Assembly (NCBI GenBank): GCA_030704615.1
Contig: CM060731.1
Coordinates: 15,128,001-15,192,000, forward strand
Direction of reading: 5' to 3'
Source: Takakia lepidozioides
Taxonomy: Eukaryota; Plantae; Bryophyta
DNA: 64,000 nt
Each line of letters opens with the position of its first letter. Positions within the stretch are counted from its first letter, which is position 1. A program made the translations under genes and the position numbers. This document shows positions 1 to 64,000 of the stretch, piece by piece. The notes under the pieces were generated by a model. The model did not search any database. It saw only the letters and a program-made list of their open reading frames with translations, and was not told the origin of the DNA.

Positions 1-890
1 GCGCTTGTACTTGCTGACCATTTTTCGGCTTGTACAGACGTTGAAGGGCTAACCAGAATCTCTTGTCATTACCACCATAGTGGTTTGAGTTTACTTCGCC
101 CACATTTCTTTGTTGGCTTTCACTTTGCAGCACTCTTATAGAGGACTCGTCTCTCGGCTATCTTGAGTTTGATCTCATTGGTCCACCAATATAACAGCTC
201 TACCGCAGACAATTAGTTTCCTCCCAATGATCTTGTCAGCCACAGAGGAGACGAAACTCTCCCAAGAATCCACCACTCTTTCGACTTCATTTCTTTCATT
301 GCCAGAGAGAGACTGAAGATCTTGGAATGAATGGACAAAGTGAGGGAGAGCCTCTTGCAAGGCCTGGACATACTCAGCCTTGACCTCTTCATTTTGGAAT
401 TTTTCTACGCACCCACTTCCGAATTGAAAGTTTCACAAATGTCTTAGAGTTGGGGAAACACCTTTTGATCTCAGTCCAAACTAGGAAGTGGTCAGAGGTA
501 CCGATATCAGTTCTGTCGATCAACACATTGGCACACTGGGGAAACAAATTCTTGTCCACTATGATATAATCCACAATGGATCGTTCCCCAGTTTGGGCTT
601 TCTCACGAGTCCATTGCACTTGATCTTATTATTCAAGGTCAAAAGCTGAAAGTTCTTCCAGACAGTTTATAAACTGTCTTCCATTAGAATTCAGCTCATC
701 CTCACCAAAAGGCCCGATGGTATCCTGGTGAAGACCTTTGCCCACCCGGGCATTGAAGTCACCCAATAAGACCACCTGACCTTTGGCGAGGAACATATCG
801 CAGTCCAGCTTAACGTCTTCAAACCTGTTGACGGGGGTTGGGGACTCTCGACAGCGTACGCGGTGTGCTTCAGGACCCGAGGCCAATCAC
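1..890 (-). mobile_element. Degenerate non-LTR retrotransposon (LINE) fragment, APE endonuclease region, inside an intron of the MGDG synthase gene
   Basis: Minus-strand ORF pieces carry APE motifs VVLLGDFNARVG, NSNG, IVDYIIV and GTSDH, broken by stops/frameshifts; the fragment continues off the window start. Confidence 0.8.
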
Positions 891-1520
891 CAACGGGCTT
901 TGTCTGTGTCAGCACTAAGGGTCCCCTCTGTGGGCATGTAAACCATACCCACATACAACTGCCCATTTTGGGCGGAGGGGCTGCCCCCAAGTGGTAGGGG
1001 TCTGCTTGTTACCATTCAGAGATGACACTCCAGGGAGCTGCAGGGAATGGCCCGCGTAGGCATATTCTAAAGAGGGAGAGGCCCCAAACTCTCCAACTAA
1101 ATTAAATGCACTACCTTACCCGAAGCAAAGAGCTTAGGTCAAAACAAACAAAGACACGAGGTCACAAGGCCGGCAGTTAGTCACAGAGGCATTTATCTAC
1201 TCCCGTATCAGAGAGAGAGAGAGAGAGAAAGAGATGAGTTCAACAATCTATCAAATTGCAGAGGAACTACATAACTGATCAAAAGTATGGAGCTCAGCAC
1301 ACATCATCACTAAATTGTTCTAGTTTGATCCTTCCATAGCACTCAAACAGATTAAGAACTTTCAAATTATAAAAAATGCTTTTGACAACATGTTCGCCTT
1401 CGAATAGGGAAAAGGGATGAATCCATGGCGGCAACATGTGCATAGGCGAAGAGATTTCTACCCTGTGCAAAAGCCAACAGAGGGCATGGCCAAAGGATGG
1501 TCAGATTGGTAAAGGATTAC

Positions 1521-4258
1521 CTTGGTAATGATGCAGTCGCAGGCTGCCATCCATTCAGACATGTTGGTCACAAATCCCTTCACCTGCATATACACATGGT
1601 TTCTATTTCCTTAGAATACATACATGCTGACGCTAGACCTAAAAAATGGTTAAGAGGAGTCTTGTGGGTCAGAATTGCATCTTGCCTGGATGTTCTCCAG
1701 TGAAGGCAATGGCAGGAGGAGTGTACTCATCCACCATTTCATGTAAACCCTGAAGAGCCTATGTTCAGGATCCTAACTATCAAAACCAGGTTGTGGACTT
1801 TTGTGATCAGAGAATTTGTGCATCACAGACAGCAATCCCATGACCCGCTGATGGGATGTTGATTTAAGGGTGTTGAAATATCCTTGAAAGCATGCTTTTG
1901 ATTGCTATATCAGCCCCCCACCTAATGCACAGTGCCAAATCTGGTTGTGGCTGCACCGCCAATGAACACTGCAGAGAAAGAAGGGTGGAAGAGAACAAGA
2001 GACCTGCACAGGCATTAGCCAGTTGATCTGCTGAAGCTTATTCACAAGCCGCTTGTTGCGGCCGCAAACAACCACAAGTTGCCCAATTGGCTTCCCACTG
2101 TCAGCATCATACAAGGCCTCACCCAGAGCCAGTGCAGTAGATTCCACTGGACCCATGCCCTCCCCACCTCCCATCAACAGAACTGCAGGTAGCTCCTCAT
2201 CCATACCAAGCTCCTTTCGCAACTCGTCCTGAACCCCAGGCCATAGATTTGAGCATTGGATCAATGACAACCTTTCATTTGCAGATTTTCAATGGTTACT
2301 CCACAGAATCAGACAAGGTGCGAAACCAACCTTGGGACGTGTGGCATTACAAAAGGTGGGACGGATGGGAAGGCCATGCACTATGATCTGAGAATCATGA
2401 AGACCTGCCTTGCGAGCTCTCTGAGCCACCTCCTTTGTCGGACAAAAGCATTTCGTCACTAGCTTGTGGAACCTGCAATGCCACACTGCCACCAATTAGT
2501 TGTTGTTAGTTGCATCAACTTATAGAAACCTCCACAATGTTTGATGACAGAAAAGACCAAGTCTATAAAACAAGAACAGGGCCTACCAAGTAGGATGACA
2601 CGTGCTGAGGTCGGTGATGACAGTGGTGAAAGGAATCTTATTAAGAAGGCCCCGGGCACGTAGGACCCGCAATGGGATATGCTGCATCAATGGATGCACA
2701 CTCACGATCACATCTGGCCGATACTTTATCAGGCACTTTGATACCTCCCTACAGAGCCCCAGACCCAAAAACAATAAAAAGGGTTAGAACCTGGCTTCGG
2801 AAGTGACTATCCTGAAGAGGTCCTTTCAGATATCATAGCTATATATTGTAAACAGAGGCCATCCATTGTCACTGGGAGTAGCACAGAAGCGAACCAACGT
2901 AACCTCAGAGGACTAGAATATCTATCACAAAGAACAAAATATATTCAAAAGCAGTTCACACAGTTGAGGAGCTGCTGAATCAACACTAGAAATGAACCTT
3001 TTCGGCTAGGCATTACCGGGCAACAAAGGGGGCTGTCAACTGCATCTGTGACTGATGCACAAAACGAGGTGCTGTGCTGTGGAATGCCAGCTTCCATAGG
3101 GTCTCGTGCTTCACCAGAAAGCTATAGGTTCTTGGCACTTGATTGAAAGGCCAGGGTGTGTACTCCTTCCACAGGTCAATTATACTGACCTAACCACCTC
3201 CCCCAAAAAATTCCAGTCCAGTACCTGAGAATGTCAGTTCCCAATAAATTGAGGTAAGCTGCCCGCAGATACATGCAGAGAGTAACAATGCTGCATTCAT
3301 CAGTCCAATGCCTGTAGAGCGCAAATGTAACCTCCTATCTGATGGGCAACCTCACTATGGAATGGCCCAAAACCAACATCGTATCACTTGGAACTTACCG
3401 CTGGTCAAAAACTCAAAATTGACATTATGTGGCACAGGTAGAATGCCATGGCACCATATTTTCATTGAATGAAGGCGTACTCTCTTTGCAAACATTGGTA
3501 TAATGGACCGTCGATCTCCATACTCTGTGCACGATGTTGCCCCTATGGTGCGGTTTAGGTTGGCATGGAACGTCATGTGAGATGTTAACATAATCACTGC
3601 TATTGTAGTTTTCACTGCACCTTAAAAAAGAGTGACAGCTTGTGAAAATAGTTAAAACGCAAGACATAAAGGAGACAATTGAGAGACAGAGAGAGGGAAA
3701 TGCTGAGGTACATAGCCAGATAGGAGAAGACGCACACACCTTGTACTCATCCCCATATTCCAGCTCAAAAGTGGCTTTGATGGCCTCGGCCGAAGCTCGA
3801 TGGCCGCCGCCAGTGTCACTCATGAGAATCAGGACGCGCTTCTCACGCCGGTTTTTTCCGAAGGACTGGCCCTCATCACCCAACACCTCTTCCTCTGGCA
3901 GATCGTCCACGGCCTCAGCCCCATTTTGAAGACGCAACCTCCCTTTCTGACTCAAGGATGCCAATCCCCGCGGCACCCTCTCACAATTCCTTCTAATTAG
4001 TTTGTTAAGTTGCTGCAAAATCCTTTCTTGAAACCTGTCGCTTCTCAGATTCAAGTCCCCCACTGTCAGCACCGACACACAGTAGCCTCTGGACCCCTGC
4101 TTGCATATCTGCTTGGCTTCCACTGCCCCTGAAAATCCTGGGGTGCCACCATGTGTGTGCAATCCCTGCTTTGAGCACAAATCTCTCAGATAAGTAGTGT
4201 AATTCTTCACCAGCTTTGTCCTCTTATCCCCAAGACTATTCAACTCTATATATTCCAT
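1521..4258 (-). CDS. MGD1: Monogalactosyldiacylglycerol (MGDG) synthase, 5' six exons (3740-4258, 3017-3189, 2587-2748, 2331-2472, 2004-2228, 1521-1583); 3' exons lie left of the window
   Basis: Exons with GT/AG boundaries translate to [81 protein letters not shown] and [21 protein letters not shown], typical of plant MGD synthases. The long N-terminal extension fits a type-A-like enzyme. Confidence 0.93.
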
Positions 4259-5284
4259 TCGATGCTTCCTGTCGCAAAGAATACGCTCTCATCCGAATCC
4301 CACGAACAAACAACCTCCTCTCCACTTCACACCAACCCCTTCCAGACAAAATCTTCCTCTCTTCAACATCAAATGTACTCAACTTCGAGATTGTAATCTG
4401 CGAATCTGCTCCTCAAGCAGAGCAGATCGACGAGACAGTCGCTACATGTCTATTGGATAGTCGGCGAGCCACATCAGCTACCGATAATGCTAGCCCTAGC
4501 CTGAGATCCTATTGTAACTCTGCGTGTCCCTATTGTGGCGACACTATAATATATTGTTTTATTGTTTGTATCTTATTACATATTACCGTTATGCAGGTAA
4601 CGCTTCAGGATTATGAGTGAATTCACGTAATTATTAAAATATTTTCTCAAAAATAGTGGGAAAGCGTGATGACACGTGTCCCAAGAACCCCTAAGCAATC
4701 CAACTGTCATCCATCCAGGGTGCATTTTATCATCCAGTCTCCCCTACCTTCTCTCTCGTCTCTCTCGACCCGATCTGTGAGTATCTGCGCTGGATACTGT
4801 GTCGGAACAAGCGGAGTTCAATGGAGCTCTTGCAATCCTATTGCAGGGAGATGTGGAAACGAATATCTTCAAAGAGCATCACAAATGTCACGGGGAAGAG
4901 TAGACTGGTCATCCAATCATGTGCCCACCGATGGTGCTGATTGTGGTTCGAAATTCAGGTATGTTTTCTCCATGTGTAGAATTAGGTGTGTGTAGATATC
5001 ACATTCATGAAAATGGTGCGCGCTGTTTCGTGCCACACATGCCTCTCCAACCTCGTAACTTCTTCTCTCTTTCTCTCAGACAGATGCCATGCTATGGTAT
5101 GATGTGGGCAGCTCCTGTGGATTGTGTAGCACAGGTAGCAACAGTATGGCAATCTGCAACTATTGCAACGATGTGCGTCTCTCGTCTTTCTCATTAGAAA
5201 GGGGTTTCTTGGTGAAGCAGTATACATTCATATGTCCCGACATGGCGCACTGACAAAAAAAAGTAAAGCGAGGGATAGAGAGCC

Positions 5285-6004
5285 ATGGGGCTGAGCAAGG
5301 AGGAGGTGAGGTTAAGGAGGCTGCTGGCAGCCATCCCCGAGCAGAAAAATGAGGCCAAGTTGAAATACTACGTGGGCACCATGCGCGAGCTCCTCGCTGT
5401 ATTGATGGGCGATGATGCCCATCAGGGTCTGCCTTCTATTACTGCCGCCAAGGCCAACGAGTATGCCCGCCGAATTGAAGCTGTGGCACAAAGCGTCAAG
5501 GGCAGGGCCGTGCCTGACAGTGCGGTGAATGCTCTGATTCTACCTAGTGAAGTGCCAACTGCGCGAAGTAACGAAACCACTGAAGTATCGACTGCGTGGA
5601 GCAATCGTGGCTCTGAGGTGTCTCCAACCCTAAGGAGGCGTCTCCCCCGTGAAAATGGCATAGCCCGGCAGAGTAATAAGCTTGGGAGGTTTGAGGCAAC
5701 CACGCAGACTGTGATACAGAAGCACAGGGAGCTGCAGGAGGGGCTGACTGACGAGATGGTGGTGCTGGCTTCACAGCTCAAGGACCATAGCCTGCTCATG
5801 GATCGCAGCCTGCGGGAGACGGAGGAGGTGCTAGAGTCCACAGAGGCTGCTGTGGAGCACAGCCTGGCCACCACCAACCGTGCCAACCTTCGCACAGGCC
5901 GGCTCTACTCCCAGAGCTGGAAAACAGGCTGTCTGACTTGGCTTCTTCTCTTCGTTGTTTCTGCTATGTTCCTATTCATGGTTTTTCTCATTCGAGTCAC
6001 ATGA
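5285..6004 (+). CDS. USE1: USE1-like Qc-SNARE (ER retrograde transport), single exon, 239 aa
   Basis: The N-terminus EVRLRRLLAAIPEQKNEAKLKYYVGTMRE resembles plant Use1; it has a SNARE coil (HRELQEGLTDEMVVLASQLK...STEAAVEHSLA) and a C-terminal transmembrane anchor ending LIRVT. Confidence 0.88.
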   Translation: MGLSKEEVRLRRLLAAIPEQKNEAKLKYYVGTMRELLAVLMGDDAHQGLPSITAAKANEYARRIEAVAQSVKGRAVPDSAVNALILPSEVPTARSNETTEVSTAWSNRGSEVSPTLRRRLPRENGIARQSNKLGRFEATTQTVIQKHRELQEGLTDEMVVLASQLKDHSLLMDRSLRETEEVLESTEAAVEHSLATTNRANLRTGRLYSQSWKTGCLTWLLLFVVSAMFLFMVFLIRVT

Positions 6005-9000
6005 CTGACTCAAATGAGTAGGCTGCTGGACAGATCCTTTGCATGTTTGAAAAGTATCATTTTGAAATTATGTTTGCCTCTGGAGTCTGCCTACAAGAAC
6101 AGAAGAGTCGTCAGGATGTACGGACAACAATATGGTGTGGGTAGTGGAACCTTGGATTTATCGCAGAGCAAGAGCAGGGCAGGATGAGCCAGCCATCTCA
6201 CTATCTTGGATAGGATATACATCAAAGGACATTTTGGAGGCAATATGGAGGGCCCAGACCGAACGCACTTACCATTGAACTTACCATTGAAGGAGGCCCT
6301 CGGTGATCATACTGGCTCATTTGTTCTCCTCATTGGGTTTATGGTGGGAAGGCCTGACGAGCTCAGCCTACTGAGTGCGACCCACAAGTGTCTCCCGCCT
6401 CCCTTCTTCTACAGTATTCAGATGCTCTGAGAGCTGGAAGACTGCGCAATTTGATGCCGATTGGGGCTTCATGGAATTATGTGCCAGAGGGAAGGAGATC
6501 GGATCAGATGGGCACCCCAACCTCCTGCCACCTGGGGACTCTCCTAACCGCTGGAATTCACCTGCTGATCCCAAGGACCGGGATATCAAGTTGAGACACC
6601 GGAAGAACTGGGACTCCAAGGTCCGGGCTCATCTCAACTTTGAGCCCCTGCGCCAGAGGCGTCTTGCAGCACTATGGCTGGCCAGGTTGCATCTCAGTTA
6701 ACCTCCACGGACGGGAGGAGACATCGCTGCGAGTTCTGCATGTGCAGCTTGTAGTATGGTTTAGTGATTCCTCGGAGTAGGATTTAGGTCCCAGTGCTAT
6801 TCTCCTTCAGGATTTACTACAGGCTCTCTTTTATACTCACAGGTTCACTGCTCTCCCCATGTGTTCTTCTTGTTCTTCCGATTTTCTACAGGGTACATTT
6901 TTAGGCTCCCAGGATGGTGGTCGATTTTCTTTGCCAGTTTAGGCTGTCCTCAGATCTGGCTTCTGCATGTAGGTCCTGCGTTGCCATTCCTTATCAGTGT
7001 CTGGGGGCCTCACTTCCAGCTGTAAAGTGGTCGTCTCATGATCGTCGGAACTCGTACCTTGTTCTCTAGGATCTCTATGATTAGTTTTTCAAGAGTCTTG
7101 GATCATAGCTTCCCGAAACTCTGAGGGATCCTCTGACTTAGGATTAAGCTTTGCCCTCGGTGGCTGGTGGATGGGTTTTGCCCCATCTCGCTGATGTTTG
7201 CCTCATGGTCCTCGGTCTTGGTTATTTTTTCCAAGACACCTTAAGACGATTTACAGGGCCTTTCCCCTTCTTTTTTTTCCTTTTTTTTTTGAATGTAAAG
7301 CTGATGGATCATAACTGATACCTAAGCAATACCGGAGGAAGAGCCACAAAGTGAATGGAGCTGTGAATTGTAGACTGAGCGAGAAATGCCAAACACAAGC
7401 ACAGATCGCATTAGAAGCTTGGACTGCAAATGGGTCAATTCTCGAGCTCAAGGAGAGCGGGCCGTCCTTGCACAGGGGCCATTCTATTCGGCTCTGTAGT
7501 GCTCCAGTTTTTATCACATCTCACGAGAGACAAATAATGCACTTCTGATGCACTTCTGTTACAGTATATGTGCGACCGAGATACAAGATATGGTATATGC
7601 GCAGGCTTTGTTTGTTTGAAGAATTTCGTTGTTGGAGCACAAATCTTAGTAGAAGTAACACTAAACTTGAGCATCACAAGCTGGGGAGAAGTGGTCAACC
7701 GCTGGTGTTTGAATGGGTTTAGGGCCTTTTAACGCAATTGTGTGGATATCTGGAGATGAATTGTACAACCAGTGGGCGCCCAGTGAGCTGCTGTCTGCAG
7801 TGGTGCAGATACTTGGACATACTCGTTTGGTGTGGACAAGGAATTTGCGCGATCCGTGGAACGTTGTCCACAAGCTCCAATGTCGTCTTTGCCAATGGGC
7901 ACTCGAGAAGTTTATTTCAGCTCTGCCTATGCAAATTGGACTTCGTCATCATCAGCAGGGTCCAGGAGAATCTGAAGCTTTGAGGTACTCCTGGAACACT
8001 GCAACGCTGGGCTCTGTCAAAGGCTGGCGCTCCAGTCTTGCCTGCCAGTGTCGGCAATAGTCAGGGCGATCAGACGAGTGCTATTAAAAGAGCGCCTAGT
8101 CCAACTTGTCACAACCTTTCGTGGCCCGTTAGTGTGCGCTGATTGGGTGTCGAGAAAATCCTATAGCTGAGCTTGGACATCTTCAGACACAATTCTCCAG
8201 AAGAGGAGCACGCCAAGGCTTACTACTTACTACCCTTCCTTCTGACTTTGATTAAACATTCCCAGGCTGCACCAAATTTGGTCACTGTTGTATGTACATA
8301 TGCGCAAAGAAGCAGCGTCGTCCTTTCCGTTACGTGTGTTTGTGGCGCACCCTGAACAGTTTGTCACAGCCTTCATGACTGACACCCATCTACTTGCTCC
8401 TCTCCACCCAAATGCGTTCATTGCAAGAGTCGCAGGGTGGGTCCACGCTGATTAAATGGGACAGAATTATGTGGACAGATGGCAAACTTGTGTGTCATAT
8501 TCCCTTATTTATAAAGACCTCTTTACCCACTGCTGGTAACCCAGTTGAGGTCTAGAACCTGGGCACTTTGGACTAATTACACGCTATTCGGAGCGGTTCA
8601 TTGTGTACATGATGTGCGCATGTTTTTGAGGTAATGAGATGAAAGGTTACCCCAAAATTGGGTAGCATCAGAAGTAAATGCGCATAGATAGAGGTGAAGA
8701 AATGAAAGGTCTCCAAAGCAGCAGAGTTCCTTGTTCCTCAACAGGTGGTTATCTATGGCGTGAAAGGGCCATGGGTAGTTAAGATGCTTGTATCGGTAAT
8801 TATAGCCAGTGCCTAAAATTTTGGATTTGGGCCATGATACAGGTAAGCCTCCCTTGCACTCCCTTCTTTAATGCTCCGGCGCTCCCTTCGCCCTCTCCCA
8901 CTCTGTCGTCAATTGTCTAGCATTACCCCCTCGACGGAAGCAACCAGCATCAGGTATGTGAGAGTCAGCCCTCTCTCACAGTTCCCTTTGACAGCGGCTG

Positions 9001-9137
9001 TGAGGATATGGTCTGTCGATTTCAGCTGCGTACGCTTGGGGCAGCTCCTGAAGATGCAAACTTGTAGCTCTGGGGCAGTGAAGTTGTGAACATCTAGCCT
9101 GACTGACAGGAGGGAGTGATCTGCATGCTGGAAAACC

Positions 9138-11348
9138 ATGGGCTGGATGAGACTGCTGGTAGCTGTATGCTTGGCAATGGTGGTCGGTTCCACTGCTGTC
9201 AACTTTTTGGACAACTTCGACAGTTTTGGTGACGCAAGTCATGTGAAAGTGCTCAATAATGGCGAGCAAGTCCAGCTGGTTCTCGACCAGCAAGCTGGTA
9301 TAGATCCTCCATAATCTCCATATGCATATCATGGACATTGCAATGGGCTTTCCAATAGAAGTTCAGTGGATTGGATTATTTGCGGACCACGATCGTTTAC
9401 TTGCCTTCTTCGCTGGAAGGTGTGAAGGTGTGGTGTGCACGCAACTCCTTGGATTCAACAATAACTTAGATATATGATCTGAAAATGGTTTCCAATCTGG
9501 AGCCTTCGCTGAGCTACAGAGGAGCTTTAAATAAACCCAGCAAAGCCATGTACAATATCATCTCGATACCAGAATAAATCTACTGTAGTTCGAATGGTGT
9601 TGTGTCTAGGCAGATATTTACTTACATATGCAGGATCTGATGTTGCGTTCAACCCAATTACTTGAGATTATTGATCGAGCTATATATTTTGAGGACAAAC
9701 AAGGTTGCTGAATGCTTGATTACTGTGGGAAAATGTGTGTTCAATCCAGCTGCAGGATTTGGATCGAAGAACCAGTATCTATTTGGGTACATTGATATGC
9801 AGATTCAGCTTAATCCTGGCAACTCGGCTGGCACTGTTACTGCCTACTATGTAAGGACGTCCCTCACATGTATCACTTGCGAGTATTTCCCATGGTCGTG
9901 TAGGCCTACCTGAAGTTATGGACAATACAGCCGACTATAATGGTCCTAGCTGATTAGTAAACCTGTAGAAATGATAAACCGTGCAGATCAGATCCATCAC
10001 CAATAGACGCACCTCTACTTTGTACGATATGATTTTGTACACAAGGGTTACTCCTGAATATGCACGGCAACGTCGGACACTACAATTCACTATAGAGATA
10101 GAGAGGAATATGTGTATGTACATGTCCATTATCCTAATTTATTTTAATTCTGGATTGTGACCTGGTATAGGTGCGCAGACCATGTATATGTTAGATTTCT
10201 GGTACTCATGTCTAGATCCTGAACTTCAATCTACATATCTCAACTGGATACCAAAGTTGACTTTGAACGGAAGTTACCATAAATCTTGCAGTTCTATGCT
10301 CAAACAAATAATGATTTGAAAAGGACTCCTCATTTCTTGCTGAGTTACTTAAGGATTCGTCAGATGTGCGTGTACGCAGCTGTCGTCTCAAGGGAATCTC
10401 CACGATGAGATGGACTTCGAGTTTCTTGGCAATGCTTCCGGACAGCCTGTCGTCCTGCAGACAAATGTGTATGCTCAAGGAGTAGGCAATCGGGAGCAGC
10501 GTATTGGGCTCTGGTTTGACCCTTCAGCCGATTTCCACACATACTCTTTTCTCTGGAACAGGTTTCACATAATGTAAGTGATTCGACCTCGGACCTCGGA
10601 CATTTGGATTTTCTCAAATTGTCAAGGACTATTCATAGTGAAACTTGTACATACATATAATCACAGGGAGCTCGATGTAGATTGACTTGGTGACAGTGTC
10701 CGCGCATTTCTTCACCTGGGTTGGAGAACTGTTGGGTCGCGGAACTCTTGATGTATATATGTAGTTTTCAATTTGTCAGGGAGCTTGTCAATTACCAAGG
10801 TCGATTATACATGTATGAATCAATGATTTAGGAGGAGCTCACAGTTTCGAGAGGTCGTTGTGTAGCGGAACGGGCTTGACTAAGTTTAGTTTATCCTTTG
10901 ATTTGTCACTAACAATGGATTCTTGGTTATAATTCGCTGCAGTTTCCTTGTAGACTCGATACCCATTCGTGTATTCTTTAACAACGAAGACTTGGGCGTG
11001 CCCTACCCCAACAAGCAGCCTATGCATCTCTACACGAGCATTTGGAATGGTGATTCTTGGGCCACCCAGGGCGGGCTTGTCAAGCTTAACTGGACCGATG
11101 CACCGTTTTTCACGAACTATCAGAGATTTGATGGTCTGGATGGTTGCCAAGTGATCAACAACGACGCCTCTTCTTGCATTGGCACTTCGTCCAGTTACTG
11201 GTGGGAGTCACAACTCTACCAAACCCTGAATACCACCCAGACGAATTTGTTGAACTGGGTGCGACAACACTACCTCCAATACGATTACTGTTACGATCGC
11301 TCACGTTACCCCTCGCAGCCGCCTGAATGCAGCCGCAACACCATCTAG
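9138..11348 (+). CDS. XTH: Xyloglucan endotransglucosylase/hydrolase (GH16 XTH), 4 exons: 9138-9297, 9750-9850, 10380-10573, 10943-11348
   Basis: Signal peptide, [12 protein letters not shown], catalytic [34 protein letters not shown] and C-terminal [10 protein letters not shown]...PPEC; canonical XTH intron positions, and the exons join in frame. Confidence 0.95.
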
Positions 11349-11817
11349 CTCAAGTTCTCTTTCAAGTTCCCAGAAGAGAATAAGGCCATGGAACCCTTGG
11401 ACAGCTAAAACAGAAGGAGATCTATGTACACCTATTTTCCTCCTGTTCAAAAATTGCAGGGTAGAAAATGGGTTTAACAATCGGGACCGGGCCAATGTAG
11501 GATCAGTGGTTACATAGCCCAAAAGCTCATGGCGTCACAGACCCTACAACCTTCAACCAGCACAAGTCCATTTTGCTCTATGGAGTTACCCTATCCCATA
11601 TGTATAGCTCGATTCGAGGGAACTGGTTCTGTGATATTTCACCATTCCATCAATTACTGAGAATTTGAAAGTATTGTCACGTGCAACTGTCACCAGGCAT
11701 TTCTCTCTTTCTAGGTGATATTTGGTTTTTCTAGCTCCTGATTCTTATGCAGGATACTTTTGAGGGAGTACTGTTAATCAATCCTGAGTTCTCATCCAGT
11801 GCAGACCTTGTACTCAA

Positions 11818-13170
11818 TTACCCGGTGGCAGTTTCAATTTCAAAGTGCACAATCTTGAATGCTCCACATCACAGCTTTACATATCATCAAACCCATCTTA
11901 CATTGGTCTGCAGAAAGCGATGTTTTCTACAGCAACCTGCGCAACCTGCTTTTCTCTCAAACTCCTATTTCCAACCCGTGCAGGGGGGAAGGAGGTGATC
12001 CATGAATGATGTATCACCAAGCTTGTGGGTAGATTGCATTAGAAACTAGACTTGCCCCTGGACAACATCGGTAAAGCAGTCTACGTGCTATGTACTTTGT
12101 ACATGCCATTGATAACTTCCACTATCCTGGTATTCCTAATAACTAACTATTTTACTGTAAATAGTCTGTCATTCGAGGAAATGCGGCTCAACTTCAGCTG
12201 ACATGTTATGATAGTTCTTCGCACAAGCCGCGCCAGACTTCAAATTGTTCGACAAGGAAAAGGAACATAACCTTGAAATCAGCACACGTCCTACACTTAC
12301 TTTTGGAAGGAAGTCATTTTCTTTGGCGGCCAAGATGGCGTGAGGAAGGCCTTGCCGACTTTTTTCTGAACCAGGATTGTGGTTAGTGTCCAGCACATTA
12401 GTAGTTGCAGGATTTTTAGACAATACTACTGTTCTGTTACGTTATATATACTGTGATACGTCTGACCAGTCTGCTATGTCCTAAACCTGATCAATACCAA
12501 AACAACACTGGAAAAAACCCGTAGGATTTTCCGCCCCCTACCTAAACCTATGTACAATACTTCTCCAGAGAATGTGGATTCTGCATTTTGTAACTGGTTT
12601 CGGTTTCCATGGAGCCCACCCCCGAAAGGGGGCAGTACCCGCAAGGGGAGGAGGCTCTTATTTGTACACTAGCTCCGGCTGGCGTCATATATATAGAGAG
12701 GAAGGCCCAGAGTGGAGAGGCCCTGTGAGATTCCATGAGCGACTCTCAAATATGTACCTGCTGTTGACATATTCAACATTTAATATTTCAGTGACCCTTC
12801 GATGAGTGACTATGAACAGTCGACTCAGAGAAATACGAAGAGGCATTGGAGGTCAAGAGACGACTCAATGTGTGCTGGAACTGTATGGACAAAGTAGCAC
12901 CGATATTGTCCAGGGGCAAGTCTAGTTTCTAATGCAATCCACCCACCAGCTTGGTGATACATCATTCTTGGATCACCTCCTTCCCTCCTGCATGGGTTGG
13001 AAATAGGAATTCAAGAGAAAAGTAGATGCAGTCGCCCAGGTTGCTGTAGAAGACATGGCTTTCTACAGATCAGTATAAGAAGACATTTCGATAAGATGGG
13101 TTTGATGAGATGTAAGCTGTGTTGTGGAGTATTCTTGTGCACTTCGAAAATTGAAACTGCCACCTGGGTA
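11818..13170. repeat. Diverged inverted duplication: arms ~11818-12072 and ~12899-13170 around an ~830 bp spacer
   Basis: For example ttgcattagaaactagacttgcccctggacaa (~12034-12064) is the reverse complement of ttgtccaggggcaagtctagtttctaatgcaa (~12906-12937); similarity extends ~250 bp with indels. Confidence 0.85.
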
Positions 13171-14299
13171 TTATAATGGATCCCTGTAATAAGCTGCTAA
13201 CACAAACCTGGCCTTCATCAATTGTCTATGCTCTTTTTGAGCTTTGAACATTTCAACATGCTAGTCCGGAAATATGAAGATTATCTACGACATACACTGA
13301 GGCGAGTTTGCACTAACTAACCAGAACAAAAAAATTCAGTCTTTTCTTTCCTTTAATTTGTTCCATAAGCTCTTTGAGCTTCAGTTGAAATTTATAAAGC
13401 TCCTTTCCTTTGATTTCTGCAAAATGCTGAGCATTACCCAATGCATGCACAATCACTTAAGTTGAAACCTCCTCCCGCTCCTGGCAAGGAGAAGGAATAG
13501 CTGTCAACATGCATGAAGATACTTCTATTCCACAATAGCACTGCCAAACTCTGGATCTCCAGAAGCTCAGGATTCTCTTCATGCATAATCTTGGACACCG
13601 CTCCATAATAACGGTTTTTTTGTGATTACACTGCTACCGTTTGAATCAGAAATACCTCATTGTCAAGGTGGTCCTGCAAGGGTGTCAATCAATGAAGAAT
13701 TCCCCGGACATTGTCTCAGAAAATAGATATTATCTTCAGGCCGCCCACACATTGGGCAATGACAATCTCCCTTCTCTCTCTGCATCTGTTTATTGTTCAA
13801 AGGAAGACTCCCTGCCCTGAATTGTAACTTCAGTAGACTAGTGCCGCTCGGGTAGATAGGCCCTTCGGATCATCCTTAAGGTCCTCACCCATGTTACAAA
13901 CTGCCTAACGTCGTTTTGTTCCGACACTATTCAAAGTCAGCTTCATCTAAGAGGATCAGTTCTTCCTGCTCAGGTACTTGAAATCTCCTCTACCCCTATT
14001 TTGCCAGGACTCAGCCTGTTTAACAGGATGCTCTTGCTTCCAAGAAACAGAGTCGATCATCTTAGGGATGTGGTATGAGGCATGCGAAATGTGGAATGCC
14101 AAATGCACCTCCGGATAATCCCCTGTAAAAGCTAGTTGGGGATTTCAGACCATCATGGTTAAGACGTTAAGACCCCCTGGGAATGCCATTGTGCTTGCTC
14201 AGAGCCAACTATCCTCATATTGGAAAGCCTATCCCGACTGTCCAGTAGCTGGTAATAAATGTGACAGCTTTCCAGGTGATCACACTACCAGGCACGGCT

Positions 14300-15690
14300 T
14301 TCGAGGAAAGAAAGAAATGAAATGAAATAAACTTCGCAACGTCTACAAAGAGCTATGGGGCAAAGGAAAGCATAAACGAAGAAAAGTGGGGTATAGGTTG
14401 AGAAATGAAATGAAATGAAATGGTACTTTATAACGTCCGCGGAAAGCTCATAGAGCTTATGGGACAAAATGGAAACATGAGAGAGGAACAAGTCCAGAAA
14501 CCACAACTAATGTTCTAGCGAATGTCGAAGGGTGAAGGCCTCGTGCAGGTAGGCTGCCAAGCATTTTTGATCCTCATAGTGGAAGACATCAGTGAGAGTT
14601 TGGGTCCACTGAATAAACAGTGGAATCTCCCACGGATCTCGTAGTATAGAGGGCAGTAGAAGAAGAAGTGTTCTTCAGTTTCGATTTCCTGGCTGCGCCC
14701 TATGCAAGCTGGATATAGGCGGTCCTCCCGTTGCAGGTTTTCCCATCTGCCAGTCTCTATCCGTAGGTTGTGGGAACCCACCCTGAACCGCCCCAATGCC
14801 CTCAGGAGGGAAGGAGATAAAGAGGCCGAAAGGTAATTGGGCCGCAAGATTCTATCATCCCTGAGAACCAAGAATTTTTCTCGATAGAAATGGAGCTTTG
14901 TTGTGAGGTTGGGTAACTTCCTCCTGACATGTAACTCCATGAGCTCCTTTCTAATGAGTTGGTTGCGGTCATGCCTGGATGTGATTTCCACCTCTTCTGG
15001 GTTCACTGGCAAAAGTGAAGCTATAGAGAGTCCATGGCGTTCAAAAAAGGTATCCACACGGGCATACCAGGATTGTTTGAAGCCTGCATTTTTGAGTCTC
15101 ATAGATGTTGTGATGGCCCTGGCCACCAGCCCCTTGGGGGGAAGGCCTTGTAACCTATGCAGGAAAATTGTAAGCCGGAAGAGGGCCTCAGTTTGGAGTG
15201 GCACAGCCGTATTCTGCATTCAATATGTGCGATGGAGTTGTGCCTCAAGCATTGCTTGGAGGAAAAATGACTGCAATGGTTCCAGATTGTTTTCCCACCA
15301 GGAAACTGGGACTGCAGGTGCCCAGAATTCACAACCAAAAGTGGCATTTGGGGTGACTACGCTATCAAACAGCCACTTCTTGGTCGGTGGGTGGCGCAGG
15401 TGTATCTGCTTGCATTTGGCCTGAAGGCGGATGGAGGTTGCCTTGCCTTTTGTCAATCTGTCCAGGGCAGTGGCTGCAAAGTGGAATTTGGGGGAGTGGA
15501 TAACCAGCCCCAGATATCGGTAGGATTTGACTATCTCCACCTCCCGATTGTTGAGGAAGAATCTGCGGTCGGCCAGCCCATTGACAACCATAATCTTGGT
15601 TTTTGTAAGGTTGACTTGAAACCCATAGTCATTGGAGAACTGTTCCAAGAAAGAGACCCTGCGCAGTCTATTTGTAAGAAACCGTATCAT
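14300..15690 (-). mobile_element. 5'-truncated LINE (RTE/RTEX-like): end of RT, C-terminal Cys/His region and 3' UTR with (CATTT)n tail
   Basis: YGFQVNLTKTKIMV, YRYLGL and LGRFRVGSHNLRIETGRW...IETEEHFFFYCPLY; internal stop at 15220; plus-strand GAAAT repeats at ~14310 and ~14400. Confidence 0.85.
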
Positions 15691-17327
15691 AACAGACCTT
15701 CACCTTTTACCTCAATTGTCACACCAGTGCCTGAGTCAGTAAAATCTTCGATCCAAGACCACCAAAGAGCAGAGCAGATTAAGTCCCACTACTCATTGTT
15801 GCGCAGTGACCTCTGCTTGACATTCACAATAGACATCTGACAAGTAGGGCTGCAGACTATTTTCGGCATGTACGAAATTAGTCACCTACTTAAAATCTTG
15901 AATCAGGCTACTGCATTGTTTGAATTACTTAATTCACAACGTTCCCTAATCATCTTCACATGTTCATAGCTTCAAGAGAGTTACCAGCCAGCAATCATGA
16001 ACACACAGACTACACTTTTGATTACCCAATGTGAGTGCTGGTGAAGTCTTCTGCTGCATTCTGGGCTTCATTCATGCTTTGTCTTTACGGTTGTCGATGA
16101 TCTTGTGCCTGCCGTGAGCAAGGAACTACAAGAGGGTGTGGGGGTTCAACAGAGAGACCATCCCAGAGCACATCTACAAACAACCCTTTTAGTGTGCCAG
16201 TCAACTCAGGCCTCACCCAGTTTGGTTCTGTATCAAAAAACCGAACTCTGAAGAAACGCTCTGGAGCAACTATGGATGGTAGTTGCAGCACTTCCTTTCA
16301 CCCAGCTTGCTTTGGTTAGACAGCTCTCTAAATCCACAAGAGAGATTAAACTTCAAAGGGGAACTAACACCAGAGAAGATCGCAGCTCCAGGATGTGTTG
16401 CCAACAAACAGGAAGCTGAAAACAGCCAACCCCTCCAGGCATATGTGCTGACAAAGCTAGAAGAGCAGCTCTGTTTAAGCAATTGGGCGGCAGAGCATCA
16501 CAGTGGATTTTCCACTGATACCACGCTTTGATTGTAAGCCCTGGGGTCAGTGTTCATACTTGGCCTGTTTTGCCATCATTGGAAGATGCTGTAAGACACT
16601 GGATTTCTTAAATGTTTAAAACAGTTTTAGACATGCAATCAACTTCAAGAGCAAATAGTTCAGAACCAGATGTCAAGATTCTCAGTGTTTAATCTGAATT
16701 TGCAAGCTGCAATTGCGATGTTCTTGTGGTCACATATGACAGAATCCATGGAAGCTGTTGTGTTTTGTGATGGATCATTACATGTCAAGCTTTGAAATCA
16801 ACCAAGACCAAGCTTTAAATTCATTCTGTGGTGTCATGAGCATACATCACCCTCGTAGGCTGAAACCCTAAGCGATACAATTGTAGCCGTTGCTAATTTG
16901 AAGCTGCACGCTTTGAATCATCCCGCGTGTCAGCGTCGCATCCTGTTGCATGCATCGCATTACGTGCCTATGCGCAGCATTTCTCTAGTGTCGCGACTCT
17001 GAAGCAAGCCACACCCCCGAGATTGTTTTGGTCTGATTAGGAGAGAAAGACGACAAGGGTTCAGATCCGTCAATGCGTCAGACTTGTCTTCCACTGCACG
17101 CTTGATCCCGCAAAGGATAGAATCTCAAGATGATTTGAAAGAGAGTGAAGTCTGCATGGAGGTGCAAACTAGCTGGTTAGTAGAGCTTTCTACCTACGAA
17201 GCAACCATGGCGAAAGTGCAGTAACGATTAGAGGCTTGTGTCCAATTTCTCGAAGAGATTTTACAACTCCTTACCTTGCTGCCTACAGATTTTCAAGAAA
17301 TTATTGAAGTTGTGAGAAGCCATTACG

Positions 17328-18095
17328 ATGCCAGCATATGGACTACGTTCCGCTAAAGTATCACAATGTCCGCTATCTCTTGCACGCTATCGTCAAAGTG
17401 CTGCGTCTGGAGGCTCCTTGACACCATTCAACATTCCTCCTTCCATTTCGTCAGCATGGCCGCCATCTCTTGCAGGCTATCATCACAGTGATGCTTCCGG
17501 AGGCTCCTTGGCACCGTTCAGCGTCCCTCCTGCCAAGACGCCAGTATGTCCGCCATCTCTTACACGCTATCATGAAAGTGCTTCCGGAGGCTCCGTCCCT
17601 CCTGCCAAGTCGTCAGCATCATGTCCGCCACCTCTTGCACGCTATGATCAAGCCGTTTCTTCCGAAGGCTACTCGATCCCACTCCAAACACCTCCTCTCT
17701 GCTCAAACTCTTCGTCTTATGCTCCATCTCGGCCAACTGCATTGTCAGCGCTTGAATCGGACTCTTTCGTTCCACATCCACTAAACCCGCAGTCTCTCTC
17801 CCCGTCATTCCAGCACAAGGTGTTTAGTAAGACCCAATCTCAGCCTGATGTCGCCTTGGACAAACATGGACAGGAAATTTCTACAACAAAGGTTCATACG
17901 ATTCCTGGCCCTAACTCCAGACCTACCCGGCCCGCAAACTCCCCCTACACTGCAGTGTCACCAGCAAACGTGGGATTTGGAACGATTTACTCTCCATCTC
18001 CTAGTAAGAGCTCATCTGCTGATAGCATCATACCTCTCCATAGTCACACATTTTGCTCAAGGTTAGATGACCGTTTGCAGGCTGGAAGATTCTAG
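17328..18095 (+). other. Pro/Ser-rich ORF containing ~4 imperfect ~80-90 bp tandem repeats; coding status unknown
   Basis: The repeat unit xPPSLARYxxSASGGS recurs four times at ~17365-17660; no recognisable domain. Confidence 0.35.
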
Positions 18096-20603
18096 CAAGT
18101 TGGCAATTGCTACATTGTTGTTGTGGCGGTGCTGGCACTCTGAAAGTGCACATGCATGGAAATATGCAATGGGTTCAACAATGTAGTTGGGATCTTTGAA
18201 TTGGGACTCATTTTATGCTAAGAGTGTTAGCCTGTTAGTTGGATTATCCTTTCAGCTGTGCTAAACATATTTCTGAAGGTGTGGTTCCTATGAATTCTCG
18301 CTACAGGCCAAATAGCTGCGGATCGCAACGTAGCCACATTTCCACATGGAACAACAGACGCATCAAGAGAATCAAAGCCTCGATGCGTCAATTCAGCAGC
18401 CGGCTTGAAGGTCCTCCATTGTCTTATTTTACAGTGCTGTTGAGAGAGTGGTTGAAAGTAGTTGGACTGCCTTGTTTTGGTGAGCTGGCATATTGTGTAA
18501 CAAGCCACTTGCGCACTGTTAGGAGGATCTGAAGGCTCTAAAGAAACGTTCAACCACCACCACACCTTTCCCTCAATCCATCCTGTAATGGTAATAAGAG
18601 ATATGGTTCATCTTCTGTACACAAAAGGCCTTGAGTCTCCTGTTGATTGCAACTATGCTCCAAATGTCTCCTAACAAGATTGGGCCTCAGTGCTATGTTT
18701 TGTTTGCCCTTGAGAGAATTACAACTTCGATTTATGATACATGTGGAAGTTTCAAAAATTGGTTCTGTTGTGTTGCAGCATGCTTTGACTGGAGATCAAG
18801 ACTCAGTTGTTCGTGCATCTGCCCCTTTTGCTGGTCACGTGCCCTCCTGTCAGGAGTCGCCCACTCCAGATGCATTTGGTTTCAGTGTGTCAGGAGCTTC
18901 AGGAACACCCCCTTTCTGTCTCCCTCATGCAACAGGGAAAGTAGACACATCACTTGATAATTCTCAGGAAGTGGCCAGCTTACATCCTTTGGTCATGAGC
19001 CTTCACAATCTGTCCCAGGTGTTATCGAGTTTTCAGTCATCATCGTTCAACAGAGCTTCAGAGAACTACAAGGTGTTGCAAATGACAATTTACAATCTCT
19101 CTGTGTGCCTTCTTCATGAGGATCAACACAAGCTGCTGCAGGGCTTTCTTGGTAATTGCCCTCAGACCTGGAGGTCAATTGTGCCCCCCCTCCATTCACT
19201 GGTACGCACATCTAATCTACACGAATTTTGGTATGAGGGTATTCATGTTGCTTTTGCGTAATACGTTCTTACAGACTGTCATGTTCTCAGTTTTGAAGCA
19301 TTATTATGCATTGACTTGGAAGGTGGTCAGTTAGCTTCAGGGTGATGGAAAGTGTTCAACATTCCAGGTAATTATGTTTATGATGGAAGGAACAAAAACA
19401 GTCATTCAATTGGAATAGTGCTTGTACAGGATGTACAAGGCGGGCTTCAGGCAGGTGGAGGTCAATGTACTGGTGTTGCAACTACGGATGTGGTAACAGA
19501 GGCAGGTAGCCGATCATTCTGCCAGCAGGCATCAGTGTCTCATAGTGAACTCCCAAAGAAGGAGAGGGTACCCCCAGGGGTTGAAGAGACTGCAACAACC
19601 ACAACAGAAGGTATTAGCAGTGTATGGTGGGCAAGCTGAGGTGATGTTTTTCAATGATAAGAAAAGAAGTGCAGGTCATGTTTAGAGTGATTGCCTGAAT
19701 TTATCCATTGTGACCCCAGCCCTAAGCTTTTTCCTGCTCTCACCATGTTCAAGAGCCAACTGTATCTCAAATTAGCTTGGAGTGGGGTCATGCATGAACT
19801 GCAGTCAAGTCCGAGGTCTTGGGACTTCTCTGTTCTCAGGCCACATGAAATCATGCAGGTCCTACCTCCCAAGACCGGAATGCACTTCGGCCTCACTGCA
19901 CCTGTGCTTCAAGAGATATTCCTTCACTGGTACCGGATCTCGGTGCACATTGCTCAAGTGGAAGTGGAACTACACATGTTTGTTGTCATATCCTTGTGTC
20001 ATGATCCTTGCTTCCAAGACTCAAGCGTTGAGGCCAGATTATGTTCAATCAGTTTCGGTTTGCTTCTCGCACCTATTAGAGTGTTGATCTTGGTTGTACA
20101 TGTCTCAATCTTTAGTTCCATCCGATGAAGAATGGTACCTTGCTTTCAATGTTGAACGAAGCATCTTAAGAAAGCATTCATGGAATGACAGAAATCTCAA
20201 GGAATCTTGTGGTTCATAGGTCCACTGCAACGCTTGCTTTAGGTGATAACTTTGTTTGTCTTGCTCTCTCATAAGGTCAAAGAGCAGTAAAGAGATATGG
20301 TGAATTGTGAACAGACACCAACACCACTGCATGCGGTAGCATTTTTCCTAGATCTTGCAGTGGATCAGGGGGTAATGGCTTTCGAAAAATCCATCAAACT
20401 CCTCAAAGTGGAGCTCACCTCTTTGGTGTACATCAGTCATGGGTGTCTCAACATAGCTCTCCACCTTCCAGGGAACAACAATTTTTTCCGATAACAATAT
20501 ATCTGTAGCATGTCAGTGTTTGGTCTCCAGTGGTGTTGATGTGATTGTGGACCAGCTCTTTTACAAACTGATCCACGAAGCTGCCTGCTGGACCTGGCGG
20601 GGA

Positions 20604-23600
20604 TCAGAAATCATCATCACTGGTATTACCGTCAATGTCCAAAAGGTCCTCATCCGCTTCGTCAAGATCCTACATAACAAATCAACAAAAGCTTGTTGCA
20701 GTCATTACAAAGGCTACTACACCAGATTCCATCAAAACTGTGAAGACAAGGAAACAAATTAGTCTCTTTATCTCTTGACCCCCCCACACAAGATGAGCTC
20801 TGGTGTATTCTTCACATACTGATGAAGAAAAGAACTAGACCAAAGTTAAACCCCCTCTATAGAGGTTCTCAGAAAGATGAAGAAGCTGACCCTAGAGACT
20901 TCAGATCCGTTGAGTGAAGCTTCTATGGAGTCCACTGTGCGACTCATCTTCTCTTCCCCCACTGATCCCGTGTGCTGAGCTACGTCAGGGTCTGCATCAC
21001 TTCCCTGGGTGCTGGGTCTCTTGCTGAGTCTCGGCGAAGAAATGTCTGGTGTACTCTTGTTGACAATACTCAACCTACTTCCACTCCAATTCAAAGGCCT
21101 CTGCTAACACCATAGTTGCCAACTAGTGAATGTGTGCTCTTCAAGTCCGATTGGTACTCACCATGTCAGCAGTGTAGAGTCTCTAGAAGGGATTGAACAA
21201 AAACAGTAAGAGAAATGACTCAGTTGGCTGCTTGGGATCCGAAATTTGTGCTAGAAAGGAGATAGTCAACAAAATAATGTCAAGAAACTTACTAGGGAGA
21301 ACTTGTGTAAGTTCCATACTGGGAGTATTAGAATGTGGCAAGGACTAGGCCAGTGCAGGTCTTCGGTAGCCCGAGATGGTGAACCACCACTGCACAATCT
21401 ATATATATATATATATATATATACATTCAATTACCCCACAGGAGTTGGGGATGATGTCATTCTTTCTTCTTAAAAGAGTTTTTCAACAACTTTCAGGACA
21501 GATGAGAACTGAGTAGTTAGTCAGTCTGGCTGGCTGAAGATGCAAACAGACGTAGTTCATAGGCTCACTGTGTCCTCAGAGGAATTCCCTGGTACTTCCA
21601 TCAACACTGGCCACCTGACGAGATGGTGAGGAAGTTTGTGATCAACCCCATGCTTTCTCCCCTTTACTTGGTGAGCAAGCAGAAGTCTTGTTCCAACAAG
21701 TTGGAACAAAGGTTCAGTACTCTTAGCGTAATTCATTTAGCCAGGTCAACAAATAAAGGGATGGGAGGATAACTTATTGAGCAATCAAGAAGTCCGGCAA
21801 GCTGCTGTTCTGACCAAGTTTTATCAGATGGCGGGTAACACCCACCATTTGGAGATCCATGCAGATTTCTTTGTGGAGTCGAAATGAAGAAAAAACTTTT
21901 GGCTATGATATGACATTTTGGTACCATAGCCTGGAGGGTGCAACTGTAGTGCTGAGATTGTTCCTTGACCCTGGGTCCATCTCACACAGATACTTAAGGA
22001 TCCAGCTCTGGTCTTGGTCACAACAGCTCAGTCACAAGAAACAAGGTATTCTTATGTTGTCAGTTGATGTTACCAAAATAGGAGTTTAGGCTCACCTTGG
22101 GGAAAGCATTGTCACTGCTGCTACTGCCAAATGCTTCCAAGTCTTTCTGCATTCTAGACTTTGATGCACCCCCATTGTACCAATTCCAGAAGTTGGTTCC
22201 TTCCCCTTCAGACTCTTCTGAGCTTTCCATATTCACAACTGCATCATCAGCCACCTCCTCTCCTCGCAGGATGCACAGCTCCTGTTCCCGCAGGTCAAAC
22301 CAATCACAGATTTGTTCATGTTTTGCATTATTTTCGTGACTAATTTGCATGTGGTGTCGAATAGTCCAACCAATCCACTGAAGGACTGTATAAAGGAATA
22401 TATGACAACAAACCGATCACAACTAGCATCATAATCAACTTCACTTTCCTCCATGAATGTAGGAAATGAGCTCCAGAAATTTTCTGTACCCGTCTAGAAA
22501 TTTTGAATCCCACAGGCTCTGATGACCAGTGGCAATAGTAAACTCTCATCCAACACAACCATCACTTTTTTCCCAAGCCAGAGATGGTACAAACCTTGCC
22601 CATCCTAGACTTAATTCTTGGTTGGAGTTCTCTGAGGTTGTCCATCATAGGAAGGGTAAGATCATGTAGCAATGGACCTCATTGTGTAACCGACGTTGCA
22701 AGTGCAGCGGTCTGTTTCATCCAGCTTTTCTTGTTCATCTCAGCTATGGCTTTCCATCTGACTCTCGAGCCACTGCAAGTTTTGCAGTTTCTCCACATAT
22801 ACAAAAAACAAACCATGCAAATCCTTCTGCAGCACTTCATACTCATCCATGTACGCTGGCCTGAACATCAAAGGATCTTTGTTTGTGCCACTTCCAGACA
22901 GGGATGTGGAGAGGTTTGCTACACCTTTTTGGCCTTGAAAAAGTAAAAGATAGGATCCTCACACCATGAGCACTAATGGCATGTTGAACCAGCTCGGTCA
23001 GTATGTGGAACCCAAAATGGATCCCAAACATTTCCTAATCTTCCTATTGGTTTCATCCCTCCAGGACTCCTAACCCTTGTTTTGGGTCAGGGGCATCCAG
23101 CACATCTTTCTATAAGGCTGTCTAGAAATGCTCGGGGCAGGGTGTTTTGCTTGTTTGTTTGTTTTTTTCCCTTTCTTGTTTCTTTCTTTCTCATCCCATA
23201 GGCTCTTTGAGCTTCCCCTGGATCTTATAAACTACCATTTCATTTCATTTCATTTATATCTCATCTCTTTGTTTACTAGTTTGTGCATAGGCCCTTGGGG
23301 CACATAATATAAGTGTCTTCGTCATCTTTTCCCTTGCCCTGGACTTCCCAAAGGGTCTTTGTTTCTTTTTATTCTAATTTACCAGTAGGCCATTAGAGCT
23401 TTTCTCTCTCTCTATCTCACAAGGTCTTCCCATGGTCATCATCCCTATAGAGTTACATAGACCTGGTGCGGAACAAACTACTTAAAGTCTTCTGTCGCTC
23501 CAACAAACCTGACACTTTGGAGAGTAGAGAGGCGTTTTCCACTGCGCTCCAGTTCAAACTTCCGTTTCTCATACTTAGCACGCAGGGCCTTCTCGTCTCT

Positions 23601-24046
23601 CTCCACAGAACTCTGTTCCTGTTCTGCGGATGCAATGCTCTCTTGTACTGCACTGATGGCATCTCTCATGCTGTGCTCTATTTCATCCATGTCAGTGTTC
23701 ATCATGGTTGCTCTCATCTTGCTTCCTATCCAATAAAAATTAGCACAAGTTGGACAGCAAAAACTAGACAGTTGTGGATCTCATGTTAATTTGGAAATCT
23801 CCTGTCTTTCTCATGATGTTGATTAACTAATACTGCACTCTGAGACCCACTATACGTCAGGCTGCATACCCTTTGTAATACTACACAGAGGAAATCGGAA
23901 GGGGTACCATGACAGACCTGGAGTTCAGGCTCTGTCTCAAGAACATCATAGAGTGCCGCCCCACATTTTGTAATCTCGCTAACAAGCACTCTGGTGGCCT
24001 TCACATCAAATGCTTTTATTGCTGGACCAAGCTCGGCATTGTCACT
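20604..24046 (-). pseudogene. CLUAP1: CLUAP1/IFT38 (intraflagellar transport) gene remnant, C-terminal exons only, with premature stop and frameshift
   Basis: Exons give FDVKATRVLVSEITKCGAALYDVL, DEKALRAKYEKRKFELERSGKRLSTLQSVR|PAYMDEYEVLQKDL...YVEKLQNLQWLESQ, LREQELCILRGE and an acidic end ...NTSDDDF*, matching CLUAP1 motifs. There is an in-frame TGA at 22740-22742, and no N-terminal exons were found. Confidence 0.85.
23040..23255 (+). mobile_element. Short 3'-end fragment of the same LINE family as 14300-15690, in a CLUAP1 intron
   Basis: ctctttgagcttcccctggatcttataaactaccatttcatttcattt resembles the reverse complement of 14400-14455. Confidence 0.55.
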
Positions 24047-24979
24047 CTGTCCCCCCACCATCCAATATTCAAACCTCCCTGAATACTTTCCCTTCCCACA
24101 CCCCACTTCCCTCCCCTGAAGACTGAAAGGGGAAAGGTCAACTACGTAGAGAAATAAGAAGGAAAGGAAGACAAAAAAAAAAATTAGAGCACAACATATC
24201 AGTACCACAAGCAGCTGATGGACATACATATGGTCTCTATAACTTGGCAGGAATCCAATCACACCACAATCTGTTTATGTTTTAGAAACAGTAGTGCATC
24301 AACATCAATGGTTGGAATGATATTATGTTTTGACCATTTCTTTAATTTAAGAAGTGATATTAATAAATTTCCTACTTCCATTCAATCGTGTCAAGTCCGA
24401 TGTTTCTTGTTAAACACCATAGTTGGCAAAGAATGAGCTCACAATTTGTTATGTTTAGGAACAGGAGTGTATCAATTTCCAGAGTTGTACTCAGTTGATG
24501 TAACTGAAACGACAGCTCGAGAAGCAAGATTAGTGAACAGAATGCTGCACTTCGAGTTGGAGCAGAAAGAGGTGGAATCGACCCGTTTAAGACTTAAAGT
24601 GGAGGATATGCACACAATTCAAACTGAAATGCATACTCTAAATGAGAACCTGAAGTCTGCTACAAATAAACTGACAGAGGAGCTACTATCTAAGAGACAG
24701 GAAAGTCAAGGTACTATACTCTTGTATAATTATATGATGTTATAGTGATATATTTAATATTTTCTGCTTATTTTTGTACTTGAATTTATGTTAATGATGT
24801 CACTTTAACTATTTCGATGCATCTATTTATTTGTTTATTCATTTAATAAGCATCATTATCATTGTAAAACTAATAAATTGATAGAATATTTTCACTACTG
24901 ATAATATACTTAATCAGAATAATTTCAGTTTTTAATTTATAAACTATGTTTGTTTATTATATGTAGTTGTAAAGATGTA

Positions 24980-25903
24980 CTAGGGTAGCCTGTGCCGTTG
25001 GCCCAAGTGTCGAGTGTCATGTAAGTCCAAATGCAATCCCCTATGTATCCAAGTGCGTCTCCTATGTCGAGGCCCAAATGCGACCTCTAGGGTAGTCTGT
25101 GCCGTTGGGCCAAGTGTCCAGTGTCATCTAAGTCCAAGTGCAATCCCCTCTGTATCCAAGTGCGTCTCCTATGTCGAGGCCCAAATGCGACCTCCAGGGT
25201 AGCCTGTGCTGTTGGCCCAAGTGTCCAATGTCAACGAAGCCCAAGTGTAAGATCTTCTATGTATCCCATGCGTCTCCTATTTCGAGGCCCAAGTGCGACC
25301 TCTAGTGTAGCCTATGTCATTTGCCCCATATGTGAAGAATTGAAATCTAAGACCAAGTGTAATTTCCTATGTATCCAAGTGCATCTCCCATGTAGAGCCC
25401 CAATTGTTCACTGTCATGTAAGCCCAAGTCCAATCTCCTATGTATCGAGTGCAATTTCTTGTGTATCCAAGTGCGTCTCCTATGTCGAGGCCCAAGTGCA
25501 ACCTCTAGGCCCTAGGATAGCATGTGTCGTTGGCCCAAGTGTCCAATGTCATCTAAGTCATTCAAGTCTAATCAGTTTTTTTTCCACAGAGCCTACGACC
25601 AGATTTGAACCGGAGACCTTTCCCTTGATATCTCTCCCGTCGAGGCTCCAACCATTGTCTAGGAATGCCCACTTTGCCATTTTTGCTATTTTTTGTGAAT
25701 TTCCAGCGACCAAAAGTACTTGGAATTCGACATCTCCCACACCGCATGTCCAAAAATCATGAGACCAAGCCCGTGCACCCCTCCTCGTCGAGGGCTTTCC
25801 AACGGTACCAAGCACCAGGGGCTGGGGCCTTGCGGTTCGGGACATCTCAACGCGACAAAACAAAACAAAACAAACAAAACAAACATCTCGCTTCATATAT
25901 TGA
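24980..25903 (-). mobile_element. Non-autonomous Helitron unit 1 (minisatellite-filled)
   Basis: The minus strand starts TCAATATATGAAG and ends GGGCCAACGGCACAGGCTACCCTAG followed by T, with an imperfect subterminal hairpin; internal CCAAGTG-rich repeats. Confidence 0.75.
25575..25670 (-). other. tRNA-derived (SINE-head-like) fragment inside Helitron unit 1
   Basis: The minus strand has an A-box-like TAGACAATGG, a B box GGTTCAAATC and a short A run; not seen in unit 2. Confidence 0.4.
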
Positions 25904-26931
25904 CTAGGGTAGCCTGTGCCGTTGGCCCAAGTGTCTAAGCCCATGTGCAATCTCCTATGTATCCAAGTGAGTCTCCTACGTCGAGGCCCAAGTCGACCTC
26001 TACGATAGCTTGTGCCGTTGGCCCATGTGTAAATAATTGAAATCTAAGACCAAGTGCAATTTCCTATGTATCCTAGTGCGTCTCCTATGTCGAGACTCAG
26101 CTAAGTCCAAGTGCATCTCCCATGTAGAGGCCCAAGTGTCCACTGTCATTTAAGCCCAAGTGCAATCTCCTATGTATCCAAGTGCGTCTCCTATGTATCC
26201 AAGGACATCTCCCACATGCGCCTCCTATGTCGAGGCCCATCTAAGCCCAATGTGCAATCTTTTAAGTATCCAAGTGCATCTCCCGTGTAGACGCCCAAGT
26301 GTCCACGACCAAGTGCAATTTCTTATGTCTCCCAGTGCGTCTCTTATGTCTCCCAGTGCGTCTCTTATGTTGAGGCCCAAGTGCGACCTCTAGTGTAGCC
26401 TGCGTCGTGGCCCATGTGTAAAAAATTGAAATCTAAGCCCAAGTGCAATCTTCTATTCATGTATCCAAGTGCATCTCCCAGGTAGAGGCCCAAGTGTGAC
26501 CTCCATGTCGATCCCCAATGTATCCAAAGACCTACAGTTTGGGAGATCTCTATGTCATTGCCCACTTTGCTATTTTTGCAATCTCCCTTGTCGAGGCTTC
26601 ATATGTTGATATATCCACTTTGCTATTTTTTGTGAATTTCCAGCGACCAAAAGTATTTGAAATTCCAAATCTCCCACATGAAGGCCCAATCAGTGCTCTA
26701 GGAAAGCCCACTTTGCTATTTTTCTCGAATTTCCAGCAACCAAAAGTACTTGGAATTCCACATCTCCCTCACCGCTGGTCCAAAAATCATGAGACCAAGC
26801 CGGTGCACCCCTCCTCCTCGAGGGCTTTCCAACGGCACCAAGCACCCACGCTGGTGCCCCACGGTTTGGGAGATCTCAATGACGCTACAAAACAAAACAA
26901 AACAAAACAAACGTCTTGCTTCATATATTGA
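25904..26931 (-). mobile_element. Non-autonomous Helitron unit 2, head-to-tail with unit 1
   Basis: Same TC...CTAG termini as unit 1; preceded by A on the minus strand, so the pair sits at an A|T target with no TSD; CTAG|TC junction at 25903/25904. Confidence 0.75.
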
Positions 26932-29900
26932 TTTGTTACTTGATGTTTATTCTTGTAACTGAATTGTTGTTATTCATTATTATCTATTATTACGTATTTA
27001 TGATATCATTTTGTTCAACTAATTATACTATAGTAATATTATATCGTCCCTGTGAGATTGAACCTGCGACAGGCTTGGCAGGATGTTGAACGGTTCAGCA
27101 ATTGTCGACAGCTGTCTGGGGGAGGTGATGGGGATGTCACGTGGAAGAGCAGGTGGTGGCAAGCTCCCGTTGATCAAGACCAAAAGCTACATATGAAGAT
27201 GATAGAGAAGTGTACAGGGAAATTCTCTTTATGGTCTTTTCCCTAGATAAGAGAACTCGTAGACGTTGGCTGTACAAAGTGTGGCAGACAGGATGGCCAT
27301 GGTGAACAGTGTCTACGAGTAGGGAGGAGAGATGATACAGAAGCTGATGCATGGTGTGGCGGTTGGTGTATCCCAGTACCATGTGCATTTTCTAGGATTG
27401 GGTGATAGTTCCAGTTGAGTCAGGAATTATCGGGACTTGAAGGATCTGTACATAAAGTAATTGTTGGTATTTGGCCATGTTGGAATAAAAGCCAGTGGCA
27501 CAGAGTGATGACTGCAGTGGCCTATGATGTGTGATCTCGCCTAATTGCCAAGGACTTAGTTTAAATTCAAGTCTGGTCATGATGGAACCATTGGCAGGGG
27601 AGTAAGATCTGAATTTTCAGTCGACAAATAGGCAGAAGAACAGGAAGGAGAATTAGACAAGAGGAACGTAAGAAATATATTGAGAATATATTTAGAATAA
27701 TATTACAAAGTTATTATCTTTTTATTTTATCTTAATATTAATAAGACAACTAATAATATATTTACACTGCTGGATAGAATGATAATATCATGTTTGAAGT
27801 ATTTTACTACATGAATAAAGTTCAAATATTCTCAAAATATGTTGAGTTCTTTTTTGTTTTTCCTCAAATGAATGCAGACTGAGAGCAAGTTACGGCACAC
27901 GACATTGGTATTTCTCAAATGAAGAATGTAAATGTACAACAAGTTTACAACATCTCAACATTGTCATTACAACTAAGATTATGTGCCATACAAAAAAAAA
28001 AACAAAGACCAATCTTGCAACATATTTGTTTAGTGTATAACAATTCTGATGTGTGGACAGATCCCTGGACATTGCCACTACAATGCTTGTAACTTATACA
28101 AAAACAATATCGAAGACCTGTTCTGCAAGTGGGCAAGAAAACTCATGAAAAAAATCACACATGATAGAAAATACACATCACGCACAGATCTTCAGCTTTT
28201 ACAATCATGTTTTTCTATTTTCCACTATACACCGTTACTCAAATTGCATCACAATATGACTGTTGTGAGTATTGAGGTGCAGCTGAGCATCTCAGTATGT
28301 TGAGAGAGATCTATGAGGTTTGCTAGTCGTCAAATTAGGTCTAACCCGGTTTGTCCAGCTACAAGAGTCAAAAATTCGAGTTGTCTAAACTTCGAAAAAC
28401 ATTCAATTTTGTAGTTGTGGATAAAGGAACCAAAACACTAGTTCCTCAAAGATCAAGAAATTTTTGGACTTTCAATTGACTCCCACAAATTCAGGAAATA
28501 CTACAACACACTAATGGGTGTGGATGAAATACAAAAAAAAAGAAAAAAGTACAATTTCAACCCTCGCTGGAATTAACCACACTTTGCATAGACAACTAAC
28601 CACCTATATTTAATTCATACATGCATGAAGTAGCAACAATGTTATTCACCACACCAATCATCTAATAATTCTAAGGTATGATATATCAATAACAAGTCAA
28701 AGCTGAAGCAAAGTTATAAAGAACGCAAAAGTAGGTCAAAAAACTAAAAAAGAATGACGTAGACTTGCATCACACTCGCTCGAGCTGTCGTCACATGAAG
28801 ATGAGGCTCCATCATTCATAGGGACATTTTCAAACTGTGCAAAAAAATTCTTGACACCCTTCGATTTGGCTACCTACAACTCCTCGGAAGTGGACTACAA
28901 ACCAGGTTTTCTACACACAAGAAACATATCAGCCCATTGCATTACATATCAGTCATAGACTACACACTAATTTGATAAAGTAAGAATAGAGGGAACAAAA
29001 GACAAAAAGTTTGTTGCCTTGAAAAGCCGAAAAACAAAAGACAATAAGTTTGTCTTCTTACAAATTGCCGGATGAAAGTGCGCATACCACCACCACTCCC
29101 CAAGCGGTTGGTAGGGCCATTTCATTGTCTGATGATTGTTCATGGCATACATCGATTAAGACGTACCTCCTCCACAAAGTACATCCAGCTTGCACTGCTG
29201 CAGTTATATTGGGGCTTGTTTCATGTGCCCAATCATCAAAAACAATATGTTAGCCTTTTCCTACTTTGTTAATCAAACTTGCAAAATCGCATTAAATCCA
29301 TGGGAAGAGTGTTTACTATATGCCGCCACTACTTTGCGGTAGTGGCACCTCCTATGTCGCTGCATCCTCCCTATGCGACTGAGAACAGCCTCGCAAGACC
29401 AAAGTTCTGGAGAGGCCTCCTGCAACCTCTTCAAAGCATGTACCACAGCTTTGTTGCCTTTCTGGGCAACCCACCCTATATTTACATCCCGATAGTATAA
29501 TCTAGCAAGACATTTGATTCGAGAGTCAAATGTCTTATGCTCATCTCCATTGGTAAACGAAATTTATTTACATGGACGCAAGATTTTGTATTTTTATTTT
29601 ATTTTTTTCACCCCCCCACTATCTTTTATGAATTCCTTAGAGAACTGTCGACCCTCTGCTGCCTTCTAAGAACCCTCCCCTCTAACCTCATTGACCCCAA
29701 CTCCTTCCTCCTTCTCACCATATGCTCTATGATCTATCATCATATGTACGCTTCTCTAGTGCTTTGTGATGTGCAATTTTTCTTGCTGGCACTTCCCTGC
29801 ATATTGAACCAATATAACCTCTATTAATCTATAAATACCTTAGAGATGAGTTGGATGTGAGATCAACTCTGAGAGGGGAACAAGAAAGGGGACATGAGGA

Positions 29901-30952
29901 GGGTCAGCTGGAGCAGGGATGTGCTTCCTTGTCCAGCTAGGAGGTGCTGGTGACCGACATAGGCATAGCCATGTAGTAGTCCTAAATTCAATTCTACCAG
30001 TGCTTATACATTTCCTTAGCCATTGCAAATTGATATAATCTAAGCAATCACAACCTAAACAAAAATGAGTACTAACATATTCCGGAGAGGTGTATAGGGA
30101 GAGATCGTCCATAGCCCATGCACATAATGACTTTGCTGCTATTAGTATGGAAATCTGCTAACCTGGACCCAAGTAGAAACTCCCAAACTTCAGCCAATGA
30201 TTCAATGATGAGATTTTACATGTTTAGTAGCTCTAGAACCCCATTTTACAGAGAATTTTTGTTTACTTTATTTTCCTAAGATGCAAGCTCTACATAATGA
30301 CCATTAATCTAGCTAATCTATTTCTACTATATTCTAAGTACCAATTGAGTTTGTCTAATGTGAGAAAGAAAGAAGTAGTTCAATGAGCCCTCTTTCCCTC
30401 TCATCTTGCTCTTTGAGCATTTAAACGCTTAAATACAACAATAGAGCACATATTATAGACCAAGACACAGACACTCCCATTTCTTCTCCCAAAAAAACAA
30501 TACTTGAAAAAAAAAACAAGAATGAAAGTGAGGTTGTAGAATAAGTCTTGGTGTCTATGGCAGCCTCTAGCGCAATGCACTGCTCTCGCGCCTATGAAGG
30601 ATCGATATGCAATATATATCATTAGGTCTTTTTACTGCAGGAAAGTGTGCCTTTGTAGCTGCTCTTCCAATCCTGGACCATAAGATGTACTACCATGATC
30701 ATTGTGGCGCCAAAAACAACTAAACCACCCGTTGTCTCTCTCACAGTCCACCAAAACCACAGATGAAAAACCAACAAAGACCTCACAGATGAAAATTAAC
30801 AACTCCTACCAAGTATGATAACAGACATGTTTAATCAAACAGATGAAATAAAGTGTCGTGATGGAGTGTCCCAATATTATCTTGAAATCACATTTTAGTT
30901 CCCTGTAGCACGAAGAATCAAATGGTACAAATCTAAATCATGTCCTTTCTTT

Positions 30953-31128
30953 TGTCGTGCGCATACATATCGCTACACAACTACATCGCTGTCCAAAACC
31001 ACACAACACATGTGCACGTCACACACTAGTATATCACTAGTCCACCACTAGTCCAGCCACTAGGCTACAACTAGTCAGTCACTAGGCTGCCACTATGCTG
31101 CCCACTATGGCAGTCACTAGTCCACACA
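30953..31128 (-). repeat. Terminal segment A of copy 1 (PPT-proximal half of the LTR)
   Basis: Homologous to 46045-46232 and 46562-46749; preceded on the minus strand by AAGGGGGCG-AT. Confidence 0.9.
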
Positions 31129-31130
31129 AT

Positions 31131-31139
31131 CGCCCCCTT
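31131..31139 (-). promoter_or_regulatory. Polypurine tract of copy 1
   Basis: Minus-strand AAGGGGGCG, then AT, then TGTGTGG (LTR start). Confidence 0.75.
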
Positions 31140-31389
31140 AGCTGGTGCTTAGGTCCCTCTAAGTCCAGGTAGCCACAAGATGTGATAATGACCATAGCCT
31201 CACTAAGTCCTCCACCACTATCCCTACTATATTCAAACTCGATAGATCAAGAGGTCGGGTGCAAGAGTTGCCCCATCGTTAGTCGCCGTCTTGCAACCTG
31301 TGAACTTGAGCTTGGGATCTCATGTATTGACTCCTATGAGCTTGGCCTCCCATGTCTTGTTAGCTGCCTCCAGTCATGCCCACTGCCAC

Positions 31390-32560
31390 TATCCCAAGCA
31401 GTGTGGACACAACCAATCTCCGTCAGGAACCTTCTTAAGAGGTGGAGTCAAGCATCCCATATGCCAACCCCTTGAGCATCGATCACACACCAGCATGGTG
31501 GCTGCCTATTTGCCAAGTTTGGGTCAACTCTGCCATCGACATTGGGAAGGTGACATGGCGCACAATTACGCACATGGTCCTTCCAAGTCATGCCATCCTG
31601 ACCCTCCAAGATCAGGACCCCTGAGGACAACACCTCTCAAACCCTCAGAAATAACACGCCCTGCAGTAACATCCAGAGTCGTAGGAGCAGTCTGTTGCAA
31701 ATAAACATAGTCACCAAGGCTAAACCTCCGAACCCCAGGACGATATCCTCCACCACGTATAGTGGCATACCTCAACATATCACGGTGCTGTGCAATGACA
31801 AGGTTCTCAAAATTCATGGGCATGACTTTCTTGAACAACTCTGCACGCTGATCACATGCACGTACCCACACGTCCGGATCGTCAAGGTTAAGAACTTGAG
31901 CAGTGTCTCTACGAATGGCTGCAAGCAAATCCGGCTCTCGGCCAAAGAGAAGGAAATATGGTGAGAAGGAGGCAAGTGATGTTTGTTTGCTGAACCTGTA
32001 GCCCATGGCTAACCAATGAACAGCAGGATGATCCCGAGAAGTGGTGCGGTGGTCTATCAAGGCTTTATCACACAAAGCCTGAAACTCCCCCAAAAACTCT
32101 CTCCCTTGGTCCGTGAGTACCTTAGCTGGAGCACCGAATCGGCTAAGCACACGATCCAGGAATGCATACGCAACCCCCTCACTAGCCTTGTCAGGCAATG
32201 GAACCAACTCAATCCACTTGGAGAAGTGCTCCACCATCACCAACACATATCTGTGGTGACGCATCATCAGTGGCAAAGGCCCTGCGAAGTCAAGACTCCA
32301 CGTGTAGCCCAATCCCATGATGGGTAAAAGATGCAACTGTGGTGTAGGGGCGTTGAATGAAGCACGCACCCTGTCACACACCATGCACCTAGCCACGAAC
32401 TGTTGCACCTCTGTGTGCATACCACGCCACCAATACTGCCCCTGCAGTAAACTATGAGTGCGTCGCACTCCAAAATGCCCCAACTCCTCATGGGCATGCC
32501 GCACTAACCGTGCACGCTGTGTTGGGTGAGGCACGATCCTCACCCGCCATCCTCCTACAC
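31390..32560 (-). pseudogene. Integrase + PHD finger of copy 1 (deletions remove the catalytic Glu region and part of the PHD)
   Basis: HAHEELGH...CMVC zinc finger, WSLDFAGPL and VLTDQGREF are present; ~100 bp encoding DGLAERVVQTVK is missing at ~32022 relative to copy 2. Confidence 0.9.
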
Positions 32561-33439
32561 TCGCAGCAGGTGTATCCCCTCCCACTTGAACCTCTTGGCT
32601 CGTTGTAGGATTCGATCCCTCTCCTTGGCAGTCACACTAGCTGTCGTGTCTCCAGTGCGGAGGTAGTCCAACACAACCGAATCCTCATATATATCTCTGG
32701 CACCACCTGGCTCATCACTAGCCTCAGGGTCCTCAGACACTCCGTCTACAGTCATCCCTGTTGTAGGTCCAACCTGACCTCCCGATGCCAAGATACACAA
32801 AAAAACAGATGCATGTCATCCCGGCACCATCTCCGCGTCCGTCTTACCATGCCACCGAGCTCCAGTGTCATCCTGCTGGCTCGTGCATGGATTGCGACTC
32901 AATCCATCCGCATCCTTATTGACCAAACCCGGTCGATGCACAACCTGAACATGTCTCTTATGCTCCTCCACCATAGCACGAGAGGCAAAGCAATTCCTGT
33001 AAGCCTCAGGAACCGCCGTATACGTCGTTTCTCTCCTTTAGTGATAATATGTCAAATGTCAGGCTCCCAATTGCCCTTCGTAAGTGCAACCTTAAGTCCA
33101 GCAAACTTAGAGGTAGAGGACGCGTCCCGTGGTTGTTATGCCGCAACCTCTTGAGCAGTACTCCCTGCCTGCTCAGTCAATGACAAGGCCTCATCCTGCC
33201 CCATCATCACATCCTCAAGGACTTCCTCCACCCGAGAAAAATCCCCAGCCTCATCCATCACCGCTACCTTGGCTGCCAACTCCCTCTGAACCTCAAGCAC
33301 CTCCCACGTGTGCCATGGATGCCTGCACCTCGTGGTCCTCACATGCTCGCCCCCACTCACTGCCTGTACCGTCTCCGTAGGCAGAGAGACCATCGAAGGA
33401 AGTGTACTCCGCACTCTGCGTTGCTCAGCCATAGCCAAG

Positions 33440-34390
33440 CTGATAATCCAGGTCAAGCAATTGAGATCCATTGCTTGCCCCAACCCCTGACGACGTGATG
33501 CCTCAGAAAGAAACGACACCGCCGTGGTACCAGTGGTAAAACCCATCGCCTACTCACGCTCGTCAGCATTAGGCTCCACTAACTGCTGCAACAAAGCATC
33601 CCACAGGAGGCCAGGTCCACTATCCCGGAAAGCATGCGATCCTAGGAAGCTAAGCAGTGTAGGAAATGCTGCTCGTGGTTGACCCATCCTGTTGACCACT
33701 ACCAAAGGTAAACGGTCATCATGTCTCACACGCTGAGACTGCCTCCATGTGTCCAAAATGATATCCACTATGAGGTGTGCTGGCCGCTGCACCCCATCAA
33801 ATGCACGCTTGAGCAGTGCGGGTGACATCAAGTTAGTCCACCATAGCTGTGGACGATGAGCCCGTGACCTCACTGTAGCTGCATCCAGCAACACTGCTGA
33901 CCCAAGCCACGACCGGACTTGATGCACACCGGCCATCAACCTGGCCCGAGAATCGCCCATCAGTGGCACATTCTCCAAGATGTATGTTGGAGATACAGCT
34001 TGATGAAGCTGCAAGTGGCGCAAAACCCGCATCGTCTCACAAAACAGACCCGACCTCGAGTCTCGCAATCCATTGTCATGCCCGCCTGATGAATGCCCTT
34101 GGCAGGGCCAACCTGCCACTACCAGATCAATGGAGCCAACCCGCTCCAAATCATGCGCCCCCAGTAACGAAATGTCTGTTGGCAAGGCCTGCTGATATCC
34201 ACGAACTGAAGACACCGGCAACAACTCAGGGTACCGCTGCACCAACTGAGCAACATGACGAAGTGAAACGCGTGGTGCAGTCTCATCCCTCTCCACATAT
34301 AGGTAACGCCGAACTCGTAGACCTGCCTGTAATACAACAGCCAATCCGGTGTTGATCCCACCAAACAAGTCCAGAAGACAAATGTCTTCA
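33440..34390 (-). pseudogene. DNMT3-like C5 DNA cytosine methyltransferase domain of copy 1
   Basis: Motifs in linear order: LLDLFGGINTG (I), YVERD (II), DI (III), DLVVAGWPCQGHS (IV), YILENV (VI), RAHRPQLWWTNL (VIII), ERE*AMGF (IX), RRQGLGQAMD (X); one stop at 33550. Confidence 0.92.
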
Positions 34391-34749
34391 TCCGGATACT
34401 GCCACACAATAGGTGTTATGTCCAATGGAGACAACTGAGGTGGTCCTGGTGCAATCCCCACACTCTCCTCCTCTCCTGACGATACAAAAGCCTCCACCCA
34501 GGCTTGTTGCACCCATCGATGAGCATCCCGCTGCAAATCCTTGCTTGTGCCCCACAATGGAGTCTGAGCAACCATGGTAGGCAACTCCGCCATACCATAC
34601 ATGTCATCCTGCTCTCCCGGAGGTGGCACATCCTCTGAATGAGCGTTGCCCTCAAGCAACTCTCCAAGCCCACTCACTGCAGCTGTGAATGCTGCCAGTG
34701 TCGGCATCTTGCCTCGCTGGGCAACCGCAACTCCTCCTATGAACGTCAC

Positions 34750-35145
34750 AAGGAGCTGCACACGCTGGCCCTCCCCTGACTGCCATCCAGGCCTATAGGA
34801 AGCTGACTCCTCCCAAAAATCCAGGGTGAAGCCCATGGGGTACAACACTACCCCACCAACAAGAACATCGTACGAGACCGCGTCTGTCACAATGGCCTTG
34901 GCTCTCATCACTGAGCCATCTGTAGGATGATCCGGCTGTAGTCTGATAGCCAACTCATGCCGTGTCATGCCCCGAGCCTGCTCTGATCCTCCCAGAGATG
35001 TTTGTATCTGGAAAGGGCACGGCTCCATATCTGCCTCCGTGAGGCCCAAGCCTGCAATAGCAGCTTTGCCCAGTATCAATGGCTGAGCTCCCGAGTCCAA
35101 CAAGACCCGCAGTGGCCAGTACCTCTTGCCTGCCAGTCCACTCAA
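34750..35145 (-). pseudogene. Retropepsin aspartic protease of copy 1, in frame with the DNMT domain
   Basis: RVLLDSGAQ catalytic motif and YDVLVG. Confidence 0.85.
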
Positions 35146-35862
35146 ACAGAAAATGCCATCCTAGTTGTCTAACATGACAACTCCAGGTGTAACCATGGCG
35201 CGCTCAATGGCTGGCCTAGCTGGCAGCTCCATCAACCTGGCAGCTGCAGCTTGCCATGGCGCCGCCGTGGCAGTCTTGACCCTCAAATCCGAGGATCCCT
35301 CCGGCACTACACCTCCCACTATCTCCGTAGAAGATGAAGTAACCTCCCCACTCTCATAGAGTGTAGCTGCCAGCCTGAACACCTCAGCTGGTCTTACCCC
35401 CGGCGTCGCAATCATGGTAGCCAAGAACAATGGAGCCTGGTACACAGATGTGGCCGCTCCTAGCAGCACACTATCTGCCGTAGCCTTGACAACACTAGGT
35501 AGTGGTGCTACCCGTGTAGCTCTCCCCAATGGCATAGTAACCTCCGCCTCGGTAACAGTCGGGCGAGAACTAGGTGCCATGGATGGCGTCGACACTGTCT
35601 CCGCCAATATGAATGACTGAGGAAGCCTCGCCTGACAGCTTGCCTCCCCACGCTGTGGATCCAACTCCATCTATGTACCTCGTGGCTCAGGAACTCGTGC
35701 TGCTCCTCGAGTCACGGCTGCAGCAGACTCCACCTGCACTAGTGGTAGTGCTACTCCGCACATGAATCCCATGTCTCCCATATCTCCTCCCTCAGGAGCA
35801 GGAGGTGGACCATCCGGCCTTGGAGCCGGTACCACCTGAGCTGTAGCCATGGCAGCGAGCCT

Positions 35863-37293
35863 CTACTCTAGCTGCTGAAGCCGGTTGGCCATGCCTTGGT
35901 CAACACCCCGACCTCCACGTCCTTGGCCATGTTGAGCTTGCTCTTTGCCTGCACCTTGTGCCTGGCCACCTCGTCCTCTCTGGGCGGCTCCACCTCGCCC
36001 CCGGCCACCATTGTTCCCTTGGAACTGGCCTGGGTGCACCTCAGGATGTAAACCATAACACTGGGCCTCTCCATGCCCGTGCTTGCCACAATGCCCACAC
36101 TGAAATTGTGCAGGCTGTGCATGTGCCGGCCCTTTGCCTCCCTCTGGGCAATCCTTCTTGACATGGGATCCTCCACATGTCCAGCACACCACATCCGCCC
36201 GTTGTTGGCCAGCAAATGAAGGGAGAGACCCCTGCATCTGAGGTCCTCTGTGCCCTTCCCTGAGCTTCACTTGAGTCCCCTTGTTGCCTTGAGCACGTTG
36301 AGGTAGTGATTGGCTAGGAGCACCACTACCCCGTGGTGTCTCCTTAGCAAATCTCACCATGACCACTCGTTCCTCCACCATGTTGAGCTCTATCCGCTCT
36401 GCCAACAAAAACACATTTGCTAAGGTGGGTTGGGCCGCTTGTAGGAGAGTTGCATCCCCCACCCTTCTCCTCAGCTCCTTGTCCAATATCCCATACCAGA
36501 ATTGGACTGCTTGAGCTTCCGTAACCCCTTGGGTTACATTTATGAAGCGCCCATGCAAGTGAAGCCTCCCTCCAGCTCTCGTCGGCCTCCGTTGGAACTC
36601 TTGCAAGCTCCGCAACTTCTCTGTCCTCACCCCTTGGTAGTTCCCTCTCAACTCTTCGAAGAACTCCACAACAGGGTTGAAGGCAGACACGGGTACTAGT
36701 GCTGGTGCGGTACTGGCTTGGGTGGATGTCGTAGCTACTGTACCACCAATCCCACTAGTCCCTCTACTGCTTGCTGAAGCTGCCGGTGCAGCGGCAGGTG
36801 TAGCCACTGCCCTCGTGGCTCTAGTGCCCCTAGTGATGGAGACATAGTCGGGTGACCAGTACATCCTGCACTCCTCGATCTCAACCTCATGCCCCCGCCT
36901 GAACTCATGGTAATCATCCATAGGCGGCCCCTCAAGGTGCTGAAACAGCCCCTTCATGCCATGAAATGCGTAAATAGTTGTGGATTGCCGCATTTGCAAA
37001 TCACACCAACTATCAAACTCTTGGATAAAATCATCCAACTCGATGGTGCCTACCGCCCCAGAGTACCTTCGTGGCCCCTTGGTAGCTCCATACATCTCCT
37101 CCATTGTCTCCCACAACAATGACAAGGAAATAACTTGCACCGCCGGTATGAGTCCTCCTGATTCACAATCCGAATCAGAATCTTCCGTAGAAGACACCTG
37201 AGGTGAAGGTGGCCTAAACCGCACACCTCGTCTCGTGTACCCACTAGTATCGCTAGTGCTCGAACCGACACTTTCCCTAGCAACTAGTGGCAC
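35863..37293 (-). pseudogene. gag of copy 1 with two zinc knuckles
   Basis: Capsid-like region (LDDFIQEFDSWCD...QAVQFWYGILDKELR), CWTCGGSHVKKDC, CGHCGKHGHGEAQC and an RGG-rich tail. Confidence 0.85.
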
Positions 37294-38039
37294 CTCCGTG
37301 TTGACAAACTGTCATTCAACCGGTCATGAACATGTCCCTAATCCCCTCTCCACAAGGTAACCGGGTAGAGAACCTATTGCGGCTTATGGTTTGGAATACT
37401 AAGTTCCTAACATAGCCTACACCTGTACCTGTATCCACTGCAAGCACTCATATGGTTGGCTGGTCATCACCTCCAACCTCACCACAGGAGAAACAATGAT
37501 GATCTGGATGGTCATCACCCCAGCCTCACCATCGACAGCATGCTCTAGGACTGGCCGGTGATCAAATCCGGACCAATCACCTATAAAACAAGCGCCCACA
37601 CAAAACTAGCATGGCGCACAGTCAAGCATGCAGGTATGGAGGGGATCCAAACACAAGAAATCAGAACGACAACTCCCCCACACCAAAAACAACTCCACGG
37701 TGTTGCTCCTGCAAGGACACCCCAGCCCAAACCCGGACTGACTCTTGCCTCCACCTACGAAAGGTCTGGCCTAATGAGAGGGTGGAAACTACGAGGAAGA
37801 GAAACTAAAGCAATGCCTAACCCCAGCATGCCCTATCCCAACACTCTTCCTCTCCTCTCTTCCCTCACTTGCATGACCATGGGAATATCATGAAGATACT
37901 CCTCAAACCGCCCTCCACGAGCTCAAAATTCAGCCTTCAAGACCACATGCCAGTCCTTAGGCAGTCCACCAATGCCTCCACGAGTCAGCACAGGCCGTCC
38001 ACAGGTCAACACGGGCCACCATAGACCAGCACGGCCCAC

Positions 38040-38680
38040 ACAGATCACTGGTCACCATCCATCCACAGCCCATCACACCCCCAAAGGCCACATGTCACTA
38101 CCTGTCACTACCCCACGGCCACAAGGTCACAGCCTGTCACAGCCCATCACCAACCCCAAAAAAGCATAGGCACAGCTTGTCACAGCCCTACAAAGGTCAC
38201 AGGGTCACAGCCCCAAAGGCCACAGCCCCTCACTGCCCCTCACTGCCCCACAGGCCACAGGGCACAGCCTGTCCCAAGCCCGCCATAGCCTATCACAGCC
38301 CTCACACAGCCCGTCACAGCCCCACAGGCACATGGACAGCCTGTCACAGCCCTACACAATTCATAGGGGTCACAGCCCCAAAGGCCACAGCCCCTCACAG
38401 CCCGTCACAGCCCTCCCACAGGCCACTGGGCACAGCTTGTACAGCCCGCACAGCTCACAGCCCATCACAACCCCCAGGCCACAGGGCACAGCCCACCACA
38501 GCCTATCACAGGCCACAGGGCACAACAGGTCACAGCCTGTCACAGCCCCTCACAGCCCCTCATAGCCCCACAGGACACTGGGCAAGCCTGTTCACAACCC
38601 CTCAACAACCCGTCACAGCCCACAGGTCACATGGCACAGCCTGTCACAGCCCTCACAACCCATCATAAGCCCCATCCATG
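38040..38680. repeat. CACAG/CTGTCACAGCCC tandem array in the 5' leader of copy 1
   Basis: Dozens of degenerate (t)cacagccc / ggcacagcctgtcacag units. Confidence 0.9.
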
Positions 38681-40208
38681 GCCTCTCATGGCAGTTTAGC
38701 CATTTCTCCAAGGGGTTTAGCCACGCCAAGCTAGGGTTTGTGTCTCTTGGACACTAGGGTTCTTTGCACCGAGCTATGGCGACTGTGAAGAAATCAGCAA
38801 GGTATTCTTGCTCTTTCGACTCCCACACACCACCAATAGTAGCCCTAAGCCATGAGGAAGATGGTTGCCACAAACCAAGCCTTATTTCTCACTTAGACTC
38901 CCAAACACGCCACTAAACTCAATGGCAAACAACCAGCCTTACTGGTTTCCAGCCCTTGTGAGCACTCATTCAAGCGTTTCCTTGGCATAGCATCTGTTTT
39001 AGAGCCTATTCCAGCCCCCTACATCTGCCACTTCAAGAGCCATGCTCTATCTAGGCTTGAGGTTGAAACCCAACTAAGAACACGCTCTACAAGTGTCGGA
39101 CTGTCACATAAGAGCAGATCAGCCCCCTAACCTTCTCTTCTAGTTCTCTAAAGCTTGAAAACAAAGCCCAATGGACTGAAGGATGCTCCACACATGCCCA
39201 CTCTTGCCACAAGAGAATAGCCCCATTTGCTTCTTTTCTTGCACCCACCAACCTGAAAATACAAGCTTCAGTAGGCTGGTGAAGCATGCTCCACACTGCC
39301 CTACAGGGAAACCAGCCCCTTCCTTCCTTTCTTGCACTCCCAAACTTGAAAGTACAAGCCTTCAACAGGCCGAAGCATGCTCCACACATGCATTGCCCTC
39401 ACATAAGGGAAGTCAGCCCTTCCCTCTTCCTTGCTTGCCCTCCAAGCTTGAAGATGGAAGCTTCAATGAACTGAATACATGCTCCACATATGCAACCTCT
39501 TCACACAAGAGGTATAAGCCCCTCGCCCCTATCTTGGCTCCTTGGCTCATTGATACTCTCTAAGACAAGACTAAGCACTCACAGCCTTTGCCAAGCTCCT
39601 GAAACCCTAAGGCTTACATTTCCGCCACAAGACACTCCTCTTGTGGTGCAAGAGCTCTTCTTCCAAGCTCTGAAACCCTAGGTGCACATTCCATTGTCTT
39701 GCCGCACCTCTTAGCTCCTGTTTCCAGCCTGCTCTTGCCACGACAAGAGCCCTCTCAATGCTGAAGCTCGAGATTGAAACCCAATCTCAAATACTCCACA
39801 AAGTGCACTGATTTGCCCCAAGCCAAATCAGCCCTTTTGCTTGGTCTTGCAATCCTTCACACAATGAAAGCTCGCATCTCCAAGGCTAGTTCTCAGATTT
39901 GCCACCAAAGCCACTATAACCTGCTCTTGACTGGTCCTCTTCCCAATCGTGCTTGCTCATGTATGTACACAATCTGAAACCATCAAGGTGCTCTGGAATT
40001 ACCTGCAGCATGGTGCTTTCATCTCTGAAGCTGAAGATCGAATGCCAAGGTCTACCACCTCGAACCCACATCGCCTCCACTTCTAACAACCAAGAGCTCC
40101 ACGGTGCTCCTTGCATAACAACCTGGTTTCTCTCATTCTCAGCAAAAACCACAAGTGCTACAACTAACTCGTATCTGGCACTCACAGATACGAGCTCATC
40201 TTCTCGAG

Positions 40209-40540
40209 GTAACGAGATAGACGAAGAAGAATACAAGCACAAGCTCATGCGAGCTCACAAAGCTGAAGCATAAACTCATGCATATATAAACTCATCACTC
40301 AAATACAAGTCAAGCCAAGTACACCCCACGCCATGGGGAATCCACACTACGGCGCCATAAGCTAGGCGCGGTGCTCAACTCGAGAAAGATGAGCCTCCCG
40401 CGCTTGCCGTGAAGATAACCACTCCAGGGCCTAAATCTGCCTTGACCCCTGGATTGACACTTGGGTCAATCCCAAATGTCAATCGTAAAAAGCTAGCTAT
40501 TTCCTAGCTAGTTTCACACTAGTGGTCAAATAACTTGACA
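40209..40540 (-). repeat. Terminal segment B of copy 1 (PBS-proximal half of the LTR)
   Basis: Homologous to 46234-46559 and 60602-60928; the inner boundary is diverged in this copy. Confidence 0.88.
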
Positions 40541-41211
40541 CTTTCTTTCTTTCTTTCTTCATCCTTGTATTTTAGCATATAAAAGTATGTCTCCCATACT
40601 CTCTAGGTTTCTCGGCATATTTTTGCGACTTATACCCATGAGGGAAGAACAACAACGATGTTTGAATAGTACTTCAAATTATTTTGAGCAAAATCATTTG
40701 TACAATGTTCAAAATGTGAATTAATAATAACAATATACAATAAAAAGTATACTTGAAATGTACTCTTAGTACGTCTCAAGAACCTTCATAAAATGAATGG
40801 ATACCTATATTTGAAAAGTCTAAACATGAGCAAAAAACAATCACGTATGGCTAATGTGAAATGTTGAATTGGCATTGTCGATACTATCATGATCTACTTC
40901 GGACAAAATAACTATTATGATATTTAAATATTATTTCAGATCGTTTTTGAATAAAATCATGTTTTTTATTGTTTTTTATTTGTTTTTTTAACATGTTTTT
41001 ATTGTTTAAAATGTGAGATAATAATAATAGTATACAATACAAAATCTCTTGAAATTGTGTTATTAGTAAGTTTGAAGAACCTTTTCAACCAATCAAAGTG
41101 TGATGGTGTGTGTAACACAAATGTGCTAATGAGCCTGGGAGTTAGTGGGAGCTTACTTCGACAGAATGGGTTTAGTAGTTGTAAAATGATTTGGTTGTAA
41201 CGAAGAACTTC

Positions 41212-41430
41212 GTTATAATTCACTGCAGTTTCTTTATAGACTCGATGTACCTCTTTGGCGTGCCCCACCCCAACAACCAGCCTATGCATATGTACACGAG
41301 CAGTTGCAATTATGGTGATTCCTAGGCGCCACCCATGGCCTGCTTGTCAAGCTTAACTGGACCGATGCACCATTTTCAACGAATTTATTATAGATTTGAT
41401 GGTCTGGATGGTCAAAGTGATCAACAACGA
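41212..41430 (+). pseudogene. Degenerate duplicate of XTH exon 4 with its splice acceptor
   Basis: gttataattcactgcagtttc...cagcctatgcat...cttgtcaagcttaactggaccgatgcacc...gatttgatggtctggatgg...caacaacga matches 10926-11163, with indels and a stop. Confidence 0.85.
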
Positions 41431-42078
41431 TATATAAAATAAAATAAAATATAAAAAACAAAAATTTTCTTAGAACATGCCACATATCATATAGCGGCCA
41501 CCAATCACCAACAAATAAAGGTACCTAGACCTCGATCAGCCTGATCCTACGTCTGAACGGTAGAAACGCCCGCGGTTTTTTGCCACCTAGTGGGTTGGGT
41601 AGATTACACATGTGGCCGCTCACGCTACTTATGAGGAAAAAAAAAAAAAAAAAAAAAAACCCACTGTCATGAGTAGTCGCGCGTGTGCTCTTTGCTCCCG
41701 TTCTACCAACCCCCAATGTGCTACTAGCCAATTTATGCCAATTGTGTGTTCCTTCAGAGGACTCCACGATGGCAATCATATGGATGTCCTCTCATTCATC
41801 CTCCTGTTTTTGGCGAAAAAAAATAAAATAAAAAATAAAAACCCTAGATTGTTATTTGATGTAGAAGCCCAGGAAAAAGAAAGCCTTTTGGCGAAAATTC
41901 GCCAAGAAAAAATAACGTTGCTCACGGGAGCATAAAAAAAAGGAGGCGTGAGCACAAAAACACCCTGATAGGTCCCAATGTTGTCACGGAAATATAATAT
42001 GTAAAGCAACAAAATAAAGTTCATACAGTAAAGTTCATAAAGTTCAACAATATATTTACAATCTATATTATAAGTATT

Positions 42079-45000
42079 ATTTTTTCTTTTTTATTTTTTT
42101 AAACAGGGGACGACGCCCCTGAAATTTTATTAATAAATAGGAGGAAAAACTAAAACGAAGAAACCCGGAGACAGACAACCATGAGGAGGGACAAATGGGA
42201 ACATTGCCCCAGCCTAGCTATTACGTACCAGGCAGAGTCCAAGAGGATCTGCGAAGAGGAGAGGGAGCAACTGAGACTATCTAGAAGAGATGCGAAAGAA
42301 AGGTGAGCTTTGGTTTAGCCCTTCTCAGGCACTTGTGACGCCAATTCACATCCGAGTCCTCCTACTGCAAGGATTGTTGCGCACTAGTAGAGTTCCCAAC
42401 ATGGCGGGAATTTGTTGTTCCAGATAACCTCTGATTCTGATGTTCTTGAGCAGAGTTGTCCGCCTTTCCCCAGGTGTTATCAAAGCAGAGAGAAGCTGCG
42501 CCTCCTTCGTTGCGCGCATCTAGCAAAGCTGCACCCAAAACCCGCCATGCTTTCCGTGCCTCAGTCATGAGATCGGAGTGTATCCTATGCAACAATAATT
42601 TCACGCAATGTTGAGTCCTCCTATAAACCAGCGAGCATCTCCATACGCTCCAGAGTGTATGGGCCCTTAGAACTGCCCACACCGGGCAAGTGCTCCACAA
42701 CACACCACTATGTAAATTCAAAAGCAAGACAGATGCATTCGTGGAAGCCTGTGGGTTCCAAAACTGATAGAATCTACAAACCCGAGACCAAATGAACGCA
42801 GCTAGGGGACATGACACCAGGCAGTGCTCTATCGATTCATCTTGGCCTGCCTGGCATATCGAGCATAAGCCAAAGGAGCCAGGAATGAACTGGAGAACCG
42901 GAAGGATTCTATTTGCAATTTTCCTTAAAATTCCCGAGACCTTGGCAGCCCTATCTTGTCTAGCTCCAGATATCTCCCCAAATGGACTTCCAATCTGCAG
43001 GGAGGGTAGGCAGATGCCTCCACTTAGAGTTCCATTTGCTAGCGAAGAGCACTGGAGGCCGCAGGAGAGAATAAGCCAGCTTCACCTTGAACCCAAAAAA
43101 AGGGGGTATGCTTCTTCTTCTTATCCTCCAACGCCATTCAGCGGGATCAAACTGAAGCAGCCTAAGAGGAGCAGAAAGAAAGCAAATGAAAGAATCATCG
43201 TAATGCGCAAGGTTCAGGGGGGGTTCTGGATCACAAGCCCCGGAGGTAACCGAAAACACCCTAATGGGAAATAAATCGGCTTCCTGGTGAGATGCAGGGC
43301 GGGGAGAGACCAAGGCTCCGTCAGTATGCACAGAGAAATCCAACCCGAAGAGCGGGACCAGCTAACCAAGGCTCTTCTGTTGGGGGAAGCTGAAGTGCCT
43401 CCCCACACAAAGTTCCTAGTCATAGTCTGGATTTGCTTAATTATTTGAGCCCCAGGATACCAAACTGAAGCCGAGAACCAAGAAGAAGCAAGAATAACTT
43501 GATTTGCTACAATAGCTCTTCCTGTGATGGACAGATGAAGGGAAGACCAGTAAGAAAGACTCTGTTTGATCCTGGCCAGAATTGCCTCAAAACGCTAAAA
43601 ATCAGACATGCCATGCCCAATCAGGTGGCCTAACAAGGTATGTGATTGACCATCCTGTAACCAGCGTAAGCCCAAATTATCCCCCCATGGGGCAATATGC
43701 GATAGAGGAGCATCAATGGAAAGCTTCGACAGAATACCCACGGATTTCTTCCAATTAACTTTAAGGTCAGAGGCCGAGCAGAAAGATGAGAGAGCCGAGA
43801 GAGATCCTTCAATGTTAGTTGTCGAAGAGTTGTCCAACAGGAGAACAATATCGTCTGCATACATAGAGGTCTTTGACAGAGTGAGGGGCTGGCATTTAAG
43901 ATCTAGGGATTTGAAGACCCTGAATGGAGTGATCGTTGGCTAGCAAGTGGGTCAAAGAATCGGCGGCCAAAAGAAAGAGGAAGGGAGCGAGTGGGCAGCC
44001 TTGCCTCACCGACCTATGCAGCTTGAAGGATGGGGATATGACACCGTTGATCTGCACTTTGCTAGATGCAGAGAATAGCAATATTTTGACCCAGGAAAGG
44101 AAACTACCCGAGAATCCCAGCTTTTGCATAACTCCCAGCAACAGAGACCAGTCACCATTATCGAATGGGATAGATTGGAGGACCAGCTGCCTATTCACTA
44201 GAATGCCATCGGTGACAGGAGGCCGATCAAAGAGAGTACCGAAATACTCAGCTGCCGCAGCTGCCATGGACTTAGGGCTAGACAGAGGAACATTCATCCT
44301 GTTTTTTAGAGAGCAAATGGATGAAGAAGCTTGGCGTTGCCTTGATTTCTGGAAAAAGTAAGCTAACATCTTTTCACCATGCAATGACCAGTTAACCCCC
44401 GCCTTCCTTCTCATATTCTCTTCCTTGAGAGAACGGAGCTCCAAAAGGTTGCGTTTGGCTAAATGATATGAATGAAGGGTCATGGGACCAACTTTGTCTG
44501 TCTCTATGAGCCATTGGCAATGGGAGATGCATTTGAGGAGAGCTTTCTCTTTCGTGGCCCTTTCCAAAGCCAGAGCTCTAGACATGGATTGGGATAGTTT
44601 TCTAGTGGCCTCCAATTTGTGCAAGAATCTAATGGTGGGGGAATAAAAGGAATACCAGAGGTCCTCCATTCTAAAGCAAGCTTTTGAACTAGCGTGGGAG
44701 ATCGGAGAAGCACTGGATTCAGTTTAAAGAAGCCCCTACCTCTCCGATGAAGCCCAGGAGGCTTGAACACAATTGAAACCATAGCATGATCAAAGTCTAG
44801 CAGGATAGGGGCAAAGGGACAGGGCAAGCCCAAGTCGCCGAGAGAGGGGAACAATATATCCTGTCAAGTCTGGCCATGGCTAAGTCAGGAGGAGCTCTAT
44901 TATTCGACCAAGTGAATCTGAGGGAACGAAGATCAGGAAGGAAGGAATCAGATAGACCAACCGAAAAACAGAGAGAGTCCCAGGCCGATTGCTCTTCAGG

Positions 45001-46044
45001 GGAAAGGCTCTAAGCAGAGTTGCCTAGCCTATCAGCAGAACTATCCACCATGTTAAAGTCACCAGCAAGGACCCAGTTGGTAACCTGGGGGTACTTCAAA
45101 ATATTTGCTTGCAGCATATTCCAAAACAAAATACAATCCGTGGGTAAATGAGGAGCGTAGATACTGATGAAGGCCGTGGAAGGAAAAAGAGACGACGGAG
45201 AAGAGAAAGCACACTGAGCACGACCTTGCAGCCAAATCTCAACTCTATCAAAGCTGGAGGCCAGAGATGGCGCGATGAGGATTGTCGTTCCACCTCTAGT
45301 TTCCTAAACAGTAGGGTTCCACCAAGAGCTGGGGCTTGGCCAAATGGAATGCCCTAGCGAGATAATTTTCCTAGAATCTAATTTATGCTCCTGAAAAAAG
45401 ACTAAAGAATTAAAGGAAAGCAACTGAGAGGCCCAATTCCTAATTCTGCCTCTCTTAGGAACCGAAGCATCCGATCCTATTCCCCTAATATTCCAAGAAT
45501 AGAGGTTCCAGGTCATGGAGGAAGAGCTTGAAAGCCCGTGAGGTTGTCACGATCTGATGGCTGGAAATTGGTGACTTTGAACATCAGTCCGGGATGAGTT
45601 GGTAGCCTCGAAGGCATCCAATTGAATCCCGTAGGAACTGGAGCTTTCACAGAACCAACAAACCATATTGTAACACAGTCAGATTGAACACCCCCGACTC
45701 TACTGGTGTCGTTTTGAATATCCCTGATTTCGTTGCAATCCCTAAGTGACTGCAGGGGGACTCCCAAAAAAACACAAGATGAAATGAAGAGCTCTAGACA
45801 CCGGGCACGAGCGGGAGTGTCTCCACGCAGGCAGAACCAAAGAGGGGTAAGCATTTACTGCATACAGAACCCATCCATGGGAGGGAGAACAGCGTTCATA
45901 GAAGATAAAGAGTGGGATCATGAGGCTGCCAGAGCTCACCACTGGTGGGCTGGGAATGGCCAGATCCAGAGGGCCCAAGCAGAAGAAAGAATTATCGGCA
46001 TCCGGAATTGGCACTAGCGCGAGGTCGTCAGATTGCAGCGGCTT
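42079..46044 (-). mobile_element. L1/Tx1-type LINE, 3' part (end of ORF1, degenerate ORF2 APE-RT-zinc finger, 3' UTR and poly(A))
   Basis: YSWNIRG, FFQEHK, WVLAGDFNMV, DFDH, GFFKLN, RSVRQGCPLAPFLF, MYADD and HCLVSCP; AATAAA and an A-rich tail at ~42080-42135; internal deletion in the RT N-terminus. Confidence 0.9.
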
Positions 46045-46232
46045 TGTCGTGCGTATACATATCGCTACACAACTACATCGTTGTCCAAAACCACACAACA
46101 CATGTGCACACCACACACTAGTATACCACTAGTCCACCACTAGTCCAGCCACTAGTCCAACCACTAGGCTACAACTAGTTAGTCACTAGGCTGCCACTAT
46201 GCTACCCACTATGGCAGTCACTAGTCCACACA
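46045..46232 (-). repeat. Outer segment A of copy 2
   Basis: 188 bp, about 10 substitutions versus the inner A (46562-46749) by eye. Confidence 0.92.
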
Positions 46233-46233
46233 A

Positions 46234-46749
46234 TGATAAAGAAGAAGAATACAAGCACAAGCTCATGCGAGCTCACAAAGCTGAAGCATAAACTCATGCA
46301 TATATAACCTCATCACTCAAATACAAGTCAAGCCAAGTGCACCCCACGCCATGGGGAATCCACACTACGGCGCCATAGCTAGGCGCGGTGAGGCTCAACT
46401 CGAGAAAGATGAGCCTCCCACGCTTGCCGTGAAGATAACCACTCCAGGGCCTAAATCTGCCTTGACCCCTGGATTGACACTTGGGCCAATCCCAAGTGTC
46501 AATATGTAAAAGCTAGCTATTTCCTAGCTAGTTCACACTAGTGGTAAAATAACTTGACAGCTGTCGTGCGCATACATATCGCTACACAACTACATCGCTG
46601 TCCAAAACCACACAACACATGTGCATACCACTCAGTAGTATATCACTAGTCCACCACTAGTCCAGCCACTAGTCCAGCCACTAGGCTACAACTAGTCAGT
46701 CACTAGGCTGCCACTATGTTGCCCACTATGGCAGTCACTAGTCCACACA
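46234..46749 (-). repeat. Complete replication-defined LTR (A + GC + B, 516 bp) with internal palindrome GACAGCTGTC at 46556-46565
   Basis: Minus strand TGTGTGG...CGACA-GC-TGTCAAG...TTTATCA, directly preceded by the PPT AGGGGGGCG-AT. Confidence 0.88.
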
Positions 46750-46751
46750 AT

Positions 46752-46760
46752 CGCCCCCCT
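46752..46760 (-). promoter_or_regulatory. Polypurine tract of copy 2
   Basis: Minus-strand AGGGGGGCG, 2 nt before the LTR TG. Confidence 0.75.
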
Positions 46761-47009
46761 AGCTGGTGCTTAGGTCCCTCTAAGTTCAGGTAGCCACAAG
46801 ATGTGATAGTTACCATAGCCTCACTAAGTCCTCCACCACTATCCCTACTACACTCAAACTCGATAGATCAAGAGGTCAGGTGCAAGAGTTTCCTCATCGT
46901 TAGTCGCCGTCTTGCAACCTGTGAACTTGAGCCTATGATCTCGTGTATTGACTCCTATGAGCTTGGCCTCCCATGTCTTGTTAGCTGCCTCCAGTCATGT
47001 CCACTGCCA

Positions 47010-48300
47010 CTATCCCAAGCAGTGTGGACATAACCAATCTCCATCAGGAACCCTCTCAAGAGGTGGTGTCAAGCATCCCATATGCCAACCTCTTGAGCAT
47101 CGATCACACACCAGCATGGTGGCTGCCCCTTTGGCAGACCCACAGAGTATGCACCTCAAACCTGCAGGTACCACTACCAAGTTTGGGTCAACTCTACCAT
47201 CGACATTAGGAAGGTGACATGTCGCACAATTACGCACATGGTCCTTCCAAGTCATGCCATCCCGACCCTCCAAGATCAGGACCCCTGAGGGCAACACCTC
47301 TCGAACCCTCAGAATAACACGCCCTGAAGTAACATCCAGGGTCGTAGGAGCAGTCTGCTGCAAATAAACATAGTCACCAAGGCTAAACCTTCAAACCCTA
47401 GGACGATATCCTCCACCACGTATAGTGGCATACCTCAACGTATCACAGTGCTGTGCAATGGCAAGGTTCTCAAAAGCCATGGGCATGACTTTCTTGAACA
47501 ACTTTGCACGCTGACCACATGCACGAACCCACACGTCCGGATCATCAAGGTTAAGGACTTGAGCAGTGTCCCTACGAATGGCTGCAAGCAAATCCGGCTC
47601 TCGGCCAAAGAGAAGGAAATATGGTGAGAAGGAAGCAAGTGAAGCTTGTTTGCTGAACCTGTAGCCCATGGCTAACCAATGAACCTGAAGATCCCAATCT
47701 CCTAGGTGTCCCTTCTCCAAGCCATACTTGCGCAAACCCCTCTTCACCGTCTGAACAACTCTCTCTGCCAAGCCATCGGCCTCAGGATGATCCTGAGAAG
47801 TGGTGCGGTGGTCTATCAAGGCTTTATCACACAAAGCCTGAAACTCCCCCAAAAACTCTCTCTCTTGGTCCGTGAGTACCTTAGTTGGAGCACCGAATCG
47901 GCTAAGCACACGATCCAGGAAAGCATACGCAACCCCCTCACTAGCCTTGTCAGGCAATGGAACCAACTCAATCCACTTGGAGAAGTACTCCACCATCACC
48001 ATGGTGGCGCATAGTAAGTGGCAACGGTCCTGCGAAGTCAAGACTCCACCTGTAGCCCAACCCCATGATTGGTAAATGATGCAACTGTGGTGTAGGGGTG
48101 TTGAATGAAGCATGCATCCTGTTACACACCATGCACCTAGCCACGAACTGTTGCACCTTTGTATGCATTCCACGCCACCAATAATGCCCCTGCAGTAAAC
48201 TGTGAGTGCGTCGCACTCCAAAATGCCCCAACTCCTCATGGGCATGCCGCACTAACCGTGCACGCTGTGTGGGGTAAGGCACAATCCTCACCCGACCATC
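47010..48300 (-). pseudogene. DDE integrase with C-terminal PHD finger, copy 2
   Basis: HHCC finger, WSLDFAGPL, VLTDQEREF, DGLAERVVQTVK, then CILC...CDRC...WHMGC...WLCPHC (C4HC3); a frameshifting deletion near 48005 and a stop at 47391. Confidence 0.92.
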
Positions 48301-49189
48301 CTCCCATACTTGGAGTAGGTGTATCCCCTCCCACTTGAATCTCTTGGCTCGTTGTAGGATCCGATCCATCTCCTTGGCTGTCACAGTGGTTGTCGTGTCT
48401 CCAATACGGAGGTAGTCCAACACAGCTGAATCCTCATGTATATCTCTGGCACCACCTGGCTCATCACTAGCCTCAGGGTCCTTAGATACTCCGTCTACAG
48501 TCATCCCTGTTGTAGGTCCAACCTGACCTCCCGATGCCAAGATACACAAAAAGGCAGATGCATGCCATCCCGCCACCATTTCCTCGTCCATCTCACCATG
48601 CCACCGAGCTCCAATGTCATCCTGCTAGCTCGTGCATGGATTGCGATTCAATCCATCCGCATCCCTATTGACCAAACCCGGTCGATGCACAACCTGAACA
48701 TGTCTTTCATGCTCCTCCACCGTAGTACAAAATGCAAAGCAATTCCTGTAAGCCTCAGGAACCGCCATATACGTCGTCTCTCTCCTCTAGTGACAATAGG
48801 TCCAATGTCAAGCTCCCAATTGCCCTTCGTAACTGCAACCTTAAGTCCAGCAAACTTAGAGGTAGAGGACGCGTCCCGTGGTTGCTATGCCGCAACCTCT
48901 TGAGCAGTACTCCCTGCCTGCTCAGTCAATGACAAGGCCTCATCCTGCCCCATCATCTCATCCTCAAGGACTTCCTCCACTCGAGAAAAATCCCCAGCCT
49001 CATCCATCACCGCTACCTTGGCTGCCAACTCCCTCTGAACCTCGAGCACCTCCCATGTCTATCATGGATGCCTGCACCCCGTGGTCCTCACATGCTCGCC
49101 CCCACTCACTGCCTGTACCGTCTCGGTAGGCAGAGAGACCATCGAGGGAAGTGTACTCCGCGCTCTGCGTTGCTCAGCCATAGCCAAGC

Positions 49190-50135
49190 TGATAATCCAG
49201 GTCAAGCAATTGAGATCCATTGCTTGCCCCAACACCTGACGACGTGATGCCTCAGAAAGAGACGACACCGCCGTGGTACCAGTGGTAAAACCCATCGCCC
49301 GTTCACGCTTGTCAGCATTAGGCTCCACTAACTGCTGCAACTGAGCATCCCACAGGAGGCCAGGTCCACTATCCCGGAAAGCATCGATCCTGGGAAGCTG
49401 AGCAGTGTAGGTATTGTTGCTTGTGAGTGACCACCCTGTTGACCGCTGCCAAAGGTAAACGGTCATCGTGTCTCACACACTGAGACTGCCTCCATGTGTC
49501 CAAAATGCTATCCACTATGAGGTGTGCTGGCCGCTGCACCCCATCAAATGCACGCTTGAGCAGTGCGGGTGACATCAAGTTAGTTCACTATAGCCGTGGA
49601 CAATGAGCCCGTGACCTCACTGTAGCTGCATCCAGCAACACTGCTGACCCAAGCCACGACCGGACTTGATGCACACTGGCTATCACCCTGGCCCGAGAAT
49701 CGCCCATCAGTGGCACATTCTCCAAGATGTATGTTGGAGATACAGCTTGATGAAGCTGCAAGTGGCACAAAACCCGCACCGTCTCCCAAAATAGACCCGA
49801 TCTCGAATCTCGCAATCCATTGTCATGCCCGCCTGATGAATGTCCTTGGCAGGGCCAACCTGCCACTACCAGATCAATGGAGCCAACCCGCTCCAAATCA
49901 TGCGCCCCCAGTAACGAAATGTCTGTTGGCAAGGCCTGCTGATATCCACGAACTGAAGACACCGGCAACAACTCAGGGTACCACTGCACCAACTGAGCAA
50001 CATGACGAAGTGAAACGCGTGGTGCAGTCTCATCCCTCTCCACATATAGGTAACGTCGAACTCGTAGACCTGCCTGTAACACAACAGCCAATCCGGTGTT
50101 GATCCCGCCAAACAAGTCCAGAAGACAAATGTCTT
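49190..50135 (-). pseudogene. DNMT3-like C5 cytosine methyltransferase domain, copy 2
   Basis: Same motifs as copy 1 (DLFGGINTG, AGWPCQGHS, ENV, RAHCPRL, RERAMGF, LGQAMD); both Trp codons after motif VIII are now stops (~49585-49590). Confidence 0.92.
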
Positions 50136-50139
50136 CATC

Positions 50140-53115
50140 CGGATACTGCCACACAATAGGTGTGGTGTCCAATGGAGACAACTGAGGTGGTCCTGGTGCA
50201 ATCCCCACACTCTCCTCCTCTCCTGACGGTACAAAAGCCTCCACCCAGGCTTGTTGCACCCGTCGATCAGCATCCCGCTGCAAATCCTTGCTTGTGCCCC
50301 ACAATGGAGTCTGAGCAACCATGGTAGGCAACTCCGCCATACCATACATGTCATCCTGCTCTCCCGGAGGTGGCACATCCTCTGAATGAGCGTTGCCCTC
50401 AAGCAACTCTCCAAGCCCACTCACTGCAGCTGTGAATGCTGCCAGTGTCGGCATCTTGCCTCGCTGGGCAACCGCAACTCCTCCTATGAACGTCACAGGG
50501 AGCTGCACACGCTGGCCCTCCCCTGACTGCCATCCAAGCCTATAGGAAGCTGACTCCTCCCAAAAATCCAGGGTGAAGCCCATGGGGTACAACACTGCCC
50601 CACCAACAAGAACATCGTATGAGACCGCGTCTGTCACAATGGCCTTGGCTCTCATCACTGAGCCATCTGTAGGATGATCCGGCTGTAGTCTGATAGCCAA
50701 CTCACGCCGTGTCAGGCCCCGAGCATGCTCTGATCCTCCCAGAGATGTTTGTATCTGGAAAGGGCACGGCTCCATATCCGCCTCCGTGAGGCCCAAGCCT
50801 GCAATAGCAGCTCTGCCCAACATCAATGGCAACAAGACTCGTAGTGGCCGATACCTCTTGTCTGCCGGTCCACTCAAACAGAAAATGTCATCCTGGTTGT
50901 CTAACATGACAACTCCAGGTGTCACCATGACTCGCTCAATGGCTGGCCTAGCTGGCAGCTCCATCAACCTAGCAGCTGCAGCTTGCCATGGCGCCGCTGT
51001 GGCAGTCTTGACCCTCAAATCCGAGGATCCCTCCGGCACTACACCTCCCACTATCTCCGTAGAAGATGAAGTAACCTCCTCACTTTCACAGAGTGTAGCT
51101 GCCAGCCTGAACATCTCAGCTGGTCTTACCCCCGGCGTCGCAATCATGGTAGCCGAGAACAATGGAGCCTGGCACACAGCTATGGCTGCCCCCAGCAGCA
51201 CACTAGCTGCCGTAGCCTTGGCAACACTAGGTAGTGGTGTTGCCCGTGTAGCTCTCCCCAATGGCATAGTAACCTCCGCCTCGGTAACAGTCGGGCAAGA
51301 ACTAGGTGCCATGGACGGCGTCGACACTGTCTCCGCCAATGTGAATGACTGAGGAAGCCTGGCCTGACGGCTTGCCTCCCCACGCTATGGATCCAACTCC
51401 ACCTCCGCACCTCGTGGCTCAGGAACTTGTGCTGCTCCTCGAGTCACTGCCGCAGCTGACTCCACTTGCACTAGTGGTAGTCCTGCCCCCAGTGGTAGTC
51501 CTGCCCCGCACATAGTGGTAGTGGTAGTGGCACCCCTCACTAGTGGTAGTGCTGCCCCGCACATGAATCCCATGCCTCCCAAGTCTCCTCCTTTAGGAGC
51601 AGGAGGTGGACCATCCGACCTTGGAGCCGGTACCACCTGAGCTGTGGCCATGGCAGCGAGCCTCTGCTCAAGCTGCTGAAGCCGGTTGGCCATGCCTTGG
51701 TCAACACCTTGACCTCCGCGTCCTTGGCCATGTTGAGCTTGCCCTTGGCCTGCACCTCGTGCTTGGCCACCTCGTCCTCTCTGGGCTGCTCCACCTCGCC
51801 CCCGGCCACCATTTTTCCCTTGGAACTAGCCTGGGCGCAACTCAGGATACAAACCATAGCACTGGGCTTCTCCATGCCAATACTTACCACAATGCCCACA
51901 CTGAAACTATGCAGGCTGTGCATGTGCCGGCCCTTTGCCTCCCTCTGGGCAATCCTTCTTGACATGGGGTCCTCCACATGTCCAGCACACCACATCCGCC
52001 CGTTGTTGGCCAGCAAATGAAGGGAGAGACCCCTGCATCTGAGGTCCTCTCTGCCCTTCCCTGAGCTTCACCTGAGCCCCCTTGTTGCCTTGAGCACGTT
52101 GAGGTAGTGGTTGGCTAGGAGCACCACTACCCCGTGGTGTCTCCTTAGCAAATCCCACCATGACCACTCGTTCCTCCACCATGTTGAGCTCTATCCGCTC
52201 TGCCAGCAAAAACACATTTGCTAAGGTGGGTTGGGCCGCTTGTAGGAGAGTTGCATCCCCCACCCTTCTCCTCAGCTCCTTGTCCAATATCCCATACCAG
52301 AATTGGACTGCTTGAGCTTCCGTAACCCCTTGGGTTACATTTATGAAGCGCCTCATGCAAGTGAAAGCCTCCCTCCAGCTCTCGGTCGGCCTTTGGAACT
52401 CTTACAAGCTCCGCAACTTCTCTGTCCTCACCCCTTGGTAGTTCCCTCTCAACTCTTCGAAGAACTCCACAATAGGGTTGAAGGCAGGCACGGGTACTAG
52501 TGCTGGTGCGGTACTGGCTTGGGTGGATGTCGTAGCTACTGTACCACCAGTCCCACTAGTCCCACTGCTGCTTGCTGAAGCTGTCGGTGCAGCGGCAGGT
52601 GTAGCCACTGCTCTCGTGGCTTTGGTGCCCCTAGTGATGGAGACATAGATGAGTGACCAGTACATCCTCCACTCCTCGATCTCAACCTCATGCCCCCGCC
52701 TGAACTCATGGTAATCATCCATAGGCGGCCCCTCAAGGTGCTGAAACAGCCCCTTCCATGCCATGAAATGCGTAAATAGTTGTGGATTGCGCATTTGCTG
52801 CAAATCACACCAACTATCAAACTCTTGGATAAAATCATCCAACTCGATGGTGCCTACCGCCCCAGAGTACCTTCGTGGCCCCTTGGTAGCTCCATACATC
52901 TCCTCCATTGTGTCCCACAACAATGGCAAGGAAACAACTTGCACCGCCGGTATGAGTCCTCCTGATTCACAATCCGAATCAGAATCTTCCGTAGAAGACA
53001 CCTGAGGTGAAGGTGGCCTAAACCGCACACCTCGTCTCGTGTACCCACTAGTATCGCTAGTGCTCGAACCGGCACTGTCCCCAGCAACTAGTGGCACCTC
53101 CGTGTTGACACTCAA
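50140..53115 (-). pseudogene. gag and protease region, copy 2
   Basis: Colinear with copy 1 gag-PR, with several stops; the DSGAQ motif is deleted at ~50830. Confidence 0.85.
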
Positions 53116-55834
53116 CCGGTCATGAACATGTCCCTAATCCCCTCTCCACAAGGTAACCGGGTAGAGAACCTATTGCGGCTTATGGTTTGGAATACTAAGT
53201 TCCTAACATAACCTACACCTGTACCTGCATCCACCGCAAGCACTCCTATGGTTGGCTGGTCATCACCTCCAACCTCACCACATGAGAAACAATGATGATC
53301 TGGTTGGTCATCACCCCAGCCTCACCATCGACAGCATGCTCTAAGACTGGCCGGTGATCAAATCCGGACCAATCACCTATAAAAACAAGCGCCCACACAA
53401 AACTAGCATGGCGCACAGTCAAGCATGCAGGTATGGAGGGGATCCAAATACAAGAAATTAGAACGACAACTCCCCCACACCAAAAAACAACTCCACGGTG
53501 TTGCTCCTGCAAGGACACCCCAGCCCAAACCCGGACTGACTCTTGCCTCCACCTACGGAAAGGTCTTGGCCTAATGAGAGGGTGGAAACTACGAGGAATA
53601 GAAGCTAAAGCAATGCCTAACCCCAGCATGCCCTCATCCCAACACTCTTCCTCTCCTCTCTTCCCTCACTTGCATGACCATGGGAATATCATGAAGATAC
53701 TCCTCAAACCGCCCTCCACGAGCTTCAAAATTCGGCCTTCAAGACCGCATGTCAGTCCTTAGGCAGTCCACCAGTGCCTCCACGAGTCAGCACAGGCTGT
53801 CCACAGGTCAACTCAGGCCACCACAGACCAGCACAGGCCCACACAGATCACTGGTCACAGCCGTCACAGCCCCACACAGGCCACAGCCCATCACAACCCC
53901 AAAGGCCACATGGCACAGCCTGTCACAGCCCATCACAATCCCAAAGGCCACAGGCACAGCCTATCACAGCCCTACAAAGGTCACAGGGTCACAGCCCCAA
54001 AGGCCACAGCCTGTCACAGCCCCTTACAGCCCTATAGGCCACAGGGCACAGCCTGTCACAGTCCTTCACAGCCCGTCACAGCCCCACAGGCTACAGGGCA
54101 GAGCCTGTCCCAGCCCGCCACAGCCTGTCACAGCCCCTCACAACCTGTTGAAGCTGCAATTCTGTAACGGCAACTTTCCAACATTTTTTGCCCAAAATTA
54201 CATTTGCAACGGAGTTTGTTGTCTTCCATTACGACGCCATATGAGTCTACACCAATTTTATAAAGGATTCAAGGTGAATATGTACCTCCAATCTTATGTA
54301 CACTAAATAACATTGTAATCCATACAAGCCTTCTCATATAGATTGTGATTTGTGATGCAAGTCCTCTGGTTGAGTTGAGGTTATAGAGCCTTTCTGTTCC
54401 TTCCAATCATTTAATGCCGAAATTGCCCCGAGAAGTGCAATACCTTCATTCTCTTTCACATGCCACCACTACAACAGATTGCGGCTTTTACGACTCTGTG
54501 TTATGACTGCAAATGCAGTTATGAAAGCCATTTACGACTTCATGACTCTACAGTCGTAAAACCCTAGTCAGTTGTGGCATGGCAGATATGACTTGCCAGC
54601 CTGGCTGTGACGTGGCGCCTGAGCAGCTGTGGGGGTAGTAATACACGCTGGCGTTACTGAATGACTGAACAGGTCCATGTCAGCCGCTGTGTAAGAGAGA
54701 CACGTGCTCTCTACAGAACACACCACGTGTCAGACTGCGACGCCATCCCGACTGCAGAGGAGGGAATTAGACGTAAGCACGTGTCGCATCGCGATTTTGA
54801 CACGTGGTTTCTCATATCAATTGACAAGCGTCGCTGTGGGGGTGTTGGGGATTTAATTTATTGTTATTATAATTACTATAATAATAATAATAATAATAAT
54901 TATTATTATTATTATTATTACTTTTGACCAACAGGGGACAGTGGCACATTATTAAATAACGAATTTTGAAATTATATTTTTAGATAAAATATTTATTCGC
55001 TCAGATACCAAAACACACCCTTCCGGGGAAGGAGAGTTTGCCTTGGTTCCTATGCTGAATTGCGTCTGCTACTCTTTGTAATCTAACAGGCATTCACCTT
55101 TTTGCCTCTGTTGTCCCACCATTGACTGGGGTTAGAAAAGTTCATTCCACAGCTTCTCCTCATCTCTGTTACCTGTTTATGGATACTTTCCTATTGTCAC
55201 TTTGGCAGTATCATGTCAAAGTCACTCCAAACTATCTACCATCTACCCATGACCATCTACCCATGCAGGTTTCTTGTAGCTATCCTTCCACAGGGAATCA
55301 TCGGTAATCTAGAGCTTGAAATCCGGCTCTCTTGGATGATCTGGACCCACACTCTATCCTTGCTCCTTCAGCTATCCATGCCTCTACATAGATCATGCAT
55401 ATATCCTTGCATTGCTGTTAGCAGCTGACAATGACAGCCTACATTTGTTCCAGCAAACACCCAACTCAACTTATCACACTAGTTCCTATTCTCAATTGCA
55501 TCTGCTACTCTCTATAATCCAACAGGCATTTACCTTTTTGCCTCTGTCCCTGCTCTTTCAGCTATCACTGCTTCTGCACAAATCATGCATACTTCCTTGC
55601 CTTGCAGCTGATAATGATAGCCTAGATTTGTTCTAGGAAACACCCAACTCAGCTTATCACACTAGTTCCTATGCTGAATTGCGTCTGCTCTCTATAATCT
55701 AACAGACATTAATTTTTTTCCCTCGGTTGTCCCACCATTGACTGGGGTTGGAAAAGTATTCATTCCACAACTTCTCCTCGTCTTCGTGACTTGTTTCTGG
55801 ATACTTTCCTGTTGTCACATTGGCAGTATCATGT

Positions 55835-56135
55835 CAAAGTTCAGATCGACATCTAGTACAATTCCAGCTTGGACGATGTTACCACGAACCTCTTTGCTAT
55901 TTTGCAGGGCTGCCAGGCTTGCACACATGTTGCAAACGTAACAAACGCGATGTGGTTGCACTGCAGTATCCCTTCCCACACCACTTGCTCATAGACCTCT
56001 CCAAAGGGCCTCCATCCCGCGCTGCTGTTGTGCATATCCTGGGATCATCATCCTCCATGCACCCCAATTTGGCATACAAGTCCACAAGGGCATAGTTCAT
56101 AACAACATTTGTTTAATTCCAGCTTGGACGATGTC
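55835..56135 (-). pseudogene. PLS-class PPR gene fragments carried inside the CACTA element
   Basis: Frameshifted peptides NVVMNYALVDLYAKLGCMED and ALQNSKEVRGNIVQAGIVLDV resemble PPR S/P and L motifs. Confidence 0.6.
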
Positions 56136-57642
56136 ATCACATTGGCAGTATCATGTCAAAGTCACTCCAACTAGATTCACTCAACCAGCTAACTTGCAGA
56201 ATTCAACATGAAAATTTAGGGCCGATTCTGATAAGAGGGGAAAATAGGGTGAAATGTGTTTCAGAAGGTGCCTTCATTAGCAGTGCTTGATTTTATCAAT
56301 TGTGCCGCTGCTGCTGCGGCTTCCAGTTGACCATCTACCCATGCAGGTTTCTTGTATCTATCCTTCCACAGGGAATCATAGATAATCTGGAGCTTCAAAT
56401 CTGGCCCTCTTCCACACTCTATCCCTACTCCTTCAGCTATCTATGCCTCTATACAAAATCATGCATACAACAATCATTCCAGCAAACACCCCCAACCCTA
56501 CTTATCAATGAACAACGAGCTAACTTACATAATTCAACATGCATCTCAGGGCCGAGTCTGATGAGAGGGCAAAACATGCTGAAATAGGTCGAAGAAGAAC
56601 CCATAGAGGATTTGACCGACCATCAGCCCAAAAGGACCTCTTGTGTGTACTGCTTGTGTCTTGTAGTCAGGTAATGTCGGATTGGTCTGTGAGAACTAGC
56701 ATGGTGCATATGAGCAGGCAGAGATTGAAACACGGTCTGCTAAGACCAAGCTGACTCTCCCAAGAACCTTGAAACATCAGGAAGAATACCAGGAGGTGGA
56801 AGGCTTCCGAGGAGGAAGACCTCCGGACGTCCACCCCAAGACACCAACATGCATCAGCTACAACCCAAAACAGCAGAAACAATACTCTAAAACATGTGGT
56901 GAACTGAATAGCTGACAATAGGCCACTTGCACAGGCAAAAGGACGAGTCTTCAAAAACCAAAATCCCCTTAACACAGCCTGACGGATCAGACCCCATCCA
57001 GCTTCAGTTGAAAATCATGATAAAACCTTCCTAGCAGCACTTCAAAAACTAAAATACAAGCCTTAGTACGACCATTCAAACAGGTGCCTACATACAAACA
57101 TGGAGGTCGGAAATGCTTACATCATCAATGTAAAAGTCCACGTCTGCATTTGAGAGTACACTGCCATCACTGTCAATCACATGCGTCTTGTGCTTGTATG
57201 TCAACAACGCCATCCTGCCAAATACATATGTATGTACATCAAAGTGCAGCCTTTCCAAGACATGCCAATAGTACAAATCTCCAGTCGTCATGATTTTGGC
57301 ATATCTCTCCCTCCCTCTCTAAACACAGACAGACCAAACTGGGCGCAGGGGTCTATGGCTATAGTGCTACGGCAAACAATGTCTAAAGCATACATTCTAC
57401 AGACACGGATGAGACGAGACTATTCTGCAAAGCTGCTACGGCCATAGCTCTAGCCAACTCCACTCTGGCCAGCCGCATCCTCCATCCACTCGTAGAAGGA
57501 TGTGCCATGAACTTTGGCGAAAGCACTTTCTCCACACATACCCTAACGTTTCTAGGGTTGATTGCTTCAGATGCGAAGGTTGCTCCAACTGCGGGCCTCC
57601 CATGCATGTTTGCCCTCAAAGTAACAACCCTACCCCTTTCTG

Positions 57643-57856
57643 ATTTTTTTTTCTTTTTTTTTTCTTTTCTTAAAGGAAACCACAGGCCCTTGAGGAGGGG
57701 GAAAAATTCACCCGCCTTCATTTAAGGGCCATAAGACCTACATGACGATCAACACCCAGACATACCGTCACGAACAATCCCACACACGGGATAAGGGCAG
57801 CGGGTTTGAACCCCAAACCACCAAGCCGACACACTGTGCCACTTACCAGTCGATGT
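57643..57856 (-). mobile_element. Possible tRNA-derived SINE inside the CACTA element
   Basis: Minus-strand A-box-like TGGTAAGTGG, B box GGTTCAAACC and an A-rich tail (plus-strand T run 57643-57670). Confidence 0.4.
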
Positions 57857-58326
57857 GTTTTTTTTTAAATCTTTTTGCACTTTGTTTTTTTTTTTGTTTT
57901 TTTTTAATTCATTCTAGTGGTCAGAGTCTCCGTTTTTTCAAAATATAAATACTCATATATTATATATATAACCAGAAAAGCATGTGTCGACACGTGCAGT
58001 CATGTAGTGATTCATCCATGTGATGATCTGGCAGATTGCATTAGAGTGAGAGTCATGAAGTCATATGTCTGTCTAGCAATATGTACACGTCATTCCAGTG
58101 TAGCCATGACCGTGACTGGTAGTCATATCTACCATGCCAATATTCGTGGTCAAACATGTTTGACCTGTGTTGCGCAGAGTCCGAAGCCATACAGTCGCAT
58201 ATACGCTTTTCCCAGACCTGCATTATGACTTCAAAAGCATTTTACGATTGCAAATGGCATTTCTACCACAAATCTGTCAAGACTGCGCACCCATGGGAGT
58301 CATAAAAACCGCAATCTGTTGTAGTG

Positions 58327-59065
58327 CACATGGCACAGCCTGTCACAGCCCTAAACAGGTCACAGGGGTCACAGCCCCTCACAGCCCGTCACAGCCCCAC
58401 AGGCCACATGGCACAGCCTGTTACAGCCCTACACAGGTCACAGGGGTCACAGCCCCAAAGGCCACAGCCCCTCACAGCCCGTCACAACCCCACAGGCCAT
58501 AGGCCACAGCCCCTCACAGCCCATCACAGCGTGTCACAGCCCGTCACAGCCACAAGCCACAGGGCACAGCCCACCACAGCCTGTCACAGCCTAGCACAGC
58601 CCCATAGGCCACAGGGCACAACCTGTCACAGCCCCTCATAGCCCGTCACAGCCCCACAGGCCACAGGGCACAGCCTGTCACAGCCCCTCACAGCTCGTCA
58701 CAGTGCCAAAGGCCATTGGGCACAGCCCGTCACAGCCCATCACAGCTCGTCACAGCCTGTCACAGCCCATCACAGCCCCACAGGCCACTGGGCACAGCCT
58801 GTCACAGCCCCTCATAGCCCGTCACAGCCCCACAGGCCACAGGGCACAGCCTGTCACAGCCCCACAGGCCACAGGGCACAGCCTGTCACAGCCCCTCACA
58901 GCCCGTCACAGCCCCACAGGCCACTGGGCACAGCCTGTCACAGCCCCTCATAGCCCGTCACAGCCCCACAGGCCACAGGGCACAGCCTGTCACAGCACCT
59001 CACAGCCCGTCACAGCCCCACAGGCCATTGGGCACAGCCTGTCACAGCCCGTCACAGCCCCATCC
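58327..59065. repeat. CACAG tandem array of the copy 2 leader (continues 53850-54148 left of the nested insertions)
   Basis: Same units as 38040-38680, with more copies. Confidence 0.9.
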
Positions 59066-60585
59066 ATGGCCACTCATGGCAGTTTAGCCATTTCTCCAAG
59101 GGTTTAGCCACGCCAAGCTAGGGTTTGTGTCTCTTGGACTCTAGGCTTTTTTGCACCGAGCTATGGCGGCTGTGAAGAAATCAGCAAGGTATTCTTGCTC
59201 TTTCGACTCCCACACACCACCAATAGTAGCCCTAAGCCATGAGGAAGATGGTTGCCACAAACCAAGCCTTATTTCTCACTTAGACTCCCCAAACACGCCA
59301 CTAAACTCAATGGCAAACAACCAAGCCTTGCTGGTTTCCAGCCCTTGTGAGCACTCATTCAAGCGTTTTCCTTGGCCATAGCATCTGTTTTAGAGCCTAT
59401 TCCAGCCCCGTACATCTGCCACTTCAAGAGCCATGCTCTATCTAGGCTTGAGGTTGAAACCCCAACTAAGAACACGCTCTACAAGTGTCGGACTGTCACA
59501 TAAGAGCAGATCAGCCCCTTACCTTCTCTTCTAGTTCTCTAAAGCTTGAAAACAAAAGCCCAATGGACTGAAGGCATGCTCCACACATGCCCCACTCTCG
59601 CCACAAGAGAATCAGCCCCTTTGCTTCTTTTCTTGCACCCACCAACCTGAAAATACAAGCTTCAGCGGGCTGGAAGCATGCTCCACACATGCCCTACAGG
59701 GAAACCAGCCCCTTCCTTCCTTTCTTGCACTCCCAAACTTGAAAGTACAAGCCTTCAATAGGCCGAAAGCATGCTCCACACATGCATTGCCCTCACATAA
59801 GGGAAGTCAGCCCTTCCCTCTTCCTTGCTTGCCCTCCAAGCTTGAAGATGGAAGCTTCAATGAACTGAATACATGCTCCACATATGCAACCTCTTCACAC
59901 AAGAGGTATCAGCCCCTATCTTGGCTCCTTGGCTCATTGATACTCTCTAAGACAAGACTAAGCACTCCACAGCCTTTGCCAAGCTCCTGAAACCCTAAGG
60001 CTTACATTTCCAGCCACAAGACACTCCTCTTGTGGTGCAAGAGCTCTTCTTCCAAGCTCTGAAACCCTAGGTGCACATTCCATTGTCTTGCCGCACCTCT
60101 TAGCTCCTGTTCCAGCCCTGCTCTTGCAACGACAAGAGCCCTCTCAATGCTGAAGCTCGAGATTGAAACCCAATCTCAACATACTCCACAAAGTGCACTG
60201 ATTTGCCCCAAGCCAAATCAGCCCTTTTGCTTGGTCTTGCAATCCTTCACACAATGAAAGCTCGCATTCCCAAGGCTAGTTCTCAGATTTGCCACCAAAG
60301 CCACTATAACCTGCTCTTGACTGGTCCTCTTCCCAATCGTGCTTGCTCATGTATGTACACAATCTGAAACCATCAAGGTGCTCTGGAATTACCTGCAGCA
60401 TGGTGCTTTCATCTCTGAAGCTGAAGATCGAATGCCAAGGTCTACCACCTCGTAACCCACATCGCCTCCGCTTCTAACAACCAAGAGCTCCACGGTGCTC
60501 CTTGCATAACAACCTGGTTTCTCTCATTCTCAAGCAAAAACCACAAGTGCTACAACTAACTCGTATTTGGCACTCACAGACACGA

Positions 60586-60601
60586 GCTCATCTTTCTCGA
60601 G
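60586..60601 (-). promoter_or_regulatory. Candidate self-priming primer-binding site
   Basis: Abuts the LTR end, does not begin with TGG, and is perfectly complementary to 60767-60782 inside segment B. Confidence 0.65.
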
Positions 60602-60928
60602 TGATAAAGAAGAAGAATACAAGCACAAGCTCATGCGAGCTCACAAATCTGAAGCATAAACTCATGCATATATAACCTCATCACTCAAATACAAGTCAAG
60701 CCAAGTGCAGCCCGCGCCATGGGGAATCCACACTACGGCGCCATAGCTAGGCGCGGTGAGGCTCAACTCGAGAAAGATGAGCCTCCCGCGCTTGCCGTGA
60801 AGATAACCACTCCAGGGCCTAAATCTGCCTTGACCCTTGGATTGACACTTGGGCCAATTCCAAATGTCAATATGTAAAAGCTAGCTATTTCCTAGCTAGT
60901 TTCACACTAGTGGTAAAATAACTTGACA
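60602..60928 (-). repeat. 5'-terminal segment B of copy 2
   Basis: Near-identical to 46234-46559. Confidence 0.92.
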
Positions 60929-62004
60929 GCTTGTCTATGGTGCAGGAGTACTTCTGAGAGGAACGGAACGCCTCCACCAATTTCAATCCCGCGTCATAAG
61001 TTGTCAGCAGGTAGGGCCGTCCTGTGGGTGATCCCAGCTCCGAGGGGACGCTGGAGCCCGAGAGCCATTTTTGCGAAACTCCATCATACTGCAAGTCGGG
61101 AACGTCAGAAAACCTCAACACAGGGAGCACTTGAACGAAAAACATTTTCTTGGATACTGACTGATGAATCCGAGATCCAAAATAGACAGCAGTTTCCGAA
61201 GATAAATCGAACAGGGGGAGGGAAGTGGCGAAAATCTCCCTGATTTTGTTGAGAATAAGCTCCAGCTTCTTCCCCGGAGCTAGGGAGAGAACATCCTTCT
61301 TTGTAATCCAAGCGGAGACAATTTTATTACTCCCTGAGATAAGAATAGAGGTTGCGCCTTCCGGAAACCCAAAAATGATGGGCGAGATGTTGATAGCCAC
61401 TGACTGGCCTCCCACCAAGTGAGAGGCATCCGGCAGGGCAACGTCTGCGAAGGATCTGAGTTGAAGAAAAAAGGAAGCCAAATTTCCCTTTCCCCCCTGA
61501 GCGGCCAACGGAAAGATGGCTGGGATATCGGCAGAGATCGGAGGAGGTCCCTGAGAGGGCGAAGATAGCAGGAACACCCTCGGGCTGATGGAGGAAGGAG
61601 AGAGGTCAATCCTTGCCCTCTTAGCCTGGGGCTGGGCTGGCAGAGTAACATCAACTCTCTTCAGGGACGACCCTCCTCGTAACCCCTGCATGTCTCGGGC
61701 ACCTGGAGCATCCATGAAATGAACAACGTTAGCTTTGGCCTTTAATAAAACCGGGCAATTCGATTTAACGTGGCCCTCAGCATTGCAGTGAAAACAGATG
61801 ACTGGAAGGACGATCTCTTGAACTTTAACTGTGACAAACGAGTTATCAAGAGTAGGGAGTTTAATAGAATTTGCAATGGGGGCAGCTTTAGGCATCATGA
61901 CCACTAGATGTGGTACTCCACCATCTCTGTGGGCTTCATAAGCATGCATATCGTTAGCACGGGAGACTGCATCCTCCTCCATGTAATCGTACACATTAGT
62001 ACAC
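60929..62004 (-). mobile_element. Same L1-type LINE, 5' part (ORF1 with zinc knuckle), separated from the rest by retrotransposon copy 2
   Basis: CFHCNAEGHVKSNC knuckle; the frame ...TIDK rejoins PLQSDDL... at 46040 when the insertion plus one TSD is removed. The 5' boundary is approximate. Confidence 0.85.
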
Positions 62005-62464
62005 AAGTATAATTATATTACTAACCGTGGTTTCTCTTATTAAAAAAAATAAACCATGTGAAAAACGTACTTGAAGTTATTGGAACTACTTAAAACCCTG
62101 ATAGTGCCATGAGACTTCCCAAAAAATAAGGAAAAATCGGTTTACACGAGCAAAACTTACATGATGTAATGACGGTCATTCTGGATCTATCTGTATAGGA
62201 AAAATAAAAAGAAAAAGGCTCTGCCCACGAAACTTCAAAGGTTTTGAAAAATAAATCACTTGTGCTCACCATAGCGTACCTTTGGAATAGTTTCACTGAT
62301 TCTCGATTCGTCTAGTCTAAGAATATATCAAATGTTCCTTTGTGCTCCCTAACCTCCATATTTGATAGGATTGTGGGGTCGGAAATTACCCGACAAGGCA
62401 CATTGCGACCTTAGGACAAGAGAATCGAGATAGGGACAGGTTTTTTTTCGGCCCTGGTGTCAAA

Positions 62465-62908
62465 GGTCTCCAAGACCATATGAAGAGAAATAGTGGGGTT
62501 GGCAACAGTGTGTTTACGCCAATTCCGGTAGGTCTCCAAGACTATGACAAGAGAAATAGTGGGGTTGGCAACAACTGTTTACGCCAATTCCGGTAGGTCT
62601 CCAATACTATGAGAAGAGAAATAGTGGGGTTGGCAACAATGTGTTTACGCCAATCCCGGTAGGTCTCCAAGACTGTGACAAGAGAAATAGTGGGGTTGGC
62701 GCCAATTCCGGTAGGTCTCCAAGACTGTGACAAGAGAAATAGTGGGGTTGGCAACAGTGTGTTTACGCCAATTCCGGTAGGTCTCCAATATTATGACAAG
62801 AGAAATAGTGAGGTTGGCAACAATGTGTTTACGCCAATTCCGGTAGGTCTCCAAGACTATGAGAAGAGAACTAGGTAGTGGGGTTGGCAACAATGTGTTT
62901 ACGCCAAT
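62465..62908. repeat. ~66-bp minisatellite, about 7 copies
   Basis: Unit agagaaatagtggggttggcaacagtgtgtttacgccaattccggtaggtctccaagactatgaca; one copy is internally deleted. Confidence 0.9.
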
Positions 62909-63495
62909 ATGGGGTCTGCGAAGGTGGAAGTACCAAATTGGCAGCCTCTGAAGGATGGGCTTGGATTAACTTAGTGAAGAATGTTGTATGCATGGAGTGA
63001 GGTATCTGAAACGATCACAAAGAGTAGTACATAAGAGTGATTAGTATCTAGTAAGTAGTTAGTAGACCACTGCTGTACATCTGAAAGCATCAACATCATT
63101 GGATGAAAAACATGTGGGGATGCACAGAAGACAGCTGTAGGGAGGTCTCACGCGTGTGAGGAGAGCAGGCTTTTTCCCACTTGGCACTGTCCTGCTTGTC
63201 ATGTATTCAAACTATCACGGCCTCTCTTACTTAACTCGTCTGCGCTGCTCCATCGCGCACCTCGCACTTGCCCGCGCTCTCTCACTCTTTCTTGCTGCAC
63301 TCTCTCTACTTCTTTCTGCTCTGCTTTCTTGTTTCCTTTCTTTGTCGGCCCCTCCACCGGCTTCCAGCTTACCATCTCTCTCTGTCTTTCCCTGTCAAAT
63401 TTTGAGTGCGGGAGGTCCTGCCTATCTGCAGTTTTGGGAGACAATCAATCTCGCTTCTGCTAGCAGTCATGGGCCTCGAAGGCTGCGAGCGGGGT

Positions 63496-64000
63496 ATGGC
63501 TTGGGGAGGGAAGTGGTTCGTAATGCTCACTTGTATGGTCGCAGCATGTCTTGTCATGGAGGTTGGTGGAGGGCCACTGCCTGTTAGCAGTACGGTTCCC
63601 TTCACAGAGAACTACTTCACCACAGCGGACGCCACTCATGCTAAAATCTTAAACAATGGGCAGCAAGTACAGCTTGTTCTTGATATTTATTCAGGTAATC
63701 TCCTGCGATGTGTTTTTCCATGTGGTTGGTAAGTGCAAGATTTTGCAATAGACCGTGATGGATCATCTCGAGATGAGTGGGAGTTTCCATGGAAAGATCA
63801 TTTTGTGACAGAGCGAAAAGGTTTGTATGGTATGTACTGATGTTGCTATTCAAATCATCAGCACATTCGTGACTAACAACTTTTGGTAACATATGCGACG
63901 GTGGTTTGTTTGTCGCAGCTTCATCGTTTTCATCAAAGAACTTTTATCTGTTTGGGAATATCGGCATGGGGATCAAGCTGGTTCCTGGCAACTCGTCGGG
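63496..64000 (+). CDS. XTH: Second XTH gene, exon 1 (63496-63694; alternative ATG 63469) and start of exon 2 (63919-), runs off the window
   Basis: Signal peptide, HAKILNNGQQVQLVLD and FSSKNFYLFGNIGMGIKLVPGNSSG; same intron position as the 9138 gene. Confidence 0.9.

Follow-up and report, generated by a model that had tools for sequence, protein, structure and literature searches.

The two retrotransposon copies found in the window (the whole 64-kb stretch of DNA analyzed here) are probably decayed members of the Gypsy-DNMT3 group, in which the sequences used as ends by the integrase lie inside U3, and which insert in permuted form when joined cDNA is cut at an internal palindrome. The observations that carry this reading are the anatomy of the copies, the recurrence of the same architecture in independent elements of other species, and a strict asymmetry in where an extra LTR unit occurs.

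Architecture of the Two Elements

Copy 2, followed along its coding (minus) strand, has the order B-PBS-internal-PPT-A-GC-B-A between target site duplications (TSDs) of GCTT at 46041–46044 and 60929–60932 (window 46041–60932), which agrees base for base and coordinate for coordinate with the order given in the original prediction. The flanks read gctt/TGTCGTG...CTTGACA/gctt; on the coding strand, the element starts with TGTCAAG in the 5′-terminal B (B1, 60602–60928) and ends with ...CACGACA in the terminal A (A2, 46045–46232), as delimited by repeat comparison and the flanks. A2, the 5′ part of U3, shares 94.7% identity with the PPT-proximal A (A1, 46562–46749), and the inner B (B2, 46234–46559), which comprises the 3′ part of U3, R, and U5, shares 97.6% identity with B1; all four repeats are on the minus strand. 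The polypurine tract (PPT; minus-strand CCAGCTAGGGGGGCG, 46752–46766) adjoins A1 directly on its 5′ side, and the same tract is kept in the related elements L001, L036, L041, and L073. A 17-nt primer binding site (PBS; 60586–60602, minus strand) adjoins B1. The LTR defined by the PPT and PBS is A+GC+B, as had been proposed.

The GC (46560–46561) that separates B2 from A1 is the center of a 10-bp palindrome, GACAGCTGTC (46556–46565), in which the putative integrase end sequences stand back to back as GACA/GC/TGTC, a site conserved in L001, L004, L006, L008, L036, and L041. The host junctions fall at the two palindrome halves, with the central GC lost and 4-bp TSDs present, also as foreseen. A single base (46233) separates A2 from B2, and the minus strand at this point (46233–46234) reads ...CTTTATC/ATTGTGTGG..., an exact U5/U3 head-to-tail joint of the pre-PBS base to the post-PPT base. 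This arrangement is far beyond chance, and other species have independent elements built in the same way, again with the palindrome and 4-bp TSDs. Comparison of the two copies also delimits a 4.2-kb insert (54137–58326) that is present in copy 2 only, lies within a 52-bp tandem-repeat zone, and is not part of the family.

Copy 1 (30953–40540; window 30949–40544) had been described as having the ends of copy 2; its ends are indeed TGTC...GACA, but its layout differs, being B-internal-A only. This single-copy state, which the original prediction lacked, consists of one A at the 3′ terminus (30953–31128, minus strand), next to a PPT at 31131–31146, and one B at the 5′ terminus (40223–40540, minus strand), whose adjoining PBS is decayed. 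Comparison of the flanks gives TSDs of CTTT (30949–30952 and 40541–40544), which fall in a ctttctttc low-complexity stretch and are weaker evidence on their own.

The A-B-A block of copy 2 was checked against reads in the form of short Logan contigs only. These bridge its junctions one by one: X2 record 16 crosses flank/A, X1 record 5 and X5 record 21 cross the A/B joint, and X5 record 24 crosses the B-GC-A junction; X5 is an independent sample. The arrangement is confirmed junction by junction, but no long read in this short-contig material crosses the whole block at the copy 2 locus. Family contigs from a second independent sample show both junction types, and in independent-sample contigs diverse host flanks precede the A terminus, while a uniform sequence precedes the PBS-side end of B.

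Gene Content and Family Membership

Neither RVT_1 nor RNase H was found in the 64-kb window, by Pfam searches of its open reading frames (ORFs) or by tblastn of the whole window. At the corresponding site in copy 1 (32815–33139, minus strand), 0.3 kb is present, compared with 1.4–2.5 kb in the relatives L001 and L002. Because this RT-RNase H deletion is common to both copies, both are non-autonomous; they are decayed derivatives that belong to Ty3/gypsy by descent only and are not complete Ty3/gypsy elements, which corrects the original prediction. On the minus strand, copy 1 retains a gag-like ORF piece (35866–37311) with no Pfam match, whose homologous region in relatives has Retrotrans_gag or zf-CCHC, an ORF piece that matches aspartic protease weakly and has a DNMT domain (33553–35160), and an integrase with H2C2 and rve (31569–32636), from which a private deletion of ∼96 nt takes out the catalytic Glu region. 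Copy 2 retains, also on the minus strand, an ORF piece with a cytosine-5 DNA methyltransferase domain (PF00145; 49591–51384; Pfam, E 5.5e-11) and integrase remnants (Integrase_H2C2 and rve) in two frames (47394–48624). Both window copies are dead, and therefore no inference on activity is made from them; the RT-less derivative was mobilized in trans.

The PF00145 domain of both window copies also occurs upstream of RT in L001, L004, L006, and L002. According to Pfam, L002 has RVT_1 and RT_RNaseH_2, and L004 and L006 have RVT_1, RNase H, Integrase_H2C2, and rve, with the order RT, RNase H, then H2C2 plus DDE integrase. The autonomous relatives are organized as gag (CCHC)-(PR)-DNMT-RT-RH-DDE integrase, the RVT_1 and RNase H domains coming after DNMT and before the integrase, and the DD35E residues of the family integrase are conserved.

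Pairwise matches, rather than a tree, place both window elements in the streptophyte Gypsy-DNMT3 (KnitGypsy-Dnmt3) clade of Ty3/gypsy: a window DNMT piece matches the Klebsormidium-like P0055 with an E-value of 9e-49, and P0055 is 54% identical to K. nitens KFL_014220010. The K. nitens 5′ end (L087, whose 3′ end lies outside the captured sequence) has a TGTCA start and a putative self-priming PBS, as in the window. Judging from Logan contigs, the family is very abundant in the Takakia lepidozioides genome.

Conservation of the Permuted Layout

The permuted layout is a family trait, found in Calypogeia fissa, in Klebsormidium-like contigs, and in ∼30 contigs from moss-associated metagenomes, and eight elements have perfect 4-bp TSDs beside TGTC...GACA ends. 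The C. fissa element, L001, has three LTR units and the TSD AGGT, and the Klebsormidium-like L004 has the permuted layout and the TSD CTTT. The permuted layout occurs together with the conserved site in L006 and in the moss-metagenome elements L008, L036 (TSD CATA), L041, L051, L073, and L084. Elements of the single-unit (n = 1) class with perfect TSDs include L028 (TGTT), L053 (ATTA), and L076 (ACTA). Across the family, the site CACGACA/GC (or AT)/TGTCA is conserved, and the inverted identity at element ends is only 4–7 bp. The U5/U3 joints are exact in all cases (10/10), with the pre-PBS base joined to the post-PPT base, which seems more uniform than would be expected of cellular end joining and counts against the account favored below.

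An extra LTR unit occurs on the 3′ side only, at 10 of 21 3′ ends and at 0 of 27 5′ ends (Fisher p = 5e-5). This 3′-only tandem rule is a new finding here, and it narrows the possible mechanisms. Among the 27 independent 5′ ends, which come from several species and samples, none has A upstream of B, and none has a host junction at the LTR ends defined by the PPT and PBS, in keeping with the expectation that family members would lack such junctions. Two full terminal LTRs with host junctions at their tips were not found: the 5′ end is B only, and the 3′ end is either A or A-GC-B-A. Within each element, the A1/A2 and B1/B2 divergences are similar, and therefore both A copies are made from one template per cycle.

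A Putative Self-Priming Primer Binding Site

The PBS of family members (12–17 nt) is complementary to a site 171–182 nt before the B end. In copy 2, the 17-nt PBS pairs with 60766–60782 of B1 (minus strand), 181 nt before the B end, which may mark the 5′ end of the genomic RNA (the start of R). The PBS sequence differs among the window, L001, L004/K. nitens, and the moss clade, and its complementarity to the partner site and the spacing between the two are conserved, with covariation, across all of these. The PBS is accordingly classed, from sequence complementarity, as putatively of the Tf1-like self-priming type. Similar to this family, Tf1/sushi-type self-priming Ty3/gypsy elements have a PBS complementary to their own 5′ leader, not to a tRNA, and the complementarity survives sequence change; here, the 5′ repeat B carries the partner site midway along its length.

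Proposed Route of Integration and Alternatives

In the account that we favor, reverse transcription would set the LTR as A-GC-B, with U3 beginning after the PPT, R at the self-priming site in B, and U5 stopping before the PBS. The end sequences of the DDE integrase (TGTCA..., ...CACGACA) would be located back to back inside U3, not at the LTR tips, and host DNA would be joined to the palindrome halves by cuts 3′ of CA on each strand, with loss of the 2-nt center and a 4-bp TSD. Because the host is joined to the palindrome halves, the integrated copy is a circular permutation of the cDNA. Retroviral integrases can cut a palindromic LTR-LTR junction internally to give 3′-processed ends (PMC1180852, PMC1905944).

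For copies of the n = 2 class (B-internal-A-GC-B-A), the cDNA tips would be joined head to tail, U5 to U3, before or during integration, with the PBS-proximal LTR supplying the palindrome at which the joined form (a 2-LTR circle or its equivalent) would be opened. A complete U3 is kept downstream by n = 2 copies alone, and a full genomic RNA can come only from these. Copies of the n = 1 class, such as copy 1, could have any of three sources: a 1-LTR circle, a linear cDNA cut at both of its palindromes, or recombination between the A units once the element had been inserted.

The original prediction, which is partly supported overall, had the element integrate from a circle. The U5/U3 head-to-tail joint must predate insertion, which is consistent with that proposal; the circle and its cleavage chemistry we infer. 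However, a symmetric 2-LTR circle with two identical palindromes should yield B-A-GC-B-PBS...A as often as the form that is seen, and such 5′-tandem forms are never observed (0/27, vs. 10/21 3′ tandems). The simple circle model is therefore incomplete, and either the choice of site is directional or the precursor is other than a plain circle. It is a tentative proposition, with a chance that we put at slightly below even, that across the clade (from Klebsormidium to liverworts and mosses) the integrase att sites lie in mid-U3 and a joined, circle-type cDNA is obligatory and is opened directionally at the PBS-proximal LTR. As a speculative extension, the element's own DNMT might methylate the CpG adjoining the site (CACGACA), mark one LTR copy, and set the direction.

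A rather unlikely alternative, although one that accommodates the same asymmetry, is a non-circular precursor in which joining and opening take place in step with reverse transcription, with no free symmetric 2-LTR circle. In one variant, the PBS-proximal LTR would become double-stranded long before the PPT-proximal one, and the integrase could then assemble on the palindrome there, cleave it before the other one, and keep both parts bound; the A fragment set free would be joined to the U5 tip afterwards. In another variant, RT would pass from the U5 end directly to the U3 end. The restriction of tandem units to the 3′ side, the exactness of the joints, and the homogenization of both A copies in every cycle are all consistent with this scheme, but its timing argument extrapolates from the order in which plus- and minus-strand synthesis are conventionally described, and the asymmetry could also appear if 5′ tandems, whose 330-bp repeats are only ∼119 bp apart, were lost more quickly.

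The remaining alternatives fare far worse than these. It is very improbable that the elements are canonical LTR retrotransposons with a true LTR of B+A, and that what is observed stems from rearrangement after insertion, truncation of 5′ LTRs, or faulty assembly: although B-A starts with TG, ends with CA, and bears TSDs, this reading is contradicted by the 5′ order, in which B is followed directly by the PBS and never by A in 27 independent elements, by the adjacency of the PPT to A instead of B, and by the recurrence of the junction contigs in an independent sample.

DIRS/PAT/Ngaro elements normally insert without a TSD. Integration by a tyrosine recombinase, as in these elements and supplied in cis or in trans, is less probable still; PAT/Ngaro elements do have split direct repeats of this layout (PMC4157794), but neither the window ORFs nor L004 and L006, which keep RT, RNase H, and integrase, yielded a tyrosine recombinase (PF00589 or other), and the eight perfect TSDs, the conserved CA/TG ends, and the DD35E integrase also argue against it. 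The original assignment to a DDE integrase rather than a tyrosine recombinase is upheld by these autonomous relatives.

Ginger1 elements have TGTNR termini and 4-bp TSDs. The window copies resemble them in their termini and TSDs and in having an integrase without RT, but an origin as a Ginger-like cut-and-paste DNA transposon with a Gypsy-derived integrase has a similarly negligible chance, being contradicted by the RT-bearing relatives, by signatures of reverse transcription (PPT, PBS, and exact U5/U3 joints), and by terminal inverted repeats of at most 4–7 bp.

Relation to Known Systems

The layout had been thought to be without a described precedent, and this proved incorrect: the legend of Figure 4c of de Mendoza et al. 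(2018; PMC5890265) already attributes a DIRS-type repeat structure with Gypsy domains to KnitGypsy-Dnmt3, from an alga. In the portion of that paper considered here, the repeat layout appears in this legend alone, and TSDs, palindrome, PBS type, n = 1/2/3 classes, and mechanism are not mentioned. The Gypsy-DNMT3 group is named again in a preprint (bioRxiv 10.64898/2026.05.21.726589). KnitGypsy-Dnmt3, going by the same portion, shares with the present family a DNMT3-type cytosine methyltransferase inside the pol of a Gypsy element, in addition to the split repeats; the family described here differs in having bryophyte members, and in window copies that lack RT and RNase H.

PAT/Ngaro/TOC1 elements (A1-B1-A2-B2; PMC4157794) have their split direct repeats in the identical order, the additional unit likewise following the coding region, and only the full layout allows a terminally redundant RNA, whereas the present family has a DDE integrase, no tyrosine recombinase, 4-bp TSDs, CA/TG ends, and a Gypsy-type RT-RH-IN. 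Cleavage of the retroviral 2-LTR circle junction (PFV, PMC1180852; HIV-1, PMC1905944) likewise involves back-to-back integrase ends that are cut 3′ of each CA to give processed ends. In retroviruses, however, the palindrome exists only at the U5/U3 joint and cutting restores the linear order, whereas here it lies inside U3, cutting would permute the element, and the U5/U3 joint stays intact within the provirus. By analogy only, the circle junctions of IS3/IS30 (bacterial DDE elements) may be compared, in which ends abutted a few bp apart would be an active DDE substrate; in the present family, the abutted ends are permanent in the repeat of the element, whose DNA is a product of reverse transcription.

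Implications

In the standard account of LTR retrotransposons and retroviruses, linear cDNA is integrated at the LTR tips and circles are dead ends. This clade has been successful over several hundred million years of green-lineage evolution, yet inserts via an intra-LTR site and retains an exact U5/U3 joint within the provirus, which makes an intermediate with joined tips look obligatory. As far as the literature considered here extends, the layout has been known since 2018 from one figure legend, and its production by an ordinary integrase had never been worked out. Standard LTR finders will mis-bound or miss such elements, with n = 1 copies having no terminal repeats at all, and n = 2 copies carry complete outward-reading promoters at their 3′ end. 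The family separates the split-direct-repeat layout from tyrosine recombinases, and it offers a natural test bed for the disputed use of LTR-LTR junctions by integrases. If the proposed route is true, it would be a natural case of a retroviral-type integrase that cuts an internal palindrome much as a restriction enzyme does, and the split-repeat architecture of PAT/Ngaro/TOC1 would be a property of the replication scheme, not of tyrosine recombinases.

Structure of the two Takakia elements

The LTR delimited by the PPT and PBS of these elements consists of two parts joined as A-GC-B, where A is the 5' part of U3 and B comprises the rest of U3, R, and U5. In copy 2 (46045-60928; coding strand minus), the repeat positions of the original prediction are correct: A occurs at 46045-46232 and 46562-46749 (94.7%), and B at 46234-46559 and 60602-60928 (97.6%). 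On the plus strand the order is gctt, A, one base, B, GC, A, the reverse complement of the PPT, the internal region, the reverse complement of the PBS, B, and gctt. The GC between B and A is the centre of a 10-bp palindrome, GACAGCTGTC (46556-46565). The permuted arrangement of LTR parts in the window copies is thus confirmed. The similarity of the right flank of copy 2 (gcttgtc) to GC followed by TGTC was judged coincidental, because the other target site duplications (TSDs) do not begin with GC. An isolated GACAGCTGTC at 27107-27116 was also set aside: it lies outside any A- or B-like repeat and may be left over from another family or be coincidental, with ~0.06 such sites expected in 64 kb of random sequence.

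Copy 1 (30953-40540) was predicted to have exactly the same ends, and its plus-strand termini, TGTCGTG... and ...CTTGACA, are indeed identical to those of copy 2, with the duplication cttt. Its layout differs: it has a sole A (30953-31128) and a sole B (40223-40540), an arrangement (B-internal-A) termed n=1 here, with B-internal-A-GC-B-A termed n=2. The copies are collinear at 90-94% identity, except that copy 2 alone has a 4.2-kb insert (54137-58326), which sits within a zone of 52-bp tandem repeats and has no match elsewhere in the window. Within the insert there are internal repeats (55046-56467) and a perfect 42-bp palindrome (54879-54920). The CACAGCCC-rich 52-bp array itself is found in both copies, between the 5' B/PBS region and a gag-like ORF (38064-38690 in copy 1; 53814-54136 and 58327-59110 in copy 2), and is unequal in length between them.

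Reverse-transcription signals and LTR boundaries

The PPT (...CTAGGGGGGCG) abuts A. The putative self-priming PBS, a stretch of 12-17 nt that immediately follows the 5' B, has its complement within this repeat, at a site 171-182 nt upstream of the B end. This PBS is 17 nt long in the window, 12 nt in an element from Calypogeia fissa (L001), 14 nt in the Klebsormidium-like L004 and in Klebsormidium nitens, and up to 17 nt in the moss clade. The sequences of the PBS and its partner site differ by lineage while their position is fixed; such covariation is a hallmark of Tf1-type self-priming and would put the beginning of R in mid-B. U3 would then be made up of A, GC, and ~150 nt at the beginning of B. 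The K. nitens 5' end (L087) has the same start and PBS; this contig stops inside the element, and the comparison with K. nitens covers the 5' end. The window, L001, and the moss clade share conserved sequence in the PPT region and over the final ~45 nt of A.

Within proviruses, the B|A joints correspond to the base before the PBS and the base after the PPT in 10 of 10 cases, and within each element the divergence of the two A copies is like that of the two B copies. Together, these observations indicate that both A copies derive from one template in each replication cycle, and that the cDNA tips are then joined exactly.

Conservation of the permuted layout among relatives

The permuted layout is a family trait, seen in independent elements. 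L001 (coding strand plus) reads aggt, B (6855-7193), PBS...PPT, A GC B, A GC B, A, aggt. The GACA-GC-TGTC site occurs in it twice, the B|A joints are exact, and the TSD is 4 bp long. The 3' end of L001 thus holds three LTR-equivalents (A-GC-B, A-GC-B, and A; 15454-16429), which could stem from unequal crossing-over or a multimeric precursor. The distant L004 reads cttt, B, PBS..., A GC B A, cttt. DNMT homology served to retrieve 80 metagenome loci, of which L036 has the complete layout (TSD cata). A 3' A-xx-B-A block was seen in L008, L041, L051, L073, and L084. The B-internal-A form occurs with perfect TSDs in L028 (tgtt), L053 (atta), and L076 (acta), and three of four TSD bases match in L019, L084, and the Sphagnum element L002 (6359-16886; n=1). 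Most elements have GC at the palindrome centre; L051 (7718-7721) and L084 (15858-15862) have AT. Since GC and AT are both self-complementary, the palindrome is kept.

For the Klebsormidium-like L006, the 3' end alone was used. Upstream of this element lies a B in inverted orientation (3870-4192) flanked by aaat, the reverse complement of the attt beside the 3' end, pointing to an inversion or to the presence of a second element. In L002, apparent repeats of 71% identity at 7934-8710 and 16910-17661, with an inverted copy at 13938-14589, were rejected as LTR parts: they belong to an unrelated dispersed repeat of ~0.7 kb, present three times in and around the element at ~70% identity, that mimics LTRs in a repeat search. 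No recognisable termini were found in the Marchantia locus (L003). Solo B-A units, which the original prediction proposed to look for, were found neither in the window nor in the flanks of 88 loci, an absence that means little because the loci were picked by DNMT homology.

Read data, in the form of short Logan contigs, show diverse sequences preceding the A terminus, as expected of host junctions, and uniform sequences matching the PBS region preceding the PBS-side end of B. Both junction types are also present in an independent plant-metagenome sample. In the best-matching runs, contig depth is ~1e6 over the element vs. ~170 over the flank, a rough indication that the family is very abundant rather than a copy number.

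Coding content and loss of reverse transcriptase

Both window copies have minus as their coding strand and encode Integrase_H2C2 and rve domains and a cytosine-5 DNA methyltransferase domain (Pfam). Pfam also gives a weak aspartic-protease match. Reverse transcriptase (RT) and RNase H (RH) are absent from both copies by Pfam, and tblastn of the whole window with the RT/RH of relatives gave no match. Homologues of the DNMT-bearing piece occur in Calypogeia fissa, Marchantia polymorpha, Sphagnum species, and numerous metagenome contigs. In these relatives, the DNMT is separated from the integrase by RVT_1 and RNase H domains. A Ginger-like DNA transposon, raised by the combination of integrase and DNMT without RT, is ruled out by these domains in relatives and by the PPT/PBS signatures.

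The place of RT-RH spans 0.3 kb in the window copies vs. 1.4-2.5 kb in relatives. This deletion is common to both copies, because it falls inside the block where they align without a large gap, which means that at least one trans-mobilisation of an RT-less derivative took place. Copy 1 also has a private integrase deletion of ~96 nt (at ~32021) that takes out the catalytic Glu region of the DD35E motif; copy 2 retains this stretch (47685-47782). In the Klebsormidium-like relatives, a PHD-finger ORF directly follows the integrase (L004, 16739-17431; L006, 13058-13834), a possible chromatin-targeting module.

Proposed integration mechanism

The original prediction held that the integrase cuts the palindrome and that the opened circle is inserted. 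This is the best-supported reading, because TSDs are present and no tyrosine recombinase was found in the relatives that carry RT, RNase H, and integrase. The integrated form is a circularly permuted cDNA, which would have been opened at a palindrome of two back-to-back integrase end sequences. Cleavage on the 3' side of each CA would produce recessed CA-3'OH ends and 5' overhangs of 2 nt, as retroviral 3' processing does; the absence of the centre dinucleotide from host junctions would be consistent with this. Palindromic LTR-LTR junctions can be cut internally by retroviral integrases in vitro, and for foamy virus also in cells (PMC1905944, PMC1180852).

The tandem occurs on the 3' side alone. 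A closed 2-LTR circle would have two identical palindromes, and opening the PPT-proximal one would give B-A-GC-B-PBS...A. However, A-xx precedes B at none of 27 independent 5' ends, while xx-B-A follows the PPT-proximal A in 10 of 21 cases (Fisher p=5e-5). Three explanations remain: the PBS-proximal site may be chosen, the precursor may be other than a symmetric circle, or 5' tandems may be lost much faster. Timing offers one possibility: with the PBS-proximal LTR double-stranded long before plus-strand synthesis arrives at its counterpart, integrase might assemble on it and cut it first.

A complete, terminally redundant RNA starting inside the 5' B could come from the n=2 layout only, because it alone keeps an intact A-GC-B downstream. 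Copies with n=1, copy 1 among them, are unable to propagate. Three origins are possible for them: A/A recombination, 1-LTR circles, and cleavage of a linear cDNA at both palindromes. Copies with n=1 and n>=2 are about equally common (11 vs. 10).

Relation to described elements

Split repeats of the PAT/Ngaro type are defined in PMC4157794. KnitGypsy-Dnmt3 of Klebsormidium nitens was described by de Mendoza et al. (2018; PMC5890265), where the Fig. 4c legend refers to the repeat structure of a DIRS element and to Gypsy domains; among the passages of that paper that were searched, the repeat layout appears in this legend only. A passage of a 2026 preprint (bioRxiv 10.64898/2026.05.21.726589) uses "streptophytes (Gypsy-DNMT3)". 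L004 and L006 have 54% identity to a K. nitens protein. Our full-text literature search found no paper giving TSDs, palindrome, PBS type, or mechanism for the Gypsy-DNMT3 family. The original prediction was largely right and incomplete: the copies are non-autonomous, copy 1 is of the n=1 form, precedent exists, and the tandem asymmetry is left unexplained by it. The window copies add new bryophyte members to a kind of element that is already known, though mechanistically unexplored.
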